Position numbers and translations under genes: made by a program
Notes under the pieces: model-generated
Databases searched by the model: none
The model's input: only the letters and a program-made list of their open reading frames with translations
What the model was told of the DNA's origin: nothing
NCBI GenBank assembly: GCA_963557775.1
Contig: CAUWDH010000020.1
Coordinates: forward strand, 2,052-66,051
Source of the DNA: an uncultured Sarcina sp.
GTDB lineage: Bacteria > Bacillota > Clostridia > Clostridiales > Clostridiaceae
Length of the DNA: 64,000 nucleotides
Direction: 5' to 3'
Shown: one piece after another, positions 1 to 64,000 of the stretch
Numbering within the stretch: position 1 is the first letter of the stretch
How the letters are laid out: each line of letters opens with the position of its first letter

Positions 1-61
1 AAAATATAATTATAGCTATTCCAATAACTATACCTATTACTATACCTGACATTAACTTCAT
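1..61 (-). CDS. 5' end of a small hydrophobic (membrane) protein, truncated by the window edge
   Basis: ATG at 61..59 lies 9 nt after GGAGG (revcomp of 71-75). The translation MKLMSGIVIGIVIGIAIIIF runs off the window. Confidence 0.35.
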   Translation of the reverse strand, partial: MKLMSGIVIGIVIGIAIIIF

Positions 62-123
62 TAAATCACTCCTCCAATATATATTAACATAGCATTAATA
101 GGTAGAAAAACCGGCAAAATATT

Positions 124-168
124 ATAAAAAAGTAACAAGGATGTATCAAAATTAATTAATACATCCCT
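124..168 (-). terminator. Rho-independent terminator downstream of the GNAT pseudogene
   Basis: Arms AAGGATGTAT (137-146) and ATACATCCCT (159-168). On the minus strand the single mismatch becomes a G-U pair and the hairpin is followed by a T-run (revcomp of 124-136). Confidence 0.6.
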
Positions 169-270
169 ACTTTTCTAATATTTACTTATATTTCCCGAAT
201 AAAAAAATATATAATTTCTTTTTTCATTTATTGAATTATTCTTCTGTAGGCACTTTAGGTCCTACTAAAT

Positions 271-718
271 TCAATTTATAAAAAGCAAGCCAAATTTAAA
301 ACCTACTTTTGTTACTGTACCTAAATACTTAAATCCCATTTTTTCATGCATTTTTATACTGCCTTCATTGGCCACATCAATTCCTGCTACAAGTGTTGCA
401 TATTCTCTTTCATTAGCAATCTTTATTATTTCCTTCATTAATTTTGTTGCAATCCCATGGTTTCTATAATCCTTATGTACATATATGGAATGCTCTATAC
501 CATGCTCTAAAAGGGCCAAATGTAGCAAAACCAACAACCCTATTATCTTCTTCAAATACTAATAGTGAATAAGCACCTTGTTTCTTTTTTTCATACTATT
601 GTTTTCTCTCTTCAAATGTCTCAGGCTTATAAGTGTAAATAGCTGTTGTATTCATTATAGCATCATTATAAATTTCTAAAATATCTTCTAAATTTTTTTC
701 ATTTGCTTCTCTTATCAT
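271..718 (-). pseudogene. GNAT N-acetyltransferase (phosphinothricin-acetyltransferase-like), disrupted by a nonsense codon and a frameshift
   Basis: From ATG 718..716 (GGAG SD upstream) the frame reads MIREANEKNLEDILEIYNDAIMNTTAIYTYKPETFEERKQ, then TAG at 598..596 where relatives have Trp. It continues YEKKKQGAYSLLVFEEDNRVVGFATFGPFRAW, then shifts frame near 495-510 into tracked ORF 271..555 (IEHSIYVHKDYRNHGIA...LVAGIDVANEGSIKMHEKMGF). Confidence 0.8.
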
Positions 719-814
719 TTTTACTCCTTTTACAGCAAAGTTATTTTTTATATTCTAGCACTTTTTATACAAAGCATAAAACCAACTTTAAGTATCTTTA
801 CTATTACGTTGAAA

Positions 815-858
815 TAAAAAAATCACTTGCTTTTCTTACAAAACAGCAAGTGATTTTC
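815..858. terminator. Bidirectional hairpin terminator after the giant NTPase gene
   Basis: ATCACTTGCT (822-831) pairs with AGCAAGTGAT (845-854). An A-run lies on the left and TTTT on the right. Confidence 0.7.
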
Positions 859-901
859 AATAACATTTAAACTACATTATTTCTTATAAAAAACTATTCT
901 T

Positions 902-3900
902 TTAAGTTCTTTTTCTATTTACTACTATTCTATTTTTTTCTTGCTTGAAAGTAGATATATACATTTTACTTTTTAGCTTTTCTAAAATTAACATATTTGC
1001 CTTAGTATTTTTTATATACATTTTTTTAGGACTTAAATCTAATAAACCACTATATTCTTCATCTATATATACTAATAAATTGCTAATATCCTGTTTATCA
1101 ATAAACTCTATTTGATATGCTATTAATCTTCTTCTTTTTTCCTTTTCAAAATCACATCGTATTATACTCTCAATTAATTTATATTCTATTTTTTCATTAG
1201 ATAAAAACTTTTCAATAATATCAAATATAATTTCTGCTAAAGAATCATCGATCTCTATATATTCTCCATAAAGCTTAATAATATTATATTTATTATCTTC
1301 TGATATTTTATCTGATTTAAGTATTAACTCCATATCACTTGAGTCAAAATCTTGTATTTTCTCTGAAATAAACTTCTCAATATTATTTTCTAACAAATTT
1401 ATATGTAACCCATCGTAATTAGTTTTTAGTGATTTATATATACTTTCAGTTAACGCAATAAGTTTTTTATTTATTAACACTAAAATTCTACTATCTAACA
1501 TATTTTCAAAATCAAAATCTATAAATGAGCCACCTAATTTACAGGATAATAAGTCGACTATTTCGTCTGAAATTATTTTAGACATTATAAACTTCTCAAC
1601 AAATAAATCTATATCTTCTTTTTCGTCATTACTAATAGATTCTTTATACAAAGTATCTTTTAATAATTCTTTACATACTTGAAGGTTATTTATAAAACTA
1701 CCTAAACATTCGTCTATACTATCATTAATCTTATAGTAACTTAATATATTTTCCCAACTAAAATTAACTTTCAAATTATCAAAGATTAAATTCCATATAT
1801 CTATATTTTTTATTTTATTTATATCGTCAATCTTAAATTGCTTAATATTGATTATATTATCTATAAGACCTTTATCTACTTCTTCATTATTTAAAATTTC
1901 AATTATAGTTTCAGTATTTTCTATAACACTAGATTCTACGAATATATTTCTTAAATATAAGTTTATATTATTTTCTATATATTTTATTAGATAATTTAAT
2001 TCATTTTTCTTTATATATGAATAAGCTAATTCTATATCATTCATATTTTCTATATTTTTATTCTCAATGAAAATTATTTTACTAACTATATCTATATTAA
2101 GTTCATATAAATCATGAGAATATATATCTTCAAAGACACTAATATATTGCTTATTTGACTGATTTTTTATGTCATTAACTATATCTTTATCTATATTTTT
2201 TAATTTTATATTTAATTTTATTAATATCTCTTTAAGTTTAGTTTTTTCTATTTTAATTGCTATTGTTTTTATAAAATTAGAATTTAATTCAATATATTCT
2301 TTTATATATCCATCGTTATTTTGTATTAATATATTTTCTACACTACAATATTTCAATAATAATTCTAAAATATAATCTTTTTTCTCTGATGATAAATAAC
2401 TATTTCCATATATACTATTCCAAAAGTTATTTATATTTTGACATAATAACTCAATAAAGCTAGAAATCTCTCCACTTTCATAGATAAAATCTATTATAAA
2501 ATTTATATCTTCCATTTTTAATTCTGACAAAAGGCCTACTATTTTCTTTAACCTTATTTTATTAATATCAATATATACATTTTCAGATAAAAATTTGATT
2601 AAGTTATAATTTAATATAGCTTTTGATTCAAAATCTTCTATCCTAAACTTAACTAATATCTCATTAATATTGTCTAATTTAAATTCGCAATCTAGTGGTT
2701 TATTATAGATTACACTTTGAACAAATTCAAAATCTTTTTGAGTTAATCTACCTTCATAAAAATATAATGAATAATATGAATACATTTCATCTATATACCC
2801 ATACTTTAGCAATCTAATAATTAAAGATTCCTCTTTTATTTTTTCATCTAAGCAATTAAAAAATCTTTCATCTTTCATAAGAGTAGCTACTGAACTATTT
2901 TTAAATTCTTTAATTTTATCTTCTGTATTTTGTATTTTCTTCTGATTCAATTTTATTTTTTCTTCTATATTTGTTCCCCTAGATTTTATAGCCATTAACC
3001 TTTCATAAAAATTAGTCTTTTCACCGTTTATAGTCATAAGATTTTCGAAATCTATTTTTATCCAATTATAATAATAATTTTTCTCTTGTGAAAATTCTAA
3101 TGAATTAACATTCTTCAACTTTTCAATAATCTCAATATTTTCCAAATCTTTAATGCTAAATATGTCATTAGAACATCTAATATAGTTAGCTCCCATAGAC
3201 TTCCATTTTTCATTATATACTGTATATAACTCTTCCTCATTTTCTAATATTTCTTTTTCTAGTTGCTGTATATTTAACCTATAAACTTCGAGTTCTTTAT
3301 ATAAACTGCCTATTGCTTTATCTGCAATTTTATTTTTTTCTGAAAAAACATTATATACCATACCATCTCTATTTTGTAACTTAGTAAAATCAACAGGATA
3401 TAAATTTTTATATACTATAATAGCAAGTAAATTATCAGCACTCAAAGTTATATTTCCTTTTTCTATTACTAATCTTCTATAATATATCAAAAATTCATTA
3501 TAAATATTTGTTAACAATCTCATATCATCTATAAATATAGATAAGTCACTTAATAACTCCTTGCTAACAATATTTCTTTGGTATCCATATTTTTCATTAA
3601 ATTGTTCTATCTTCTTGCTTAGAATTTCATAAGAGTTTTCTCCATTTACAATAGGTATAACTGGAATTATAAAATCAAAAAACTTAGTTCTATTTTTATT
3701 CATTTCTTTTTTGTCAATATATTTATATTCCTCATCATTCTCCAAATCTTCTTTAATAAAAAATATTTCATCCTTTATTGCATAAACAAAAGTCACTTTC
3801 TTACTTATAGAATCTGCTTTGTTTATTAAAGTATTTAATTCTCTAAGCTTAGTAAAAATCTCTAAGTTATCAAATCTATCTAAATCTTCAAAAAATACAA

Positions 3901-4834
3901 TATCATATTTTAATGATTCAAAAAAATACATAATTTCATCTAAATATCTATTAAATGTTTCACTTTCTTCTCTTTTACCAAATTCTAAATTACCATCTTT
4001 AGTTTGTATTTTATTTATTGTAAATTTACTTAATATGAATTTAATTAAAATCATTGTTATATATAGTATTGTTATACTACATATACAGACAATAATAATT
4101 ACAGTTAGATTAACATTATTTTTTACTATGGGTATAGTACTAAACAATTTTTTCAACTTTAAAATATTAGAAGTAAATTTTTCTATTAATTCAGGTTTTA
4201 TTAACAAGCTTAGTGTTAGTATCAATGACATAAAGATTAAAGTTACTTTAAATATATGTAGAAATCTTATATTTTTTATTTTGCGAAATCTAGAGTATGG
4301 CATCTTATCATAGCTAACTTTATAAAAAATCTGATTTAATATATTTCTTTCAAGTTCTTCTTCCAGTTTGTCATCTTCGCTATTTATAAATGTAGCTAAT
4401 GATACATCTAAATATTTATATTCTTTATATTGCTCTTTAAAACTTTCTATAATACTACTTTTTCCTGATCCATATATTCCTGATATCGCAATATTTTTTC
4501 TTTTCAAATCATCAATAGATTCTTTAAGAGCCTTAATATAACTATTGCTTCTATCTAAATTATCTTTTGGTGTTAAACTTTCATATTCCTTTTTATAATC
4601 TAACTTTTTTAATATCTTATTATTTATTTTTGCCAATAATGAAATACATAAATTTATAAATAATGAAAGTTTCTCTATAATAATCTTGTATTTATCTAGT
4701 ATATATTTCTTTATTCTTGTCCAAACTTTACTGCTTTTTTTCAGATTTAATACAAGTAAAATTATATTTATAATAAATATTAAAGTTATAATAATAAATA
4801 TCCCCCTCTTCCTCAAACATCTATATTTTGTCAT
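902..4834 (-). CDS. Giant (1310 aa) YobI/KAP-like P-loop NTPase with transmembrane segments inserted in the NTPase domain
   Basis: Walker A is GIYGSGKS (aa 119-126). Two hydrophobic helices lie at about aa 190-270. Walker B is IVFFEDLDRF (about aa 311-320). An N-terminal TM helix is present. The remaining ~950 aa are Ile/Asn/Lys/Glu-rich with no motif I recognise. The DNA is visibly more AT-rich than the neighbours. Confidence 0.7.
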   Translation of the reverse strand: MTKYRCLRKRGIFIIITLIFIINIILLVLNLKKSSKVWTRIKKYILDKYKIIIEKLSLFINLCISLLAKINNKILKKLDYKKEYESLTPKDNLDRSNSYIKALKESIDDLKRKNIAISGIYGSGKSSIIESFKEQYKEYKYLDVSLATFINSEDDKLEEELERNILNQIFYKVSYDKMPYSRFRKIKNIRFLHIFKVTLIFMSLILTLSLLIKPELIEKFTSNILKLKKLFSTIPIVKNNVNLTVIIIVCICSITILYITMILIKFILSKFTINKIQTKDGNLEFGKREESETFNRYLDEIMYFFESLKYDIVFFEDLDRFDNLEIFTKLRELNTLINKADSISKKVTFVYAIKDEIFFIKEDLENDEEYKYIDKKEMNKNRTKFFDFIIPVIPIVNGENSYEILSKKIEQFNEKYGYQRNIVSKELLSDLSIFIDDMRLLTNIYNEFLIYYRRLVIEKGNITLSADNLLAIIVYKNLYPVDFTKLQNRDGMVYNVFSEKNKIADKAIGSLYKELEVYRLNIQQLEKEILENEEELYTVYNEKWKSMGANYIRCSNDIFSIKDLENIEIIEKLKNVNSLEFSQEKNYYYNWIKIDFENLMTINGEKTNFYERLMAIKSRGTNIEEKIKLNQKKIQNTEDKIKEFKNSSVATLMKDERFFNCLDEKIKEESLIIRLLKYGYIDEMYSYYSLYFYEGRLTQKDFEFVQSVIYNKPLDCEFKLDNINEILVKFRIEDFESKAILNYNLIKFLSENVYIDINKIRLKKIVGLLSELKMEDINFIIDFIYESGEISSFIELLCQNINNFWNSIYGNSYLSSEKKDYILELLLKYCSVENILIQNNDGYIKEYIELNSNFIKTIAIKIEKTKLKEILIKLNIKLKNIDKDIVNDIKNQSNKQYISVFEDIYSHDLYELNIDIVSKIIFIENKNIENMNDIELAYSYIKKNELNYLIKYIENNINLYLRNIFVESSVIENTETIIEILNNEEVDKGLIDNIINIKQFKIDDINKIKNIDIWNLIFDNLKVNFSWENILSYYKINDSIDECLGSFINNLQVCKELLKDTLYKESISNDEKEDIDLFVEKFIMSKIISDEIVDLLSCKLGGSFIDFDFENMLDSRILVLINKKLIALTESIYKSLKTNYDGLHINLLENNIEKFISEKIQDFDSSDMELILKSDKISEDNKYNIIKLYGEYIEIDDSLAEIIFDIIEKFLSNEKIEYKLIESIIRCDFEKEKRRRLIAYQIEFIDKQDISNLLVYIDEEYSGLLDLSPKKMYIKNTKANMLILEKLKSKMYISTFKQEKNRIVVNRKRT

Positions 4835-5126
4835 AAATAGTTATTATTTTCTACTTTTATTATATCATTACAACAAAAAAAGATTAATTATCTTCAATTA
4901 GAACATTAATCTTTTTCTTTATTTTATGTATATTATTATATTACAGTAAATTTATTTGTCATCAACTCTTTAATTTATCTTATAAAATTTCTATTTCATC
5001 ATAAAATCTCTTCACTAAAAACTCTAAAAATGCGCAATCTCTTTTCTATCATATAAAACTGATATTAGTATAAAATAGTGGATACTATTAATTGAACTAA
5101 GTAAAATTATATTTAGTTAGAGATGA

Positions 5127-5393
5127 TGTATTCCTACTATAGATAGAAGTAAAATTTATACAGATGAATATAAAGAAATGATTTCTAATTTATACAACTC
5201 TAGAATGAATGTAACAAAAATAAGTAATAAATATGGAATAGCAAAATTAACTATAAATGAATAGATAAAAGCTAATAAAAAAGTTAAAGTTAGTGATAAG
5301 GAATTTATGACAATGAAATATAAAAAAGACTATGTCCATATTTACAAAGGAAAATTAGACAAAATAATAGACATTATAAATACCAATAAGTAA
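5127..5393 (+). mobile_element. IS3-family transposase OrfA (HTH) remnant with no start codon, an internal stop and no OrfB
   Basis: The frame reads CIPTIDRSKIYTDEYKEMISNLYNSRMNVTKISNKYGIAKLTINE*IKANKKVKVSDKEF..., the typical IS3 OrfA HTH pattern. TAG at 5262-5264 sits where the conserved Trp of the (Y/N)xWIK motif is expected. Confidence 0.6.
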
Positions 5394-5752
5394 AAAATAT
5401 TATTTACACCAAAATATCTAGTCTCTCAGTCTTTCACAGATTTTCGCATCTAACACTTAATTTTTACTTCTATTTAGCAACATACAAGTTTTAGCTATTA
5501 ATTACCTTCAATCAAACTCCCTTTATTCATTTTCTTAAGCACTCCTTGCTTGCAGCATATTCCTGTAGTGTACTCTCTTATTAAAGTTTATATTTCCTTT
5601 TCCTTTCTCCCACAGCCACACTCTCATCTTAAAAAAATTCCGACTATAATTCGACTATTAAAAATTCATAAAAATAGTCGTATCAATAACCCCTTTTATA
5701 ATCAAATTTTAATAGAAATCTAAAAAACTTTTATTTTTTTATCGTTCCAGTT

Positions 5753-5787
5753 AAAAAAAAGAGCCAAGCAATTACCTTGCTAAGCTC
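5753..5787 (-). terminator. Rho-independent terminator of the rRNA methyltransferase gene
   Basis: The minus strand reads GAGCTTAGCAAGGTAATTGCTTGGCTC followed by TTTTTTTT. Confidence 0.7.
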
Positions 5788-5933
5788 CTTTATTTCTCTT
5801 ATTTTCTTTCTATTTTTTGCTTTGTTTTATCTACTATAAACTTTCCACTTAATTCTGTATCAAAAATATCTTTCGCTAAACTTTTTTATGAAGAACCATT
5901 ATTAATTCGAATTAATTAAACTATATTAGAATA

Positions 5934-7292
5934 TTACAATTTCTTATTTAAATTTACAACAGTCTCTACATGCGGAGTATGTGGGAACATATCCATTAAA
6001 ACTGTTTTTTCTATTTCATAGCCACCTATTTGTAAAGCCTTTAAGTCTTCTACTAAAGTCTTTGGATTACATGAAACATATATTATTTGTTTTGGATTAA
6101 ACTTAATTACATATTCCATAGCTTTTGGATGTACTCCACTTCTTGGTGGGTCTAAGATTATTATGTCTGGTTTATCCTTTATTGTTTTTATAACTTCAGC
6201 TACATCACCAGCTATAAAGTTACAGTTTTCAAGGTTATTTAACTTAGCATTTTCGTTAGCAGCTACTACAGCTTCTTCTATAAGCTCAACACCAACAACT
6301 TTTTCTGCTTTTCCTGCTGCAATTTGACCAATTGTTCCTGTTCCACAATATAAGTCAAATACAACTTTATTACTTGCATCTCCCATGAAATCTCTAACTA
6401 TGCTATATAATTTTTCAGCACCTTCTGAGTTTGTTTGGAAGAATGAAAATGGTGATATTTTAAATTTAAGCCCTAATAATTCCTCTGTTATATGGTCTTC
6501 ACCATAAAGTATATTAATTTTTTCTGGAATTACAGCATCAGAAAATGAATCATTTTCTGTATGAATTATAGATTTTAAAGTTCCTTTGTAATCTAAGTTC
6601 TTTATTATGTCTACATATTCACTTAAATCAAAATCTATTTGTGTTGTAGTAACTAAGTTAACTATTATTTCACCAGTTTTCTTAGCTTTTCTAATTACTA
6701 AATGTCTTAAGTAACCTTCTCTTTGCATAACCTTATAAAAGGGTAAGCCTTTTTCTCTAAAATAATTAACTGTTGCCTTACATACTATTTCAAAATCATC
6801 ATCAGTTAAACAACATTTATCTATGTTAACTATTCCATTTCTTTTATTTACCATGTGCATTCCAAGGTTTAATTCTCCACCCTTAACTTCATCACCGAAG
6901 CTATATTCCATCTTATTTCTGTAATGATTTATTTCTGGGCTGTTTTCTATACCTAAGAAATTTCCCATAGTTACATTGCCTTCTTCAAAAAGCTTTTTAA
7001 CTTCATCTGTTTTAAATTCTAATTGTTTTTCATAAGGTATAACTTGTTGAATACATCCTCCTGATACTCCATGGTGATCACACATAGGTTCTATCTCGTA
7101 TTCAGCTTTTTCAACTACTTCAAGTACCTTTATTTCAGCGTATTCTCTTCTTTTCTTACTAACTCTCCCTTTAACAACTTGACCTGGAAAAGCATTTTTT
7201 GCAAAAACTTTTAATCCGTTCACATAGCCAATTCCTTTAGCTGGGAATTCTATATCTTCTATTTTAACTTCAATTATGCTTCCTTTTTTCAT
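5934..7292 (-). CDS. TRAM-domain 23S rRNA (uracil-5)-methyltransferase, RumA/RlmCD/TrmA family
   Basis: N-terminal TRAM-like domain. SAM methyltransferase motifs [15 protein letters not shown] and DPPRSG. Length 452 aa. Confidence 0.85.
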
Positions 7293-7307
7293 TATACACT
7301 CCTAAAA

Positions 7308-7577
7308 TTATTTAAATAATTTATTACCAACAGTAGCTTTAAGTTTTGAACTCTCTAATATTGGTCTATAGCATATATTCATTATTAAATATAATAAAAA
7401 GAATAGAGGTACTCTTTCTGCTATATAGTATCCAAATATCTTAAATGCTCCATCAAAAATAGCTAATAATATTAAAGCAGAAATTATTATGCAACATTGG
7501 TTAGCTACTTCAACCATTATTTTAGAAAAAAAACCTTGTTTCTTATTTTCATTTTGCCCTTGGGAATTTTGTTCCAT
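7308..7577 (-). CDS. Small membrane protein (RDD-like)
   Basis: 89 aa with two hydrophobic helices and a C-terminal ESSKLKATVGNKLF resembling the RDD-family signature. SD GGAGG lies upstream. Confidence 0.45.
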   Translation of the reverse strand: MEQNSQGQNENKKQGFFSKIMVEVANQCCIIISALILLAIFDGAFKIFGYYIAERVPLFFLLYLIMNICYRPILESSKLKATVGNKLFK

Positions 7578-7842
7578 TATTAAATTCCTCCTTGTTTTTT
7601 TACTTCAAATATCTTTCTAATATTAACTTTCGTTTAATAAGTATACTATATTAAATACTTACTGTAAACTTTCATAAGCTCTTATTCATATCTTTTACAT
7701 AAAAATAAATTTTATTATTAACTCTCTTAAATTCTAATGTTAGGAGTATTTTCATTTCTAAAAAACCTTAATAAATTCTACTATTTTTCACTCTGTCTTC
7801 ATAAAAAATTCATTTTTTATTTTTAATAAAATATCCAAAGAC

Positions 7843-7944
7843 TATAATACTCCTAAAACAAACAATATAATACTCCTAAATAGGCTTGATTAAGCATTAA
7901 AATAGAGTCAAAACTCTATCTAAATTGAGTTTTAGAGTTTTTTG
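7843..7944 (-). repeat. Dispersed intergenic element, copy A (rearranged or partial)
   Basis: TAAGCATTAAAATAGAGTCAAAACTCTATCTAAATTGAG matches the 3' hairpin module of copies B-E. ATAATACTCCTAAA is duplicated at 7843 and 7867. Confidence 0.55.
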
Positions 7945-8050
7945 TAAAATAAATTCACTTTTTATCTTAATTTTTGGAATTGTTTTCTTTTACTTTTGAA
8001 ATTTACTATGAGATTATAAGTATGTAAACATTTTTAAAGGGGGAATTTTA

Positions 8051-10546
8051 GTGAGAAAATTTAAAAGTAAACTAACAAAAACCATATCATTATTAATGTC
8101 TTTTGCTTTTATACTTGCTTTAGTACCTACTAGTTACGCTACGGCTACAGAAAAAACAGATACAAAGGCAGCTTCAGGAGCTCCTGGAAAGCCTCTCTTA
8201 CAACACAACCAATATGGAAATGACAGAGATGGAAATTATACTATAAGCTTCAATATGTGGTATGGTAATAACGGTACAAGCTATAAACTTTATGAAAAAA
8301 TAGGTATAAAGAACGACTTCGTTGTTATTTCAGAAGGAAAGCTTGAAGATGAGACACCCGGACCTCAAAGTGGAACTATTGAAATTACAGGTAAAACTAT
8401 TCCTGGAACCTACTATTATTATTTAGAACTAAATAATTCTTTTGGTACAACTATAAGTGAAACTATATCCGTTAAAGTTGGCTCAACTGAAACTAGTAAA
8501 ATAGTTATTGACAAAATAGATGATGAAAGAACAGAAGTTCAATTTACAGTTCCTCAAGGTACTTCTCAATACAAACTAGTTCATGTTGATGCAAAAGATC
8601 CTAAATTTAAAGTTATTTCAAGTAATACTTCTTCTGTTAAAGCTTCTATTACAGATGGAGATACTTTAAAAATTGAAGCTATAGGGGAAGGAAGAAGTGG
8701 TTTAAAAATAATAGAAGAAACTACTGGCGAAATAAGACAAATAGGTTGTAGAGTTTTAAAAGCTGATGGAAAAGTTCCTGGAATGCCTAATTACCTTTCT
8801 ATCGGTCAAGTTTCAGAAGATACTGATAACGATTTAAATTTTTGGAAAGAAACTTCTCATGATGATACAAACAAAAGAAGTGATATACGATATATCTATA
8901 TAAATGGAGGTCCTATTAGCGGTTGGAGAAAATGGACAACTGAAGATGGTGCTAGAGCTAAAAGATACCTTACTGAAAGTTTAAAATTAGGAATGATTCC
9001 TTTCTTTGTTTACTATAACATTCCAGATGATGCTGAAGACTACGCTGTAGATTTAGCTCATATAAATGATAAAGCTTATATGGAAGCATACTTCCAAGAC
9101 TTAAAATTCCTTTTAGATATTTGCAAAGAATATGCTGGTGATGAAACTGTTGGAATGGTATTTGAACCAGACTTCTTAGGCTATATGATGCAACAATCTG
9201 GTAAACAACCTAATGAAATTTCTGCTGTAGTTGATGCAGCTTATAGCTCAGGTATATTAGAAAAAGGAAAAGATCCTAACTTCGAAAATAATGTTAAAGG
9301 ACTAGTTGAAGCTATTAACTACACAGTTGAAAAATATTATCCTCAAGCTTATAATGGATGGCAATTTAATATTTGGGCATTTAGTGAACCTGGTATACCA
9401 AGTCAAGGCGTTCTTCATAAAACTGAATTTATAGGTATGGAAGAAGGACAAAAATATATAAAAGATGTAGCTAGAAAAACTGCTGAATACTATTTAGCAG
9501 CTGGAATAAATTCCTACGGAACTGAATTTATCTCTATAGATAAATATGGATTAGATGGTGCTTATGAACCTGGTGCTGCTGAAAATCCAAAAGATTCTAA
9601 ATGGCTTTGGAATTCAGATATTTGGAACAACTACTTACTTTACACTAAAACACTTCATGAAACTACAGAAAGACCAGTTATTCTTTGGCAAATTCCTGTA
9701 GGACATTTAAACTCTTCTCAAGAAAACAACCCATATGATGCTAGTGGTAAATTTAAAGATTTAACTAATGCTGTTGGAAACTATGAAGACTCAGCTCCTA
9801 CTTTCTTCTTTGGTGATACCTTTAACGCTGGTGGTGGAAAAAGAACTGAATACTTTAGTACTAATGAATATAATGATCCTAAAGTAAAAGTTCAAGGTGA
9901 CACTATCACTTGGGAAAATCATATGAAAGAAGCTAAAGATGCTGGTATTGTTTCTATATTATTCGGTGCTGGTGTTGGTGCTAGTACAGATGCTGTAGGT
10001 TCTCCTGCTCCCGATAATTATTGGTGGATAACTAAAGCACAAAGATACTTAAAAAAACCATTACCTTTAGATGCTTCTAATATTGTACAACCAGAAAATA
10101 ACTTACCACTTAAGGGTACCTTAACTTCTAATACTACTAATAGCAAAGATGGCAACTATTCATTAACTTTAACTTTACCAAAGAACCATAATGCTACTTC
10201 TTATGAAATATTAGAAAATAATAAAATAGTAAAATCTGCTTCACTCACAAATTCATCTACTTCAATAAAAGAAGATTTTAAAAATAAAACTGATGGAACT
10301 TACGCTTATGAGGTTATCTTAAAAAATAAAAATGGAACATCAAAAACTTCTAAAATAACTATATCAGTTAAGAGGGAAAGTACTGAAAAACCTACTCCTG
10401 AAACTAATTCTTGGAAAGCAGATGTCAACTACAAAGTTGGAGATGTAGTTTCCTACAATAACAAGAAATATAAATGCATTCAGCAACACTTATCCTTAAA
10501 TGGCTGGGAGCCAACTAATGTTCCAGCGCTTTGGTCACAAAACTAA
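8051..10546 (+). CDS. Secreted multidomain carbohydrate-active protein with two ChiN-like modules, an unassigned central catalytic domain and a C-terminal CBM5/12 chitin-binding domain
   Basis: GTG start 8 nt after AAGGGGG. Signal peptide present. NMWYGNNGTSYKLYE and DGNYSLTLTLP...YEILENN resemble chitinase N-terminal modules. The C-terminus YKVGDVVSYNNKKYKCIQQH..GWEP..VPALW is CBM5/12-like. Confidence 0.6.
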   Translation: MRKFKSKLTKTISLLMSFAFILALVPTSYATATEKTDTKAASGAPGKPLLQHNQYGNDRDGNYTISFNMWYGNNGTSYKLYEKIGIKNDFVVISEGKLEDETPGPQSGTIEITGKTIPGTYYYYLELNNSFGTTISETISVKVGSTETSKIVIDKIDDERTEVQFTVPQGTSQYKLVHVDAKDPKFKVISSNTSSVKASITDGDTLKIEAIGEGRSGLKIIEETTGEIRQIGCRVLKADGKVPGMPNYLSIGQVSEDTDNDLNFWKETSHDDTNKRSDIRYIYINGGPISGWRKWTTEDGARAKRYLTESLKLGMIPFFVYYNIPDDAEDYAVDLAHINDKAYMEAYFQDLKFLLDICKEYAGDETVGMVFEPDFLGYMMQQSGKQPNEISAVVDAAYSSGILEKGKDPNFENNVKGLVEAINYTVEKYYPQAYNGWQFNIWAFSEPGIPSQGVLHKTEFIGMEEGQKYIKDVARKTAEYYLAAGINSYGTEFISIDKYGLDGAYEPGAAENPKDSKWLWNSDIWNNYLLYTKTLHETTERPVILWQIPVGHLNSSQENNPYDASGKFKDLTNAVGNYEDSAPTFFFGDTFNAGGGKRTEYFSTNEYNDPKVKVQGDTITWENHMKEAKDAGIVSILFGAGVGASTDAVGSPAPDNYWWITKAQRYLKKPLPLDASNIVQPENNLPLKGTLTSNTTNSKDGNYSLTLTLPKNHNATSYEILENNKIVKSASLTNSSTSIKEDFKNKTDGTYAYEVILKNKNGTSKTSKITISVKRESTEKPTPETNSWKADVNYKVGDVVSYNNKKYKCIQQHLSLNGWEPTNVPALWSQN

Positions 10547-10573
10547 AAACATTTAAAGATTATTATACTATTT

Positions 10574-10638
10574 AAAGATAACGGGATTATCTCTAAGTAA
10601 GAATTTTATTCTTCCTCGAGATAATCCCTTCTATCTTT
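10574..10638. terminator. Bidirectional terminator between the convergent glycanase-like gene and selB
   Basis: Perfect 11-bp arms GGGATTATCTC (10583-10593) and GAGATAATCCC (10618-10628). The stem is extended by AAAGATAAC/TATCTTT, and a nested AAGAAT/ATTCTT hairpin lies in the loop. Confidence 0.75.
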
Positions 10639-10689
10639 TAATTGACCATAATATTAATTAAAAAATTTTAATTTAAATTAATTCTCTAC

Positions 10690-12588
10690 TTATGCTAAAA
10701 CACGCTTATCTTCTACTCTTTTACTCACTTTTTCTCTATCTAAGTATTCAAGAATAGGCACTAAATATTTTCTTGAACTATCTATTAATTCTTTTAATTG
10801 TCCTATATTTATTGAACCATTTTCTTTTATATAGTTTATAACTAAATTTTTAACCTTCTCTAAGTTATCTTTATGAAGAGTTATTCCCTCTCCAATATAA
10901 ATTAATTCTTTAGTATCTATTAAATAATTGTATATTTCTTTAGCTTTAAGTTTTTTATCTATTTTTCCTATTATATCTTCTGCTTTTTCTGTTTTAAATC
11001 CACCTTTTAAGTATTTTTCTATAAACATCTCTTTAATTTTATTTTCCTCTTCAGTGAATTTAACTTTTCTTTCAAAAGCCCAAACTAAAGTTTCATTGTA
11101 ATTTATTATTTTTCTCTCTTTTAACAACTCTAATAATTCATTAAATATATTTCCTTTTACTTTGAAGTTTAATATATTCTTTTTAAATTCTTCTTTATTT
11201 ACTCCAAGCTTAAAACTTTCCTTTGAATAATACTCTTTAAAATATTTTTCTATTTTATTAGAAAGCTCTGATAAGTATTTACTGTGTATATAAAAATTAT
11301 CTCCAATTAATATAATACTCTTTTCCTCTTCTAAATTTTTAAAAGCTTTCTCTATTTCTTCTTCATTTGAATTGAAACTATTTTTCACCTCTAAAACTGT
11401 AGTCATCTTATTATCATTATTTAGTATATAATTACTTATTCTATCTTTTAGAGATCCCTCTTCCTTCATCTTCAAATTCATAATATATTTTTCGTTAAAT
11501 CTTTTTGCTTTATTAGCTCTTGCTTCTAAAATAATACCTCCTCCTATGGTATACATAGGTGAATAAGTTCTTATAATTATCTTATCTTTATATTTTGAGC
11601 AAAGTTCCTCTTCAAGCCTTATTTGAACATTTGCTATTTCTCCACTTTTAAGTTCTTCTCTATCTAATAAAATAACTCGTCCCATTATCTCATTAGTATT
11701 GCAATAAATTCTAACTCTATCTCTATTTTTTATGCTTTTTTCTGCATCTTTTAATAAAGTAACTTTACAGTCTATAATAAAACTTGATATTTCCTTTGAT
11801 GGTTCTCCTATAACCATACCTCTTTTTAATTCTTCTTTTTTTAAGTTTGGTAAATTTATAGCAGTTCTTTCTCCAGCATTAGCAAATTCTCTCTTTTCAT
11901 TATGAACTTCTATTCCTCTAACCTTTGAAATTAAACCTCCTGGATTTATTTCCACTTCATCATTAATTGAAATAGTTCCACCAAGAGCTGTTCCTGTAAC
12001 TATAGTTCCAATTCCCTTCACAGAAAATATCCTATCTATGGACATTCTAAATAATGCTTCTTTATTTTTTTCTTCAGCTTCCTTTACTAAAGTTCTCAAT
12101 TCATGGATTAAATTATCTATACCTTCTTTAGATTTACTACTTACTTCTACTATTTTACAATGTTCTAAAAACGAGCCTTTTACCATGTCATTTATATCTT
12201 CTTTTACTATTTCTATAATATCTTCAGAAGCTAAATCTTTTTTAGTTAACACTATTATTCCTGATTTTATATCTAAAAGTTTTAATATATTAAAATGTTC
12301 TATAGTTTGAGGCATTACTCCTTCATCTGCTGCAATAACCATCATTACTATATCAATAGAGGCTGCTCCACCAATCATATTTTTTATAAACTTTTCATGT
12401 CCTGGAACATCTATAATAGCAGCTCTTATATCTTCATCTAAATTAAAATAAGTATAACCATTTTCTATAGTTATACCCCTTAATTTTTCTTCCTTTAATC
12501 TATCTAAATCATTACCTGTAAGTGCTTTAACTAAGGATGTTTTTCCATGATCTATATGCCCTGCTGTCCCTATAACTATATGCTTCAT
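10690..12588 (-). CDS. selB: Selenocysteine-specific translation elongation factor SelB
   Basis: N-terminal GTPase ([25 protein letters not shown]). The long winged-helix C-terminal extension is typical of SelB. The gene follows selA with a 4-nt ATGA overlap. Confidence 0.9.
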
Positions 12589-13976
12589 TTGTTCATTCTC
12601 TCCTCTAAAACCTTTAAAATAGTTTCATATTCTTCTTCTTTAATAGTTCTTACATCTAGTAATACTTTCCCTTTATTTATTCTTGATATTATAGGTGTTT
12701 CATATTCTATAAGACTTTTCTCTATTTCATTGGCATCTAAACTTTTGCTTGCTATTTCTATAACATAACTACTAATTTCTTCACCAGGCATTGATCCCCC
12801 TCCAACAAAGGAAGTACTTTCATTGATAGAAAAACTATAATCACCCTTTATAGAATCTAACTTTGACTTTAGTTTAATAGCTTTTTCCTTTAATTCTTCT
12901 TTAGTAAGTGAAATCATGTTAAGGGTTGGAATTTCCTTCATAGCACCTTCTTTATTTAAGTATTCCATTAAGGTTGCTTCTAAAGCTGCTAAAGTTATTT
13001 TATCTACTCTTAAGGCTCTCATTAATTGATTCTTTTTTAATCTTTCTATATATTCCTTTTTACCAACTATTACTCCTGCTTGTGGACCACCTAATAATTT
13101 ATCTCCTGAAAAAGTAATTATGTCAATTCCACTTTTAACTACTTCCATAACAGTTTTATTTTCATTAAATCCTTCTTCAGATAAATCAACAAGCATTCCA
13201 CTTCCTAAATCCTCCATAGTTGCTATGTTATGTTTTTTACCTAATAAGGCTAATTCTCCTGAACTTACTTCCTTTGTAAATCCTACTATTTTAAAGTTAG
13301 AACTATGAACTTTTAATAATAAAGAAGTATTTTCACCTATAGCATTTTCATAGTCAGACAAATGTGTTCTATTAGTAGTTCCTACTTCCTTTAATGAACT
13401 TCCAGATAGCTCCATTATCTCTGGAACTCTAAAAGAGCCACCTATTTCAACAAGTTCTCCTCTAGATACTATAACTTCCTTCCCTTTAGATAATTCATTC
13501 AACACAAGCATAACTGCTGCTGCATTATTATTTACTACAACAGCATCTTCTGCTCCTGTTAATTCTTTTAAAATATTGCTTATATGATCATGTCTTGACC
13601 CTCTTTTTCCCTCTTTTAAGTTATATTCTAAATTATTATAAGCACTAGCAACTTTCACCATAGCCTTTATAGAATTTTCACTTAAAAGAGACCTTCCTAA
13701 ATTAGTATGTAAAACTATTCCAGTAGCGTTTATTACTGTTTTTATAGAAGGTTCTTTTTTTACTTTTAATTTATTTTCTACATTTTCTTTTATTTCTTCT
13801 ATAGTTGGAAGTGAATTTTTTTTTTCACTTAAAATAGCTTTTCTATAAAAATCTAACGTTTCCCTCAACTCATTAATTACTCTTTCTCTTCCAAAAATAT
13901 CTACTAAGTTTTTTACTTCCTTATCATTTATTAATAAATCCATTTTAGGTAAATTTCTTAATAATTCATTTTTCAT
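12585..13976 (-). CDS. selA: L-seryl-tRNA(Sec) selenium transferase SelA
   Basis: 463 aa with the PLP-enzyme motif FSGDKLLGGPQAG. Lies between selD and selB. Confidence 0.9.
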   Translation of the reverse strand: MKNELLRNLPKMDLLINDKEVKNLVDIFGRERVINELRETLDFYRKAILSEKKNSLPTIEEIKENVENKLKVKKEPSIKTVINATGIVLHTNLGRSLLSENSIKAMVKVASAYNNLEYNLKEGKRGSRHDHISNILKELTGAEDAVVVNNNAAAVMLVLNELSKGKEVIVSRGELVEIGGSFRVPEIMELSGSSLKEVGTTNRTHLSDYENAIGENTSLLLKVHSSNFKIVGFTKEVSSGELALLGKKHNIATMEDLGSGMLVDLSEEGFNENKTVMEVVKSGIDIITFSGDKLLGGPQAGVIVGKKEYIERLKKNQLMRALRVDKITLAALEATLMEYLNKEGAMKEIPTLNMISLTKEELKEKAIKLKSKLDSIKGDYSFSINESTSFVGGGSMPGEEISSYVIEIASKSLDANEIEKSLIEYETPIISRINKGKVLLDVRTIKEEEYETILKVLEERMNK

Positions 13977-14010
13977 AATTACACTTCCTTATTAAGCCCC
14001 ATGTGTCCTA

Positions 14011-15048
14011 CTATTCAACTAAAATATAAGTTTCTCCATTAAAATCTTCCACAGTTCCTATTACTTCACTTTTAATCTCTAATTTATTTAATTCTGAAAT
14101 TATATCAACGAAGTCTTCTGCTTTACATGTAAATACTAAGCCTCCTGAAGTTTGTGGGTCAAATAATAAATCCTCAAGCCAACCTTCTACATTCTTTAAT
14201 TCATATTGTCCCTTTAAATGCTCCTTATTAGAATAAACTCCTATAGCTGCAAATCCCATAGCTGAATATTCTTTAGCTTCTTCTATATAAGGTATATTAT
14301 CTTTAAACAGTTTAAATGTTTTATTTGATGGTTTAGCCATTTCAAATATATGTCCCATAAGTCCAAAGCCAGTTATGTCTGTACATGCTGTTATATTATA
14401 ATTAAGTATTATTTCACAGGCGTATTTATTTAAATAAGTCATATTTTTAACTAGTTTATTATATGCTTCTTCAGAGGCTATTCCCCCTTTAAATGCATTA
14501 CTAATCATTCCATTACCAAGTGGCTTAGTTAAGATTATTATATCTCCAGTCTCTGATCCATAATTTCTTAGAACTTTATCTGGATGAACAATTCCAGTTA
14601 CAGAAAGACCATATTTAGGTTCTTCATCTTCTATAGTATGACCTCCTACAACTACAGCTCCTGCTTCTAAAACTTTTTCAGCTCCACCTCTTAAGATTTC
14701 ACCTAATATTTTTGGATCTAAACAATTTGGAAAACCTACTATATTTAATGCCACTATTGGTTTTCCTCCCATAGCATAAACATCACTAAGTGAATTTGCC
14801 GCTGCAACTTGACCAAAAGTATATGGGTCATCTACCATAGGAGTAAAAAAGTCTAAGGTTTGAATTGTTGCTATTTCATCACTTAATTTGTATACTGCTG
14901 CATCATCAGAGGTATCAATTCCTACAATTAAATTTTTATCTACCATCTTAGGTATATTTCCTAATATATTTGAAAGAGCCTCCGGCCCCATTTTAGCTGC
15001 TCATCCTCCTGATTTAGTTAGAGAAGTTAATTTTACCTTCTTATTCAT
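14011..15048 (-). CDS. selD: Selenide, water dikinase SelD, itself a selenoprotein (in-frame UGA = Sec16)
   Basis: The tracked ORF starts at MGPEAL. Reading upstream in frame gives MNKKVKLTSLTKSGG-TGA-AAKMGPEAL, with ATG at 15048..15046 and TGA at 15003..15001. The UGA sits exactly at the catalytic Cys/Sec position of SelD (SGGUAAK). Confidence 0.85.
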
Positions 15049-15200
15049 AACATAATCACCTCACTCTATATTGTTATACCTATTTTTTAGGTCATTATAT
15101 TTTAACTTTTTCTAGTCTTTAAGTAATATTAATAAACAACTTAATTCCCTAAATACTAGTTTTTGTACTATTAATTATAACATAAGGTATTACTTTATTC

Positions 15201-15860
15201 TTATTTTATAGTTATTTTATCCTTTAGCTTTTCAACAGTTTTAATGCCTATACCATTTACCTCTGCTAATTGTTCTATAGAAGCAAATTTTCCATTCTTA
15301 CTCCTATATTCTATTATACTCCTTGCTTTAGTTTCTCCAATTCCAATTAAAGTCATAAGCTCTTCTTCTTTTGCTGAATTTATATTTATTTTTCTATTTT
15401 TATTCTTTAAATTATTATTAGAAGATACACTTTCTACTTTCTCTTCACTCTCTTGGCTTTTTGCCTTTATATTTTTAATAATAATGCAATCTCCATCATT
15501 TAATATTCCTGCTCTATTTATGTTTTCTATATCTCCATTTTCTGTTATTCCTCCAGCTAAATTTATCAAATCATTTATTCTACTATCTGCCTCTAATTCA
15601 TAAACATCAGGTTTTGCTACTTCCCCTTTTATTTCAACTATTATTTTAGAATTATTCTCCTTAGAAATTTCTTTCTCATTATCTTCTCCTAAATCTATAA
15701 TATTTGAAGATGTGTTTTTAGAGTTACCCTCCATAAAATTCCCATTTATCTCCATTTCTGATAAATTTGTTGGTTTCCTACTTTGAAGAACTCCTATAAA
15801 AATAAACATAGTTAGTCCAAGTAATACTATAGCTCCAATAATTTTTTCTTTATTTTTCAT
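15201..15860 (-). CDS. comEA: Competence protein ComEA (SLBB plus helix-hairpin-helix DNA-binding)
   Basis: N-terminal TM helix. The C-terminus INSAKEEELMTLIGIGETKARSIIEYR...IEQLAEVNGIGIKTVEKLK carries HhH motifs. Confidence 0.8.
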   Translation of the reverse strand: MKNKEKIIGAIVLLGLTMFIFIGVLQSRKPTNLSEMEINGNFMEGNSKNTSSNIIDLGEDNEKEISKENNSKIIVEIKGEVAKPDVYELEADSRINDLINLAGGITENGDIENINRAGILNDGDCIIIKNIKAKSQESEEKVESVSSNNNLKNKNRKININSAKEEELMTLIGIGETKARSIIEYRSKNGKFASIEQLAEVNGIGIKTVEKLKDKITIK

Positions 15861-16105
15861 AAAACCCCCTAATTTTAGATTATATTTATATATTTTTAAT
15901 TAAATTATTGACAATTTTATATAAATTTATAGATTATAATAAAATTTTTAGTGTATAATTTATCTAAATGGTTAGAATTATAATAATGTATATTTTACCT
16001 TTATTTAGTTATAATTATTGAAATATTGAAAATATATAAATAAATTAAATATATTTTTATTAATACTATAAAAATTATATAACCTGATAAATTAGGAGGA
16101 TTCCA

Positions 16106-17464
16106 ATGAGAAATATTACAAGGAGAATCCTATTGCCTCTAATACTATTTTCATCTTTTTTTGGCTTTGGTAAATTGGCAATAGCTTCACCAGAACCCCC
16201 AGTTGTTGCTGGAGAGGGAATGATGCTTATGGATGCAGAAACAGGAAAAATAATAGCATCTAAAAATGCTAATATGAAATTACCTCCCGCTTCAACTACA
16301 AAAGTACTAACAGCTCTATTAACTTTAGAAAATTCAAAGCTTTCAGATATAGTAACAGTTGGTAAAAATCCACCTTTTGCTGAGGGAAGTTCTATTGCCT
16401 TAAAAGAAGGAGACCAGTATACTGTTGAAGAATTATTACATGGATTATTACTAGAATCTGCTAATGACTGTGCTGTAGCTCTTGCTGAACATATAGCTGG
16501 CACTGAAGAAAACTTTGTAAAAATGATGAATGAAAAAGCTAAAAGCTTAGGTGCTAATAACACTCACTTTGTAAATTCTAGTGGTTTATTTGAGAATGAA
16601 CACTTAACAACCCCTTATGATTTGGCTCTAATAATGAAAGAAGTATCTAAAAATAAAGATTTCATTAGAATATCAAGAGTTACTAGTTGTGAATTACCTG
16701 TTAGTAAAGTTGATAACCAAAGCAAATGGGTTAATAATATTAATTCTTTATTATATCCTACAAGTTCTAACTATTATGAACCTTTAATTGCAGGTAAAAC
16801 TGGTTACACTACCAAATCAAGATTTACTTATACAGCTATAGCTGAAAAAAATGGACAAAAACTTATACTAACAATTTTCAGATATGAAGATAAAGCTTCA
16901 TTATTTAAAGATACCATAGACCTTTTTAACTATGGCTTCGATAACTTTAATTTAATTAAGCTATATAACAAAGGTGATAAGGTATCCACTTTTAAAATAA
17001 ATGAAAAAAAGGAAATTCCCTTACTTGCTTCAACTGATGTTTTTTATGTTAGTGAATCAAACAAACTAAACCAATCTAGTTCAAAAAGTGATATAGAAAA
17101 TACACTTAAACCATCTATAAAAATAGAAAAAAAAGATTTAAGTCGTCAAACAGTTAATAAAGGTGATGTTATACTAAATTCAGAAATTTATATTGGTAAT
17201 TCTTCTTATACTTCATTACCACTAGTTTCTGGTGCTACTGTTGAATATAGTACATTTAATAAAATATTGAATAATATATCTGATAATAAAGTTATTTATT
17301 CTATAGTAAGTTTAATTATTATAATTTTATTATTTTTCTTATTCAAACCTACTAAACCATCAGGTCTTTTTGGCAGAAGAAATACTAAAAGATTTTCTAT
17401 AAGATTTAGAAGAAAAAGAACTCCTAAACAATTGTTTGGAGGTAGAAAAAACAAATATGATTAA
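16106..17464 (+). CDS. D-alanyl-D-alanine carboxypeptidase (S11, PBP5-type) with a C-terminal membrane anchor and basic tail
   Basis: Signal peptide, SxxK motif ASTTKVLT, SGL/SAN region, C-terminal TM helix. SD AGGAGGA lies upstream. Confidence 0.85.
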   Translation: MRNITRRILLPLILFSSFFGFGKLAIASPEPPVVAGEGMMLMDAETGKIIASKNANMKLPPASTTKVLTALLTLENSKLSDIVTVGKNPPFAEGSSIALKEGDQYTVEELLHGLLLESANDCAVALAEHIAGTEENFVKMMNEKAKSLGANNTHFVNSSGLFENEHLTTPYDLALIMKEVSKNKDFIRISRVTSCELPVSKVDNQSKWVNNINSLLYPTSSNYYEPLIAGKTGYTTKSRFTYTAIAEKNGQKLILTIFRYEDKASLFKDTIDLFNYGFDNFNLIKLYNKGDKVSTFKINEKKEIPLLASTDVFYVSESNKLNQSSSKSDIENTLKPSIKIEKKDLSRQTVNKGDVILNSEIYIGNSSYTSLPLVSGATVEYSTFNKILNNISDNKVIYSIVSLIIIILLFFLFKPTKPSGLFGRRNTKRFSIRFRRKRTPKQLFGGRKNKYD

Positions 17465-17469
17465 ATATA

Positions 17470-17518
17470 AAAAAAAGAGAGGATGTATCAAATGACAGAT
17501 ACGTCCTCTCTTCTTTTT
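17470..17518. terminator. Bidirectional terminator between the convergent dac and rluD genes
   Basis: AGAGAGGATGTATC (17476-17489) pairs with GATACGTCCTCTCT (17498-17511), flanked by an A-run and a T-run. It shares the GGATGTATCAAA core with the hairpins at 137 and 48064. Confidence 0.75.
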
Positions 17519-17563
17519 AACTATAGAGATAGGCAACTCACCACCTATCTAAAATACTCTATG

Positions 17564-18460
17564 CTATTTTAATTTGTCTATTAATTCTTTCATATCATAA
17601 GGTAATTCTGACCTTAATTCTAATTTCTTTCTAGTTCTTGGGCTATAAAAATCTAATCCTGATGCGTGTAATGCTTGTCTGTTTATATATTTGCTATCAT
17701 CAAATTCTTCACCATAAAGTTCATCTCCAAATATATGATGCCCTAAACTACTTAAATGCACTCTTATTTGATGAGTTCTTCCTGTTTCTAAAAGACATTC
17801 CACAAGGTCAGCACCCTCAAAACTTTCAATAACTTTATAATGTGTTATACTTTCTTGCCCTCTTTCATCAACAGTTCTTTTTATAGAATCTAAAGTTGGT
17901 CTATATATAGGTCTATTTATAGTTCCTTCCTTTTCTTTAAGGTTTCCATGAACTAATGCTAAATATCTTTTCTGAAATTTTTCTGTTTTCATTTCTTGAG
18001 ATAATTGCATATGTGCAAATTGATTTTTACCTATTATTATTAGCCCTGAAGTATTCATATCTAATCTACTTACTAATCTAACTATACAATTTTGGTTTGT
18101 TTCTTTAAAGTAATAGAGCACTCCATTAGCTAAAGTTCCACTTTGATGACTTTTAGTTGGATGTACTACCATAAAAGGTCTTTTATTTATTACTATTATG
18201 TCTTCATCTTCATAAATAATTTCAATATCTATGTTTTCTGGCTCTATATCTTGGCTTTCTTCTCTTGATAATTCTATTTCTAATTCTTCACCTTTACTTA
18301 AAACATAATTCATTTTAACTGATTTTCCATTAATTAAAATTCTTCTATCTATAGCTGCTTTTTTTATAAATCTTGTTGATAATCCTAATTCTTCTTTTAA
18401 ATATTCTCTTATTTTAACTTTATCATAAATTTCACTTATTTCTTTGTTTATTTTACTCAT
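17564..18460 (-). CDS. rluD: RluA-family 23S rRNA pseudouridine synthase (RluD-like)
   Basis: N-terminal S4 domain plus the catalytic motifs SRLDMNTSGL and GRTHQIRVH. Confidence 0.85.
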   Translation of the reverse strand: MSKINKEISEIYDKVKIREYLKEELGLSTRFIKKAAIDRRILINGKSVKMNYVLSKGEELEIELSREESQDIEPENIDIEIIYEDEDIIVINKRPFMVVHPTKSHQSGTLANGVLYYFKETNQNCIVRLVSRLDMNTSGLIIIGKNQFAHMQLSQEMKTEKFQKRYLALVHGNLKEKEGTINRPIYRPTLDSIKRTVDERGQESITHYKVIESFEGADLVECLLETGRTHQIRVHLSSLGHHIFGDELYGEEFDDSKYINRQALHASGLDFYSPRTRKKLELRSELPYDMKELIDKLK

Positions 18461-18509
18461 TAACTTAATCTTCTCCTAAATTAAATAACTATTTAAAACT
18501 CTACTAATA

Positions 18510-19469
18510 TTAATCTATTACCATTGTTCTATGATTTAACGTATTTATTATATCAGCATTTTCTTCTTTATTGTAAATAAAATACCACAATCTATCTATG
18601 TACTTAGGTTCACCTTTTAAAGTATGCATTTTAATACTATCTTCTTTTAACTTTACTAAAGTTGTACCATAAGCAACCATTCTCTCAAAAGACATATCAG
18701 TATCTACATTTCTTTTTATGACATCTATTATGTCATCTATTTTTAATATTATGGATGGTGAAATACATTTTTGAAAAACCTTCTTCATTAATTTTTGTTG
18801 ATTTTTTATTCTTCCCATATCTCCATCTATAAACCCTGTTCCATCATTATTCTTTCTCCATCTAAAAAACTCTTCAGCTGCTTTTCCATCTAAAAGTACA
18901 GTTTCTCCTTTTTTAAAGTGAATACTTAAATTTTGACTTGGGTCATCATAGTTCATATCTCTATCAATATACATCTTAACTCCACCAATTGCATCAATTA
19001 TTTCTCTAAAAGCATTATAGTCTACTTTAATAATATTATCTATTTGAGTATCTAACATATTTTCTACAGTGGATTTTATCAGTTCATCCCCACCAATAGG
19101 ATAAGCTGCATTTATTTTATTTCGTTTTCCTTTATAATAAAACATAGTATCTCTAGGTATAGAAAGTACATCTGTCTTAGGTATGGTTGGATCATAATGT
19201 ACTAACATAATAGTATCTGTCCTTTTTATACTATTATCATTCTTATTATTTATATCCCCTATATCAAGACCTAAAACTAATACATTTAGAGGTTTTGAAA
19301 CTTCTATTTTTTCATTTTTAATATTATTAGTAATATCTACAATTTCCTTAACTTCTTTTCCATAATTCATATAAATATAAGAGAAGATTCCTATTATAAG
19401 AGCAAAAATAAGCGAAAAAATCCCTATAAAACTTCCTATAATTATTTTTTTTAATCTTCCCTTTTTCAT
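18510..19469 (-). CDS. LCP (LytR-CpsA-Psr) family cell-envelope phosphotransferase
   Basis: N-terminal TM helix plus the LVLGLD..RTDTIMLV..SIPRD pattern. Confidence 0.8.
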   Translation of the reverse strand: MKKGRLKKIIIGSFIGIFSLIFALIIGIFSYIYMNYGKEVKEIVDITNNIKNEKIEVSKPLNVLVLGLDIGDINNKNDNSIKRTDTIMLVHYDPTIPKTDVLSIPRDTMFYYKGKRNKINAAYPIGGDELIKSTVENMLDTQIDNIIKVDYNAFREIIDAIGGVKMYIDRDMNYDDPSQNLSIHFKKGETVLLDGKAAEEFFRWRKNNDGTGFIDGDMGRIKNQQKLMKKVFQKCISPSIILKIDDIIDVIKRNVDTDMSFERMVAYGTTLVKLKEDSIKMHTLKGEPKYIDRLWYFIYNKEENADIINTLNHRTMVID

Positions 19470-19496
19470 TTGAAATTCACCTCTAAATAGTATATT

Positions 19497-19619
19497 TTAT
19501 CTCATAACTAGAGGCTGTAATCCTTTATAAATAGGAAATAAACAGCCTCGCACTTCTAGATAATGACCACTAAATACTGAAATAGAGTTAAAACTCCACC
19601 TCAATTAATCTATGTTTAT
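19497..19619 (-). repeat. Dispersed ~125-nt two-hairpin intergenic element, copy B (full length)
   Basis: On the plus strand it starts TTATCTCATAACTAGAGGCTGT and ends CTATGTTTAT. It has a GAGGCTGT/ACAGCCTC hairpin and a TGAAATAGAGT/ACTCCACCTCA hairpin. The second is fully paired only as minus-strand RNA, through G-U pairs. It ends 27 nt upstream of the LCP start codon. Confidence 0.75.
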
Positions 19620-19653
19620 TTATTAATTGTACATATAATACTATTGTTACTTT

Positions 19654-20232
19654 CTATAAGTAATAAGTAACCTTACAATCCTTAGTAAGTAAGTAATTTC
19701 TAGCTTCTATAGTTAATGGATGTATAACATCATCTTTATCTAAAAGTAACTTAATAGTATTATTTATCCCCATAAGAACCCCTTTATCTAAATCTTTATA
19801 GGTTACTTCTCTTAATTCCTCAACTCCAGGGTAATTTCTAGTTGGCTCTATATAGTCAGCTATGTATATTATCTTTTCTAGTTTAGTCATATTTGCTTTT
19901 CCTGTAGTATGATAAGCTACTGCTTTTAATACTTCTTCATCATTTATATTAAATTTTTCCTTTGCTAAAAACTCACCTACAAAACCGTGAAGAACTTGCA
20001 ATGAAGCTTTCTCAATTTCTGTAATATTAAAATTATTTTTCTTTAAAATTCTCATTTGTTCATCTACAGGCATTTCCTTTGCTATATCATGAAGCATAGC
20101 AGCAAGTTCTGCTTTATTTTCATCAACACCATTTAAAGTTGCTAATTCTTTTGCTGTTTTAGCAACCCCTAAAACATGCTTATATCTTTTTTCACTTAAA
20201 TTATTAGTTAAAAATTCAATTATCTCCTTCAT
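19654..20232 (-). CDS. yqeK: HD-domain bis(5'-nucleosyl)-tetraphosphatase YqeK
   Basis: RYKHVLGV...MLHDIAKE HD motif, 192 aa, in the conserved obg-yhbY-yqeK neighbourhood. Confidence 0.8.
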   Translation of the reverse strand: MKEIIEFLTNNLSEKRYKHVLGVAKTAKELATLNGVDENKAELAAMLHDIAKEMPVDEQMRILKKNNFNITEIEKASLQVLHGFVGEFLAKEKFNINDEEVLKAVAYHTTGKANMTKLEKIIYIADYIEPTRNYPGVEELREVTYKDLDKGVLMGINNTIKLLLDKDDVIHPLTIEARNYLLTKDCKVTYYL

Positions 20233-20320
20233 TTAAACTCCTCCATTTTATAAAAAATCAAAATCCATTCTACTCTTCTCATTATACCCATAAATTCATC
20301 TTTTTATAGAAAATTTAAGC

Positions 20321-20350
20321 AAAAAATAAAAAAAGCAGGCAAAGCCTGCT
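20321..20350 (-). terminator. Terminator after yhbY
   Basis: AGCAGGC (20334-20340) pairs with GCCTGCT (20344-20350) and is followed on the minus strand by a long T-run. Confidence 0.7.
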
Positions 20351-20362
20351 AATTATAAAATA

Positions 20363-20653
20363 TTAAGGTAACTCTATTTTAGGTTTCTTCTCTGATTGCT
20401 TAAATAATACAAGTTTACTCCCAATAGCTTGAATTCCTTCACATCCAATTTCTTCACATATTATTTCTGAAGCTTCTCTAGCTGTTAATCCGCTATTTTC
20501 TAAAACTTTTATTTTTATTAACTCTCTTGCTTCTAAAGCTGATTCTACTTGCTTTATAAAATTATCTTCTATTCCATTTTTACCAACTTGGAATATTGGG
20601 TCCATTCTATTTGCTAAACTTCTTAAGTAAGCTCTTTGCTTTGTAGTTATCAT
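20363..20653 (-). CDS. yhbY: Ribosome-assembly RNA-binding protein YhbY (CRM domain)
   Basis: 96 aa with LTTKQRAYLRSLAN...PIFQVGKNGI. Confidence 0.85.
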   Translation of the reverse strand: MITTKQRAYLRSLANRMDPIFQVGKNGIEDNFIKQVESALEARELIKIKVLENSGLTAREASEIICEEIGCEGIQAIGSKLVLFKQSEKKPKIELP

Positions 20654-20672
20654 TTTCTTTCCTCCGATTTTA

Positions 20673-21959
20673 TTACATTAAGTATTCGAATTCGAAGTCA
20701 TCTAATCTTACCATGTCTCCATCTTCGATTCCCATATCTCTTAATTCTTGTAAGATACCTTTGTTATTAAGTACTTTATGGAAGTATCTTAATGAATCTG
20801 GATCGTAAACATTAACTGCCATAAGTAATCTATCAACAAATGAACCTTCTATTACATAAACCTTTAATCCATCTTCTTCTACTGGAGTTATAGTATATGT
20901 AAACTTCTTATCTTCTGGGATATATCTTTCCTCTTCTGCAATATAAAGATCAGTAACAGGAATTTCCTTAAGCATTTTAGCTGCTTCCTTCATCACATCT
21001 TCTATACCTTGTGAAGTTGCCGCTGACATTTTGAATACTTTATCAAAGCCCATTTTATTAACTTCTTTTTTAAAGTTTTCAAATACTTCTTCATCAAATA
21101 ACATATCAGCCTTATTTGCAACTACGATTTGAGGTCTATCCCAAAGCTTAACATCATAGTTCTTAAGCTCTTCATTTATTTTTATAAAGTCTTCTATTGG
21201 ATCTCTTCCTTCAACTCCTGAAATATCTACTATATGAATTAATAGTCTTGTTCTTTCTATGTGTCTTAAGAATTCTAATCCAAGACCAACACCTTCAGAA
21301 GCTCCCTCAATTATACCTGGGATATCTGCCATTACAAATGGTTCTATTCCTGGTACTGCAACAACACCTAAGTTTGGTTTTAATGTTGTGAAATGGTAGT
21401 TTGCTATTTTAGGTTTAGCCTTTGAAACTACTGATAAAAGAGTTGATTTTCCAACGTTCGGGAAACCAAGTAATCCTACATCAGCTAATAACTTAAGTTC
21501 TAATACTACTTCAAACTCTTCCCCTGGCATTCCTGGTTCTGCAAAGTTTGGTGCCTGTCTTGTAGGTGTACAGAACTTACAGTTTCCTTTTCCACCTTTT
21601 CCACCTCTACAAATAACAAATTCATCACCTTCATGTGAAAGGTCAGCCATTACTTTATTAGTTGCAGCATCTCTTACAACAGTTCCCATAGGAACATCTA
21701 TTATTTTATCTTCACCATCTTTACCGTAACATTTTGAACCAGCACCATTTTCCCCTGGTTCTGCTACGAATTTTCTTTTATATCTAAAATCAAGTAGAGT
21801 AGTCATTTGTGTGTTAACTCTTAATATTACGTCTCCACCTTTTCCACCATCTCCACCGTCTGGTCCACCAAGTGGAACATACTTTTCTCTTCTGAAGGAA
21901 ACAGCACCATGACCGCCATTACCTGATTTAAGAAAGACTTTGGCTTTATCTATAAACAT
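20673..21959 (-). CDS. obg: GTPase Obg/CgtA
   Basis: [18 protein letters not shown] Obg fold with Gly-rich repeats, G-domain GFPNVGKST / DIPG / NKAD, and a C-terminal OCT/TGS-like domain. I prefer ATG 21959 (M5 of the tracked ORF) with an AAGGTGA SD. Confidence 0.9.
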
Positions 21960-22136
21960 ACTTCTCATCACCTTTCTTTTTTAATATTATTACCTTTTTA
22001 CTCTTTAGCTAGTCAATATAATTTTCATTTAGAAAATATTAATCAACTCTCTTCATAAACTAAAATTTAATTTACATATAGTTTTAGCTCTAAGATAAAC
22101 TCTTTATTTTTTTAAAGTTTAAAAGAATCTGTATTT

Positions 22137-22165
22137 TAAAAAAGCATCCTAGAATATAGGATGCT
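22137..22165 (-). terminator. Terminator after rpmA
   Basis: AGCATCCTA (22143-22151) pairs with TAGGATGCT (22157-22165), with a T-run on the minus strand. Confidence 0.75.
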
Positions 22166-22183
22166 TTTATTTAAAATAACAGA

Positions 22184-22480
22184 TTATTCAGCTATTTCTA
22201 CTTCTACTGGGTAAACAGAAACTTTCTTCTTGTCTCTTCCCATTCTCTCATATTTAACAACACCATCTGCTTTAGCAAATAAAGTATCGTCTCCACCTTT
22301 ACCTACGTTAGTACCTGGGTGGATTTTTGTTCCTCTTTGTCTTACTAAGATGTTTCCAGCTAAAACGAATTGACCGTCAGCACATTTAACTCCTAATCTT
22401 TTTGATTCTGAGTCTCTTCCGTTCTTAGTACTACCCATTCCTTTTTTATGAGCGAATAATTGAAGGTTCATTATTAACAT
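22184..22480 (-). CDS. rpmA: 50S ribosomal protein L27 with the Firmicute 9-aa N-terminal propeptide
   Basis: MLIMNLQLF|[21 protein letters not shown]. The cleavage motif precedes AHKKG. Confidence 0.95.
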
Positions 22481-22484
22481 ATCA

Positions 22485-22856
22485 TTACACCTCCTCTTTT
22501 TTAAAATCTATATATTTACAACGTTTTTTCTTACCAAAACTCTGATCTAAACTAATAATTACGCTTTCAAGACTTTTCTCAAATGTTTTTAATAAAACTT
22601 GAGCTTTCTCAATTTCTTCTAAAGTAAATTCAGATAAATCAAGATGTATGTATCCATCAGCCATTTCATAGTTTACATTCAGCTTTAAAACTTCATCCAA
22701 CCCGATAATTGCACTTTGTGACAAAACTGATACAGAATTACATATCATATCATAAGCTTCTCCTACAAGGATAGCATCTCTATCTCTAAGTACATGATCT
22801 TTTATGGTGTATGAAATTATATTGTTATTTCTAGATTGAATTCTAATATTGATCAT
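22485..22856 (-). CDS. prp: Ribosomal-processing cysteine protease Prp (YsxB)
   Basis: Lies between rplU and rpmA. His (KDHV) and Cys (MICNSVS) form a candidate catalytic dyad. TAATG stop/start overlap with rplU. Confidence 0.8.
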
Positions 22857-23167
22857 TATGCTTCAATCTTTTCTATAACTATTTTAGTGTATGGTTGTCT
22901 GTGACCATTTTTTCTTCTGTAGTCTTTCTTAGGTTTGTATTTGAATACAACAACCTTCTTAGCTTTACCTTGAGCTAAAACTTTAGCAACAACCTTAGCA
23001 CCTTCTACTACTGGAGCACCAACTTTTAATTCTCCGTCTTTTGATACTGCAAGAACTTCAGTTAATTCAACAGTTGAGTCAACTTCAGCGTTAAGTTTTT
23101 CAACGAATAATACGTCTCCTTCTTGAACTCTGTATTGTTTTCCACCTGTAGTTAATACTGCGTACAT
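22856..23167 (-). CDS. rplU: 50S ribosomal protein L21
   Basis: [19 protein letters not shown] prefer ATG 23167 (M7 of the tracked ORF) with GGAGG 9-10 nt upstream. Confidence 0.95.
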
Positions 23168-23185
23168 TAAAAAACACCTCCTCAT

Positions 23186-23280
23186 AACGGTCTCGCCACT
23201 TAAGGTAATAGATTTAACTATTTTCTGGAACCTATTCGTGAGCGGTTTACTAAAGCAATTCTATCATAGTTAAATATTAA
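23186..23280 (-). promoter_or_regulatory. Structured 5' leader of the rplU-prp-rpmA operon (L21-leader-like)
   Basis: A locally GC-enriched untranslated segment directly upstream of rplU. It has complementary CCGCTCAC...GTGGCGAG and AATAGGT...ACCTTAA segments on the minus strand. Position matches the known Firmicute L21 leader. Not verified by a covariance model. Confidence 0.45.
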
Positions 23281-23293
23281 AGTAAAGGATAAT

Positions 23294-24739
23294 TTAATAT
23301 TTTTCGATGTTTTTAACAAGATATTCACTTAAATTACTTATTTGGTTTTTAAATATTAATGGCTCTATAGTATAGCCTTCTTTATTTTCATCAAAGGTTA
23401 GGTAAATATTCACTGTTAAAGCTCCTATTGATTTCAAAAATTCAAATATATTTCCTCTAATATCGCTCTCGTAAATCTTATTTAAATTTACATGAAAATC
23501 ATTTATTTTACTTTCTAATTGCCATCTTATAATTTCATTTTTAAGCAATAATTCAATATATGAAAGCTTTAATACTTTTCCAAGTCCATGGCATCTACTA
23601 CAGTCTTCTTCTATATATTCATCAATACTCTTTCCTATTCTACTTCTAGAAATTTGAACTATACCTAATGGAGTAAAGTTAAACACAGTAGACTTTTGCT
23701 TTTCACCTTCAAGTCCTTCTTTTAATATGTTTATGATTTTCCCTTTAGCCTCTTCATTATACATATCAATGAAATCAACTATTATAATTCCACTTAGATT
23801 TCTAAGTTTTATTTGTTTTAATATTTCTCTAGCAGCTTCAATATTTGTTTCTTCTGCATTTTTTTCTTTACTTTTTCCTGAAATATTCTTAGCAGAATTT
23901 ACATCTATAACATACATAGCTTCTGTTTTTTCTATTACTATGTTTCCGCCACATTTTAAGTTAACTCTTGAATTTCTAAGACTTAGTATTTCTTTTTCTA
24001 TATTGTAGTAATCAAATATTGTTCTTATTTCATTATGAAATTCAACTTCTAAATGACTTTCTTTTATTAATTCATAATCTTCTTCACTATCAACTACTAT
24101 TTTACTTGTATTTTCACTATTACTTTCTCTAATAACTTTATTTAAAAGTCCATTATTTTCATGTAGCTTTTTAGGATTTAAAGAATATTTTCCTTCTCTA
24201 ACTATTTCTTTATACTTTTCATATAATTCATCTAATTCTTTTTGAATTAAGTTTAAAGAAGTATTTTCTGCTATAGTTCTTATAGTAACCCCTACATCAT
24301 TTGGCTTTTTTAAATTATTTAAGATAAATTTTTCAAATTCTTTATTTTCTATTTTCTTTGAAATATTTATGTCCTTATTTTTACTTTCTATGACTAAATA
24401 TTTACCCGTAACTGTAAAGTTTGAAGTAACCTTAGCACACTTCTTCCCTATAGGTTCTTTTACTACTTCAACTATAATCTCATCTCCACATTTTATCTTT
24501 TCACTTAATTTAGATGATAATTGAATATATGCTTCCTTTTCTTTTCCTATATCAAGAAAAGCACCTTTAACAGCTGGAACTATTTTTCTTACTACAGCCT
24601 TATATATTTCTCCAACTGTTGGCTCTTCACTTACTTCTTCTATATAACATTCACTTAAATTGCCATTTTCCTTTATGGCCACTCTTAATGTTTTTTCTCT
24701 TTGCTCTATAAAAATTTCTTTCATTTTATTCGCCTTCAT
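23294..24739 (-). CDS. rng: Rne/Rng-family ribonuclease (RNase G-like)
   Basis: S1 domain (GEIYKAVVRKIVPAVKGAFLDIG) and the catalytic core GGNIVIEKTEAMYVIDVNS. Confidence 0.85.
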   Translation of the reverse strand: MKANKMKEIFIEQREKTLRVAIKENGNLSECYIEEVSEEPTVGEIYKAVVRKIVPAVKGAFLDIGKEKEAYIQLSSKLSEKIKCGDEIIVEVVKEPIGKKCAKVTSNFTVTGKYLVIESKNKDINISKKIENKEFEKFILNNLKKPNDVGVTIRTIAENTSLNLIQKELDELYEKYKEIVREGKYSLNPKKLHENNGLLNKVIRESNSENTSKIVVDSEEDYELIKESHLEVEFHNEIRTIFDYYNIEKEILSLRNSRVNLKCGGNIVIEKTEAMYVIDVNSAKNISGKSKEKNAEETNIEAAREILKQIKLRNLSGIIIVDFIDMYNEEAKGKIINILKEGLEGEKQKSTVFNFTPLGIVQISRSRIGKSIDEYIEEDCSRCHGLGKVLKLSYIELLLKNEIIRWQLESKINDFHVNLNKIYESDIRGNIFEFLKSIGALTVNIYLTFDENKEGYTIEPLIFKNQISNLSEYLVKNIEKY

Positions 24740-24741
24740 TC

Positions 24742-25452
24742 TTAATCTACATATTTATATAAAGGTACTAACTTTTCATTTTTATAACCATACATTTCTA
24801 GTCTAACTATTTCTGTAAATGCCTCTTCATCTACATTAGATGTATTATCTTTTATATATCTACTTAGTAAATCTGGTGAAAGATTTTCTCTACTTCCACA
24901 AGCAACCATAGTATTTATAACTAAAGTATTTCCTTCAATTTCATAATTAAACTTTTTAACTAGAGGTTTTATATCTACTACTTTTTCACCTTTTTTAGTT
25001 TTCTTTAAAATATTAAATTCTTCATTATTTAATAATTTTTCTATTTCTTCCTCTAACTTATTAGCATCATTGTATTTTATTTTTATTTTGTAGTCAGCAG
25101 CATCTAGAAGTGCCATTGCTGGTGGTACCTTTTTTACATTATGAATAATCGGAGTTTTTGAAGCTGTTAAGAATTTTATATCTCTTGTACTTTCTTCATT
25201 TAATTGTCTTAAAACCTCTTCACAGTCCATATCTTCAAGTAATAATAAATCTAAGTAATCTCCTTCTGAATAAACACCAACTGATAAAGGTTGAGCTATA
25301 GAAAGCTCCATATGTGGATTGAAACCTGTTGAATATTCAGCTGGTAATTCAGTTCTTTTTGCTATTCTTTGAACTGTTCTTGTCAAATCTAAATGAGATA
25401 TAAATTTTATGTTACTTCCTTTAGTGAATTTGATTAGATATCGCACCTTCAA
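24742..25452 (-). CDS. Radical-SAM-associated protein (TIGR03936/DUF2344 type)
   Basis: MKVRYLIKFTKGSNIKFISHLDL. Always partnered with the upstream radical SAM gene. TTG/GTG start overlaps the end of that gene. Confidence 0.75.
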   Translation of the reverse strand: MKVRYLIKFTKGSNIKFISHLDLTRTVQRIAKRTELPAEYSTGFNPHMELSIAQPLSVGVYSEGDYLDLLLLEDMDCEEVLRQLNEESTRDIKFLTASKTPIIHNVKKVPPAMALLDAADYKIKIKYNDANKLEEEIEKLLNNEEFNILKKTKKGEKVVDIKPLVKKFNYEIEGNTLVINTMVACGSRENLSPDLLSRYIKDNTSNVDEEAFTEIVRLEMYGYKNEKLVPLYKYVD

Positions 25453-27283
25453 AACACTTCCCTTCCTTAAAATTTACGTTTATTCCACAACCAGTACATC
25501 CAATTCTACAATTTTGAGTTAAAGCTGCCCTTTTTGCTTTTTCATTTTCTCTTTCTAAGTAACTTCTATCTACGCCTATATTGATAAAGTCCCATGGTAA
25601 TATTTCATCATAAGTTCTTTCTCTATAAACATAGAAATCACCATCAACATTACATTCCTCTAAAGCGTCTAACCATAAATTAAAATTAAAGTATTCTGAC
25701 CATCCATCAAATCTAGCACCTTTTTCAAATGCCCTTATTAAAACATCACAAACTCTTCTATCACCTCTCGCAAAAACAGCTTCCATATATGATGTTTCTT
25801 GTTCATGATATTTATAATGAATAGATTTACTCTTAATACTATTCTTAACAGCCTTTATTTTTTCAGTTACACTCTCCATCTTTTCCATAGGAGCCCATTG
25901 AAACGGTGTAAATGGTTTAGGTATTAATATTGATGTACTTACTGTTATCTTTAATCCCTTATTTCTAATTTCTTTAGGAACAGCAAAATATTCATCTGCT
26001 ATTTTCTCTGCAAGTTGCCCTATACCTTCTGCATCTTCTATTTCTTCATATGGTAATCCTAAAATAAAGTATAATTTTAAAGTGCTCCAACCTGATTCAA
26101 AAGCATTTCTAGCTGCTTCTAAAATTCTCTCCTCTGATAAACCTTTATTTATAACATCTCTCATTCTTTGAGATCCAGCTTCTGGTGCAAAAGTTAATCC
26201 TGTTTTTCTAACCTTTTGTATTTCTTTTAATAAATCAACAGAAAAAGCATCTACTCTAATTGATGGTAAAGCAACACTTACATTGTCTTTTCCATGTTCT
26301 GCAATAAGTTCTGTTACTAAAGCTTGAATATCTGAATAATCGCATGTACTTAAAGAAACAAGAGAAACTTCATCATAGCCTGTTGCTTTTAACATTTTTC
26401 TTGCCTGTTCTATTAAAGTTGATCTAGTTTTTTCTCTTACTGGTCTATATATCATTCCTGCTTGGCAGAATCTACATCCATTAGTACATCCCCTAAATAG
26501 TTCCAATACTACTCTATCATGGACAATTTCTCCGTAAGGAACTATTAACTTCTCTGGGAATGGAACTTTATCAAAATCTGTTACTATTTTCTTTTTGATT
26601 GTTTTAGGAACATCATCATACTTAGGTTTAAATTCTTTTATAGTATTGTCTTCATTATATTCAACTTCATATAATGATGGTACATAAACACTCTCTATTT
26701 TTGATATTGCTCTTAAGAATTCCGTTCTATCAAAATTATCCTTCATTGAAGCATAGACATCTAAAACCTCATTTAATCCCTCTTCACCTTCTCCTAATTG
26801 GAAAAAGTCTATTACATCATGAAGCGGTTCTGGATTGTAAGCACATGGTCCTCCTGCCATTACTATAGGATCATCATTAGTTCTTTCTGATGCTCTTATA
26901 GGAATTCCAGACATATTAAGCATATTTAATATATTTGTATAACTCATTTCATATTGAAGAGTAAAACCTAATATATTAAATTCATTTAATGGATCCTTCG
27001 TTTCTAAGGTATATAAGGGAATATTATTTTCTTTCATTAATGCTTCCATATCTGGCCATACAGCATAAGCTCTCTCACAATATGTATCTTCTCTTTGATT
27101 TAATGTATGATACAAAATTCTTGAACCTAAATGAGACATACCAACTTCATATACATCTGGAAAACAAAAAGCAAATCTTATATCTACATCCTTTGGTTTT
27201 TTTATAATTTGATTAAGTTCTCCACCCACATATCTAGAAGGTTTTTCTACTTTATATAGAATATCATCAGTTATTTTTATCAT
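25421..27283 (-). CDS. B12-binding-domain radical SAM protein (TIGR03960 type)
   Basis: CxxxCxxC motif RGCTNGCRFCQAG. I prefer ATG 27283 (MIKITDDILYKVEKPSRYVGGE) with AGGAGG 6 nt upstream. Confidence 0.85.
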   Translation of the reverse strand: MIKITDDILYKVEKPSRYVGGELNQIIKKPKDVDIRFAFCFPDVYEVGMSHLGSRILYHTLNQREDTYCERAYAVWPDMEALMKENNIPLYTLETKDPLNEFNILGFTLQYEMSYTNILNMLNMSGIPIRASERTNDDPIVMAGGPCAYNPEPLHDVIDFFQLGEGEEGLNEVLDVYASMKDNFDRTEFLRAISKIESVYVPSLYEVEYNEDNTIKEFKPKYDDVPKTIKKKIVTDFDKVPFPEKLIVPYGEIVHDRVVLELFRGCTNGCRFCQAGMIYRPVREKTRSTLIEQARKMLKATGYDEVSLVSLSTCDYSDIQALVTELIAEHGKDNVSVALPSIRVDAFSVDLLKEIQKVRKTGLTFAPEAGSQRMRDVINKGLSEERILEAARNAFESGWSTLKLYFILGLPYEEIEDAEGIGQLAEKIADEYFAVPKEIRNKGLKITVSTSILIPKPFTPFQWAPMEKMESVTEKIKAVKNSIKSKSIHYKYHEQETSYMEAVFARGDRRVCDVLIRAFEKGARFDGWSEYFNFNLWLDALEECNVDGDFYVYRERTYDEILPWDFINIGVDRSYLERENEKAKRAALTQNCRIGCTGCGINVNFKEGKCFEGAISNQIH

Positions 27284-27313
27284 CTTAATCCTCCTATATT
27301 TTAAGTTAATCAT

Positions 27314-27635
27314 TTATCTGATAGCTAGAGTCTGTAATACTCCTATGTTCTAAAGGAAACTCCACTCGCATTGCTCGCTAAGTAAGTTCCTATAACTAAA
27401 TCAAGCTTTAGATAATCACTTAAGTAGGAAATAAACAGCCTCACGCTTCTAGATAACTACGACTAAGCATTCAGATAGAGTCAAAACTCCACCTGAATTA
27501 AGTCTACGTTTATCTTATAGCTAGCAGTTATAATTCTTCTATTTCCCATAAATAGAATATAAAAGCTTCATGCTTCTAAATGATTATCTCTAATATTCAG
27601 ACCAAAGAAATTAATCCTCTCTTTGTCTAATAATC
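27314..27635 (-). repeat. Dispersed intergenic element, copies C1 and C2 (head-to-tail tandem; C1 carries an internal partial duplication)
   Basis: C1 spans 27314-27513 (TTATCTGATAGCTAGAGTCTGTAATACTCC ... ATTCAGATAGAGTCAAAACTCCACCTGAAT ... CGTTTAT). C2 starts inside the terminal TTTAT (TTATCTTATAGCTAGCAGTTATAAT...) and runs to about 27635. The element ends 30 nt upstream of the radical SAM ATG. Confidence 0.75.
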
Positions 27636-27758
27636 AATTAACATCTAGTAAGATATTATTTTTCTAAGTTAAATAATATCTTTTAATTTTATCATAAATA
27701 AAGCTATTAACCAATAAAAATGGAATTCAATTAATTTCATTTTTATCTATTAATAGCC

Positions 27759-28535
27759 TTACTTTTCTTTTAATTTTCTATAATATTCTTCTAAAGTAAT
27801 ATTTCCATATTCCTTAATTATTTCAAAAATCTCATCTTCTCTTATTTCATACAACAATTTCATTTCATCATTAAGAACATAGAAAACATTAAATTTATTT
27901 TTTTCTATATAACTAATAATAGAGAGCATAGTCTCTTCATAATGTACGGAAATAGGTTGGTTTATCATGTATTTTTTATTTTTAAATCTTATTTGTTTTT
28001 TTATTAGTTGATCTAAAACTATATACATTGATTTATTCTTATCTTTATAGCTTATAAATATAATAAATATTCCTATTACAATTAAATTTATATTTATTAA
28101 ATTTTTAGGAATTAAAATTCCTCCTAATATTACTATAAAAAAACCAACTAAAATACTAATATAAACCATAAATCTATTAGCACTTTTATACAATAATAAT
28201 CTTGCTAAAATACATCTTAAAATTTTAGCTCCATCTAAGGGATAGGCTGGCAATAAATTTAATAGTCCCAAAGTTAAATTTATTTCCATTATATCCTTAA
28301 AACATTTAATACCATAGTTTTCTAATATCAAATAAGATGTAAAAGCCAAAATTAAATTTGCTATAGGTCCTGCTAAAGCAACTATAAATTCATCGCTTAT
28401 ATCAAGTCCATCATAATCTTCAATTTCTAATGAAGCACCAAATCCATGTATATTGAATTGATTAACCTTTATTTTTAGTATTAATGCCACTATATAATGA
28501 GAAAATTCATGTATTATTATAAAAAGAAATCCCAA
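27759..28535 (-). CDS. spoIVFB: M50 site-2 metalloprotease SpoIVFB-like with a C-terminal CBS-like domain; N-terminus probably extends to 28604
   Basis: HEFSH zinc motif and NLLPAYPLDG motif. The tracked ORF begins at a TTG only 8 codons before HExxH. The frame stays open upstream to 28607 (NIKISKWIIPQLLIFFIIGKKNFI), and AGGAG lies 8 nt before an ATA codon. Confidence 0.75.
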   Translation of the reverse strand: MGFLFIIIHEFSHYIVALILKIKVNQFNIHGFGASLEIEDYDGLDISDEFIVALAGPIANLILAFTSYLILENYGIKCFKDIMEINLTLGLLNLLPAYPLDGAKILRCILARLLLYKSANRFMVYISILVGFFIVILGGILIPKNLININLIVIGIFIIFISYKDKNKSMYIVLDQLIKKQIRFKNKKYMINQPISVHYEETMLSIISYIEKNKFNVFYVLNDEMKLLYEIREDEIFEIIKEYGNITLEEYYRKLKEK

Positions 28536-28631
28536 TATAAAGTTCTTTTTACCTATTATAAAAAAAATTAATAACTGTGGAATTATCCACTTGCTTATTT
28601 TTATATTTTACACTCCTATTAACTGCTACTC

Positions 28632-29471
28632 TTAATTTTTACTATGATTTATATTTAAATATTCTTTAAAACTAAAATATTTTTCATTTTTTTTCATCTT
28701 TAGTTTTACATCTCCTTTGCTTTCCCTTTGTCCTATTATTTCTCCACTAAAAATTTTTTCTCCTTTAGCAACCTTTGCTTTACCCACATTATAATAAATC
28801 CCTTTTAGCTCATTTTCATACTTTATTTCTACTACTTGCTCTCCATTATCTTCACTTACAGCAACTACTTCACCATCTAATAAAGCTATAACTTCACCAT
28901 GAGCATCTTTAAAAATTATGTTATTATTAAGTTCTTCTACTTCGCTATAATTTTTAACTGTCCTCTTATCATCAGATTTTATTTTTTCTCCTTCTTCCTT
29001 TGTGACAATACTATTATTATTTAACTTAAAGGATGATACAGTCTGTGAATCATTACTTAATTCTTCTTTGACTTCTTCTTCTTTTTTTATTTTTTCATTA
29101 TTTTTATTACTGAGTTTACCAACATTTTCAGATATATTCAATTTGCTAATAAATTTTGAAATAGCCTCTTTATGATTTCCCTTTTCTTCTATGGTTAATT
29201 TCATATTATCATAAAGTCTTTTCCCTTCTGCTCCAAGGAAATATTTTATTCCAATAATTCCTCCAAATAATATAATTGATGCTATAGTAGTTCCAAATAA
29301 CCCCTTAAAAAAATATGTTACAATACTTCCAGTATCATTTTTATTTTTATTTCCATATCCATAATCAAATTCTCGTTCATGATTTTCTTCTGGCTGTATA
29401 AAGTCATTATTTTTACTTACTCTCCTATAATAATGTCTATACTCATTATCATATTTACCCATTTTTATCAC
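28632..29471 (-). CDS. Membrane protein with a degenerate C-terminal M23/LytM domain (SpoIVFA-like)
   Basis: One TM helix at about aa 55-78. The C-terminal LytM-like beta domain lacks obvious HxxxD/HxH ligands. Lies immediately upstream of spoIVFB. Confidence 0.55.
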   Translation of the reverse strand: MIKMGKYDNEYRHYYRRVSKNNDFIQPEENHEREFDYGYGNKNKNDTGSIVTYFFKGLFGTTIASIILFGGIIGIKYFLGAEGKRLYDNMKLTIEEKGNHKEAISKFISKLNISENVGKLSNKNNEKIKKEEEVKEELSNDSQTVSSFKLNNNSIVTKEEGEKIKSDDKRTVKNYSEVEELNNNIIFKDAHGEVIALLDGEVVAVSEDNGEQVVEIKYENELKGIYYNVGKAKVAKGEKIFSGEIIGQRESKGDVKLKMKKNEKYFSFKEYLNINHSKN

Positions 29472-29500
29472 CCATTACTTTTATTTATAAATTTCTTACT

Positions 29501-29626
29501 TTATCTAATATCTAGATTTTGTACTGCTTCCCTTTCCCTCAAATAGTAAATAATTAGTCTCATAGCTCTAGATAAATTTTATTAAATATTTAAATAAAGT
29601 TAAAACACTACCTAAATTAAGTTTAT
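29501..29626 (-). repeat. Dispersed intergenic element, copy D (full length)
   Basis: TTATCTAATATCTAGATTTTGTAC ... CTCTAGATAAAT ... TAAATAAAGTTAAAACACTACCTAAATTAAGTTTAT. The 3' hairpin needs four G-U pairs and so forms only as minus-strand RNA. It ends 29 nt upstream of the M23 gene ATG. Confidence 0.7.
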
Positions 29627-29660
29627 ATATACTTATTTATATTTAAGTAAAGTTATTTAT

Positions 29661-29706
29661 AGAACAAAAAAAACTTTAGGGATTAGTTTAACTAATCCCT
29701 AAAGTT
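29661..29706 (-). terminator. Terminator immediately after the rodA stop codon
   Basis: AACTTTAGGGATTAGT (29672-29687) pairs with ACTAATCCCTAAAGTT (29691-29706), with T8 on the minus strand. Confidence 0.8.
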
Positions 29707-30831
29707 TTAAAAATGAAGTCTTCTTTTTCTCATATTAATGTTTAATACAAGTCCTATACATGCTATAGTTGTTAAAAGTGAACTTCCTCCATAACTCACC
29801 ATAGGCAACGTTATACCTGTTATAGGCATAAGACCTATGGTCATTCCAATGTTTTGGAGTATGGCAAATATGAAATATGATGCTAGGCCTATGGAAATTA
29901 TAGTTCCAAAGTTATCCTTAGCTTGTCGCCCTGTATCAATCATTCCTTTTATTAATATTCCATATAAAATTAAAAGACAAGCAGCTCCAATTGTTCCCCA
30001 GTGTTCTCCTATTACAGTAAATATGAAGTCAGTTTGCTTTTCTGGAACGAATTGTGATGCATATCCACCACTTTCTGAACTTAAGTCAGCTCCTGTTCCT
30101 GTGAAACCACCTGATCCAATACCTATCATTGATTGGTTCAATTGAAGGTTTATGCCAAGTTTATTTTCATTTGGATGTAAGAATCCACTTAATCTTTGCT
30201 TTTGGTATGGATGAATTATATTTGTATGCCATACTAACACTAGTAATACAATTACTGCTGCAAGCCCAGAAAACAAGATTCTTAAGTCTAAACCAGCACA
30301 ATATACAATACCAACAACAATAAAGAAACAAACCATTGTCATTCCCATATCAGGCTGTACAAAGATAAATACCATTGGAATTATTGCATATATCACAATT
30401 TTAAGTAGATTTCTGAAATTGTTTATATTCATATCCATTTTATCTAATTGCTTTGCAAGCATAAGTATCATTGCTATTTTAGCAAACTCTGATGGCTGAA
30501 TACTGACTGGTCCAAGAACGATCCATCCTCTAGCTCCATTAATTGTAGTTCCTATAAATCTAGTTATAATAAGCATAACTATGGAACCCCAATAAAATAT
30601 ATCTACATATCCATAGATTATATTGTAATCCCATGCAAGCATAAAGTACATAACTATTAAAGATATGATAAAAAATATGCCTTGCTTTAATGCAAATTCT
30701 ATTCCCGACTGAGCATAAGTCCCTAGATATATGTTAAATATCCCAAAACACGCTATAGCTATAGTTGAGAACAAAATTTTATAATTCATATCTTTAAGTA
30801 GTCTTGGATCTAATTTAAAATTTCTAAACAT
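29707..30831 (-). CDS. rodA: SEDS peptidoglycan glycosyltransferase RodA
   Basis: 374 aa, about 10 TM helices, FtsW/RodA/SpoVE motifs (PSEFAKI, TDFIF, GGSS). Lies next to minCDE and PBP2. Confidence 0.85.
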   Translation of the reverse strand: MFRNFKLDPRLLKDMNYKILFSTIAIACFGIFNIYLGTYAQSGIEFALKQGIFFIISLIVMYFMLAWDYNIIYGYVDIFYWGSIVMLIITRFIGTTINGARGWIVLGPVSIQPSEFAKIAMILMLAKQLDKMDMNINNFRNLLKIVIYAIIPMVFIFVQPDMGMTMVCFFIVVGIVYCAGLDLRILFSGLAAVIVLLVLVWHTNIIHPYQKQRLSGFLHPNENKLGINLQLNQSMIGIGSGGFTGTGADLSSESGGYASQFVPEKQTDFIFTVIGEHWGTIGAACLLILYGILIKGMIDTGRQAKDNFGTIISIGLASYFIFAILQNIGMTIGLMPITGITLPMVSYGGSSLLTTIACIGLVLNINMRKRRLHF

Positions 30832-30917
30832 TAGATGCCCTCCAACTTTTGTTTTTTTGTTCTAATTTATATTGTAGCTTCTAACACTAATGTTTTAGTT
30901 TAAAAAAAGTTACGATT

Positions 30918-31178
30918 TTACCTTCCCCTCAAATTTTTTATTGGTATATTAGCTATAAGTGATGGTGTTTCTCCCTCTATATTACTTGATTTGGTTACTG
31001 CAATGTCAATGTCTTCCTCATCAATCTCAATATATTTGGACAATACCTCTAATATTTCTAACTTAATTTTATCAAGAGTTTCCTTAGAAAGCTCTCCTCT
31101 ATCATGTATCAATATCAACTTTAAGCGATCTTTGGCTACTTGCTTCGGAGAGGGTCTACTAGAAAATATTTTAAACAA
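30918..31178 (-). CDS. minE: Cell division topological specificity factor MinE
   Basis: MFKIFSSRPSPKQVAKDRLKLILIHDR, 86 aa, downstream of minD. Confidence 0.9.
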   Translation of the reverse strand: MFKIFSSRPSPKQVAKDRLKLILIHDRGELSKETLDKIKLEILEVLSKYIEIDEEDIDIAVTKSSNIEGETPSLIANIPIKNLRGR

Positions 31179-31205
31179 ATTTATCCCCCCATATTTTTGT
31201 TTACA

Positions 31206-32012
31206 TTATTTCTTAAATAGTCTAGATAATTTAGCAAAAAAACCACCTTCTGATGCAGCTTCTGGTTTTATTAATGGCACACCGTCATCAATAATTCTTT
31301 GTGCTACATTAAGGAAAAACTTCCCTGCTCTTGATTCCTTATCTAATACTATTGGCTCTCCTTTGTTCGTTGATATAGTTACTTTTTTGTCATCTGGTAC
31401 TACCCCTAAAATGTCTACAGATAGTATTTCTATTATGTCAGGTATATCTAGCATATCACCTTTTTGTGTCATTTCTGGGTTAAGTCTATTAATTAATAAC
31501 TTTTGATCCTTTTGAGGGTCTAATCCCTTTGGATCTAACTTCCCTATAACTCTATCTGCATCTCTTACTGATGTTACTTCTGGATTAACTACTATTATTG
31601 CTTTATCAGCACCTACAACAGCATTTTCAAATCCTTGTTCTATTCCTGCAGGACAATCTATTAATATATAATCAAATTCTTCCTTCAACTCGCTTATAAG
31701 TCTTAACATTTGTTGACTTGAAATATCATCCTTATCTCTTGTTTGTGCTGTTGGTAATAAGAATAAATTTGGAAATCTTTTATCCTTTATAAGCGCTTGC
31801 TTAGTTCTACATTTATTCTCAATTACATCTACTATGGTATATACAATTCTATTTTCCAACCCCATTAATACATCAAGATTTCTTAGCCCAGTATCTCCAT
31901 CAATAAGCACTACTTTTTTTCCTAAAGACGCTAATGCTGTACCTATATTAGCTGTGGTTGTTGTTTTTCCAACGCCTCCCTTTCCAGATGTTATTACTAT
32001 AGACTCTCCCAT
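31206..32012 (-). CDS. minD: Septum site-determining ATPase MinD
   Basis: Deviant Walker A SGKGGVGKTT and a C-terminal amphipathic helix. Confidence 0.95.
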   Translation of the reverse strand: MGESIVITSGKGGVGKTTTTANIGTALASLGKKVVLIDGDTGLRNLDVLMGLENRIVYTIVDVIENKCRTKQALIKDKRFPNLFLLPTAQTRDKDDISSQQMLRLISELKEEFDYILIDCPAGIEQGFENAVVGADKAIIVVNPEVTSVRDADRVIGKLDPKGLDPQKDQKLLINRLNPEMTQKGDMLDIPDIIEILSVDILGVVPDDKKVTISTNKGEPIVLDKESRAGKFFLNVAQRIIDDGVPLIKPEAASEGGFFAKLSRLFKK

Positions 32013-32027
32013 TTTTTATTACCTCCA

Positions 32028-32675
32028 CTATATTTTATATGTATACTTATTAGGAAGATATGGCTCAACAATTATTTCTCCATCCTTTAACCTTGCAATT
32101 TCAGGGTATTTTGGCTTTTCAAAATCATCTGGTGAAATTGTCATTATCCCTGCTATTGACAATATTTCTGGTTCTAAAGAAAATGCTGATATTATTGCTT
32201 TTTGATTTCCATTATTCCCTGCAAAGACACGACCTTTTATAGTCCCAAAAACTATTACATTTCCTAGAGCGACAACTTCTGCACCATGATTAACATCACC
32301 AATAATAACTATATTCCCTGAATAAGTTATTCTTTGTCCACTTCTTACAGGTCTTCTAAAAAATTTTGTTCTTCCTTCATATACCCCTTGAAAATACTTG
32401 GTTTCTTTTTCTTCCACTTCTACATCCATAAAAATGCAATCTTTAATTAGAATTTCATCAAATAAAGCATCTTTCAATTTTGAAATTTGTCTTTCATTTA
32501 TATGCTTTAAATCTGTTGTTATAGTCAAGGTAGCACCTTTATAAAAATTCTTTCCTGAACTCAGTTTTTTTAGAAGAGCTTCCATCATCTCTTCAAAATC
32601 TCCAAACTTATCCATATTTATGACAGCATTTAATCCATGTTTGTTACCTTTAATAATAATATCTCTATTTTGCAT
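32028..32675 (-). CDS. minC: Septum site-determining protein MinC
   Basis: The C-terminal beta-helix repeats ([28 protein letters not shown]) are typical of MinC. I prefer ATG 32675 ([10 protein letters not shown]) with a GGAGG SD. Confidence 0.85.
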
Positions 32676-33007
32676 AGTGACTAATAACCTCCAAAATAAG
32701 CATACAAAGTTTCGTTTATTCAAATGCAAAATATTTTCTATTTTGCACATATAACTATTATATAGTTATTTTCTCACTTATTAAAGTATTTATTTCGCTA
32801 TAAATCAAAAAAATCATTCAATTTATTGTAAACTTTGTTTTTTTTAGGTTAACAAAGCTATTTTTGTATGTTTTTTAATTTCATATTAAATTTAACAATC
32901 AAAAAAACTATAATTTCTCACTATTAGATAGATAAAAAGAAAAAGCCAAATAACTACTTGATAAATCTTACCTTAAGATTTATCTTATAGTAATTTGACC
33001 TTTTTTA

Positions 33008-36000
33008 TTAGTCTACATTCTCTTCTGTAGGTGTTGGGTTATTTGATTCAATTCTATTTTTATTTTCTTCTATTTCACCTTTTACTTCATCCTCATTAGT
33101 CTCTGTCTTATACAAGACTTCATTATCTTTCACATCTTGTAAGTCTGGATTTAAAGTATAAGTATACTCATCCCCTGCCATAGTTCTAGGTTTATATGAT
33201 GGGAACTTTTCTTTTAACTCATCTCTCCAGTAAGTTTCATAAATAGCTCTTGCAACTGGTGCTCCTAAATAACCATTTATACCATCATATATTACTACAG
33301 CTACTGCTATTTGAGGATCTTCAACTGGTGCAAAAGATACATACACACCAAAAGCCTGTCTTCCTAATTCTTCTTGACCAGCTTTAAATGTTGCTGTTCC
33401 TGTTTTACCACCTGTTTGTATTGGGAAATTCCCAAACACACTATAACCAGTTCCTCCAGAAGGATCATGGTTAACCATTCTCATTCCTTCTTTTATAGTA
33501 TCAACAGTTGATTTTTTCATATCTATTTTATCTAATACAACAGGCTTAACCTCTTCTATTAAATTACCTTCATAATCTGATATTTTATCAACTAAACTAA
33601 CCTTATATCTTGTTCCTCCATTAACTAAAGTTGATATATAACTTGCTAATTGAAGTGGTGTATAAGCATTAGTTGATTGCCCTATAGCTGAAAATGCAAG
33701 TTCAGCTGGTGTTGTAGCTGACATTTTAACTGTTGTTGTCATCCAATCATAAGTTTCTTGTGCTGTCTTTTCAAATACGTCATCTGCTGATACTTTTGAA
33801 TTATTAACTTTATTATCTATAGTTTCCTTATAAGTTGGAAGCTCTTTATATAAAGTTTTTAATCCCGCTATAGCTTCTGCCTTAAACTCTTCCTTCATAG
33901 CAATACTTCCAAAGTTAGGCTCACCTATTTGATTTAAATACTTCTCTATTATATTTTTGTAATCTTGTTTAGCTTTAGCAACTTCAGCTGAATCTGAATC
34001 GTTTTTACCTATTTCAACAGGTGTAAATTCATATCCACCTTTAAACTTACCATTTCTCATTGCTTCAACTAAATCCCATCTCATATAATAGATTGTATTC
34101 TTTTTAAATGATTCAAAATTATAAGTGTTACCAAAGTTTTCAGCTATTTCTATTCCTGTTCCAGCAACAGTATCACTTTTTGGATCTTTTCCAAGACCAA
34201 ATCTCCAAGCATATTTAGCTATACTATTTAATCCTTCTACAGAACTATTATATTTTCTGTATAATCTAACTCCAATTTCATAGTATAATGAGTTACAAGA
34301 TTTTTGTAATGCTCCTTTAATATCAACAGTTCCATGATTCTTATTATCCTTTGGAGTTCCTATTAAATCAGCATATTTTATAAATCTAAGACCACTACCT
34401 AAAACAGCTCCATCACTTACTGTCTCATTAAGTCCTATTACATTCTCCTCTAATCCAGCAACAGAAGTAAGTGGCTTAAAAGTTGATCCTGGTTGGGTTA
34501 AACCTAACGTTGCATAATTGTACATTGGTTTTGGATAAACATCATATAAATCCTGTCTAAAACCATTTTCATCCTTAGGGAACAACTCATCAACAGTTTT
34601 ATTTAATCCCATTCTTCTAATGAACTCTTTCCCAAACTCTTCAAGATTAGGATTCATAAGTTCTTTAGCCTTTTCTGAATGTATATTTCCATTAGCAAAC
34701 ACATTAGGGTCAAAGCTTGGATAGCTAGCCATAGATAAAACCTTTCCTGTTTTTACATCTAATGCAACCGCAGCCCCTCTTGTAGCATTTTTGCCTTTTC
34801 CCACATTTTTTTGTATATACTCTAATTGAGTTTTTAACATTCTCTCTGTAGATGATTGAATATCTTTATCTATACTAAGAGTAATACTGTTTCCTGGAGC
34901 AGTCTGTAATGAATATAAAGTTTCAATAGGTCTGCCATGAGCATTTACTTTAACCATATCTCCACCTTTTGTCCCCTTTAATTGAGCTTCAAAAGCAGCT
35001 TCTATTCCAGATCTTCCTACTAAATCGCTAGATACATCATATCCTTGATCTACATATTTTGACTTTTGCGAACTTGGTATAGCACCCACATATCCAAGAA
35101 CACTTGATGCTAATTCATTATAAGGATAATATCTTACAGGATCTTGATTTATATTTATTCCTGGTAAATCACTTAATTTTTGATAAAATATAAAAGCTGT
35201 ATCATCTTTTATACCTTGAGCTAAATTAACATCCTTAAAGCTTGAAAAACTTTGCATTTTTGCTGCATCTTTTACAAGCATATACTTTCTTATTTGCTCT
35301 AAACTATAAGTTTTTCTTAACTCATCTAAAATTTCTTTTCCAGTTTTGTTTTTATATTCTTCTTTAAAAGCCTTTCTAAACTCCTTCTCTTCAGTTTCGT
35401 TAGAGAAAGTTTTATTTTTAAGTAATAATTGCTTCATATCGTATTGTTCAATTAAATACTCAAAAGCTTGCTCTGGAGTTATTGTTAAAAGTACCTCATC
35501 GATTTTTGCACTTTGTTCTGCTGTTAAATCTCCTTCTGCTTTAGGATATAATTTTTTTCTGACCTTCTCATCAAGTCCTCTATCTTTTTTAAATCTTAAT
35601 TCAGCTGCTTTTAAATTTTCTTCATTTTCAAAACCAAAATCAAAGGCTAGATTTCCATCTTTATTTATTATTAAATCCATATTATCTTGTATTTTTTCAC
35701 CATTATCATCTAATATCTTAAAGACTTTATCCATTATGCTGTAAAACTTCTTTTTTGACTCGGTAGTTTCAGTAAAAGTTAATGTATAAGTTTGCTTATT
35801 AGCTGCTAATACATTACCATTTTTATCATAGATTTTTCCCCTTGGAGCTTTATCAGACATAAATCTCATAGATCTATTATCTGCTCTTTCCTTAAACTCT
35901 TCGTAATTAAAAACTTGAAGAGAAAGTAATTTTAATACTATGACGGAGAATATAACGCACATTATTCCAGTTAGACCATTAAATCTATCTGACTTTTTAT

Positions 36001-36028
36001 TTTTTTTATTTAATTTTAGTTTTTTCAT
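33008..36028 (-). CDS. Class B penicillin-binding protein 2 paralog A (1006 aa, expanded)
   Basis: N-terminal TM anchor, with transpeptidase motifs STFKP, SCN and KTGTA. Collinear with the neighbouring PBP2 over its full length. Confidence 0.85.
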   Translation of the reverse strand: MKKLKLNKKNKKSDRFNGLTGIMCVIFSVIVLKLLSLQVFNYEEFKERADNRSMRFMSDKAPRGKIYDKNGNVLAANKQTYTLTFTETTESKKKFYSIMDKVFKILDDNGEKIQDNMDLIINKDGNLAFDFGFENEENLKAAELRFKKDRGLDEKVRKKLYPKAEGDLTAEQSAKIDEVLLTITPEQAFEYLIEQYDMKQLLLKNKTFSNETEEKEFRKAFKEEYKNKTGKEILDELRKTYSLEQIRKYMLVKDAAKMQSFSSFKDVNLAQGIKDDTAFIFYQKLSDLPGININQDPVRYYPYNELASSVLGYVGAIPSSQKSKYVDQGYDVSSDLVGRSGIEAAFEAQLKGTKGGDMVKVNAHGRPIETLYSLQTAPGNSITLSIDKDIQSSTERMLKTQLEYIQKNVGKGKNATRGAAVALDVKTGKVLSMASYPSFDPNVFANGNIHSEKAKELMNPNLEEFGKEFIRRMGLNKTVDELFPKDENGFRQDLYDVYPKPMYNYATLGLTQPGSTFKPLTSVAGLEENVIGLNETVSDGAVLGSGLRFIKYADLIGTPKDNKNHGTVDIKGALQKSCNSLYYEIGVRLYRKYNSSVEGLNSIAKYAWRFGLGKDPKSDTVAGTGIEIAENFGNTYNFESFKKNTIYYMRWDLVEAMRNGKFKGGYEFTPVEIGKNDSDSAEVAKAKQDYKNIIEKYLNQIGEPNFGSIAMKEEFKAEAIAGLKTLYKELPTYKETIDNKVNNSKVSADDVFEKTAQETYDWMTTTVKMSATTPAELAFSAIGQSTNAYTPLQLASYISTLVNGGTRYKVSLVDKISDYEGNLIEEVKPVVLDKIDMKKSTVDTIKEGMRMVNHDPSGGTGYSVFGNFPIQTGGKTGTATFKAGQEELGRQAFGVYVSFAPVEDPQIAVAVVIYDGINGYLGAPVARAIYETYWRDELKEKFPSYKPRTMAGDEYTYTLNPDLQDVKDNEVLYKTETNEDEVKGEIEENKNRIESNNPTPTEENVD

Positions 36029-36366
36029 CAGCCTTATGTACTCCCGTAATGCTAAACATTCTGCTCATAGATTTTTTAAATTTACTTATATAAAAAAATA
36101 ACTATTTTTTTATTTAATCTTATATTCATAATATTACACTATCACTTATAAAATATACTTGATTAATCTATAAGCCATAACGGTTCCTCCCCCCTTATTA
36201 AAATCATGTAATGTAACTTTATTTTATTATTTTCTATACTTACTATTATATAGCTTTTTTTAGCTAGATTATTACTTTTCAAAGAAAGTATACAAAATAT
36301 TAAAATAATATCATATAAAGTTTAAACTTTTGGATATTATTGTAATTTATTTTGTAAATTTATTTC

Positions 36367-36395
36367 AAAAAAAAGGAGCTACCTATAGTAGCTCC
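36367..36395 (-). terminator. Terminator after the mreBCD-mrdA operon
   Basis: GGAGCTAC (36375-36382) pairs with GTAGCTCC (36388-36395), with T8 on the minus strand. Confidence 0.8.
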
Positions 36396-36402
36396 TATAT
36401 TC

Positions 36403-39400
36403 TTATGAATATGAATCATTTGTATTTCCTGTTTCATATACAACTTTATCACCTTTACCATACACAGGATAATAAGTTCCTTTAAGAGTTATATCTGGTG
36501 TTGGTGGATCTAATGAATAAGTATAATATGAATATGGATCATTTTCTAAAATACCATTACCATCATCTGTATGTGGACGATAATATGGATATTTAGTTTT
36601 AATTTCATCTCTAAAGTAAGTTTCATAAACTGCTCTAGCTGCAGGTGCTCCTAAGAATCCGTGAATACCATTGTATATTACTGTTACAACTGCTATTTGA
36701 GGATCTTTAACTGGTGCAAAGGAAATATAGTTACCCCAAGCTGCTCTACCTACAGATTTTTCAACCTTAGCATTAAGAGCAGCTGTACCTGTTTTACCTG
36801 CACTAGGTATAGGGAATCCTTCTTGCATCATTACTATAGCTGCTGTTCCCTTAATTTTATTATTAACTTCCCACATACCATACTTAATATCATTTAAGTC
36901 TTTAGTTGGTATATTTATTTTATCCATAACTTGTGGCTTATATTGATATATAAGCTTTCCTGTTGGAGAAGTTATTTTATCAAGTAAATGTAACTTATAT
37001 CTAGTACCACCATTTGCTAAAGTAGCTGTATATTGAGCTAATTGTAAAGGAGTAAATTCGTTAGCACCTTGTCCAATTGCTGCATATCCAAGCTGTGCTG
37101 GTGTTCTTATACTTGTGTACATTGTTGATACTACCCATATATCAATTGCTCTTGCAGTAGCTTGTAAGTTAGCTTCTAAAGTTAACTTTGGATCTTTCGC
37201 TTGAGCTGCCTTAAAGGCTTCTTGATATTGTGATGATAATTTATAAATATTATTTAATTGTCCTATTAAGTCATTTTGGAATGCAGTTTGTGCCACATTA
37301 CTTTGAATATCTTCTACTCCAATTTTATTTAATTGAGAGTATACTGTCTTCTTAAATGTTGCTTTAGCTTCTGCTAATTCTGCTGGATCACTTGAATCTT
37401 TTTCAACATTAACAGGTACAAAACTAACTCCTTGACTTGGGAATTTACCAGCTTTTAAGTCAGCAACTAAATTCCATTGAGAATAGAATATCTCATTAGC
37501 CTTCCAGTCTTGGAAGTTATAAGCATTACCAAAGTTCTCTGGTAACTCTATTCCTGTAGTAGCTGGTTGCTTACTTCCTGGAAGCGTACCTAAACCAAAC
37601 TTTTCTGCATATTCTGCAACCACATCTAAGGCGTTTGTTGAAGCTCCAAATTTATAATAAATTTTAGCTGCCATATTGTAGAAATAAGTATCACATGATC
37701 TCTCTAAGGCAGTTGCTAAATCAACAGCTGGTCCAAAGTAGTTATTATCATGTGGTGGATCATTACCAAATATAGTTGGCTTAGCTTCATAAGTATATGG
37801 ATATGGTGTTGTTGCAATTGTAAAGCTTGGAGTTGTTACTCCAGTCATTAATGAAGCTACTGACATAAGTGGTTTAAATGTTGACCCAGGCGCTACAAGT
37901 CCCATTGTTGCATTATCAAACATTGGTTCTGGAAGAACATTATATAAGTCTTCTCTTTGACCATTTGGCCCTATTGGGAACATTTGATTTAATGTCTTTT
38001 TAAGATGCATCTTATCAATGAACTCTTGTCCTAATTTTGCTATGTCTGGATCGAAATATTCATTATAAACCTTTTGGCTTATGCTTCCTGACGCAAAATC
38101 ATTAGGATTAAAGTTTGGTAAACTTACCATAGCAAGTATACCTCCAGTATGAACATCTACTGCAACTAAAGCTGCTTTAGTTGCTGCTGTGCCTTCATAT
38201 TTTTGTATAAAGTTCATTTGTTGTTGTAATGCTCTTTCAGCTGAATACTGTAAATTTTTATTTATAGTTAAATATACATTATCCCCTGGAACTGCCTCTT
38301 GTGTATATAATGTTTTAGTTGCTCTTCCTTGGGCATCAACTTGAACAACCTTTTCTCCTGGTGTTCCTCTTAAAACATCTTGTTCAGCTGCTTCCATTCC
38401 AGAAATACCAACTAAAGCATTTGAGCTATATCCTTGCTCTTCATAAGTTTGACTTTCACTAGCTGGAATATGTCCTATATATCCTAAAACATGTGATGCT
38501 AAAGTTCCATATGGATAATATCTTTCATATTGTTTACTAATATTTATTCCTGGTAAACTGCTAAGTCTTTGATCAAACATTAAAGCTGTATCTTTACTTA
38601 TTCCTTTAGCTATAACAATTGGATCATAACCTGAATAACTTTCTAACTTTAATTGATCCTTAACAACCATAAACTCTCTTATTTCTTGTAAACTATAATG
38701 TTGTAAAAGAATTTCGGTTTCCTCTTTACCTGACATTTTTTGATAAGCTTTAGTAAATGCTGTTTGTTCTGCTGTAGTTAATGTCTTATTTATATTAAGC
38801 ATATTTATAAGTCCATAACTCTTAACTAAATCATAAAATATATCATCAGGTGTATACTGAAGAATTATTTTATTTATTGCTTCTCTTTGAGCAGTTGTAT
38901 AAGTCCCATTAGCTTTTGGATATAATTTATTAGCTACAGATCCTTCAACTCCTCTATTCCACATGAATTGAATTTCTTGGTCATTCCATCCGGTAGGATT
39001 TTTCTCTTTATTTATTGGAAAATCAAAATACATTTGACCTTCACTGTTTATTTTTAGTGGGAAATCATCTGAAACCTTGTTAATATCTCCACTATTTTTT
39101 AGCATTTCAAAAACTGTATTCATCGTATTATAAAAATCATTCATAGATTCTTGTGTATCTGTAAATGTTATTACATTTATTGATTTATTTGTTGCTAATA
39201 AATCACCATCTGCCGACAAAATATTTCCTCTTGGAGCCGGTATTGTAATAACACTAGTTGCTCTACCTTCTGCCTGCTCTGTAAAACTTTGATGATTAAA
39301 CACTTGTATATCAACAAGTTTAGCAATTAGAATCACAGCTATAATAACAAAAATGATCATTAATACTCGATATCTGCTAACAGCTTTTTTCTTCCTGAAG

Positions 39401-39414
39401 TTAAATTTTTTCAT
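36403..39414 (-). CDS. mrdA: Class B penicillin-binding protein 2 paralog B (1003 aa), last gene of the mreBCD operon
   Basis: TM anchor, with motifs STFKP, SCD and KTGTA. The start lies 8 nt after the mreD stop. Confidence 0.85.
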   Translation of the reverse strand: MKKFNFRKKKAVSRYRVLMIIFVIIAVILIAKLVDIQVFNHQSFTEQAEGRATSVITIPAPRGNILSADGDLLATNKSINVITFTDTQESMNDFYNTMNTVFEMLKNSGDINKVSDDFPLKINSEGQMYFDFPINKEKNPTGWNDQEIQFMWNRGVEGSVANKLYPKANGTYTTAQREAINKIILQYTPDDIFYDLVKSYGLINMLNINKTLTTAEQTAFTKAYQKMSGKEETEILLQHYSLQEIREFMVVKDQLKLESYSGYDPIVIAKGISKDTALMFDQRLSSLPGINISKQYERYYPYGTLASHVLGYIGHIPASESQTYEEQGYSSNALVGISGMEAAEQDVLRGTPGEKVVQVDAQGRATKTLYTQEAVPGDNVYLTINKNLQYSAERALQQQMNFIQKYEGTAATKAALVAVDVHTGGILAMVSLPNFNPNDFASGSISQKVYNEYFDPDIAKLGQEFIDKMHLKKTLNQMFPIGPNGQREDLYNVLPEPMFDNATMGLVAPGSTFKPLMSVASLMTGVTTPSFTIATTPYPYTYEAKPTIFGNDPPHDNNYFGPAVDLATALERSCDTYFYNMAAKIYYKFGASTNALDVVAEYAEKFGLGTLPGSKQPATTGIELPENFGNAYNFQDWKANEIFYSQWNLVADLKAGKFPSQGVSFVPVNVEKDSSDPAELAEAKATFKKTVYSQLNKIGVEDIQSNVAQTAFQNDLIGQLNNIYKLSSQYQEAFKAAQAKDPKLTLEANLQATARAIDIWVVSTMYTSIRTPAQLGYAAIGQGANEFTPLQLAQYTATLANGGTRYKLHLLDKITSPTGKLIYQYKPQVMDKINIPTKDLNDIKYGMWEVNNKIKGTAAIVMMQEGFPIPSAGKTGTAALNAKVEKSVGRAAWGNYISFAPVKDPQIAVVTVIYNGIHGFLGAPAARAVYETYFRDEIKTKYPYYRPHTDDGNGILENDPYSYYTYSLDPPTPDITLKGTYYPVYGKGDKVVYETGNTNDSYS

Positions 39415-39422
39415 TTAATCAC

Positions 39423-39929
39423 CTATTTTTTACTGAAATTCCATTGATTTTTCATTAGTTTTTTTCTTGCCATTCCATATACTGAGCTATACATTAATAA
39501 TCCAACTACAAAATTGTATGGAACTATAATTAAAATATTTTCTATATCTACATTTATTTTTATCAATCTGCAAATTAGAAAAACAGCTATAAATTTTACT
39601 ATTGTTAATCCTCCAACTGTCAGTACTGGGATACTTGCCTTGTTCTTAAGTGTTTTATCACCTATATATGCAGCAATAACGTATAAAAGTAAATTTACTA
39701 AAGCATTTATTCCAAAGACATGGGAAAAATATATGTCTTGAAGTATTCCTGAAATACTCCCTAAAATAACTGCATCTTTATATCCGTTAATTGTAGAATA
39801 TAATATGACAAATACAAATAGCAAGCTAGGATAAACTCCTTTTATTCCAAATATAGGCATTATACTAGTATCTATTATGAATAATACTATACATAATATT
39901 ATTTGTATTAATCTCTTCATAAACTTCAA
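39423..39929 (-). CDS. mreD: Rod shape-determining protein MreD
   Basis: 168 aa polytopic membrane protein between mreC and PBP2. Confidence 0.8.
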   Translation of the reverse strand: MKFMKRLIQIILCIVLFIIDTSIMPIFGIKGVYPSLLFVFVILYSTINGYKDAVILGSISGILQDIYFSHVFGINALVNLLLYVIAAYIGDKTLKNKASIPVLTVGGLTIVKFIAVFLICRLIKINVDIENILIIVPYNFVVGLLMYSSVYGMARKKLMKNQWNFSKK

Positions 39930-39934
39930 CCTCT

Positions 39935-40789
39935 TTAATTATAATTTATATCTCCTGGTACTGGATTTTTAGGAACTACAACTACCAAATTCTGAATTGT
40001 GCTAAAATCAGCAAAAGGTTTAATTATAGCACTCTTAGAAACATCTGTACTATTTTGACTAATTGATTCTACTGTTCCTATTCTTATACCTTGAGGATAT
40101 ATACCTCCAAGACCTGAAGTTAAGATAGTATCTCCAACTTTAATTTGTGATGTCATTGGTAAATTTGATATTTGAACCATAGGTTTCATAGTTCCCATAT
40201 CTTGGTATCCTTTAACTATACCTGATGATTCTCTAGTACTTTCTACTTGAGCTGCAACAGCTATATTAGTATTTGATATAGTTTCAACCTTAGCCCATGT
40301 CTTATAAGCTTCAGTTACTATACCAACTAAGCTATTTCCTGATATAACAACCATATTTTTTTGTATTCCGGAGTCTGTTCCTCTATTGATAATGTATCCG
40401 CTGAAGAAACTTCCTCCTGTTTTACCAATTATATTAACACCTACATAATTAAATTGGTTATGCTCATCTTTAAAATTTAAAGCTTCTTTTAAAGTTTCAT
40501 TTTCATTTTTATAATTATTGTATCCAACTAATTCATTTTGAAGTTGAATATTTTCTGCCTTAAGTTTTGCATTTTCTGCTTTTACTTCTGAGAAGTTAGC
40601 TAGAAAATCTAAATCAGTTTTAAATTTATCACCTATTGTATAAACAACCTTCTGTATTGGATTAAAAGTTTCACCCAATGCATCAGAAATAACACCTGAA
40701 CCACTTTTTGCTGTGTATATTATTAATACTAAAAATGCAACTGACAGTACTATAATAGTTACTGCCAGTTTATTTTTGAAAAATTTCAT
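39935..40789 (-). CDS. mreC: Rod shape-determining protein MreC
   Basis: TM anchor, coiled coil (ENAKLKAENIQLQNEL) and C-terminal beta domains. Confidence 0.9.
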   Translation of the reverse strand: MKFFKNKLAVTIIVLSVAFLVLIIYTAKSGSGVISDALGETFNPIQKVVYTIGDKFKTDLDFLANFSEVKAENAKLKAENIQLQNELVGYNNYKNENETLKEALNFKDEHNQFNYVGVNIIGKTGGSFFSGYIINRGTDSGIQKNMVVISGNSLVGIVTEAYKTWAKVETISNTNIAVAAQVESTRESSGIVKGYQDMGTMKPMVQISNLPMTSQIKVGDTILTSGLGGIYPQGIRIGTVESISQNSTDVSKSAIIKPFADFSTIQNLVVVVPKNPVPGDINYN

Positions 40790-40794
40790 TTAAC

Positions 40795-42521
<1,727 letters not shown>

Positions 42522-42564
42522 ATTTTAAAACACTTCCTATATAAATTGATATTCCCCCATTTTA

Positions 42565-43131
42565 TTAAAGTAACAAACTAAGTTTTTTGTAAACTAAATT
42601 AAGTGGTAATCCCATGACATTATAATAACAGCCATTTATACCTTCCACAAATAGCCCACCTAAACCTTGTATTCCATAAGCTCCAGCCTTATCCATCGGT
42701 TCTTTACTTTCTATGTAATTATTTATTTCTAATTCTGTAAGCTTTGCAAACCTCACTGTAGTTTCTGCGAAATCTATGTCACATTTTCCAGTTTCAGTAT
42801 TTATCATATATATACCACTATATACCTTATGATTATGTCCACTTAAACTCTTTAACATACTTCTTGCATCTTCTTCATCTTTTGGTTTTCCTAATACCTT
42901 GTTGTCTATTACTACTATGGTATCTAAAGCGATTACTATTGATGGTTTTGAAAGATTTTTAGCAACAATCTCTCCCTTACCTTTAGCAAGTTCCATAACA
43001 TAAGTTTCTGGATCTCCTTTATAAATGACAGAACTCTCATCAAAATTAGAATTCATAATTGTAAATTCTTTTACAATTCTTCCTAAAAGTTCCTGTCTTC
43101 GTGGTGATTTTGAAGCCAAAATTATTTCCAT
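42565..43131 (-). CDS. maf: Maf-family nucleoside triphosphate pyrophosphatase
   Basis: IILASKSPRRQELL ... KAGAYGIQG. Confidence 0.9.
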   Translation of the reverse strand: MEIILASKSPRRQELLGRIVKEFTIMNSNFDESSVIYKGDPETYVMELAKGKGEIVAKNLSKPSIVIALDTIVVIDNKVLGKPKDEEDARSMLKSLSGHNHKVYSGIYMINTETGKCDIDFAETTVRFAKLTELEINNYIESKEPMDKAGAYGIQGLGGLFVEGINGCYYNVMGLPLNLVYKKLSLLL

Positions 43132-43439
43132 ATTAACTTATCACTCCTATAACTGTAATTGGGAAAAAAACGATATTTTAGGTATTTTATTCCTAAAACT
43201 TAACCTTCCTTGTCATCCTATATAGTTTATCACTTATTATTTTTATACACAAGAAAAAATATATCACTATTTGAAAAAAATTTAATGATTTTTTTAGAAA
43301 AAAAATTGCTTTATATAATATTATTCAAATAAAGTTTAAGAACTCTGATTGCTCAGAGTTCCCCTTTAAAATCTATTCCATTATAATATATAAGTAATGT
43401 ATATTTATTAAAATTTAATTACAACTTAAAAAAATTTTC

Positions 43440-44180
43440 TTATTTAAATTTATTTAATAAATTAAATATTATTTGATAAGAATTTTCTATATTGCTTTTA
43501 GATATTGCCTCTGGCAAGTTCTTTACTTCATTTTTCAACACTGCTAGATTCTCCGAATTCTTACATTCTTTGCAAACTTCAAGTTTTTCAACCCACGCTT
43601 TAAATTCATCTGTTTTTACAGACTTCACACTATCATCTTTTGTTTTATCTATAATTTCTAATAACCCATTTGTAATTTCTATTATTTTTTTATCACAGAC
43701 TTCATTACTTGGTATATAAAATTTACCTTTACTACTTTCCAATCCTTTATTTTTTATAGCTTCTATATATTTATTGATTTTTTCTTCTTTTCCTATGTAT
43801 CCTATCACTCTGTATTTTTCTCCATCCTTTATAATGGCAGCACTTTCTCCAACTTCACTTTTAACTTTTTCTGCATTTTCTTTTGATGAATAATATCCAA
43901 ACTGAACTGTTAAAAATTCTTCTTTCACTCCTAAGTTATTATTAACTTTTTCCTTAGGACTTTCTACTGCTATAGGTGGTGTCTTATTTTCTTCATTACT
44001 TTGATTTTTATTAATTATCCCCGAAGCCACATCTTTAGGAGCTACTTTAGGATAAACCAATTTAAATATCAATGTTCCTATTACTATAGCTAAAATACAA
44101 ACCATAATTATTAATATAGGCATAGTTTTCCATTCATTTTTCTTTTTATTTGCTTTTAAATCATATCTTGTGTATTTCAC
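43440..44180 (-). CDS. SPOR-domain membrane protein
   Basis: N-terminal TM anchor. FLTVQFGYYSSKENAEKVKSEV...YRVIGYIG matches the SPOR repeat. Confidence 0.6.
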   Translation of the reverse strand: MKYTRYDLKANKKKNEWKTMPILIIMVCILAIVIGTLIFKLVYPKVAPKDVASGIINKNQSNEENKTPPIAVESPKEKVNNNLGVKEEFLTVQFGYYSSKENAEKVKSEVGESAAIIKDGEKYRVIGYIGKEEKINKYIEAIKNKGLESSKGKFYIPSNEVCDKKIIEITNGLLEIIDKTKDDSVKSVKTDEFKAWVEKLEVCKECKNSENLAVLKNEVKNLPEAISKSNIENSYQIIFNLLNKFK

Positions 44181-44265
44181 AATATCACCCCATTTAAAAT
44201 TACTTACATAACATATTATTTTTAAATGGGATTAAATATTCCTAATTTATATATTTTTATAACTT

Positions 44266-44763
44266 TTAGATCATTCTTCTTGCCCCTATATAACGTTCTT
44301 TATAATATTTTTCATTTAAAGAATTTATTTTAACTCCATTACCTTTAGATGGTGCATGAATAAATCTATCTCCGCCTATGTATATACCAACATGACTTAC
44401 ATTCCCCGTAGTATTAAAAAAAACTAAATCTCCTTCCATTAATTCATTTTTACATATCCCTTCTCCACATCCCCATTGTGTTCCTGTATAATGTGGCAAA
44501 TCTATATTAAATCTTTTATAAACATATTTTGTTAACCCAGAACAGTCAAAAGCATCTGGTCCTTCTGCTCCAAATACATAAGGCTTACCTATAAACCCTT
44601 CAGCATATTGTATAACTTCTTCTCTTAACTCATAATTTTCATTTCTTTCTTGTGCTATAGTATAAATGCTATTTTGAAAAATAACTCCTATAGCAATAGC
44701 AAATATAATGATCCAAATATTCTTGCTTTTTAAATAATTAATTTGCAAGTGATCTTCATTCAT
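44266..44763 (-). CDS. NlpC/P60 (C40) cell-wall peptidase
   Basis: GKPYVFGAEGPDAFDCSGL (catalytic Cys) and HVGIYIGGDRFIHA (His). Confidence 0.85.
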   Translation of the reverse strand: MNEDHLQINYLKSKNIWIIIFAIAIGVIFQNSIYTIAQERNENYELREEVIQYAEGFIGKPYVFGAEGPDAFDCSGLTKYVYKRFNIDLPHYTGTQWGCGEGICKNELMEGDLVFFNTTGNVSHVGIYIGGDRFIHAPSKGNGVKINSLNEKYYKERYIGARRMI

Positions 44764-45010
44764 AAATAAATCCTCCTTGATTTACAATTTCATTATTAAT
44801 TACAAGTTGTTCCTTTAAATAAAGAAACATATTTAATATATCTATTTTTTCTTCTTTTAATACTGTAAATTAAATCCATCAAGGTGAACTTACTTCCATT
44901 TAAAAATCTAAAAATTATATTCAAAGAAAGATTTACACTCTATTTAGAATAAAAAAAGCATCTTATGATAGGAATTAATTTCCTATCAAAGACACCTTAT
45001 AAACAATGTA

Positions 45011-46468
45011 TTATTTAATTTCCTTTAAAAGTGCTATTAAAAAGTTCCATACATTTTCAATAGATTTTATACTTACATGCTCATCTGGAGTATGAACATC
45101 CCACATATTTGGACCAAATGATATCATATCAAGTCCACCTTCAACTTTTTCACTTAATAATCCACATTCAACTCCAGCATGAATTGCTGTAAAGTGTGGT
45201 TCTACTCCAGTTAAGTTTTTATATACTTCCTTTGCAAGCTCTCTTATTTCTGATTCTGGATTATACTCCCAAGCTGGATAATCTGATGAAGTTTCAAATC
45301 TTCCGCCAGCTAGTTCTACTATTCTTCTAGCTCTTTCAACTAAATTATCTTTTAATGTTGCAACTGAACTTCTTGTTGCACTGTCATACTCTACAGTTTT
45401 ATCTGTTGTTGTAACAACTCCTATATTTGTTGAACTTTGAACAAGTCCTGGCATATCAACACTCATTGTATCAACACCATTTGGTATTAGGTTTAATATG
45501 TCAATAGCTTTTCTAGTGCAATCAGCTGAGAACATTTCAGTTGGTATTTCCTCTTGCTCATTTAATTCAACTCTTACATTGCTATCTTGAGTTCTTAATT
45601 CATTTTTAATTATTGAATCAAATTCTCCAACTATTTCTTTTAATTTTGAAATATTTTTTTCTTCAATTATAAGAACAGCCTCTGCTTCTCTTGGAATGGC
45701 ATTATTTTTTGAACCACCATTAATTAATGCTATATTGAAAGGAACTTCTTTTATGGCTTTATTTAATACTCTACCTAATATTTTATTTGAATTTCCTCTT
45801 TCTTTATTTATTTCCATACCAGAGTGACCACCTTTTAATCCTCTGATAGTTATTTCAACTGCCTTTAAATCTTCTTTAACAGGTTCCCATTCTAAGTCTA
45901 ATATTGCTTTAGTTCTTACACCACCTGCACAGCTTACTAATATTTCCCCCTCTTCTTCTGAATCTATATTTAAAAGTATTTTTCCTGTTATGTTCTTTCC
46001 ATCAACCCCCATAGCACCACTCATTCCTGCTTCTTCATCAGTAGTAACTAAAAGTTCTAAAGCAGGGTGCTCTATATCATTAGCAGCTAATATAGCTAAT
46101 CCATAAGCTACAGCTATTCCATTATCAGCTCCTAAAGTTGTTCCTGTTGCATATATGTTATCTCCATCAATTCTTAATTTTAATGGATCTTTTTCAAAAT
46201 CATGAACTGTATCTTTATTCTTTTCACATACCATGTCCATATGTCCTTGAATTATAACAGTTTTAGCATTTTCATATCCCTTTGTAGCTGGTTTTCTTAT
46301 AATAACGTTAAGATGTTCATCTTGAATTGTTTCAAGACCTAAATCTTTACCAAACTTAACTAAATAATCACTTATTTCTTTTTCATTCCCTGATCCTCTA
46401 GGTATTTGAGTTATCTCCTCAAAATATTTAAAAACTGCTTGTGGCTTTAAATTTTCTAATACTGCCAT
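45011..46468 (-). CDS. pepD: Aminoacyl-histidine (Xaa-His) dipeptidase PepD, M20C
   Basis: FEEITQIPRGSGNEKEISDY, GHMDMV and TTDEEAGMSGA motifs, 485 aa. Confidence 0.9.
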   Translation of the reverse strand: MAVLENLKPQAVFKYFEEITQIPRGSGNEKEISDYLVKFGKDLGLETIQDEHLNVIIRKPATKGYENAKTVIIQGHMDMVCEKNKDTVHDFEKDPLKLRIDGDNIYATGTTLGADNGIAVAYGLAILAANDIEHPALELLVTTDEEAGMSGAMGVDGKNITGKILLNIDSEEEGEILVSCAGGVRTKAILDLEWEPVKEDLKAVEITIRGLKGGHSGMEINKERGNSNKILGRVLNKAIKEVPFNIALINGGSKNNAIPREAEAVLIIEEKNISKLKEIVGEFDSIIKNELRTQDSNVRVELNEQEEIPTEMFSADCTRKAIDILNLIPNGVDTMSVDMPGLVQSSTNIGVVTTTDKTVEYDSATRSSVATLKDNLVERARRIVELAGGRFETSSDYPAWEYNPESEIRELAKEVYKNLTGVEPHFTAIHAGVECGLLSEKVEGGLDMISFGPNMWDVHTPDEHVSIKSIENVWNFLIALLKEIK

Positions 46469-46508
46469 ATTTTAACACTTCCTTCCATTTTTGTGTTATT
46501 ATAATGTT

Positions 46509-46575
46509 ATAAACTACAACTTAATTCAAATAGAGTTTTAACTCTTTTGAATTTTAGTGGTCATCTAATAATTAC
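46509..46575 (+). repeat. Dispersed intergenic element, copy G (3' hairpin module only, inverted on the chromosome)
   Basis: ATAAACTACAACTTAATTCAAATAGAGTTTTAACTCTTTTGAATTTTAGTGGTCATCTAATAATT is the reverse complement of the 3' half of copy B. It lies 49 nt upstream of the pyk ATG, in the same sense to its downstream gene as copies B-E. Confidence 0.65.
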
Positions 46576-46624
46576 ATTATATCAAATAGACTGAATCTTT
46601 CATATTTTTTTGTGAGGTGTTTTT

Positions 46625-48052
46625 ATGCAAAAAACTAAAATGATTTTTACAATCGGTCCAGTAAGTGACAATGAAAAAGTTTTGAGAAAATTTATTAAAA
46701 TTGGAATGAATGCAGCTCGTTTAAATTTTTCTCATGGATCTCATGAAGAGCATAAGAAAAAAATTGACCTAATAAAAAAAATTAGAAGAGAAGAAAATTC
46801 ACCCACAGCAATTCTTCTAGATATTAAAGGTCCTAAAATAAGGATTCATAATTTTAAAAATGGTCAAGAAGAGCTAAAAGAAGGTGATGAATTCACTTTT
46901 ATTTGTGGTGAAGAAATTTTAGGAGATAATAAAAAATGCTCAATTTCTTATGATATTTTATATCAAGATATCAAAATTGGTTCTTCTATCTTAGTGGATG
47001 ATGGTCTTTTAGAATTTAAAGTAAAAAAAATTATTAATAAATCTATAATTTGTGAAACTATTATTGGTGGAATTATTAAAAATCATAAAGGTGTTAATAT
47101 TCCTAATCTAAAAATAAAACTTCCTGCTATTACTGAAAAGGATATTTTAGATTTAATTTTTGGATGTAAAATGGAAGTAGATTTCATAGCAGCTTCTTTT
47201 ATAAGAAAAGCATCTGATATACTAGAAGTTAGAAATATTCTAGATAATAATGGTGGAAAAGACATAAAAATAATATCAAAAATTGAAAATCAAGAAGGTG
47301 TAGATAACATAGATGAAATTATAGAAGTTTCAGATGGAATAATGGTAGCAAGAGGAGATATGGGAGTAGAAATTCCTATAGAATTTGTACCTGTTATCCA
47401 AAAGTCCATAATTAGAAAATGTAACTTAGCGGGAAAAGTAGTTATAACAGCTACTCAAATGTTAGATTCTATGATTAGAAACTCTAGACCTACTAGAGCT
47501 GAAGCAAGTGATGTATGTAATGCTATTTTTGATGGAACTGATGCCATAATGCTCAGTGGTGAAAGTGCTGCTGGTCACTATCCAGTTGAGGCAGCTAAGA
47601 CAATGAGTAAAATTGCAAAAAAAGCTGAAGAAAACTTAGATTATAGTGAATTATTAAGAAGATTAAAAGATCCAAACCCAAGTACTGATGCTTTTGCTGA
47701 TGCCATAAGTTATTCAGCCTCTAAAACTGCAATAAAATTCCCAACAAAAGCAATAGTTGCAGCTACACAAAGTGGATATACCGCTAAACTTCTTGGAAAG
47801 TACAAGCCTATATGTCCTATAATAGCCATAACTCCACATGAAAAAGTATGTAGGTCCTTGGCTCTAAACTTTGGTGTATTTCCAAAGCTTTGCGAAACTT
47901 ACAAAACCACTGAAAAAATAGTAAAAGAAGCAAAGACAGTAGTAAAAGAACTAGACATTGCAAAAACTGGAGACAATATGATTGTTGTGGCTGGAATGCC
48001 AGTAAGTAATGCTTGTCTTGGAACAAACATGTTCAGAATCGAAAAAATTTAA
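46625..48052 (+). CDS. pyk: Pyruvate kinase
   Basis: KMIFTIGP, NAARLNFSHG, MVARGDMGVEIP and ATQMLDSM motifs, 475 aa. Confidence 0.95.
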   Translation: MQKTKMIFTIGPVSDNEKVLRKFIKIGMNAARLNFSHGSHEEHKKKIDLIKKIRREENSPTAILLDIKGPKIRIHNFKNGQEELKEGDEFTFICGEEILGDNKKCSISYDILYQDIKIGSSILVDDGLLEFKVKKIINKSIICETIIGGIIKNHKGVNIPNLKIKLPAITEKDILDLIFGCKMEVDFIAASFIRKASDILEVRNILDNNGGKDIKIISKIENQEGVDNIDEIIEVSDGIMVARGDMGVEIPIEFVPVIQKSIIRKCNLAGKVVITATQMLDSMIRNSRPTRAEASDVCNAIFDGTDAIMLSGESAAGHYPVEAAKTMSKIAKKAEENLDYSELLRRLKDPNPSTDAFADAISYSASKTAIKFPTKAIVAATQSGYTAKLLGKYKPICPIIAITPHEKVCRSLALNFGVFPKLCETYKTTEKIVKEAKTVVKELDIAKTGDNMIVVAGMPVSNACLGTNMFRIEKI

Positions 48053-48061
48053 ATTTTTAAA

Positions 48062-48373
48062 AAGAGGTGATGTATCAAGTCGCTCTCTAAAATTCAATTA
48101 CTTTTATAAATATATTTCTTTATTTGCCGAGATAGCTATTATAGGTGCAAAATGCTGTGACCATTGAACTAGTAATTAGAAGCTCTTCATTTTTGAACAA
48201 TAGTTGCGAAAAGAAATTTCCACTGTTTGAACGAAGTGAGTTTGGAAATTTTAGCAACTGTTGTAGAAGAAATGTTAGAGCTTCTTTACGTAGGTGAGCG
48301 GTCACAAATGGTGAACCTATATAGCTAGCTAAAAGCAAAAGGGACATATCTACAATTTTGATACATCCCTCTT
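48062..48373. other. ~310-nt nested imperfect hairpin (structured RNA or MITE-like insert) between convergent pyk and the S1 gene
   Basis: Six concentric complementary pairs: 48062-78/48358-73, 48134-46/48315-26, 48154-62/48298-306, 48178-86/48277-85, 48198-207/48254-63 and 48214-22/48243-51, with a 20-nt apical loop. GC is visibly above the intergenic background. Confidence 0.6.
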
Positions 48374-48377
48374 GTTA

Positions 48378-49529
48378 TTAAAACTTAAAATCCTTGAATA
48401 AGTCTCCTAATGAGAAGCCTTCTTCTTCATCGTTATATTCTAAGTATTCAGTTGATTTTTCTGAAGCATCTTTTATGCTTAATGATAATTTATGTTCATC
48501 TGTATCTATTGATAAGATTTTTACTTTTACTTTATCACCTATTTTTAATACTTCTTCTGGTTTTGTTATATTTTCATCTGATATTTCTGATATGTGAACT
48601 AATCCTTCCACACCAGCTTTAATTTCAACAAAAGCACCTACTTTTATAAACTTTGTTACTGTTCCTTCTATTGTATCACCAATTTTGAAATCTTCTTCTA
48701 TTGTGTTCCATGGATCACTACATATATCTTTTAATGATAAAGCTAGTCTATCCTTATTTCTATCTATTTCTTTTATATAAACTTCAACAGTATCTCCTGT
48801 CTTAAGTATATCTTCAACATTTCTTACTCTGCTCCAAGAAAGGTCATTTATGTGAATTAGTCCTTCTAATCCTCCAATATCAACAAAAGCACCAAACTTC
48901 ATTATTTTCTTTACAGTTCCTACTTTCTTTTCGCCAACTTTTATTGAATTCCATATCTTAGCTTTTCCAAGCTTAATTTCTCTTTCTTCAACTACTCTTC
49001 TTGAAATAACAACTTTTCTATTTTCTCTATTAAATTCAATTACTTTTACTTCTAAACTTTCTCCAACTAATGTTTCTAAGTTTTCTACTCTTTTAACTGA
49101 GCATTGTGAGCCAGGCATAAATACTCTAACACCATTTAAAAATCCTACTACTCCACCTTTAACAACTTCATCTACTTTAATAGTTATTGTTTTTTCCTTA
49201 TTAAAGCTCTCTTCTAAATCATCCCACACTTTTATGGCATCAGCTTTTTTCTTTGATAAAAGTACATTACCTTCTCCATCATCTCCACTTAAAACCATCA
49301 CAAAAATATCATCATCAATATTTATACTATTTATATCAAAGTCTTTATTATTTGATAATTCATTTCTTGGAACTATTCCATCTGCAAAATGACCAATATT
49401 AACTATTACTTCATCACTTTTAACAGCTATTACTTTTCCTTTAACTATATCTCCTTTATGAAAATGCTTTAACTCAAAGCTATCCATTAATTGATCCATT
49501 GACATATCTTCACTCATTGTTAGTTCCAC
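48378..49529 (-). CDS. S1 RNA-binding domain protein (four S1 repeats, RpsA-like)
   Basis: Repeated GxxVxGxVxxxxxxGxFVxI S1 signatures (GDIVKGKVIAV..., VVKGGVVGFLNGVRVFMP, GTVKKIMKFGAFVDIGG, GTVTKFIKVGAFVEI). Confidence 0.85.
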   Translation of the reverse strand: MELTMSEDMSMDQLMDSFELKHFHKGDIVKGKVIAVKSDEVIVNIGHFADGIVPRNELSNNKDFDINSINIDDDIFVMVLSGDDGEGNVLLSKKKADAIKVWDDLEESFNKEKTITIKVDEVVKGGVVGFLNGVRVFMPGSQCSVKRVENLETLVGESLEVKVIEFNRENRKVVISRRVVEEREIKLGKAKIWNSIKVGEKKVGTVKKIMKFGAFVDIGGLEGLIHINDLSWSRVRNVEDILKTGDTVEVYIKEIDRNKDRLALSLKDICSDPWNTIEEDFKIGDTIEGTVTKFIKVGAFVEIKAGVEGLVHISEISDENITKPEEVLKIGDKVKVKILSIDTDEHKLSLSIKDASEKSTEYLEYNDEEEGFSLGDLFKDFKF

Positions 49530-49715
49530 TCCTTATATATAAATTTTTAAGACACTTAAGTCATAAAATTCTAAATAAAATATCTCTTAAAGTAATCAAT
49601 AGCTTATGCTATCAATTTTTCTTGATTTTTACTTACGTTAAAAACTCAGCTAAAGTGAATTAGCTACTATTTTATAATACTATATTACATAATAATAATT
49701 CAATATTTTAGAAGA

Positions 49716-51083
49716 TTATCTAAAATCCTTTGCCATAACTGTTACTTGATTAGTTTCAGTTAAAGCTTTGCTAATATTATGCATTATTGAATTTTCATCA
49801 TAACTATAATCAACATATCCATTTTCGTCTATTTCACCTAATTTTATAAAATCAAACTCTTTTCTTGCATGAAAATAAAAACTAGTAATTTTTTTGCTAT
49901 TAGCATTTTTTCTAATCTTATTAGTCATCTCTTCTCCATTTTCATCCTTAACGTATCCCATAGTTGTTGGCAAATATAAAGTTGATTTATCCATAGGACT
50001 TTTTAAAGGATTCATAGCTGGATAATATTTAAAGGGTTCATAGACTATATCAAAATACTTTTCTATAATTCTTTGTTGCTTCATTGATGAATGATAATGA
50101 GCACTTTCAAAAAAATCTATTGGTATATTAAGAATTTCTGCTGTTTTTATTGCACTTCTTATAATAGCCTCTGTTTCTGCCTCTGTATTATTTGCTTTTA
50201 TACTTAAGTCACTACCTACAGCACTTACTTCATCTCCATTTTGATGGGTATAGCCATGAAGCCCTATAGATGCTCCTCTAAAAATTAAATGGTCCATTAA
50301 ATTTATATACTGAACATTTCTCATAGATCTATTTTTTAATAAATCATTATCTATTCCTTTAGGTGGATTTTTATATCTACTTATCCACGCTACATTAAAT
50401 TTAACATCTTGTGAATATAAATAATCAGCTAAAATTTTATATTTTTCTATAGATTCTGCTTTTAAATATTCTCCTCCTGCTGCTAAATCTTCTACTCTCA
50501 TCATAGCTACTTTACCAGTTTTAGATTCCATTGTTTTTTCAATATTTAAATCTTTCTTTTCTTTAAATAAATAAATTTCATTGTTCTCATCTTTCCATCT
50601 ATCCCTTAAATTTAAAGCATGCTCTAAATCATTTAATGGTATATAATTTTCTGATTCTAATAAGCTTTCCCCTCTAAAATCATATAACTTCCCATTAACA
50701 GTAAAGTTTTTATTTTCTAAGTCTATTAAAGTATTATCTACTTTATAAATTTTATTTTTCTTTTCATAATTTAAGTTTGCCCTTTTCAAAAATTCTTCTA
50801 AGTCAATATAAAATCTTTGATTTTTTTCTAATATTCTATTCTCCAATTTAATTTCTTTTCCATTCAAATATAGCTTTAAATTTTCAACTTCATATACCTT
50901 CGATTCACTTGTACTTAAAGTATTAACTATCTTTTCTTTTTCTTCTTTTTTCTTTCCATCAAAAATAATTTTATTATCTATAACTTTAACATCTTTATAG
51001 GTTAATCCATTAAAATAAATTACTCCCCCCACTAATACTGTAGCTAAGCTTAATCCTGCTACTTTAAAAGTTTTTTTAAGCAT
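49716..51083 (-). CDS. DUF2334 (polysaccharide-deacetylase-like) protein with an N-terminal stalk domain and membrane anchor
   Basis: Signal/anchor helix and a LHGYTHQ motif in the C-terminal half. The assignment is by motif memory only. Confidence 0.5.
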   Translation of the reverse strand: MLKKTFKVAGLSLATVLVGGVIYFNGLTYKDVKVIDNKIIFDGKKKEEKEKIVNTLSTSESKVYEVENLKLYLNGKEIKLENRILEKNQRFYIDLEEFLKRANLNYEKKNKIYKVDNTLIDLENKNFTVNGKLYDFRGESLLESENYIPLNDLEHALNLRDRWKDENNEIYLFKEKKDLNIEKTMESKTGKVAMMRVEDLAAGGEYLKAESIEKYKILADYLYSQDVKFNVAWISRYKNPPKGIDNDLLKNRSMRNVQYINLMDHLIFRGASIGLHGYTHQNGDEVSAVGSDLSIKANNTEAETEAIIRSAIKTAEILNIPIDFFESAHYHSSMKQQRIIEKYFDIVYEPFKYYPAMNPLKSPMDKSTLYLPTTMGYVKDENGEEMTNKIRKNANSKKITSFYFHARKEFDFIKLGEIDENGYVDYSYDENSIMHNISKALTETNQVTVMAKDFR

Positions 51084-51182
51084 AATATCCCCCTACTGTT
51101 TTATTTTCAAATAATTTCAAGTTTATTATACTATAACCCTACACAATTTAACCTTTTTTTAATATTATTTCCATATTTATAA

Positions 51183-51944
51183 TTATTCTTCTCTCGTAAA
51201 TACTAATTCATTTCCCTTTGAAAGAATTTCATTATATCTATATCCCTCCATAGCAAAATCCTTTAACTCATCTACTGTTTCAATTCTATTTTCAGCCATA
51301 TATCTAACCATCATTCCTCTAGCCTTTTTAGCATAAACAGTAACTACTTTAAATCCTGTGCCTCTTCTTTCCTTAAAAACAGGAGTTATAACTTCAAATT
51401 CCTTTAAATTTATTACTTTTGAATATTCTTCTGAGGCTAAATTTACTATAATTTTTTCTTTATGACTTTCTAAATCGCTATGCATACTAGATGTTAAATT
51501 TCCCTTCCAAAATTCATAAAGATTTTTTTTATCTTTTATAGCTATTTTGGTCCCCATTTCTAACCTATAAGGAAGAATTCCATCTAAGGGTCTTAAGCTT
51601 CCATAAAGTCCTGATAATATTCTTAAATTATCATTACAATATTTTAATTCTTCCTTCGTAAAACTTTCTGCATCTAGCCCCCTATATGCTTCACCCTTAA
51701 AGCTAAGAATTGCTGGCTTTTTATTACTTCCATCAAAGACTTCCCAATTTTGATTTCTTATATAATTAAGCTGAGCTAAATTATCATTTATTTTCATAAG
51801 TTTACTAAGCTCTGGTATCTCTAATTCTTTTAATTGATCCATTATTATTTTTGAATTCCCTAAAAATCTAGGTGTTGTAACATCTAACTCTATATTAAAA
51901 CTCTTTTCATCAATTGTTTTAGCTGGTGAAAGTATTGCTATCAT
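51183..51944 (-). CDS. yaaA: Peroxide stress protein YaaA (UPF0246)
   Basis: MIAILSPAKT... I prefer ATG 51944 with a GAAGGAG SD. The upstream extension of the tracked ORF is AT-rich junk. Confidence 0.85.
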   Translation of the reverse strand: MIAILSPAKTIDEKSFNIELDVTTPRFLGNSKIIMDQLKELEIPELSKLMKINDNLAQLNYIRNQNWEVFDGSNKKPAILSFKGEAYRGLDAESFTKEELKYCNDNLRILSGLYGSLRPLDGILPYRLEMGTKIAIKDKKNLYEFWKGNLTSSMHSDLESHKEKIIVNLASEEYSKVINLKEFEVITPVFKERRGTGFKVVTVYAKKARGMMVRYMAENRIETVDELKDFAMEGYRYNEILSKGNELVFTREE

Positions 51945-52049
51945 AAAATTCTCCTTCTTAAAATAAAATTCTAATTTAATAATAATTATTATATATTTAT
52001 AAAATTCTACCTTCAAGTAAATCATCTTATTCTGTGTTATAATCTAAAA

Positions 52050-52165
52050 ATAAGATTTAATTCAGAATTTATAAGAAGATAAATATAGGCTTAATTCAGA
52101 TAAAATTTTGATTTCTCTGAATGCTTAATAATAATTATCTAAAAGTACTACATTCTCTAATTATC
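52050..52165 (+). repeat. Dispersed intergenic element, copy F (3' module plus a partial duplication, inverted on the chromosome)
   Basis: ATAAATATAGGCTTAATTCAGATAAAATTTTGATTTCTCTGAATGCTTAATAATAATTATCTAAAAG is the reverse complement of the ...CTAGATAA..ACTAAGCATTCAGA...CTGAATTAAG..TTTAT half. It ends 19 nt upstream of the dinG-like ATG. Confidence 0.65.
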
Positions 52166-52184
52166 AGGTAAAGGAGGGTTATTT

Positions 52185-55151
52185 ATGGAAAGTTATTTAG
52201 ATAATGTGATTTACTTAAATCTTTTAACTACAGGAAAATCTCTTGATAATGATTTTATTTTTAAAATAGATGGATTAAAAATTAATAATAATAATAAAAC
52301 ATTTTTTAGTAGCTTTATAAACATCCCTTCTGAAGTTCTCTATGTTAATAATAATTTTCTTAAGGAAGAAACACTAAAAAATTTAACTAAAGCACCATCA
52401 ATTGATGCTATTATAGATGATTTAAAAGCATTTATTTCAGATTTTCCTATAATTATTTTTAACAATCAAAACCAAGAGGAATTCTTAAAAAAACTTTTTT
52501 TATCTCATAATATTAAATTTAATAATACTATATTAGATTGTTTTGAATTATTTATGCTTCTAGAACCATGGCATAACGATTATTCACTAGAAAATCTTTT
52601 CTTAAAAAAATCATATAAAGAAAAGTTATTAGAAGATATTTCTTCTGAAGACTTACTTTTTTTATTTAATTCATTTTTAAAAGAAAATGATATTGGTGAT
52701 TTTATCAGTCATTATGGGGTTTATTTAAAGAATTGGAACTTTTATAATTACTTAGTTAATTTCAATATTTCAGAAGAAATGTTTAAAGATAAATTGCATA
52801 AAGTTACCGATTTTTATGAAGAACCTAATAAAATATTAAAACTAAAAGAAAACTGTGAAGAAATATTAAAAGACCCTAAGGGATTTTCTTCTTTGAATAA
52901 TAAATTTAAATTTAGACAAGGACAATATGATGTTATGAAAACAGTTAGAAGCTCCTTAGAAAAAAACTTGATTTCTATTATGGAAGCTCCAACTGGTACT
53001 GGAAAAAGTATTGCTTATTTATTACCAGCTATAACAAAAGCCTACTATAAAGGACAAAAAATATTTATTTCAACAAATACTAAAGAGCTTCAACGACAAC
53101 TTATACATAAAGATATTCCCTTTTTATTGAGAAGCTTTAACTTAAATTCTAAAGTTGATATTATAAATATAAAAGGAAAATCTAATTATCTTTGTATGGA
53201 TCTTATTCAGTCTATTTTAAATGATAATATCTTTAACAATACTAAATCTTTAAAAGAAAATATGGCTCTTGTTTACTTGCATAGATATTGTTACAAAGGA
53301 AAAGCCGGTGATAAAGAAGAAATAACTTCTGAAGCTGAAAATCATTTAAACCTTAATAGTATAATCAAACATTGTCTTTGTGATTCAGATGGCTGTAATA
53401 TCAAAACTTGTCCCTATGAATGTTATTATAAAAATACAGTTGAAGCTCTTAAAACAAGTACTATTGTTATAGTAAACCATTCTCTATTATTAAAATGGCC
53501 TTATGATAGTACTATTGAAAATGTAATTATAGATGAAGCTCATAATTTAAGTGATGCAATTTTTGATGCTTATGCCGCAATACTTAACTCTAGTGAATTA
53601 AAATCTTTATTACTAGAAATATTAGATTATAAAAATAAAAAGGGTTACTTAAATTATATATGGAAGTATACTCCTAATAGGACTATGAATTTTAGGGAAC
53701 TAGTGAGAGATAAAATAGATTTATGTTTCTTAACTATAGATAGAATAAGTTATTTAGTTTCTAAAGAACAAAAGGAATCTTATGATTTAGATATTAGTTT
53801 TTCAAAAGAAAAATTCTTAAGTTATGGAAAAGTAGTTCATGAACTAAAGGTTTTAAAGGAAGATTTAATTGCTTTTTATAAACCTCTAAATTCTTTTATT
53901 GATGCTAATAATCTTGATAATAGTAAAACGAGAAATTTAGGAGAAATATTTATAAAAAAAGTTGACCGTATCAAGGAAATAATTGATTTTATAGGTATAT
54001 TCACTACTGTAGAGCAAGATGAAAATAAATGCTATGGATTTTTCATAGAAAAAAACAAAAAGTTTTGGGAATGCTATATAAAAGATTTAAATTCATCTCT
54101 TATTTTCTTTGAAAGATTTTTAAATAACTTAAAAAGTTGTAGTTTTCTTTCTGCAACTTTAAAAAATAATAATACTTATAAATCATTTAAAAATTCTCTT
54201 GCTATAGATAAAGCAAATACTAGTTTCTTAAAGGAATTAGAAAATATCCCTCAAAGCTTTGATTTAAAAAAACGTTCTATTATTTATAATCCAATTGATT
54301 GTCCTAAATATTTCGAACCTGGTTTTATAGATTTTATGATTTCTAGCACTATAGAAATCCTTAAAAACTCTAACTGTAATATATTAGTTTTATTTACTAG
54401 TAAAAAGCGATTAATTGAATTCAAAAATAAAATTTTACCTTTTGCAATTGCTAATAAAATAAACCTTTTTGAAAGAAAACAAGATATAAAAAAATTATCA
54501 TTAAAAGGTTCTAGAAGTTTACTCTTAGGATCTAAAGGATTTTTTGAAGGAATAGATATTCCTGGAGATTTATTAAATATTGTACTTATTGATAAAATGC
54601 CTAATATAAATCCATACAATCCACTTTTTGAAAAATTTATAGAAAATGGATTTGCATTTAATACTATCAATACTCCTAGAGCTACAATTTCATTTAAACA
54701 ATGCTTTGGAAGGTTAATAAGAACTGAATTTGATTATGGATATTTTATAATATTTGATAAATGTAATCAAAATACTATTTTAAATAATGTATCAAAAGAA
54801 TATAAAGGAGTAAAAGCAATATCTGCTCCAATCAATAATTTATTAAAGGATATACCTGTGCGATTTAAGTATTGGAATTCATTAAATATAGAATTAGTGA
54901 TAAGTTCAACAATTAAGGAACTTGAAGAATTTCTTAAAACTCATGCTAAAGGTATCTACGGCAATAATGCTAATCTTGAATTAGCACTAAATGATTTTTA
55001 TGAAGAAAAATTTCAAGAACTTAACCTTAAAAAGAGATTTTCCATCTCTACTAAGAATAAAAAACTAAAATTTATATATGAAGATAATTCATACTTAGAT
55101 TTAAAAAATAAAATTTTAATAATAAAAGTAATTTCTTTAGTATTTTCCTAA
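52185..55151 (+). CDS. dinG: DinG/XPD-family Fe-S DNA helicase with a degenerate N-terminal DnaQ-like exonuclease domain
   Basis: Walker A MEAPTGTGKS, DEAH box VIIDEAHNL, and a Cys cluster NYLCMD / CLCDSDGCNIKTCPYEC. The N-terminus reads VIYLNLLTTG in place of the DxE ExoI motif. Confidence 0.8.
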   Translation: MESYLDNVIYLNLLTTGKSLDNDFIFKIDGLKINNNNKTFFSSFINIPSEVLYVNNNFLKEETLKNLTKAPSIDAIIDDLKAFISDFPIIIFNNQNQEEFLKKLFLSHNIKFNNTILDCFELFMLLEPWHNDYSLENLFLKKSYKEKLLEDISSEDLLFLFNSFLKENDIGDFISHYGVYLKNWNFYNYLVNFNISEEMFKDKLHKVTDFYEEPNKILKLKENCEEILKDPKGFSSLNNKFKFRQGQYDVMKTVRSSLEKNLISIMEAPTGTGKSIAYLLPAITKAYYKGQKIFISTNTKELQRQLIHKDIPFLLRSFNLNSKVDIINIKGKSNYLCMDLIQSILNDNIFNNTKSLKENMALVYLHRYCYKGKAGDKEEITSEAENHLNLNSIIKHCLCDSDGCNIKTCPYECYYKNTVEALKTSTIVIVNHSLLLKWPYDSTIENVIIDEAHNLSDAIFDAYAAILNSSELKSLLLEILDYKNKKGYLNYIWKYTPNRTMNFRELVRDKIDLCFLTIDRISYLVSKEQKESYDLDISFSKEKFLSYGKVVHELKVLKEDLIAFYKPLNSFIDANNLDNSKTRNLGEIFIKKVDRIKEIIDFIGIFTTVEQDENKCYGFFIEKNKKFWECYIKDLNSSLIFFERFLNNLKSCSFLSATLKNNNTYKSFKNSLAIDKANTSFLKELENIPQSFDLKKRSIIYNPIDCPKYFEPGFIDFMISSTIEILKNSNCNILVLFTSKKRLIEFKNKILPFAIANKINLFERKQDIKKLSLKGSRSLLLGSKGFFEGIDIPGDLLNIVLIDKMPNINPYNPLFEKFIENGFAFNTINTPRATISFKQCFGRLIRTEFDYGYFIIFDKCNQNTILNNVSKEYKGVKAISAPINNLLKDIPVRFKYWNSLNIELVISSTIKELEEFLKTHAKGIYGNNANLELALNDFYEEKFQELNLKKRFSISTKNKKLKFIYEDNSYLDLKNKILIIKVISLVFS

Positions 55152-55181
55152 AGTTATAATTACATTTCAAAAGGCTATATA

Positions 55182-55237
55182 GATGATACTTCTATATTTA
55201 TTTACATGAACCTCATCTATATAGCCTATTTAAAATT
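55182..55237. terminator. Bidirectional terminator between convergent dinG and the CBS gene
   Basis: 15-bp arms AGGCTATATAGATGA (55182-55196) and TCATCTATATAGCCT (55223-55237). Confidence 0.7.
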
Positions 55238-55254
55238 AAACTATCTTATCTCTA

Positions 55255-55671
55255 TTAAATTTTACTTTCTTGATACAATTCTTTATAGCAATATTCTATT
55301 ATATCACTTCTTTTTATTATACCAATAAATATTCCATTATCATCTACTACTGGAACAAAGTTTTGAGATATAGCTAAAGAAATCAAATTTTCCATGGTTT
55401 GATTAATTGTAACAGATTTATGATTAACTCTTCTTTCTACATCCTTTATTGAAACTTCATTAATATTTTTAAAGTTTAACTCTGAAGTATTCTTTAATTT
55501 CCAAAGTAAATCACCTTCTGTTAAAGTTCCAACATATTTTCCTTCATCATCTATTAAAGGAATAGCTGTATACCCATGATGTTCCATCCTCTCAATAACT
55601 TGTCTCATTGTTGCATTTATATCTTCATAAACCACTTCATTTTTTGGTGTTAAAAAAAACGCAATATTCAT
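55255..55671 (-). CDS. Stand-alone CBS-pair domain protein
   Basis: 138 aa with two CBS repeats (YTAIPLIDDEGKYVGTLTEGDLL; FVPVVDDNGIFIGIIKRSDII). Confidence 0.8.
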   Translation of the reverse strand: MNIAFFLTPKNEVVYEDINATMRQVIERMEHHGYTAIPLIDDEGKYVGTLTEGDLLWKLKNTSELNFKNINEVSIKDVERRVNHKSVTINQTMENLISLAISQNFVPVVDDNGIFIGIIKRSDIIEYCYKELYQESKI

Positions 55672-55715
55672 TTCTTATCATTCCATCCTTAAAACAAATT
55701 TCAATACACTTCAAA

Positions 55716-56624
55716 TTATTTATTTTGCATTATTCTTTTAAATTTATATGCAAAATTCATATAGTCTATATCATCTAATGAACTAATTATGTTTTTATAA
55801 GTAATTTCTCCTGTAAGAGTTTTCTTCACTATTATTTCTTGTAAAAGTTTATTATTACATTTAGGACAGTTCCCCATTGATAAAAATCTCCAATTAAATA
55901 ATGCTAAAGGATATTCAATATCCACATCATTAATACATTTTGGACACTTAAAATCAACATCTATATCATTAGCATTATAATTCTTTAAATCTTTAACTCT
56001 TATAGATGGCATATTATAAACATCATCTACAATATAGTTTTTAACTATCTTTCCATTATATAGACGTTTAAATACATCTGCTGCATAATTAGCATCATTT
56101 AAAGCATCATGTAACTTTTTTTTATCTAGTTTTATCTTAAGCTCCTCTAATGCACTTTTAAGTCCCAAAGCTTTTTTATGTCCTAACATTTTTGTGCAGT
56201 AATCTTGTATATCTAAATATCTTTTTATCCATTGAATACTTTTATAATCATGATAATTAGAATTAGAAATAATCTCTACTATATCATCTGTAGCCCAAGA
56301 GCATATAATATTATCCTCTTCCACAAAAGCTTCTAATCCATCCATAGCATCTTCAAAACTAATTCCAGCTCTAAGCTGTTCCTCTTTTATACCTGTTATT
56401 TCTGTTATTTTTGGATTTAACACATTAAATATGCTAGGTTTAATATATGCTTTATACTCACCTGTTTTTTTCATAAATTTATCTAATTTAACAGCTCCAA
56501 TTTCTATTATTTCATTTTGAACGGTAAGCTGTCTTAAATAACTATATTCATGATAAATATTTGGAAAATATCTAGTAATATTCTGCATATTATTAAATTC
56601 CAAATCTATTATTATAAATCCCAT
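55716..56624 (-). CDS. DEDDh 3'-5' exonuclease (KapD/ERI-like) with a C-terminal CPxC...CPxC zinc ribbon
   Basis: ExoI IIIDLEFNN, ExoII WATDDIVEI and ExoIII HDALNDANYAA are all intact. The C-terminus carries FKCPKC...GNCPKC. I prefer ATG 56624 with a GAGGGG SD. Confidence 0.75.
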   Translation of the reverse strand: MGFIIIDLEFNNMQNITRYFPNIYHEYSYLRQLTVQNEIIEIGAVKLDKFMKKTGEYKAYIKPSIFNVLNPKITEITGIKEEQLRAGISFEDAMDGLEAFVEEDNIICSWATDDIVEIISNSNYHDYKSIQWIKRYLDIQDYCTKMLGHKKALGLKSALEELKIKLDKKKLHDALNDANYAADVFKRLYNGKIVKNYIVDDVYNMPSIRVKDLKNYNANDIDVDFKCPKCINDVDIEYPLALFNWRFLSMGNCPKCNNKLLQEIIVKKTLTGEITYKNIISSLDDIDYMNFAYKFKRIMQNK

Positions 56625-56687
56625 TTCTAAAATCCCCTCACTAGTTGCAAAGAACATATTGAATTATATTAAGAAACTTCATTTTTA

Positions 56688-57503
56688 CTAATTAGTTTTA
56701 TTTTTTAAAATCCCTAATACTATACCTAATATATTACTCTCTTTCCCCTTTAATTTTATTGGCTCATATTTTGCATTTGCTGGCATTAATAACGGTTCTT
56801 CTGAATTTAAGTTTAATGTCTTTAAAGTTGCACTACCATCTATATCAACAGCTACAATTTCATTATGATACGCAGAATTTTGAGACTTTATTATAACAAA
56901 ATCTCCATTATTAATGTTTTTTTCTATCATACTATCCCCTTTTACATGTAGCATAAACAAATTTTTATTTTTTCCTACAAAATAACTAGGAATATTAAAA
57001 GTTCCCTCTTTTATATCATTAATTAATATAGGATTTCCAGCTGCAATATCACTATATACTGGAATACCTATTAAATCATCTTCTATAATATTATCGTTTC
57101 CATTCTTATTAACTATAACTTCTTTTAAAGTATTTCCATTGTCTACTTCAAAGCTTAATACTCTTCCTTTATTTAAATCAATATAGTCATATTGTTCTAT
57201 GAAAGATAAATTCTTTTCTTTCTTGTTATTAAACTTATTTTTTAATATAAAGTTTTTTCCCTTAGTGTCTCCTACTATGTTGCTTATAGATTTTCCACTA
57301 TAGCTCCAATGACTTTTATTAATTTCCTCACCTTTATTTATAATCAATATAAAAGATCCATGCTTTTCATTTTTTAAGTTTTTCATAAATATTAATTGAG
57401 CTCTACTAAGTTTCTCACAATCATCTATTATTATATGTGAATATTTTTCTTCATACTTTTTGCTATAATTTATGGCAAAAATCGTATCATCATATTTATC
57501 CAT
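56688..57503 (-). CDS. Helicase motif-II fragment fused to an intact LexA-type S24 autopeptidase domain (3' part of a split gene)
   Basis: HIIIDDCEKL resembles UvrD motif II (aa 23-32). The C-terminal half has DIAAGNPI (Ala155-Gly156 cleavage site), GDSM (Ser191) and ATLKTL (Lys228). The Ser-Lys spacing of 37 matches LexA. Confidence 0.7.
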   Translation of the reverse strand: MDKYDDTIFAINYSKKYEEKYSHIIIDDCEKLSRAQLIFMKNLKNEKHGSFILIINKGEEINKSHWSYSGKSISNIVGDTKGKNFILKNKFNNKKEKNLSFIEQYDYIDLNKGRVLSFEVDNGNTLKEVIVNKNGNDNIIEDDLIGIPVYSDIAAGNPILINDIKEGTFNIPSYFVGKNKNLFMLHVKGDSMIEKNINNGDFVIIKSQNSAYHNEIVAVDIDGSATLKTLNLNSEEPLLMPANAKYEPIKLKGKESNILGIVLGILKNKTN

Positions 57504-57508
57504 ATAGC

Positions 57509-58129
57509 CTAACTTATGAGTTTCATAAGAATACCTATCTCTTTTATACTATAAATTTGATTTCTACTCTCAGAGTGCTTTCTTAAAGATTTTCCTCTTC
57601 CCATTCTATTCACATTGAAATATTCATCCCTTGTAAAGTAATTAGATTTTATCCATTCTATTTCTTCTAACAAGTAATTCATATCTATATTCTTTATAAA
57701 TTTAGTAAGTTTATTATCCTTACTAAATTCTTCATATACAGACTGTAATATTTCTATTTTTTTATTTAAATCTAAATAGACTAACTTTAACTTATTTTCT
57801 CTTATGTACGATTTTACATAAGAATCTATTAGTTGATTAATATTTGAGAATTCTATTTGTTCTTTGTTTTTTATTGAAAATAAAGAATAAAAATTATGTT
57901 CCATTTCAAGTTTAGCTTTTGAATAAATACTTTTTGCCTTTTTACTATGCTCTTCTCCACTATGAACTAATAAAACTTTATCTTTCTCATATATGCAATA
58001 ATTTCTTTCTAAATCAACTGCCTTATAAATAGAAACTGTGGTCTTTCCTGTACCTATAGCACCTTTTAAAATTTGTATACCTGTCTTTTTACTTTTTAAA
58101 AATTTATCTTGTCCAACTTGAAACTCCAC
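57509..58129 (-). CDS. UvrD/Rep-like helicase N-terminal P-loop fragment (5' part of the split gene)
   Basis: GTG start. Walker A is GAIGTGKTT (aa 23-31). The RMGRGKSLRK...RNQIYSIKE region is typical of UvrD-like domain 1A/1B. It ends at TAG 57511..57509, 5 nt before the next ATG and in another frame. Confidence 0.65.
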   Translation of the reverse strand: MEFQVGQDKFLKSKKTGIQILKGAIGTGKTTVSIYKAVDLERNYCIYEKDKVLLVHSGEEHSKKAKSIYSKAKLEMEHNFYSLFSIKNKEQIEFSNINQLIDSYVKSYIRENKLKLVYLDLNKKIEILQSVYEEFSKDNKLTKFIKNIDMNYLLEEIEWIKSNYFTRDEYFNVNRMGRGKSLRKHSESRNQIYSIKEIGILMKLIS

Positions 58130-58228
58130 TATATTTATTCTCCTTTCTCTTAATAATATATCTCTTATTGTACTCTTAGTGTTATACTTAACATTATAAT
58201 TAATGAAAATTTCAAAAATAATTAATTT

Positions 58229-58357
58229 TTATCTAATAGCTAGATTTCTAATATTCCTACCTTCTACAATTAAGAAATAAATACTATAAAACTTCTAGAT
58301 AAACCTTACTAAACATTCAAATAGGTGAACCCCTACTTGAATTAAATTTACGTTTAT
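58229..58357 (-). repeat. Dispersed intergenic element, copy E (full length)
   Basis: TTATCTAATAGCTAGATTTCTAATATTCC ... CTTCTAGATAAACC ... ATTCAAATAGGTGAACCCCTACTTGAAT ... CGTTTAT. The 3' hairpin stem differs from copy C, but pairing is kept, with a G-U pair in the minus-strand sense. Confidence 0.7.
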
Positions 58358-58365
58358 ATTGGAAA

Positions 58366-58408
58366 AACTCCAAAGAAATCTAAAAAACCTTAGTTATCTT
58401 TGGAGTTC
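58366..58408 (-). terminator. Terminator after the DUF262/DUF1524 gene
   Basis: AACTCCAAAG (58366-58375) pairs with CTTTGGAGTT (58399-58408), with TTTTT on the minus strand. Confidence 0.7.
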
Positions 58409-58466
58409 CCTTTATATAATTTTATATTAGTTTTCTTTTATGGTCAATAAACTGAACCTTTATTTA

Positions 58467-60203
58467 CTACATTTTAGTCCATAATTCTAAGGCTCTTGAA
58501 ACTAAACTTTCTTGTCTAGCTTCTAATACTTCCATATTCCAATCCTTATTTGAGAATATTTCTTTACTTATTTCAAATTCACTTTTCTTGCTTAAGTATT
58601 GTTCAACTTTCTCTAAGAAAGGCTTATTATTAACTCTTGTATTCTTAGCTCCTGTAATTAAAACAAGATTTCCAAATTTATTTACCCAATTTCTTCTTTG
58701 GTCAGCTTTAAAATTACTTACCCAATATAAATCCTTTGAATTTCTTGGCAGTATGTGCTCTATCATTAGCTTATTACTAATTTCTAGTTCTTTTCCTTCT
58801 ATTAATTCAAGTTCCAATCTTAAGAAAACATACTTTGGAACTGTCATTCTACCTTTACTATAAAAATCTATATCATTTAATGCATTTTTAAAGTAATTTA
58901 CTGTTCTATCTAAATCACCAATAAATACATCATGGTTCTTTAGTTCTTCTAAAGAAGATACTTCATCTATGGCTTCTATTATCTTATATACTCTATCTAA
59001 TCTTTCAGCAAATGCATTACCATTTACCCAATCAATAACAACTCTCTTCTCTAAGATTTTTAAGAATTCTACAGTTGCTTCGTCATTATTAAACTTCTCT
59101 ATAAATCTTATTAAAGCTGCTATCCACTCATCATATGGAAGTAACTCTTTCATTATGTTTACTAAATTTTTATAATATACAGCTTTATTTTTATCAGTAA
59201 CATTTACAGTTCCATCAACAACATAAGTGCTATATATTTCTTTTAAACTATGCATATGATTTATAAATTCTTCACCTATATATTCTTCTTTATTTAAGAA
59301 TATATTTTTAGCAAATTCATCATATAAGCTTTCATCTGCCTTTGCTTTTAAAATCATAGCTCTCATATAGCCTATAAGTTTTTCAATTCCATCTTTACCT
59401 AAGTCTATTTCATCATTTTCCCATATTTCAGTGAAATCTTTTCTTCTCTCTATATTAATAACTCTTAAGTTCTCACTCTTAAGTAAATCTGAATTTGTTA
59501 AAGGTAAACCTCTAGAGTTTATTACATTGAATAATCTAAATGCTGATTCAAAAGTATTAGTTGTTATAACTACTAATACTACCTTTTGAAGAAGGTATTT
59601 TATAAATGCATTTAATTTTTCTTCTAAAACATTTCCTTCTTCATCAGAAAAGCTTGTCTTAAAAATCTTAATAGCATTTATCATATTTTTCTTAGCTTCA
59701 CTTAATTCTTCTTCATCTAAATTTGAAATTAAATTAGTTCCACCTTCTGTTAAAATATATTCCTTAAAGAAATCACTTTCTTTTCCTCTTACCTTAACTC
59801 TTATACTTTCTTTAATTCCCATAAGCTCATTTGCTTCTTGATATATTAAAGAACCTAATACTTTTTTATATTCTTCGCTAGCTATCATATCTCTAATAGT
59901 AGCAATTAACATTATTATTGATGTAAGTCTTTGTTGTCCATCTATAACATCATAACGTCCCCAACCATCATCTTTATATTCTTTTGAACATAAAACTATG
60001 CTTCCTATAAAATAAGGTTCGTAGCTTTCAAACTCTCTATCTTTATTTAAAGTAATTGATAATTCTATATCATCTACTAACTGCTTTAAATTTTCCTCAG
60101 TCCATGAATATGCTCTTTGATAATCTGGTATTTCAAAAACAAACTTAGGGCTTAAAAGGTCTTTTATATAATATTCTTTAGCTTTTATATTTTCAGTAAA
60201 CAA
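58467..60203 (-). CDS. DUF262 (ParB/NTPase-like) plus DUF1524 (His-Me nuclease) protein, GmrSD-like type IV restriction candidate
   Basis: N-terminal IPDYQRAYSW and DGQQRLTS motifs. C-terminal IEHILPRN...KFGNLVLITGAKNTRVNNKPF. The likely start is TTG 60203, 7 nt after GGGAGG; the tracked ORF starts at TTG 60218. Confidence 0.8.
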   Translation of the reverse strand: MFTENIKAKEYYIKDLLSPKFVFEIPDYQRAYSWTEENLKQLVDDIELSITLNKDREFESYEPYFIGSIVLCSKEYKDDGWGRYDVIDGQQRLTSIIMLIATIRDMIASEEYKKVLGSLIYQEANELMGIKESIRVKVRGKESDFFKEYILTEGGTNLISNLDEEELSEAKKNMINAIKIFKTSFSDEEGNVLEEKLNAFIKYLLQKVVLVVITTNTFESAFRLFNVINSRGLPLTNSDLLKSENLRVINIERRKDFTEIWENDEIDLGKDGIEKLIGYMRAMILKAKADESLYDEFAKNIFLNKEEYIGEEFINHMHSLKEIYSTYVVDGTVNVTDKNKAVYYKNLVNIMKELLPYDEWIAALIRFIEKFNNDEATVEFLKILEKRVVIDWVNGNAFAERLDRVYKIIEAIDEVSSLEELKNHDVFIGDLDRTVNYFKNALNDIDFYSKGRMTVPKYVFLRLELELIEGKELEISNKLMIEHILPRNSKDLYWVSNFKADQRRNWVNKFGNLVLITGAKNTRVNNKPFLEKVEQYLSKKSEFEISKEIFSNKDWNMEVLEARQESLVSRALELWTKM

Positions 60204-60390
60204 TTTTTTTCCTCCCAATCTACACCTATTAGCAAAATTATCTAAATTAAACAGTGGGTATTACCTCTGAATAAAATTTTATACTTTTCCATATCTACCT
60301 ACATATGTAAATATAAGACTTAAAAATAGACTTTTAATTATTTTCTATAGAAAATATTTTAATAGGACACATTGTCCTTATATTTACAAC

Positions 60391-60418
60391 AAAAAAAGCC
60401 CATAATAAGGCTTTTATT
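60391..60418 (-). terminator. Weak terminator after the MutS-like gene
   Basis: AAAGCC pairs with GGCTTT, with a 7-nt loop and flanking A/T runs. Confidence 0.45.
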
Positions 60419-60490
60419 TTCTTATGTTAACTTTTTTTAATTATATCAAATTTTACTCTCTTTGTCTAAGTCTTTATATTTAACTAATCA

Positions 60491-62281
60491 TTATATATCT
60501 ATACCAGCCATTTTCATTAAATATCTAGCATTTCTTGTAGTTGATACACCATCTCTTAACTTATAGTCAAATTCTAATTTATTATTTTTATAATATTCTC
60601 TAAAATTATAATTTACTATTTCTTTTGTTCTTTCTTCTAAAGTACACAGCTCTAAGTCATGAGTGGAGACAAGTCCCATACTTTTTCCTTTTAATAATTG
60701 ATTAATTAAAACTCTAGCTCCTTCATGTCTATCAATAGAATTAGTTCCCTTAAATATTTCATCTAATAAAAATAAGACCTTTTTATCATTTTTCACTGCT
60801 TCTACTACCATTTTTACTCTAAGTATTTCTGCATAAAAAGAAGAAATATTTTCATCTAAATTATCACCCGTTCTCATACAGCTATATATATCCATTATTG
60901 GTAATGAAAATTCTTTTGCTTTAACAGGTAATCCTAAGTAGGATAAAAATGAATTAAATCCTATAGTTCTTAAAAAAGTACTCTTACCAGACATATTTGA
61001 ACCAGTTATAAGTGCTACTCTTTTTTCTTTATCTAAATTAAAATCATTAGATATGGCTACACCTTTAATCATAGGATGACTTATTTCTTTTCCCTTTATT
61101 GCAAAGTTTTCTACTATAATAGGTAAAACATATCCATCTCTTTCTCTAGCTAAAATTGATAAGCTTTCTAAGGCTTCAAATTCTCCAAAGCTTTCTAAAT
61201 ACCCTCTAATTTTTTTCCCTTCTGATTTTCTCCACTTTTCTGTTTTATATAAAATTTGAAAATCCCAATATAACATACCATTTAAAACTATATAAAATAT
61301 ATTCCTTCTATCATAAAGCCAGGATGTAATGTTATATAACTTTTTTATTGATAGGCTAGCAGGTTCTTTATCTTTTAAATTATCTTTAATATTATTTAAC
61401 TTTTTAGTCTTAAAATTAGAATTCTCTATTAATTCTAATGCTTTAACATAACCTCCCATACTTCTTTTTATATTTTCAAATAATTCAAGATTTTTATTTA
61501 TATCTTTATTTCCTAATTTTAATATCCCTAAATTAGCCATAAATAATATTAAAAAATATAAAAAACTCATTTTCCCAATTATCATAAAAATAAAGGCTAT
61601 TATTGTTAAAATAGGACCTAATATTCTTATTAAATTTAGGGGATTTCCTAGAAAGCTATAATTTTCATCTTCACAAAATTTTATAAAATCTTCTTCATTA
61701 AACCCTTTTTTATTATCTTTAATTAAAGCTGAATATATATTTTCTCTAAGTTCTATATTGTTAGATAATTCTTTTAGAACTTTTTGATTTTCAATAATCT
61801 CTTCTTTAGATGTTTTTCCACTATTACATAAAATATCTTTTAATTTTTTTCTCCCATAAGAACTTCCAGTTATATTAATCCATTGAAAAAAAGAAGCATT
61901 TCCAAATATATTTAAATCATTTATAAAAGGATGATTTAAATCTAAAAACTCTTCTCCTTTATCCTCAAAACTTCTCCACTCACCATTTAATCTACATATA
62001 TCATCTTTATTGAGTTTAATAGAACGTTCCTCAAACACTTTCTTATAAATTATTTGTTCGTGAATTTTAGCTAATACAAAAAATACTATTAGTATTATTA
62101 ATTCTATAACAAAGAAAATGCTATTAAAATTTTTCTTGTATCCATAGTAAATTACTCCTATAAAACAAATTCCTAAAATTAATCTAATAATACTAATTAA
62201 ATTATATCTTTTATTAAGAATATTAAGCCTTTCTTCCTTTTCTCTTATTCTGTTGTTGTACGAAACTTCTTCATTAATCAT
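60491..62281 (-). CDS. Membrane-anchored MutS-domain-V ATPase (MutS-related; no mismatch-binding domain, no Smr)
   Basis: About four TM helices in the N-terminal 260 aa. The C-terminal ABC-type ATPase has ITGSNMSGKSTFLRTIG, LLDEIFKGTNSIDR and STHDLEL. Confidence 0.75.
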   Translation of the reverse strand: MINEEVSYNNRIREKEERLNILNKRYNLISIIRLILGICFIGVIYYGYKKNFNSIFFVIELIILIVFFVLAKIHEQIIYKKVFEERSIKLNKDDICRLNGEWRSFEDKGEEFLDLNHPFINDLNIFGNASFFQWINITGSSYGRKKLKDILCNSGKTSKEEIIENQKVLKELSNNIELRENIYSALIKDNKKGFNEEDFIKFCEDENYSFLGNPLNLIRILGPILTIIAFIFMIIGKMSFLYFLILFMANLGILKLGNKDINKNLELFENIKRSMGGYVKALELIENSNFKTKKLNNIKDNLKDKEPASLSIKKLYNITSWLYDRRNIFYIVLNGMLYWDFQILYKTEKWRKSEGKKIRGYLESFGEFEALESLSILARERDGYVLPIIVENFAIKGKEISHPMIKGVAISNDFNLDKEKRVALITGSNMSGKSTFLRTIGFNSFLSYLGLPVKAKEFSLPIMDIYSCMRTGDNLDENISSFYAEILRVKMVVEAVKNDKKVLFLLDEIFKGTNSIDRHEGARVLINQLLKGKSMGLVSTHDLELCTLEERTKEIVNYNFREYYKNNKLEFDYKLRDGVSTTRNARYLMKMAGIDI

Positions 62282-62365
62282 AATTTTTCCCCTTACATAA
62301 ATTAAAGTTTATAAAATTAAAATATTCCCTATTACTTATTATACTAATTATACCTTTTAATGAAA

Positions 62366-62392
62366 AAGATGAGAATTAAATATTCTCATCTT
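62366..62392 (-). terminator. Terminator after the zinc-binding lipoprotein gene
   Basis: AAGATGAGAAT (62366-62376) pairs with ATTCTCATCTT (62382-62392). Confidence 0.7.
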
Positions 62393-62424
62393 TTTATATT
62401 ATTCTTTTTATGTTAAATTTTATT

Positions 62425-63366
62425 TTATATATTTTCATAAATTGTTTCTAAATTACTTTTCATAGTATCTAAATAACCTTTTCCTGAACTATTTGTTTCT
62501 AAGCTTGATATTTTTACTACCTTTGCTCCAACTTCATTTGCTAGAGTTTGAGATAATTTTTCACTTGCTGTTTCTGGCATAAAAACTGTTTTTATATTAT
62601 TAACCTTACAATATTCAACTAAGTTTTTAAGTTCTTTTGGAGTTACTTCCCCTTCACCAAAAACGCCTTCTAAGCTTCTTTGTTCTAAACCAAAATCTCT
62701 ACATAAATATGCAAAAGCTGCATGACCTGTTATAAAATCTTTTTTATTTTTAGAATTAAACTTTTCTTTATATTCCTCTTTTAAATTTTTTAGCTCTGTA
62801 GCAAAATTATTATAATTTCCTTCATAATAACTCTTATTTTTAGGATCTATCTTCACTAATGCATCTCTTATTAAAGCACACTGTTTTGTTGCTTCATCTA
62901 AGCCAAGCCATATATGTGGATCTTCTTGACCATGATTATGACCACTATGATCTACATGTTCATGCCCTTCTTCATGTTCATCTTCAGTATTAGCTATAAC
63001 ATTGGCATTTTTAGAACTATTTACAATAACTAAGTTCTTATTTTCTATATTTTTAATAACCTTATCTACCCAATTTTCCATTTGCAATCCATTATAAATA
63101 AATAAATCTGATTCATTTAATTTAACAATATCCTTGGCCTTAGGTTCAAAATCATGTGGTTCTGCTCCATCAGGAACCATAGTTCTTACATTTACCTTAT
63201 TTCCCCCTATAATTTTTGCAAACTCTTCTATTGGATATATGCTTGTCATTACTTCTATTTTATTATTATCTTCTTTATTTACTTTTTCAGTTTTATTACA
63301 TCCTATCATTGATATTAACAATGTTGCTATTACAATAGCTCCAAAAAATACTTTTCTTTTCATCAC
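62425..63366 (-). CDS. Metal (probably zinc) ABC transporter substrate-binding lipoprotein, ZnuA/AdcA family
   Basis: Lipobox SMIGC and a His/Glu-rich loop EDEHEEGHEHVDHSGHNHGQEDPH in a cluster-9 SBP scaffold. No permease or ATPase gene is adjacent. Confidence 0.8.
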   Translation of the reverse strand: MMKRKVFFGAIVIATLLISMIGCNKTEKVNKEDNNKIEVMTSIYPIEEFAKIIGGNKVNVRTMVPDGAEPHDFEPKAKDIVKLNESDLFIYNGLQMENWVDKVIKNIENKNLVIVNSSKNANVIANTEDEHEEGHEHVDHSGHNHGQEDPHIWLGLDEATKQCALIRDALVKIDPKNKSYYEGNYNNFATELKNLKEEYKEKFNSKNKKDFITGHAAFAYLCRDFGLEQRSLEGVFGEGEVTPKELKNLVEYCKVNNIKTVFMPETASEKLSQTLANEVGAKVVKISSLETNSSGKGYLDTMKSNLETIYENI

Positions 63367-63482
63367 TTCACCCCTTGCAACTGATTTGCATTTCTATTTA
63401 ATAATAAATATATTTCTATGCATTGTCAATTGATACTACTAATTTAATTATTATCTTTTTTCATAAAATTATCCCTAAATAC

Positions 63483-63527
63483 AAAAAAAAGATGAGTCAA
63501 TATCTAAATATAGATAAAGTCTCATCT
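63483..63527 (-). terminator. Terminator after the SASP gene
   Basis: AGATGAG pairs with CTCATCT around a 20-nt loop, with T8 on the minus strand. Confidence 0.55.
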
Positions 63528-63550
63528 CTTATTAGTAAAAAGCTAGTAGA

Positions 63551-63733
63551 TTATTTTAAATTACTTTCGTATTCTTCTACCATTCTTTTTACCATTTCAC
63601 CACCAACGGAACCACATTGTCTTGAAGTTAAATTACCGTTGTAATCACTAAATGGTACTCCTAGTTCATTTGCTACTTCTTCTTTAAAAGCAGCTAATCC
63701 GTTTTTTGCTTCTGGAACTAATGCTTTTGACAT
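63551..63733 (-). CDS. ssp: Alpha/beta-type small acid-soluble spore protein
   Basis: MSKALVPEAKNGLAAFKEEVANELGVPF...LTSRQCGSVGGEMVKRMVE, the canonical SASP motifs. Confidence 0.95.
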   Translation of the reverse strand: MSKALVPEAKNGLAAFKEEVANELGVPFSDYNGNLTSRQCGSVGGEMVKRMVEEYESNLK

Positions 63734-63961
63734 AATGAATTCCTCCTTTGGTTTTGGCTTTTATTTTGTAAGTTATTTTGTAAGTTATAGATTAACTATT
63801 TCTTACACTATTATATTGTCCATTCATAATGGTTTAATTCTAGGAAATTAGAGGTAAAAATTTTTTTTATTTTCTTTTGTAATATTTTAATTATGAAAAC
63901 ATATAATTGTAAAGGATTAGAAATTATATAAATTATTAAATTTTTTAAAGGAGGTTTTTAA

Positions 63962-64000
63962 ATGAAAAAAATTCTTTTAATTTGTTCTGCTGGAATGTCA
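63962..64000 (+). CDS. PTS lactose/cellobiose-family IIB component, 5' end only
   Basis: AGGAGG SD then MKKILLICSAGMS (active-site Cys motif). Truncated by the window edge. Confidence 0.6.
   Translation, partial: MKKILLICSAGMS

Follow-up and report, generated by a model that had tools for sequence, protein, structure and literature searches.

An intact Tmn/YobI-family membrane ATPase gene in a strain-variable chromosomal islet of an uncultured Sarcina sp.

Tmn is a one-gene anti-phage system whose activity has been validated (PMID 32855333, as cited in PMC13001434); it is on record from thousands of genomes, roughly one in four of which is from Bacillota. A 2026 preprint (PMC13001434) describes a mechanism in which ARM/HEAT-like sensor arms on a decameric membrane hub respond to a phage protein, ATP is turned over, and export of Mg2+ leads to plasmolysis. 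Ten Tmn clades (PMC13001434) and a Tmn tree of 785 sequences have been published, and each of five variants, drawn from three clades, gave protection against phages. Walker A-dependent protection, trigger-induced ATP turnover, Mg2+ export, and plasmolysis were shown for E. coli variants only, and the decameric channel assembly is known only from an 11.6-Å cryo-electron microscopy map of E. coli Tmn-25 (PMC13001434). Mutational data in the same preprint define nine NTPase residues essential to Tmn-25, i.e., G66, K67, Y262, D276, R279, N297, K325, F326, and R374. As to classification, YobI and KAP are separate families in PMC13001434, and Tmn is named a KAP-family NTPase in PMC11846954.

Here, we describe a gene of this kind in a 64,000-nucleotide stretch of DNA (the window) from an uncultured Sarcina sp.; the features of the locus are collected in Table 1. 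The 1,310-aa product matches the Pfam YobI-ATPase profile (PF20693) over its full length (positions 1 to 363 of 363; E = 3.6e-111; 372.6 bits versus a cut-off of 27), the PADLOC Tmn model (E = 4.2e-67; aa 80 to 1144 versus profile positions 22 to 1101 of 1273), and an E. coli plasmid protein annotated as "anti-phage transmembrane ATPase" (25% identity over ~1,000 aa; E = 5e-61). From the linker to the C terminus, it is collinear with family members from Bacillus (YobI-like), proteobacteria, and Bacteroidota. Chance cannot account for a reading frame that stays open over 3.9 kb of DNA with 20% GC and gives a Pfam E value of 3.6e-111. The Pfam scan of the protein gave no domains beyond YobI-ATPase, the NCBIfam search gave nothing useful, and the PDB sequence search returned chance matches only; thus, the protein has no solved relative at the sequence level. 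Judged by its sequence, it is a clear member of the Tmn/YobI membrane-anchored anti-phage ATPases. This is an already described kind of defence gene rather than a new system, and standard defence finders would call it. The original prediction, made from the DNA letters, proved accurate on nearly every point; it had suspected a defence-type resident, and the Pfam and PADLOC identification bears this out. It had also called the family functionally uncharacterised, which is incorrect given the PADLOC model and two mechanistic papers (PMC13001434 and PMC11846954); because Tmn is already characterised, most of the interest then claimed falls away.

The protein had further been described as KAP-like or YobI-like. 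The YobI-type P-loop NTPase with its transmembrane hairpin stands, but the KAP label is imprecise. Might the protein nonetheless be a strict KAP-family NTPase of the PifA/Kidins220 type, working by the mechanisms proposed for KAP proteins? It was in KAP NTPases that a transmembrane insertion in the P-loop domain was originally reported (Aravind et al. 2004, reference 16 of PMC13001434), and PMC11846954 does count Tmn as a member of that family. However, Pfam KAP_NTPase (PF07693) is absent at E<=1, versus 372 bits for YobI-ATPase, and the two families are kept apart in PMC13001434; we therefore regard strict KAP membership as very improbable.

Table 1. Features of the tmn locus, in window coordinates.
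Feature	Coordinates	Strand	Basis
tmn/yobI-family gene, intact, 1,310 aa	902-4834	-	ORF, ATG start
Extra N-terminal hydrophobic helix "TM0" (aa ~6-33), then basic linker helix (aa 35-78)	4736-4819	-	Kyte-Doolittle 3.21
Shine-Dalgarno-like GAGGAAGAGGGGGA within annotated 5' end (putative)	4801-4814	-	sequence and comparison with loci L012 and L013
YobI-ATPase profile region	3353-4540	-	Pfam full-length profile match, AlphaFold2 Rossmann-like core
Walker A GIYGSGKS, aa 119-126 (K125)	4457-4480	-	G124/K125 = essential G66/K67 of E. coli Tmn
Transmembrane helix 1 (predicted), aa 191-212	4199-4264	-	Kyte-Doolittle 2.40, AlphaFold2 helix, family-conserved position
Transmembrane helix 2 (predicted), aa 238-270	4025-4123	-	Kyte-Doolittle 2.93, AlphaFold2 helix, family-conserved position
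Walker B FFEDLDRF, aa 314-321 (D317, R320)	3872-3895	-	= essential D276/R279 of E. coli Tmn
Proximal arm, aa ~495-660, coiled-coil helices and small beta-rich insert, approximate limits	2855-3352	-	AlphaFold2 pLDDT ~80-90
Distal arm, aa ~661-1260, all-alpha ARM/HEAT-like solenoid, approximate limits	1055-2854	-	AlphaFold2 pLDDT ~90-96
C-terminal alpha/beta module, aa ~1261-1310, conserved YISSFK...I.V	905-1054	-	AlphaFold2 strands and helix
Intrinsic terminator of tmn, hairpin and U-run	812-858	-	folding energy
Promoter candidate, sigma-70-like, ATGACA-16-TATAAT	4935-4962	-	11/12 consensus match only
Strain-variable islet, 5.74 kb	184-5925		blastn break-points versus conspecific strains (L007/L010), gene maps, junction sequences
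GNAT acetyltransferase pseudogene, fragments 596-718 and 271-555	271-718	-	Pfam
IS3-family OrfA (HTH) remnant, one in-frame stop	~5127-5390	+	tblastn, translation

The NTPase core agrees closely with that of E. coli Tmn. The two Walker motifs are 187 aa apart (about 185 had been predicted), and the two hydrophobic helices expected between them are recovered both as AlphaFold2 helices and as Kyte-Doolittle 19-mer peaks of 2.40 (aa 194 to 212) and 2.93 (aa 246 to 264), each at the matching position in ~100 full-length homologues. All nine essential NTPase residues of Tmn-25 are identical here (G124, K125, Y303, D317, R320, N338, K384, F385, and R439), as is R612 of the proximal arm, which corresponds to the essential R544; these nine residues and R544 are identical in 22 of the 22 aligned sequences. 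Two other Tmn-25 residues show conservative changes (Y541 to F609 and F506 to I570), and the position of the specificity residue L867 is variable in the alignment. The loop joining the two inserted helices (aa 213 to 237) is lysine-rich, which would be unusual if the loop is extracytoplasmic and would then count against a Tmn-type reading.

AlphaFold2 models (pLDDT 90 and 78) place the transmembrane hairpin in a Rossmann core, joined to a coiled-coil arm, a solenoid, and a small C-terminal alpha/beta module, and thus reproduce the published Tmn architecture. The original prediction had seen in the tail ~950 aa of helical repeat with no motif that could be named; the helical repeat is there, but in three dimensions it becomes a coiled-coil arm followed by an ARM/HEAT-like solenoid. 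Foldseek matched the distal arm to SF3B1, importins, CAND1, beta-catenin, and PP2A-A, and by analogy with E. coli Tmn this arm is the presumed trigger sensor. An effector domain in the tail had also been suggested as something a fold search might reveal; the best Foldseek matches to the tail were HEAT/ARM proteins only, with no enzyme fold among them, and on the models the protein lacks a distinct effector domain. Conservation of the C-terminal YISSFK module extends to family members from Bacillus, proteobacteria, and E. coli.

How does the locus compare with known systems? With E. coli Tmn (Tmn-25 and F-plasmid WP_064055658.1; PADLOC PDLC02220), it shares a single gene of ~1,270 to 1,310 aa; the order Walker A, two-helix transmembrane hairpin, Walker B; identical essential NTPase residues; a coiled-coil proximal arm, an ARM/HEAT-like distal solenoid, and a C-terminal alpha/beta module; and a mobile, accessory character with no conserved operon. 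The differences are that identity is 25% overall and ~18 to 21% in the arms, that the host here is a Gram-positive anaerobe and the gene is chromosomal rather than on an F-type plasmid, and that a third hydrophobic helix is predicted here within ~55 extra N-terminal residues. The trigger here must also differ from T2 RIIB; to our knowledge, T-even RIIB is not expected in clostridial phages. B. subtilis YobI and the Bacillota YobI-like proteins (PF20693) are 31 to 33% identical over 94 to 96% of the length and collinear, including the C-terminal YISSFK module, but the Bacillus YobI-like proteins have ~1,200 aa, lack the N-terminal hydrophobic helix, and have Walker A from ~aa 65 versus aa 119 here.

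More distantly, RdrA of RADAR, STAND/Avs, and KAP/PifA share a ring-forming P-loop/AAA+-like core, helical-repeat sensors, and an anti-phage role. RdrA is the best PDB fold match of the N-terminal half of the protein, and for the NTPase core Foldseek placed the RdrA ring first and AAA+/ORC ATPases after it. Unlike the protein described here, these systems have no transmembrane hairpin inside the NTPase domain; conversely, this protein has neither a separate effector partner (cf. RdrB) nor an N-terminal effector domain (cf. Avs). Pfam gave no match to NACHT, NB-ARC, or KAP_NTPase in the 1,310 aa. Assignment as a STAND/Avs antiviral NTPase was considered and rejected, the NACHT/NB-ARC match being absent and the N terminus in the AlphaFold2 model consisting only of the hydrophobic helix and the linker helix.

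That N-terminal hydrophobic helix is foreign to the described architecture of the Tmn family and is the sole unusual feature of the protein. Its hydrophobicity peak (Kyte-Doolittle 3.21) lies at aa 11 to 31 within an AlphaFold2 helix of aa 6 to 33, and it is found only in a close clade (10 of 107 full-length matches). The original prediction had overlooked this third strongly hydrophobic helix. Where, then, does translation begin? In the homologue of P. sordellii, a Shine-Dalgarno sequence and an ATG stand directly before the helix. Compared with the homologues, the gene here lacks 15 nt, a deletion that took away the region with the P. sordellii start codon, and the annotated ATG (4834) has no strong Shine-Dalgarno sequence in front. 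Given the internal Shine-Dalgarno-like GAGGAAGAGGGGGA, the start codon is ambiguous: translation could begin at this ATG or, a little further downstream, at a non-canonical ATT/ATA.

The gene had been read as monocistronic, with a terminator at 822 to 854. The terminator is real and strong, positions 812 to 870 of the reverse strand folding at -17.9 kcal/mol (z = -5.4), an energy matched by none of 200 shuffled sequences, with a U-run after the hairpin, and the gene has its own promoter-like site. A simple terminator scan missed the hairpin because its stem is bulged. The promoter-like site is the best on the tmn strand, although sites of this kind show no enrichment in DNA so rich in AT, and it falls just beyond the segment common to the homologous loci of other species. 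The predicted AT-richness relative to the flanks is also evident: at 20.4% GC versus a window value of 27.3%, tmn is practically the most GC-poor 3.9 kb in the 64 kb.

The surroundings of the gene vary among strains. Blastn and gene maps revealed an empty site in conspecific strains, with 98.8% flank identity; in the sister species C. massiliamazoniense, the inner cassette (885 to 5753) is swapped for a different 1.9-kb cassette (blastn versus L005), which ends in the same hairpin as tmn; and in another strain, a Thoeris-carrying element adjoins tmn. This survey of presence and absence, suggested in the original prediction, also fixed the limits of the islet (Table 1). The site is a chromosomal hotspot between rlmD and a conserved gene. 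A 345-aa protein in the C. massiliamazoniense slot, with no Pfam or PADLOC match, was set aside as a defence candidate because it has a signal/anchor sequence and a HEAFH motif. Both decayed genes predicted on the flanks were recovered. For the GNAT pseudogene, Pfam Acetyltransf_1 is matched by fragment 271-555 with an E value of 6e-16 but gives only a weak match with fragment 596-718; the orthologue is intact (170 aa) in C. massiliamazoniense (L004-L006), and window positions 1 to 884 are 91% identical to the flanking DNA of that species. The IS3 remnant has 54.7% identity over 64 aa to an IS3 family transposase of C. perfringens (tblastn; E = 3e-16), and its conceptual translation had no match in Pfam.

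C. perfringens, P. sordellii, and Romboutsia carry homologues of 81 to 85% identity, at loci that are unrelated and close to mobile elements. The gene and its relatives occupy four unrelated genomic contexts with no conserved operon, and the DNA common to the copies of other species is the gene plus ~90 bp only. Together with the empty sites, these copies uphold the predicted horizontal acquisition; tmn is accessory and horizontally transferred. The identical protein is present on 7 contigs from different samples. A search of genome contigs found a single locus, a result that understates the distribution because exact peptide patterns were used. The dN/dS versus homologues is 0.26 to 0.32, with the smallest values in the NTPase and the largest (0.36 to 0.45) in the proximal arm, a pattern that agrees with published Tmn arm diversification; tmn is under purifying selection here. 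Might the gene instead be a recently acquired passenger, dead or silent, that is turning into a pseudogene as its neighbours in the decaying islet have done? The GNAT pseudogene and IS3 remnant on its flanks, the want of a strong Shine-Dalgarno sequence at the annotated ATG, the deletion over the P. sordellii start region, and a promoter candidate outside the shared DNA would all fit such a fate. Yet the frame is still open over 3.9 kb of 20% GC DNA, all catalytic residues are intact, the dN/dS stays at the values above, and the same protein recurs across samples, so that we consider a dead passenger quite unlikely.

The locus as a whole is, in all probability, best explained as a Tmn/YobI membrane anti-phage ATPase acting as E. 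coli Tmn does. In this model, the hairpin between Walker A and Walker B would anchor each protomer in the cytoplasmic membrane, as homology with E. coli Tmn suggests, and protomers would assemble as a large ring (a decamer in E. coli) with two cytosolic arms per protomer, i.e., the predicted proximal coiled coil and distal ARM/HEAT-like solenoid. We posit that the arms would bind an early phage protein, that productive binding would raise ATP turnover in the NTPase hub, and that this turnover would lead to export of Mg2+ (cation) and ATP depletion, collapse of the cytoplasm, and stalled phage replication. Our analysis establishes the family membership, the conserved catalytic residues, and the predicted architecture; from the studies on E. 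coli we infer how the protein oligomerises, that its arms sense the trigger, and that Mg2+ is exported and the cell plasmolysed. The host in which Mg2+ export was seen to cause plasmolysis is Gram-negative, and the effect may not be transferable to a thick-walled anaerobe. Also to be set against this explanation are that identity to the E. coli protein falls to ~18 to 21% in the arms, that the published mechanism comes from one preprint, that the additional N-terminal helix departs from the family architecture, and that the surrounding islet is decaying, with two flanking pseudogenes.

Could a YobI-family membrane NTPase such as this one have no role in phage defence, being rather a regulated cation exporter or envelope-stress protein, or a weapon in mobile-element conflict (plasmid/ICE exclusion)? 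Most YobI-family members, including B. subtilis YobI, have no reported test; the homologues have as neighbours not just defence genes but also a T7SS toxin cluster and genes of mobile elements; and the reported activity of Tmn is ion export (PMC13001434). However, the five Tmn variants from three clades all protect against phages, Thoeris also enters the tmn locus, and presence/absence within one species, gene-only spread, and fast-evolving arms are typical of immunity genes. We thus think a non-defence role unlikely and favour the anti-phage ATPase.

Overall, the locus adds little that is new beyond the known Tmn family. We speculate, with considerable doubt, that the clostridial clade (this protein, its relatives in C. 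perfringens, P. sordellii, and Romboutsia, and more remote members down to 47% identity) is a three-helix Tmn variant with an altered hub or pore and that the rlmD-proximal slot is a cassette-exchange defence hotspot. If true, the third helix could suit Gram-positive envelopes, another exported ion, or a membrane-located trigger, and the alternative occupants of the slot would be candidates for new functions. In any case, a clade with a third predicted membrane helix offers an inexpensive way to test how the Tmn hub is put together, and the locus documents that a 4-kb defence gene has passed horizontally, as the gene alone, between Clostridiaceae and Peptostreptococcaceae. Empty, tmn, and tmn-plus-Thoeris alleles at one site in one species, with another cassette in the sister species, constitute a natural experiment, and this allele series is suited to the study of defence-gene turnover in gut clostridia.

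We consider it close to certain that the product of tmn, the minus-strand gene for a membrane NTPase, belongs to the Tmn/YobI family. The original prediction had called NTPases of this type functionally uncharacterised, but the defence family to which tmn belongs, Tmn, is already known by that name and has been studied for its mechanism, the subject of a 2026 preprint (PMC13001434). The product matches YobI-ATPase (PF20693) over its full length (E=3.6e-111; 372.6 bits against a Pfam cut-off of 27), and the PADLOC Tmn model matches it at E=4.2e-67 (aa 80-1144 against profile positions 22-1101 of 1273). Could the product instead be a strict KAP NTPase? The label first given to it was "YobI/KAP-like"; the YobI part stands on the PF20693 match, and a Pfam scan of the product gave no KAP_NTPase match, which makes the strict KAP reading improbable. 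Relatives number more than 5600 in the protein database, and the 120 best listed are mostly full-length; where a name is given, it is mostly "YobI family P-loop NTPase." The tmn product shares 31-33% identity with Bacillus YobI-like proteins over 94-96% of the length, and in an alignment of 21 sequences collinearity extends from the linker helix through the last residues. By tblastn, the product matches 628 plasmid records, mostly E. coli conjugative plasmids; one match, WP_064055658.1 (1273 aa), is annotated "anti-phage transmembrane ATPase" and aligns over ~1000 residues at 25% identity (E=5e-61).

That tmn serves a non-defence role is an unlikely alternative. The numbering of WP_064055658.1 is that of Tmn-25, the E. 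coli protein of the mechanistic preprint, with G66 and K67 in Walker A, and by adding it to the alignment (22 sequences) we located every mutated residue. Mutation abolishes defence at nine Tmn NTPase residues, G66, K67, Y262, D276, R279, N297, K325, F326, and R374 (PMC13001434). Their counterparts here are G124, K125, Y303, D317, R320, N338, K384, F385, and R439, and all nine are identical in 22 of the 22 aligned sequences. The proximal-arm residue R544 of E. coli Tmn is R612 here and is invariant in the alignment; Y541 and F506 are conservatively replaced by F609 and I570, and the specificity residue L867 is variable across the alignment, as expected. Compared with E. coli Tmn, the product is 36-44% identical across the NTPase halves and 18-21% identical along the arms, and a C-terminal module is common to both proteins.

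The discovery paper for Tmn is that of Gao et al. in Science in 2020. Tmn is a single-gene anti-phage system whose discovery the preprint credits to pmid 32855333 (PMC13001434), and synergy with Gabija, Septu, and PrrC has been reported (10.1101/2022.08.21.504612; cited there as reference 21). PMC11846954 reports on a phage anti-Tmn protein as well as on nmad5 escape mutations. Tmn is found in 5,915 of 223,572 genomes, 24% of them Bacillota, and falls into ten clades, without an operon that is conserved; the conserved parts of the protein are Walker A, Walker B, and two transmembrane helices within the P-loop domain, and its helical C terminus varies (PMC13001434). The assembly is an umbrella-shaped decamer (11.6 A map), in which the proximal arm is a coiled-coil with a variable alpha/beta domain and the distal part a solenoid of ARM- and HEAT-like repeats (PMC13001434).

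The architecture predicted for the tmn product agrees with this picture, and what was first observed of the gene is confirmed in essentially every detail. Where ~185 aa with two hydrophobic helices had been described between Walker A and Walker B, we find 187 residues and both helices, with Kyte-Doolittle means of 2.40 (aa 194-212) and 2.93 (aa 246-264) over 19 residues. In an AlphaFold2 model of aa 1-520 (mean pLDDT 78), a helix at 6-33 and a linker helix at 35-78 precede a Rossmann-like core, and predicted helices 191-212 and 238-270 are inserted between the strands that bear Walker A and Walker B. Among PDB folds, this part best matches the RdrA ring of the RADAR defence system (E=4.8e-5), with AAA+ and ORC-type ATPases next. 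The AlphaFold2 model of aa 490-1310 (mean pLDDT 90; 68-sequence alignment) starts with long paired helices that hold a small beta-rich insert, continues through ~600 residues of stacked helices, and ends in a small alpha/beta module. An effector or sensor domain had been envisaged in this tail; the Foldseek/PDB matches (SF3B1, importin-13, importin-beta, CAND1, beta-catenin, and the PP2A A subunit) are all HEAT or ARM solenoids, with the weak E-values and low TM-scores usual for flexible solenoids, and no enzymatic fold is among them. Based on the model and these matches, the tail is a predicted sensor scaffold without a hidden effector domain.

The strongest hydrophobic segment, at aa 11-29 (Kyte-Doolittle mean 3.21), was absent from the original account. 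Walker A starts at aa 119 here, later than in Bacillus YobI (~aa 65) or E. coli Tmn (~aa 60), and the ~55 additional residues form a hydrophobic helix and, after it, a lysine-rich linker. Of 107 full-length matches, 10 have a strong hydrophobic segment upstream of Walker A, all 10 in the close clade, whose members keep the hydrophobic character down to 47% identity as the sequence diverges. The main text of PMC13001434 does not mention such a helix. The predicted third helix would place a very short N terminus outside the cell and the NTPase in the cytoplasm. In Paeniclostridium sordellii, a canonical SD and ATG directly precede the helix. The exact start of tmn is uncertain because a 15-nt deletion relative to homologues takes out the position of that ATG, the annotated ATG at 4834 lacks a good SD, and a strong SD-like GAGGAAGAGGGGGA (4801-4814) lies inside the first 11 annotated codons, with nothing but ATA/ATT codons after it. 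Translation from either start would include the helix.

Features of the tmn locus in window coordinates (protein motifs in residues)
Feature	Position	Strand	Detail
tmn intact ORF	902..4834	-	1310 aa, ATG start
Walker A GIYGSGKS	aa 119-126	-	lysine K125; protein sequence
Walker B FFEDLDRF	aa 314-321	-	protein sequence
Best promoter-like site, ATGACA-16-TATAAT	4962..4935	- (tmn strand)	consensus match
IS3 OrfA remnant	~5127-5390	+	one in-frame stop

The terminator expected at 822-854 is real: folding of 812-870 (-) gives a long hairpin (-17.9 kcal/mol; z = -5.4, equalled by no shuffled sequence), overlooked by a simple scanner, and then a U-run. The promoter site is a candidate, because such consensus matches are not enriched in the AT-rich DNA here. 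As foreseen, tmn is more AT-rich than its flanking genes (20.4% GC versus 30% for neighbouring rlmD and 27.3% for the window), and it is essentially the lowest-GC 3.9-kb stretch within the 64 kb.

The window comes from a Clostridium sp. that is close to C. massiliamazoniense. An identical tmn protein is present on seven contigs, and the stretch from rlmD (5934-7292) to the next conserved gene was found in four states. In the window, a non-coding 1.1 kb that includes the IS3 remnant separates rlmD from tmn, and the GNAT pseudogene comes after tmn. In conspecific strains with 98.8% flank identity the site is empty, with 11 nt between window 1-183 and 5926 onwards, a junction that defines a 5.74-kb islet at 184-5925. 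In C. massiliamazoniense, a sister species, conservation covers window 1-884 and resumes at 5754; in place of the 885-5753 cassette there is a stretch of 1.9 kb that codes for a 345-aa protein, with exchange points exactly at the rlmD terminator and the tmn-terminating hairpin. In another conspecific strain (2.79-Mb assembly, L001:1-8862), identity extends up to 5972, where an element of more than 8.8 kb adjoins the islet, inserted in the last codons (3' end) of rlmD; this element encodes a serine recombinase and a Phage_CRI-like Rep protein, together with all of a type I Thoeris system (ThsA E=2e-203, ThsB E=2e-80). The rlmD product has 455 aa in this strain instead of 452. A 16-bp-stem hairpin (134-171), downstream of the GNAT pseudogene, directly follows rlmD in empty-site strains and is apparently its terminator; the islet therefore sits between rlmD and the ancestral terminator. 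The 345-aa protein (L004:12285-13322) has an N-terminal signal/anchor sequence and a HEAFH (HExxH-type) motif, with no Pfam or PADLOC match; in the type-strain assembly its gene is broken into 252-aa and 80-aa ORFs.

Both decayed neighbours of tmn were correctly recognised. The GNAT fragment at 271-555 matches Acetyltransf_1 (Pfam, 6e-16; fragment 596-718 matches weakly), and C. massiliamazoniense keeps an intact 170-aa orthologue in 91% identical flanking DNA (window 1-884). The IS3 OrfA remnant has no Pfam match; by tblastn it matches a C. perfringens IS3 family transposase (54.7% identity/64 aa, E=3e-16) and many further IS3 transposases. Is tmn itself a silent relic? That reading is improbable. 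The overall dN/dS of 0.26-0.32 drops to 0.16-0.19 for the NTPase domain and rises to 0.36-0.45 for the proximal arm, ratios that show purifying selection, with the arms evolving faster, as also reported for closely related Tmn pairs (PMC13001434). Homologues at 81-85% protein identity adjoin a T7SS/LXG toxin cluster and serine-recombinase element in C. perfringens and phage-like DNA polymerase A, VapE, and Mor genes in P. sordellii, and a third lies in a Romboutsia MAG; the DNA common to these loci is window 4924..~900 only (87-90% identity), the gene plus ~90 bp upstream. Given the empty sites and these unrelated contexts, tmn is clearly not a conserved core gene with fixed synteny.

Elsewhere in the window, a 583-aa type IV (modification-dependent) restriction enzyme with GmrSD_N (E=5.7e-41) and GmrSD_C (E=7.4e-30) domains is the product of a second defence gene (58467-60218, -); a MutS domain V protein gene (60491-62281) adjoins it. 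Tandem paralogous class B penicillin-binding proteins (33008-36028 and 36403-39414, -) are unusually long at ~1000 aa each; the PBP_dimer profile (180 positions) is stretched across ~310 residues and the transpeptidase match is in two pieces, which suggests large insertions. A secreted 831-aa protein (8051-10546, +) ends in a CBM_5_12 chitin-binding module; its C. massiliamazoniense orthologue has 1054 aa and contains CBM_2 and ChitinaseA_N-like parts as well, which makes this neighbour another gene that varies between the two species.

Direct activation of Tmn via the arms has been assigned to phage T2 RIIB, and activated Tmn shows increased ATP turnover, selective Mg2+ export, and plasmolysis without membrane depolarisation (PMC13001434). 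Based on homology, we think it probable, with good confidence, that tmn protects its host against phages by this published route. In such a model, the arms would recognise a phage protein, the NTPase would then be activated within the membrane ring, cation export and ATP depletion would follow, and infection would thereby be arrested.

Follow-up and report, generated by a model that had tools for sequence, protein, structure and literature searches.

In the 64,000-nt stretch of DNA analysed here (the window), a 312-nt hairpin at 48062-48373 takes up the entire spacer of 325 nt between the stop codons of two convergent genes, the pyruvate kinase gene pyk and a gene for an RNA-binding protein with four S1 domains, and by its sequence this hairpin appears to belong to a family of long-hairpin repeats which is found in at least three bacterial phyla and carries a near-invariant 20-base tip. 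The existence of the long hairpin itself is confirmed. As to what it is, we lean, with modest confidence, towards a long-resident copy of a non-coding palindromic repeat, here called a 'capped hairpin', which serves as the terminator of pyk and the S1 gene. The parts of the locus are as follows.

46625-48052, plus strand: pyruvate kinase gene pyk, from the list of open reading frames and Pfam (PK 4.5e-131, PK_C 3.2e-30)
48059-48063, plus strand: A-run at the 5' foot of the hairpin, seen in the sequence, its partner in the MFE fold being the T-rich 3' foot
48062-48078, plus strand: 5' arm of the outer stem, AAGAGGTGATGTATCAA, from the sequence and the MFE fold
48080-48111, plus strand: AT-rich segment of about 32 nt on the 5' side, unpaired in the rod, from the MFE fold and the substitution map
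48112-48217, plus strand: 5' arm of the core rod with the stems AGCTATTATAGGT, TGTGACC, AGAAGCTCT and CAATAGTTGC, and its side of the internal loop at 48163-48171
48218-48247, plus strand: apical module of 30 nt, TTCCA-CTGTTTGAACGAAGTGAGTT-TGGAA, with the 20-nt loop at 48223-48242
48248-48349, plus strand: 3' arm of the core rod, with its side of the internal loop at 48289-48298
48358-48373, plus strand: 3' arm of the outer stem, TTGATACATCCCTCTT, from the sequence and the MFE fold
48372-48379, plus strand: T-rich tail TTGTTATT, six of its eight bases T, overlapping the S1 stop codon, from the sequence
48378-49529, minus strand: gene for the four-S1-domain RNA-binding protein (Pfam S1 1.9e-54, four stretches)

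The pyk stop codon TAA (48050-48052) ends 9 nt ahead of the hairpin and the stop codon of the S1 gene lies 5 nt from its other end. Read on the minus strand, the A-run of the 5' foot becomes a U-run, CCUCUUUUU, which stands 3' of the hairpin after the S1 gene; the U-run that follows the stem on the plus strand, CCCUCUUGUUAUU, is weaker. Apart from this basal stem, with its U-run on either strand, nothing in the spacer resembles a terminator. A terminator scan of 47000-49500 called no terminators; the scan admits loops of 3-8 nt only, and here about 280 nt of further hairpin replaces the loop. No sigma-70-like promoter was found by scanning in or beside the hairpin.

We folded the region 48050-48385, and on either strand the MFE structure is one long imperfect rod. 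On the plus strand it reaches -101.6 kcal/mol as against -64.4 +/- 4.4 for 100 dinucleotide shuffles (z -8.45), and on the minus strand -96.8 kcal/mol (z -8.52); none of the shuffles folded as stably as the real sequence on either strand, and the plus strand is about 5 kcal/mol more stable than the minus strand. The original prediction had described a single rod built of six named stems, a 20-nt apical loop and an internal loop of about 9x10 nt. All six stems are present in the sequence at the positions given for them, and both loops appear in the MFE fold, the apical one at 48223-48242. The rod itself is there too, with the correction that its base is asymmetric and 48080-48111 has no partner. 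A GC content above the intergenic background, also claimed at the outset, was found (0.31-0.35 within the hairpin, 0.21-0.25 in the neighbouring spacers), and the 75-aa minus-strand reading frame inside the hairpin, which had been called spurious, gave no Pfam match and no relative among 5.8 billion proteins. On the other hand, the G-U pair in the stem CAATAGTTGC/GCAACTGTTG had been put forward as the only asymmetric pair of the structure, and this was mistaken, as the MFE folds contain seven G-U pairs on the plus strand and eight on the minus strand. The weak preference for a plus-strand product which had been drawn from that pair is nevertheless backed by the strand asymmetry of the whole family, described below.

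All eight contigs of the same species (identical pyruvate kinase) that span the spacer carry the element at 99.7-100% identity. It is present as well in Clostridium massiliamazoniense (locus L011), the closest named genome with 96% amino-acid identity in pyk, where it is 95.7% identical across the full 325 nt. The convergent pyk-S1 order is kept in about 70 of 80 related Clostridium loci. In most of the 80 the spacer measures about 50-130 nt, and those that were read hold a plain short terminator; these include C. perfringens and L012, a Sarcina-named MAG which is the next relative. Among the related Clostridium loci compared, the 325-nt spacer is limited to the window species and C. massiliamazoniense. 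The element is missing from the same spacer in L012, L014 and L016, and in L013 and L015 this spacer holds just a one-arm remnant of a different element, of the type found in L030. Since the spacers of most relatives are short, with a plain terminator in those read, the interior of the hairpin is extra relative to most of them; in many relatives the element has decayed or is lost.

Between the window and L011 the four-fold sites of pyk and the S1 gene are about 91% identical and the element spacer 95.7%, and the other spacers of the two loci range from 77 to 96% identity and are often only partly alignable. We take the conservation of the element spacer as evidence of a probable constraint. 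The 13 substitutions that separate the two copies fall at seven unpaired positions, at three G-U pairs that become Watson-Crick pairs and at three pairs that are broken; two-sided compensations number zero. Six of the 13 lie within the segment 48080-48111.

The outer stem, or foot, of the element recurs elsewhere, and two short hairpins that share it lie in the window.

17470-17520, strand not given: short bidirectional terminator-like hairpin, AAAAGAGAGGATGTATC-AAATGAC-GATACGTCCTCTCTTCTTTTT, from the repeat search and the sequence
128-172, strand not given: another short hairpin whose stem core is the same (AAGGATGTATCAAAATTAATTAATACATCCCT), from the sequence

At 17470-17520, 15 of the 17 stem positions are those of the element's outer stem, and this hairpin could be a collapsed or 'empty' form of the element. 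Near-copies of the outer stem close short terminator-like hairpins in L036, L038 (twice) and L085, and in L030 the pyk-S1 spacer holds a 254-nt hairpin whose interior differs but whose closing stem has this motif too, AAAAGGGGATGTATCAAAATA ... TATTTTGATACATGCCTTTT. The short hairpins with this stem could be either targets of the element or its collapsed remnants. A second full copy was found neither in the 64-kb window, by a repeat finder, sensitive blastn, regular expressions and an nhmmer profile of the tip, nor in 21 kb of L011. A search for extra copies in the genome had been suggested in the first account of this hairpin; the 64-kb window holds one full copy plus the two short hairpins that share the outer stem, and relatives that have only the tip in common are multi-copy elsewhere. 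The same account had offered the outer stem as a pair of terminal inverted repeats; the 16 pairs and their recurrence in short hairpins agree with this, but the part that is conserved lies at the centre of the element and not at its ends.

This central part is shared far beyond Clostridium. With 21 nt of the apical loop as query, a scan of metagenomes matched seven JGI loci of 38-45% GC, none of them a pyk locus, and BLAST to these loci showed only 26-30 nt in common, which every time form the tip of a long hairpin whose stem is unrelated. The whole 30-nt tip (48218-48247) is identical to the tips of unrelated hairpins in L092 and L094-L097. Its 20-nt loop (48223-48242) is identical to the loops of L091-L097, L098 and L099, and it is shared also by Fusobacterium and Sulfurovum, the matches in the hairpins of these two being 20-22 nt long. 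The named bacteria with tip-capped hairpins are the following.

Fusobacterium vincentii: tip-capped hairpin between two open reading frames, carA and carB by eye, the record being unannotated there
Fusobacterium animalis: tip-capped hairpin in a named record with the same loop
Sulfurovum mangrovi: tip-capped hairpin between the annotated genes for thiazole synthase and a magnesium transporter

The tip-capped hairpins are all significantly structured (z -3 to -13, the window copy scoring -9.1 in that set). We defined the family by the loop YTGTYYGAR...AGYRAGTT at the apex of a significantly stable hairpin of at least 130 nt, a description that covers the window element. Its members, found also in uncultured bacteria and in three further lineages of Clostridium, are imperfect hairpins of 130-310 nt whose stems vary by lineage and whose flanking genes are unrelated to one another. 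The loop is near-invariant, 5'-YTGTYTGARCGA(N)AGYGAGTT-3', and beneath it the closing stem co-varies (CCA/TGG, AGA/TCT, GGC/GCC, TAA/TTA, CCCA/TGGG).

In Fusobacterium the element is about 180 nt long, ends in the inverted repeats TAATGTAGATAAAAAATAAGT / ACTATTTTTTACTACATTA and occurs in at least 40 copies in one record of 2.1 Mb and in 13 copies in a record of 218 kb. Three of the four copies that were read lie 22-31 nt from stop codons, and two fill convergent spacers. The Fusobacterium tip comes in two variants, with either CGAA or a small inserted hairpin between the flanks TGTTTGAA and AGTTTG. An uncultured bacterium of 39% GC has a palindromic repeat of 215 nt that is capped by a variant of the loop, TGTCTGAGCGACAGCGAGT; this repeat has perfect inverted ends (GATGCCTGCCTATAAAATA...) and an inner foot with an A-run and a T-run, begins only a few bases from stop codons and, over about 50 kb, comes after nearly all operons. 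In the high-copy genomes the elements look like MITEs, with ends that are inverted repeats and without coding capacity; they lie 2-30 nt from stop codons, and their A-run/T-run feet resemble those of bidirectional terminators.

Rfam searches of the whole window at gathering scores, of the element at E<=10, of 17 related loci and of the Fusobacterium and metagenome hairpins at E<=10 returned no family, the matches being generic noise such as miRNA precursors. The loop sequence and its variants were not found in the papers searched, and on hairpin repeats of Fusobacterium or Clostridium the literature searched yielded general surveys only. A blastn search of the whole spacer against plasmid and phage collections gave nothing relevant, the 215-nt variant had no match in plasmids, and no match was found in E. 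coli genomes. Two further sets of sequences were set aside. One consists of 200-240-nt hairpin repeats from other clostridia with the tip GCTTGTCC-hairpin-GGAGCAAGC, which we call family B; their tip fits the motif only loosely and they are therefore kept apart. The other comprises matches in filamentous phages of Vibrio, which are to an 18-mer located off any long hairpin tip and, judged without an expected number, may be due to chance.

To follow the element within Clostridium we took the window together with 80 pyk-centred loci, 1.6 Mb in all, and searched them with regular expressions and a profile of the tip. Tip-bearing hairpins were found only in the window, L011, L030 (tip TTGTTCGAAGCGTAGCAAGTT, on the opposite strand), L055 (tip TGTCTGAGGGCAGCGAGT), L032 and L033. 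A further hairpin, that of L045, can be linked to the L030 hairpin by homology of the arms (70% over 147 nt). Five of these seven clostridial copies, namely those of the window, L011, L030, L045 and L055, occupy the pyk-S1 spacer. The copies in L032 and L033 are 77-79% identical to that of L055, are inverted relative to each other and lie beyond the S1 gene, in the divergent promoter spacer upstream of it and not in a terminator. All seven copies thus flank the S1 gene, though each locus has many other spacers; as the sample of loci is centred on pyk, this association is suggestive. These positions agree better with one old resident that has flipped, moved locally and often been lost than with repeated random insertion. 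In a global alignment the hairpins of the window and L030 score marginally above shuffles (z 3.8, in reverse orientation), so the homology of these two rests on the foot and the tip that they share and not on the arms.

Furthermore, we compared the two strands of the family members. In 15 of 16 hairpins the strand that carries the motif in sense gives a more stable fold than its complement, by 4 to 25 kcal/mol, and counted by family it does so in eight of nine. When the tip was swapped for GAAA the motif-sense strand was still the better one in 12 of 14 hairpins, which places the asymmetry in the stems. All 11 copies of the 215-nt variant lie antisense to the genes beside them, and its motif strand still folds better in 8 of 10. 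The bias therefore tracks the motif and not gene direction, which speaks against a simple mutational skew and suggests that the active form is one folded strand; on this ground we rejected mutational bias as the cause of the asymmetry. In the window the motif-sense strand is the plus strand, that is, the sense strand of pyk. Most likely the conserved tip is a recognition site that is read on one folded strand, the motif-sense one.

The reading towards which we lean would bring these observations together in the following way. The element occupies the site where most relatives have a spacer of about 50-130 nt between pyk and the S1 gene, with a plain short terminator in those read, and its foot keeps the A-run, the 16-bp stem and the T-run of such a terminator on each strand. 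Lacking a promoter and lying directly against the two stop codons, it would enter RNA only at the 3' end of a message, either that of pyk (motif-sense strand) or that of the S1 gene (antisense strand). The rod would zip from its tip as the 3' arm leaves the polymerase, the basal stem closing beside the U-run would stop the polymerase in both directions, and the hairpin would then shield the 3' ends of both mRNAs. We propose that the element would in this manner be both a bidirectional terminator and a 3'-end hairpin for two highly expressed genes. The family spreads in the manner of a MITE in Fusobacterium and in one uncultured bacterium, and in Clostridium it is low-copy and bound to the flanks of the S1 gene, with pairing kept over long evolutionary distances. 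Several observations speak against this reading. A hairpin of 300 nt is far beyond the usual anatomy of intrinsic terminators, and the U-run on the plus strand (TTGTTATT) is weak. Conservation of the centre is the opposite of what a classic MITE displays, and neither a target-site duplication nor a cognate transposase was seen. The relatives in L032 and L033 sit in a divergent promoter spacer. The flanking of the S1 gene by seven out of seven clostridial copies is not predicted by random insertion, and full copies number one in the 64-kb window, with no second in the 21 kb of L011.

We also considered that the hairpin is a functional structured RNA, which acts in cis in the 3' UTR of pyk or the S1 gene or is processed to a stable rod, whose loop is bound by a conserved protein or RNA, and which is selected at the S1 locus and copied around only secondarily. 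We regard this as unlikely, though it accounts for a good part of the data: a loop near-invariant over three phyla above a co-varying closing stem, the better folding of the motif-sense strand with the natural tip and with GAAA alike, the position of every clostridial copy beside a gene for an S1-domain RNA-binding protein, and an element more conserved than neighbouring spacers. To these may be added the pairing in L030 and L045, which counts as evidence of constraint for the favoured reading as well; their hairpins lie in one and the same spacer in different clades, and the two loci are well diverged (pyk 69% identical in amino acids and 54.5% at four-fold sites). In the consensus hairpin of the two all 56 of 56 pairs are standard in both, so that no pair is broken, and 18 pairs are changed on both sides as against 8.9 +/- 2.1 in shuffles (0 of 500 reaching it), a count which comes from two sequences and a structure predicted on the same alignment; sliding the pair partners abolishes the signal of two-sided change. 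Conversion from arm to arm within a palindrome could mimic this pairing signal without selection, and the trio L055, L032 and L033 shows six two-sided changes and about twenty broken cells. What weighs against a functional RNA is the lack of a promoter-like site and of an Rfam family, the orientation relative to the S1 gene, which is reversed from L032 to L033 and from the window to L030, and the loss or decay of the element in many relatives. A site complementary to the loop, which could have served as its target, was not found within the window. Moreover, in all 11 copies of the 215-nt variant the strand that folds better runs antisense to the neighbouring genes and so is not part of the mRNA.

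This last observation fits more readily with a folded single strand of DNA, which would serve as an intermediate in transposition, acted on by an enzyme of the HUH type or another one specific for hairpins, or as a signal for priming comparable to the single-strand origin of a plasmid, with the tip as the recognition site of the enzyme. A strand asymmetry that tracks the motif and not gene direction is expected of a strand-specific process on DNA and is hard to obtain via mRNA, and the high-copy relatives lack target duplications. The ACGAAGT of the loop is presumably a variant of the stable d(GCGAAGC) DNA mini-hairpin. The ssoA origins are likewise long imperfect hairpins with conserved blocks in the lower stem and loop, and the window element has TTATTTGCCGAGA, which resembles their RSB. 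We nonetheless hold a DNA intermediate to be distinctly improbable. The CS-6 sequence TAGCGT is absent from the loop, and the tip query matched only three of the 72,556 records in PLSDB, all of 0.2-2.1 Mb and none a small plasmid. No HUH or other candidate gene was seen beside any copy. Copies of the motif in a CRESS virus contig lie away from the replication origin, and we rejected them as Rep iterons for that reason.

It may also be asked whether the hairpin is simply a lineage-specific terminator, overgrown by local inverted duplication, whose tip matches are coincidental. It occurs once in the window, at the exact position of a terminator and on a foot like that of ordinary terminators, all of which would suit such an origin. 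A match of 30 out of 30 bases to the hairpin tips of an unrelated organism of 39% GC cannot be chance, however, nor can the matches of 20-22 nt to hairpin tips in Fusobacterium and Sulfurovum. In the 1.6 Mb of Clostridium DNA every match of the tip profile was a hairpin tip, and a looser degenerate pattern gave nine matches there and none in a reversed-sequence control. The cross-phylum tip matches thus already contradict a coincidental origin, and we give it very little credence.

Beyond the capped-hairpin terminator that we favour, a bolder view may be stated tentatively, as one we find possible but doubtful. The capped hairpins may be an undescribed class of structured single-stranded elements, RNA or ssDNA, that crosses phyla, with an invariant 20-nt loop read by a conserved factor, strand-specific folding and a stem free to vary as long as it is paired, one Clostridium copy having been kept by the S1 gene since before the split of cluster I. 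If that last point were true, it would speak for a locus-specific function and not for selfish spread. Palindromic repeats at gene ends are known, and they are normally species-specific and defined by their ends. What is new here is a 20-base tip that is identical to the letter in Clostridium, Fusobacterium and Sulfurovum when everything around it differs. Known gene-end palindromic repeats leave both the cross-phylum invariant tip and the strand-specific fold unexplained, and the sharing of the tip together with the strand-linked folding points to an undescribed recognition event on a folded single strand, for which the loop sequence would be a concrete probe to fish out the recognising factor. 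Capped hairpins may explain part of the terminators and 3' UTRs of medically relevant anaerobes, dozens of them standing beside stop codons in Fusobacterium. In genome annotation these long hairpins deserve to be flagged as a class and not to be taken for 6S-like RNAs.

The element may also be placed beside the known systems that it resembles. 6S RNA is about 185 nt long and consists of a closing stem, a large central bubble and a terminal loop, and the original prediction had seen this architecture in the hairpin. The likeness is confined to a rod-like fold with an internal loop, and that the element is a 6S or 6S-like RNA binding RNA polymerase is next to impossible, since RF00013 matched neither the 64-kb window at gathering score nor 47900-48500 at E<=10, the element at 312 nt is about 100 nt longer with a largest internal loop of 9x10 nt, it lacks a promoter-like site, it is absent from the close relatives L012, L014 and L016, and its own relatives are multi-copy.

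The REP and REPIN sequences are palindromic extragenic repeats at gene ends that are mobilised by RAYT (TnpA-REP) as folded single strands, and REPs have been proposed as terminators or mRNA stabilisers. The place at gene ends and the palindrome are features that the element has in common with them. REPs measure 20-40 nt, and 0-2 nt 5' of their GC-rich stem they carry a GTAG/GTGG tag (PMC6006769). Neither foot of the element bears a GTAG/GTGG tag and the hairpin is about ten times longer, so we rejected membership in this group. The ssoA origins of rolling-circle plasmids are long imperfect strand-specific hairpins with RSB in the lower stem and CS-6 in the loop (PMC4598088, PMC8860593). The element is such a long imperfect hairpin too, and in its lower 5' arm the TTATTTGCCGAGA at about 48117-48131 resembles the RSB TTATGCCGAGAAAATTT; unlike ssoA it is chromosomal, its RSB look-alike is partial and CS-6 is missing from the loop, so that membership fails on CS-6 and on the plasmid context, the three PLSDB records being of 0.2-2.1 Mb.

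EFAR of enterococci, RUP of S. pneumoniae and Correia/NEMIS of Neisseria are hairpin MITEs that adjoin genes. Together with ERIC and Bcr1 these hairpin MITEs are described as non-coding elements of 70-300 bp with inverted-repeat ends, which adjoin coding sequences and are co-transcribed with them, their stem-loops stabilising or destabilising the mRNA (PMC3733652). The relatives in Fusobacterium and in the 39%-GC bacterium fit this description. The window element is small (its 312 nt being at the upper size limit) and non-coding, ends in terminal inverted repeats (the 16 pairs of the outer stem, 48062-48078 / 48358-48373) and differs in presence and absence among relatives, being present in the window species and L011 and absent from L012, L014 and L016. 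It departs from a MITE in that the part conserved across lineages is the 20-nt centre and not the ends, and in that the clostridial element is low-copy and tied to one locus. No target-site duplication flanks the window copy, four Fusobacterium copies or ten copies of the 215-nt repeat, and no cognate transposase was seen in the flanks examined. The idea of a non-autonomous inverted-repeat element set into a terminator, which had been the second proposal for this hairpin, therefore holds as regards the insertion relative to relatives, the recurring outer stem and the tie of the tip to MITE-like repeats, and finds no backing in a second full copy, a target-site duplication or a transposase. Finally, the element may be compared with a bidirectional intrinsic terminator. 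Where such a terminator has a loop of 3-8 nt, the element has about 280 nt of further hairpin, and the terminator scan calls none; it nevertheless occupies the same position, on a foot made of an A-run, a stem and a T-run, and it is a plain terminator that the relatives have at this site.

The stem core GGNTGTATCAAAAT / ATTTTGATACANCC, which is also the core of the outer (basal) stem in the long hairpins of the window and of the Clostridium pyk locus L030, was found to be common to short terminator-like hairpins of several Clostridium species, located as follows.

Short terminator-like hairpins with the core GGNTGTATCAAAAT / ATTTTGATACANCC
window 128-172, hairpin
window 17470-17520, hairpin
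L038 13144-13177, hairpin
L038 16743-16776, hairpin
L085 19843-19868, hairpin
L036 1197-1225, hairpin

At the pyk-S1 spacer itself, two contigs equivalent to this region of the window (L009 and L010), from independent short-read assemblies (n=2, Logan), end within the 5' arm of the long hairpin at window-equivalent positions 48179 and 48169, that is, at most 10 nt apart. A further copy in the genome could account for these breaks, as could reduced coverage or an assembly-graph problem where the hairpin lies. The spacer lacks the long hairpin in the Sarcina-named MAG L012 and holds instead AAATTCC-type short tandem repeats (L012 11500-11580); 3 kb upstream, the same units make up a complex inverted repeat of 360 nt (8018-8377).

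Besides the hairpins capped by the near-invariant tip motif, we noticed a second family of long-hairpin repeats, family B, of 200-240 nt. It is carried by C. uliginosum, C. chromiireducens and MAGs, and the pyk-S1 spacer is again among the sites that its copies occupy. Its tip reads GCTTGTCC-small hairpin-GGAGCAAGC, and the family found no match in Rfam.

Family B
L083 8091-8314, copy
L083 11533-11754, copy
L090 11502-11705, copy
L086, pyk-S1 spacer, copy
L067 14994-15200, copy
L067 15238-15474, copy
L059 10714-11256, family B

A palindromic repeat of 215 nt was observed after almost every operon of a 39%-GC bacterium (metagenome loci L094-L097, JGI contigs Ga0334900/Ga0334901/Ga0334894; e.g. 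L095 3650-3870). It starts 2-4 nt past stop codons, always in the same orientation (11/11), its ends being perfect inverted repeats, GATGCCTGCCTATAAAATA, and its tip GGATTCC-TCTGTCTGAGCGACAGCGAGTT-TGGAATCC.

The window also carries an intergenic repeat family with a unit of ~100 nt and five copies in 64 kb, 62-84% identical, the consensus of which contains ...AAATAGGAAATAAACAGNCTCANACTTCTAGATAA...AAATAGAGTTAAAACTCTACCTNAATTAAGTTTA...; an Rfam search with one copy at E<=1 returned no match. This repeat may be a shared leader, an operator or a small repeat.

Copies of the ~100-nt repeat in the window
7848-7928
19528-19608
27421-27501
29540-29620
58265-58324

The tip motif was found, in both variants, as three tandem copies outside any long hairpin in the 3' intergenic region (67-196) of a CRESS-DNA virus contig, L100 (IMG/VR UViG_3300009423_000005), a circular 2.2-kb contig with Rep and capsid genes and the origin TAGTATTAC at ~1104.

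Furthermore, comparison of two closely related Clostridium genomes revealed one hairpin element inverted in place (L032 13069-13275 vs L033 5590-5800), as would fit a flip-flop inversion in which the two arms of a long inverted repeat recombine.

What the first reader, a model, noticed from the sequence alone, without database searches (positions are those of the whole stretch)
56688..58129. LexA-type self-cleaving S24 module attached to a UvrD-like P-loop domain instead of a DNA-binding HTH
Joined conceptually, the two adjacent ORFs give a ~480-aa protein. It has Walker A GAIGTGKTT, and about 200 aa later a motif-II-like HIIIDDCEKL; that spacing matches a UvrD/Rep 1A/1B domain. No second RecA-like domain follows. 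Instead the C-terminal ~130 aa keep every element of a RecA*-stimulated autoprotease. These are the Ala-Gly scissile site in DIAAGNPI, the Ser nucleophile in GDSM and the general-base Lys in ATLKTL. The Ser-Lys spacing is 37 residues and Gly-to-Ser is 35, essentially as in LexA/UmuD. S24 modules normally gate an HTH repressor or UmuD. One that would release or inactivate a helicase-like ATPase after DNA damage is an architecture I do not recognise as described. The gene sits in an accessory patch beside a nuclease and a type IV restriction-like gene. That fits a damage- or phage-triggered switch.
Basis: partly seen in the sequence, partly recalled or inferred. Interest (0 to 1): 0.8.

Follow-up and report, generated by a model that had tools for sequence, protein, structure and literature searches.

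The report
Broken pseudo-helicase fused to LexA-type autoprotease
The two ORFs are one frameshifted gene for an uncharacterised Clostridium protein that joins a motor-dead UvrD-type ATP-binding domain to a LexA-like self-cleaving domain; it descends from a larger helicase–nuclease–LexA-domain protein, which suggests DNA-damage-triggered self-cleavage can control enzymes as well as repressors.

Summary
ORFs 57509..58129 and 56688..57503 (minus strand) are halves of one gene, split by a 2-nt AA insertion. Sister assemblies (99.95% identical DNA) carry the intact 479-aa allele.

The C-terminus is a LexA-type S24 domain, and the Ala-Gly site, Ser and Lys are invariant in 116 homologues. The N-terminal ~300 aa fold as UvrD/PcrA 1A/1B.

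The N-terminal half is not a working helicase. Domain 2A and motifs III–VI are gone and the motif II Glu is not conserved. The Q motif, Walker A, a W-x2-K-G-R remnant and a basic loop persist, with dN/dS about 0.2.

The family occurs in at least 30 Clostridiaceae species, is auto-annotated "LexA", and has no conserved neighbours, no SOS box and no phage copies. It is nested within an ~810-aa family (UvrD helicase + PD-(D/E)xK HSDR_N_2 + S24) in which all catalytic motifs are invariant.

My best reading is a RecA*-triggered self-cleaving switch on an ATP/ssDNA-binding pseudo-helicase. Cleavage and function are inferred, not shown. I found no literature on this fusion. The window copy is probably a pseudogene, and the defence-island argument is weak.

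The parts
56688..58129 (-). Whole frameshifted gene. The intact allele is 479 aa: UvrD-type 1A/1B pseudo-helicase + beta-hairpin linker + LexA-type S24 domain.
   Evidence: ORFs. One-base repair gives a 480-aa ORF. P0001/P0241 is the intact 479-aa allele on sister contigs.
57509..58129 (-). ORF1, 206 aa. Residues 1-195 are identical to the intact allele, followed by an 11-aa out-of-frame tail and a stop. Contains the Q motif, Walker A, domain 1B and the basic loop.
   Evidence: P0244 is identical to ORF1; compare P0241.
56688..57503 (-). ORF2, 271 aa, starting at an internal Met (residue 208 of the intact protein). Contains the Walker B remnant, the motif III tail, the hairpin linker and the S24 domain.
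   Evidence: P0243 is identical to ORF2.
57542..57545 (-). Frameshift site. The window has an A4 run (AGTATAAAAGAG on the minus strand) where intact alleles have A2 (AGTATAAGAG), a 2-nt insertion.
   Evidence: This is the only indel in 15.3 kb of 99.95%-identical sequence.
58037..58063 (-). Walker A / motif I, GAIGTGKTT. G23, G28 and K29 are invariant and position 30 is always T or S in 118 sequences. Q7 (Q motif) is present in 113 of 118.
57563..57607 (-). Conserved basic loop RMGRGKSLRKHSESR at the 1B/1A junction. R175 and R189 are invariant; G177, R178 and S186 are at least 96% conserved. The loop is shared with the long form.
57408..57437 (-). Degenerate motif II, HIIIDDCEKL. The Asp is kept in 112 of 118. 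The catalytic-Glu position is variable (D59, K20, E19, N16).
57291..57308 (-). Motif III tail, WSYSGK (family consensus W-x2-K-G-R/K; W in 113 of 118). The D-x-x-Q-S-I-Y part of motif III is lost.
57078..57200 (-). Four-stranded beta-hairpin linker (Y-x-Y-x-D...F-x-x-D). It is conserved in the short, long and minimal forms and lies immediately upstream of the S24 domain.
56718..57062 (-). LexA-type Peptidase_S24 domain.
   Evidence: Pfam E=7e-27. TIGR00498 lexA scores 102.5 bits. PDB LexA chains E=2e-32. Foldseek versus LexA C-terminal domain: TM 0.86, rmsd 2.0. 40% identity to a Firmicute LexA.
57036..57041 (-). Predicted scissile Ala-Gly: A155-G156 of ORF2, A363-G364 of the intact protein.
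   Evidence: I361, A362, A363, G364 and P366 are invariant in 116 sequences. Coordinates.
56931..56933 (-). Predicted nucleophile Ser (S191 of ORF2, S399 of the intact protein).
   Evidence: Invariant. Coordinates.
56820..56822 (-). Predicted general-base Lys (K228 of ORF2, K436 of the intact protein).
   Evidence: Invariant. Coordinates.

Best explanation
The locus is a frameshift-disrupted copy of a stand-alone Clostridiaceae gene. The intact 479-aa product has three parts:
- A motor-dead UvrD/PcrA-type 1A/1B module. It keeps its nucleotide-binding pocket (Q motif, Walker A, Walker B Asp) and probable ssDNA-contact features (motif III Trp/Arg remnant, basic loop). It has lost domain 2A, motifs III-VI and the catalytic Glu.
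- A small beta-hairpin linker.
- A LexA-type S24 domain with an intact Ala-Gly site and Ser/Lys dyad.

The gene arose once, by internal deletion of about 330 residues, from an ~810-aa protein that combines a UvrD-like helicase, an HSDR_N_2 PD-(D/E)xK nuclease-like domain and an S24 domain.

Proposed mechanism (inferred, not shown):
1. The protein dimerises through S24, as LexA and UmuD do.
2. RecA-ssDNA filaments formed after DNA damage or during foreign-DNA replication stimulate intramolecular cleavage at Ala363-Gly364.
3. The cut separates the ATP/ssDNA-binding pseudo-helicase from its dimerisation domain.
4. That switches the module's binding to DNA or to a partner. The direction could be LexA-like loss of avidity and turnover, or UmuD-like activation.

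In the window strain the 2-nt insertion cuts the P-loop domain in two, so this copy is most likely non-functional.
For: Shown:
- S24 assignment, with invariant cleavage site and dyad.
- The S24 domain is closer to LexA than to UmuD or lambda CI: 102 versus 72 bits in NCBIfam, and PDB E=2e-32 versus 1e-22 versus 4e-4.
- The AF2 model is confident (pLDDT 86). Residues 1 to ~310 match UvrD/Rep/PcrA and AddB/AdnB.
- Walker A G23/G28/K29 are invariant, Q7 is 96% and D235 is 95% conserved, while the Glu position is variable.
- The motif III tail and the basic loop are retained.
- Alignment to long forms shows a clean deletion running from motif IV through 2A and HSDR_N_2.
- Short forms are monophyletic and nested within long forms on an S24 tree.
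- In unsaturated pairs, dN/dS is 0.18-0.28 for the N-domain and 0.04-0.06 for S24.
- The intact allele is on record in the same species.
- Long forms keep all helicase, nuclease and S24 catalytic residues invariant.

From established knowledge:
- Characterised LexA-type C-terminal domains (LexA, UmuD, CI, SetR) self-cleave on RecA*.
- AddB and RecC are precedents for inactivated SF1 helicase domains reused as DNA-recognition scaffolds. AddB keeps a Walker A site.
- PcrA W259 and R260 in motif III contact ssDNA.
Against: - No experiment shows cleavage, RecA dependence, ATP binding or DNA binding.
- No conserved gene neighbour hints at a pathway.
- No SOS box lies upstream in any of 32 loci, so membership of the SOS regulon is not indicated.
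- The N-domain evolves 4-5 times faster than S24 and the family shows progressive reduction: 705, 664, 648, 633, 579, ~480 and ~205 aa. That pattern is also compatible with the N-terminal part being on its way out.
- Interdomain geometry is uncertain (pTM 0.62).
- The direction of the switch, activation or inactivation, is unknown.
Confidence: 0.55

Rival explanations
1. The N-terminal pseudo-helicase is an evolutionary relic with little function of its own. The functional unit is the hairpin + S24 module. It might act as a RecA* binder or modulator, or as a heterodimer partner that titrates LexA or the long-form enzyme.
For: - There is a reductive series from ~810 aa down to ~205-aa hairpin+S24-only proteins.
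- S24 is far more constrained than the N-domain.
- Helicase motifs are lost.
- Short and long forms co-occur at species level in C. estertheticum and C. tagluense.
Against: - N-domain dN/dS of 0.18-0.28 is well below neutral.
- The invariant or near-invariant Walker A, Q motif, E156, W159-I160-K161, Y170, R175, R189 and H231 across about 35-45%-identical proteins are hard to explain without function.
- Length is stable at 470-500 aa across at least 30 species.
Confidence: 0.2
2. One reading: the protein is a damage- or phage-triggered defence switch, working with the neighbouring GmrSD type IV restriction enzyme and the DEDDh exonuclease.
For: - GmrSD lies upstream (Pfam E=6e-41 and 7e-30; PADLOC E=1e-273) and a DEDDh exonuclease lies 30 nt downstream with no terminator between.
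- The exonuclease is also adjacent in L013 and nearby in L035.
- Several long-form relatives sit beside WYL-WCX regulators, NERD proteins, and PLD or ResIII helicase-nucleases.
Against: - GmrSD adjacency is seen only in this species.
- 27 of 32 short-form loci have unrelated housekeeping neighbours: aminotransferase/nusA, phosphoesterase, histidine kinase, MurA.
- GC content is uniform.
- None of 24 viral-contig hits carries the N-domain.
- There is no PADLOC model match beyond a marginal Walker A hit.
- One long form sits among housekeeping genes.
Confidence: 0.12
3. It is a working, ATP-hydrolysing UvrD-like enzyme (helicase or translocase) gated by the S24 domain.
For: Walker A is invariant, the fold is UvrD 1A/1B, and the Walker B Asp is present.
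Against: - No 2A domain, so no arginine finger and no second ssDNA-binding lobe.
- Motifs III (D-x-x-Q), IV, V and VI are absent.
- The catalytic Glu position is D, K, E or N across the family.
- SF1 translocation needs both RecA-like lobes (established knowledge).
Confidence: 0.05
4. As database annotation has it: the protein is a LexA paralogue acting as a DNA-binding transcriptional repressor.
For: Sources name it 'transcriptional repressor LexA' or 'LexA family protein'. The S24 domain is LexA-type.
Against: - No HTH or LexA_DNA_bind hit, even at E<=10.
- The N-terminus is a P-loop fold.
- It scores below the TIGR00498 cutoff, 102.5 versus 110.95.
- No SOS box or other LexA operator lies upstream.
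Confidence: 0.03
5. The split itself is an assembly artefact, and the window strain really has an intact gene.
For: - The indel lies in a short A-run.
- Other fragmentary alleles in the same 90% cluster (P0250-P0253) carry several frameshifts, typical of noisy assemblies.
Against: - It is a 2-nt change, not a 1-nt change.
- It is the only indel in 15.3 kb versus L001.
- The identical 206-aa and 271-aa products are recorded from three contigs in NCBI, Logan and ENA. These may derive from the same reads.
Confidence: 0.3

Closest known systems
LexA (TIGR00498) / UmuD: S24 RecA*-stimulated autoproteases
   Same: The C-terminal ~125 aa are collinear with the LexA C-terminal domain. Similarity: 40% identity to a Firmicute LexA, Foldseek TM 0.86. 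The VAAG-x-P-type cleavage loop is present with the same Ser-Lys spacing (37) and Gly-Ser spacing (35 here, 34 in E. coli LexA). Dimerisation and RecA*-triggered self-cleavage are expected by homology.
   Different: There is no winged-HTH DNA-binding domain. The N-terminal cargo is a 300-aa P-loop pseudo-helicase plus a beta-hairpin. It scores below the NCBIfam cutoffs for LexA (102.5 versus 110.95) and UmuD (72.4 versus 110). No SOS operator lies upstream.
UvrD / PcrA / Rep SF1A helicases (PF00580)
   Same: It has the 1A/1B fold (Foldseek E about 3e-11), the Q motif, Walker A, the Walker B Asp and the Trp/Arg tail of motif III.
   Different: It lacks 2A/2B, motifs Ia, III (DxxQ), IV, V and VI, and the catalytic Glu. 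It cannot be a translocase. The window sequence scores below Pfam thresholds for PF00580; only some family members have a recorded hit.
Uncharacterised ~810-aa 'UvrD helicase + HSDR_N_2 + Peptidase_S24' proteins of Clostridia and Fusobacteriota (e.g. Niameybacter/Holtiella P0121, Ilyobacter WP_013389202.1)
   Same: They are homologous across the N-domain (about 30% identity), the hairpin linker and S24 (about 44% identity). The short forms nest inside this clade. They share the EIxWIK and RxGR motifs.
   Different: The long form has intact DExQD, motifs III-VI, 2A and a PD-(D/E)xK triad, all invariant. The window family has deleted or degraded all of these. Long forms resemble mini AddA/RecB/AdnB helicase-nucleases (Foldseek).
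AddB / RecC: inactivated SF1 helicase scaffolds
   Same: These are degenerate helicase folds retained for DNA recognition rather than motor function. AddB keeps a Walker A site. AddB and AdnB appear among the Foldseek hits.
   Different: AddB and RecC keep both RecA-like lobes and act in a heterodimer or heterotrimer with an active motor. No such partner is known here, and neither of them has a protease domain.
GajB / 'NERD+UvrD' (PADLOC C3a187) defence helicases
   Same: These are the best PADLOC matches of the long form's helicase core (E=6e-38 and 5e-34). They share the compact UvrD-like core without a large 2B domain.
   Different: The similarity is family-level only. There is no GajA partner and no NERD fusion. 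The short form matches only at Walker A (E=1e-3).

Membership tests
LexA (TIGR00498 equivalog) | S24 catalytic domain with Ser-Lys dyad and Ala-Gly cleavage site | tested here: met
   Pfam PF00717 E=7e-27. A363-G364, S399 and K436 are invariant in 116 sequences. Foldseek versus LexA C-terminal domain gives TM 0.86.
LexA (TIGR00498 equivalog) | N-terminal winged-HTH DNA-binding domain (LexA_DNA_bind) | tested here: not met
   No HTH family is found at E<=10. The N-terminus folds as UvrD 1A/1B.
LexA (TIGR00498 equivalog) | Score above the curated whole-protein cutoff | tested here: not met
   102.5 bits versus a cutoff of 110.95. The match covers only model positions 50-201.
LexA (TIGR00498 equivalog) | RecA*-stimulated autocleavage | not testable with these tools
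   Inferred from homology only. Needs an in vitro cleavage assay.
LexA (TIGR00498 equivalog) | Autoregulation through an SOS box (Firmicute GAAC-N4-GTTC) | tested here: not met
   None is present in 58130..58466. None of 32 short-form loci has one within 350 nt upstream.
UmuD (NF007621) | Score above cutoff; short N-terminal arm; umuC partner | tested here: not met
   72.4 bits versus a cutoff of 110. The N-terminal extension is 360 aa. No Y-family polymerase gene is adjacent.
UvrD/Rep/PcrA SF1A helicase | 1A/1B fold with Walker A and Q motif | tested here: met
   Foldseek E=3e-11 to UvrD, Rep and PcrA over about 310 columns. G23, G28 and K29 are invariant and Q7 is present in 113 of 118.
UvrD/Rep/PcrA SF1A helicase | Motif II DExx catalytic Glu | tested here: not met
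   The window has DDCE. The family position is D59, K20, E19, N16.
UvrD/Rep/PcrA SF1A helicase | Second RecA-like domain 2A with motifs IV-VI | tested here: not met
   Absent in the AF2 model: the sequence after residue 300 is all beta. It is deleted relative to long forms.
Helicase-HSDR_N_2-S24 long-form family (uncharacterised) | Homology across the N-domain, hairpin linker and S24, and phylogenetic nesting | tested here: met
   tblastn and phmmer matches to both ends. Alignment. The S24 NJ tree places the short-form clade within the long-form clade.
Helicase-HSDR_N_2-S24 long-form family (uncharacterised) | Presence of 2A (UvrD_C) and the HSDR_N_2 PD-(D/E)xK domain | tested here: not met
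   Pfam finds neither in the joined window protein. About 330 residues are missing. The window protein is therefore a derived, reduced offshoot, not a full member.
Known anti-phage defence systems (PADLOC v2) | Significant match to a defence-system model, or conserved defence-island context | tested here: not met
   The only hit is a marginal Walker A match (E=1.3e-3). Neighbourhoods are not conserved.

The most novel reading that the evidence does not exclude
LexA-type S24 domains act as RecA*-triggered (or self-sensed, DNA-triggered) proteolytic latches on enzymes, not only on repressors and UmuD.
- In the ~810-aa form, cleavage would release or activate an AddA/RecB-like helicase-nuclease. 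That would be a direct, transcription-independent SOS or anti-foreign-DNA effector.
- The Clostridium ~480-aa form would be its domesticated AddB-like, motor-dead derivative. It would serve as an ATP/ssDNA-binding sensor, a decoy, or a heterodimeric regulator.
Probability: 0.35. Interest if true: 0.8.

Novelty: new variant of a known kind. Interest (0 to 1): 0.6.

Why it matters
RecA*-stimulated S24 self-cleavage is known to control transcription (LexA, phage and ICE repressors) and translesion synthesis (UmuD). A conserved family in which the same latch is attached to a helicase-nuclease, and to a pseudo-helicase derived from it, would add a third kind of output to the SOS signal: direct post-translational control of DNA-processing machinery.

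The family is present in genetically tractable and medically or industrially relevant clostridia, including the C. sporogenes/botulinum group, C. beijerinckii and C. tertium. The predicted cleavage is simple to test.

There is also a practical annotation point. Hundreds of database entries called "transcriptional repressor LexA" in Clostridia have no DNA-binding domain and should not be counted as LexA in SOS-regulon reconstructions.

Tried and rejected
- **SOS boxes.** I searched GAAC-N4-GTTC in the window and upstream of 32 homologues. None was found at the gene.
- **Conserved partner genes.** I clustered the ORFs of 32 short-form loci. No universal neighbour emerged. The DEDDh exonuclease is adjacent in only 2 loci and near in a third.
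- **Phage or plasmid carriage.** The viral-contig scan returned only S24-only repressor-like hits. No phage record covers more than 61% of the long form. One full-length long form lies on the Ilyobacter 962-kb replicon among housekeeping genes.
- **PADLOC.** The joined protein gave only a marginal Walker A hit.
- **Rfam.** Nothing credible across 55.0-60.5 kb.
- **Promoter and terminator scan.** Not above shuffled background, and no terminator between the gene and the exonuclease.
- **Hairpin linker as a LexA wing remnant.** The TIGR00498 match starts at model position 50, which suggested this. BLAST against a canonical LexA aligns only from the linker onward, so I dropped the idea.
- **Programmed -1 frameshifting at A-AAA-G.** I considered this to rescue the split. 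I rejected it as the design, because sister strains have an uninterrupted ORF with A2 at that site. Low-level slippage cannot be excluded.
- **Literature.** Seven full-text searches and three papers read found no description of a helicase-S24 fusion.
Full report
**What is in the window**

On the minus strand there are two ORFs. ORF1 (57509..58129, 206 aa) carries a Walker A motif, GAIGTGKTT. ORF2 (56688..57503, 271 aa) has Pfam Peptidase_S24 over its C-terminal 115 residues (E=7e-27).

The two ORFs are in different reading frames. Adding one base in the A-run at 57542..57545 restores a single 480-aa frame.

Two sister contigs (L001, L002) are 99.95% identical to the window, over 15.3 kb and 9 kb. 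The single indel between them and the window is this site: the window reads AGTATAAAAGAG where they read AGTATAAGAG. Both encode an uninterrupted 479-aa protein.

Exact-sequence look-up shows two things. The intact allele (WP_412368626.1, 'LexA family protein [Clostridium sp.]') is on at least 11 contigs. The two split products, identical to the window ORFs, are on 3 contigs.

The window copy is a frameshifted allele. It is most likely a real strain-specific pseudogene, because the change is 2 nt and is the only indel in 15 kb. An assembly error cannot be ruled out.

**Fold and motif assignments**

- **S24 by sequence.** The joined protein matches Peptidase_S24 (E=2e-26). It matches NCBIfam LexA at 102.5 bits (cutoff 110.95, model positions 50-201) and UmuD at 72.4 bits (cutoff 110).
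- **S24 against solved structures.** A family profile hits LexA chains at E=2e-32, UmuD at about 1e-22 and lambda CI at about 4e-4.
- **AF2 model of the intact allele.** The model has mean pLDDT 86.
  - Residues 1 to ~310 superpose on UvrD, Rep and PcrA (Foldseek E about 3e-11), and also on AddB and AdnB.
  - Residues ~355-479 superpose on the LexA C-terminal domain (TM 0.86, rmsd 2.0 Å).
  - Between them lies a four-stranded beta-hairpin unit.
- **No second RecA-like domain.** None follows the first.
- **Identity to LexA.** The S24 part is 40% identical to a canonical Firmicute LexA.
- **Spacing.** Gly-to-Ser is 35 residues and Ser-to-Lys is 37.

**The family**

A word-indexed search found more than 110 full-length homologues of 440-540 aa. 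An exhaustive phmmer search of 1.84 billion representatives found 78 clusters at E<=1e-30. A scan of one genome per GTDB species found full-length copies in at least 30 Clostridiaceae species. These include C. tertium, C. celatum, C. disporicum, C. nigeriense, C. tepidum, C. sporogenes, C. beijerinckii, C. tagluense, C. bowmanii, C. collagenovorans and C. sulfidigenes.

Across 116-118 sequences:
- The cleavage loop I-A-A-G-x-P, Ser399 and Lys436 are invariant.
- Walker A G23, G28 and K29 are invariant, and position 30 is always T or S.
- Q7 is present in 113 of 118, and the Walker B Asp in 112 of 118.
- The position of the catalytic Glu is not conserved: D 59, K 20, E 19, N 16.

The tail of motif III (W-x2-K-G-R/K) and a basic loop (R175, G177, R178, R181, K184, S186, R189) are strongly conserved. 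In PcrA, the equivalent motif III Trp and Arg contact ssDNA (established knowledge).

In pairs with unsaturated dS, dN/dS is 0.18-0.28 for the N-domain and 0.04-0.06 for S24. Both parts are under purifying selection, the N-domain less strongly.

**Origin**

The genome scan also returned proteins of ~806-824 aa from Holtiella/Niameybacter and Lachnospiraceae. They match the query at both ends. Pfam gives their architecture as UvrD-helicase + UvrD_C + HSDR_N_2 + Peptidase_S24.

More than 100 such clusters exist across Clostridia: Heliomicrobium, Defluviitalea, Carboxydocella, Tepidanaerobacteraceae and many Clostridium species. One copy is in the fusobacterium Ilyobacter polytropus.

In 77 long forms the following are all invariant or nearly so:
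- Walker A, DExQD, and motifs III, IV, V and VI
- the PD-(D/E)xK triad D568/E584/K586
- the S24 Gly, Ser and Lys

The long-form AF2 model (pLDDT 84.7, pTM 0.76) resembles PcrA and UvrD first, then the helicase-nucleases AddA, AdnB and RecB.

Aligning long and short forms shows that the short form is the long form minus about 330 residues. The missing stretch runs from motif IV through 2A and HSDR_N_2. The hairpin linker and S24 are retained.

On an NJ tree of the S24 domain the short forms are monophyletic and nested within the long forms. Canonical LexAs fall outside.

Other architectures exist:
- Intermediates: helicase + S24 without HSDR_N_2 (664-705 aa), and forms with a partial or no recognisable 2A (579-648 aa)
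- Minimal ~205-aa hairpin+S24 proteins
- Relatives without S24: helicase + HSDR_N_2 (630-676 aa) and helicase alone (~500 aa)

By species name, C. estertheticum and C. tagluense have both a short and a long form.

**Context**

In the window species the gene lies between a GmrSD type IV restriction gene (337 nt upstream) and a DEDDh exonuclease (30 nt downstream, no terminator). A CBS-domain gene and a convergent DinG-like gene follow.

This arrangement is not conserved. In 32 short-form loci the neighbours vary by lineage: aminotransferase and the rimP-nusA-infB cluster, a YfcE-like phosphoesterase, a histidine kinase, MurA and others. The exonuclease is adjacent only in this species and in L013 (in the opposite order), and nearby in L035.

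Other context results:
- GC content is uniform.
- No SOS box precedes any of the 32 genes.
- No viral contig carries the fusion.

Long forms are more often found beside defence- or damage-type genes. Examples are WYL-WCX + GGDEF in two loci, NERD in two, and PLD or ResIII helicase-nucleases in three. This is not universal.

**Interpretation**

*Shown:*
- It is one gene, with a LexA-type S24 domain whose catalytic apparatus is intact.
- It has a UvrD 1A/1B-fold N-domain that has lost everything needed for translocation but keeps a nucleotide pocket and basic or aromatic surface features.
- The family is under purifying selection.
- It descends from a helicase-nuclease-S24 protein.
- It has no conserved partner.

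*Inferred:*
- Dimerisation through S24.
- RecA*-stimulated cleavage at Ala363-Gly364.
- ATP and ssDNA binding without turnover.
- A change of activity on separation of the two halves.

I cannot tell whether cleavage inactivates the protein (LexA-like) or activates it (UmuD-like), or what the target is. The main rival is that the N-domain is a decaying relic and only hairpin+S24 matters. It is weakened by the invariant Walker A site and by dN/dS of about 0.2, but it is not excluded. The defence-switch reading rests on one species' neighbourhood and is weak for the short form. It remains plausible for the long form.

**Novelty**

Seven full-text searches and three papers read gave no description of a helicase-S24 fusion. 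The proteins are in public databases under automatic names: 'transcriptional repressor LexA', 'S24 family peptidase', '3'-5' exonuclease'.

I rate this a new variant of a known kind. The known kind is the S24 self-cleaving switch. The new element is its cargo, a helicase-nuclease or a pseudo-helicase.

Interest is moderate to high (0.6). The architecture is surprising for SOS biology and directly testable. Against that, the function is unknown and the copy in this window is broken.

Noticed in passing
window 58467..60218 (-): A full-length GmrSD-type type IV restriction enzyme (Pfam GmrSD_N E=6e-41, GmrSD_C E=7e-30; PADLOC 'Orf5' PDLC02694 E=1e-273). It sits next to the fusion gene only in this species.
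   Followed up: partly
window 55716..56657 (-); also L013 and L035: A 313-aa DEDDh (RNase_T) exonuclease with a C-terminal Cys-rich, zinc-ribbon-like tail (CPKC...CPKC). It lies 30 nt downstream of the fusion gene here, immediately upstream of it in L013 (oral taxon 876), and four genes away in L035. This is a possible weak functional link, seen in 3 of 32 loci.
   Followed up: partly
window 52185..55151 (+): A 988-aa DinG-like helicase (Helicase_C_2, DEAD_2) with an N-terminal region that weakly matches a DEDDh exonuclease model. It matches PADLOC 'typeIV_DinG' at E=6e-74, but no CRISPR-type context was seen. It is probably the housekeeping Firmicute DinG.
   Followed up: no
window 60491..62281 (-): A 596-aa MutS-family protein with only the MutS_V ATPase domain recognised and hydrophobic N-terminal segments. 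It looks like a MutS2-like or membrane-associated paralogue.
   Followed up: no
L041 7911..8525; P0338: Minimal ~205-aa proteins made of a short N-terminal region, the family-specific beta-hairpin (YxYxxxD...FxxD) and an S24 domain, with no recognisable HTH. They appear to be the end-point of the reductive series.
   Followed up: partly
L086 9539..11361 and L042 9654..11451: In two unrelated long-form loci the helicase-nuclease-S24 gene is followed by the same pair: a WYL-WCX regulator and then a GGDEF diguanylate cyclase. In L086 a NERD-HRDC protein lies 10 nt upstream.
   Followed up: partly
cluster of P0001 (P0250-P0253): Other assemblies of the same species carry differently fragmented versions of this gene (112, 149, 213 and 321 aa, some with several frameshifts). 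This reflects either noisy long-read assemblies or recurrent decay of the gene in this species.
   Followed up: no
window 55163..55236: A hairpin-forming stretch between the convergent DinG-like and CBS-domain genes gives weak, sub-threshold miRNA-family hits in Rfam (E=0.15 and 0.7). It is most simply a bidirectional terminator.
   Followed up: no
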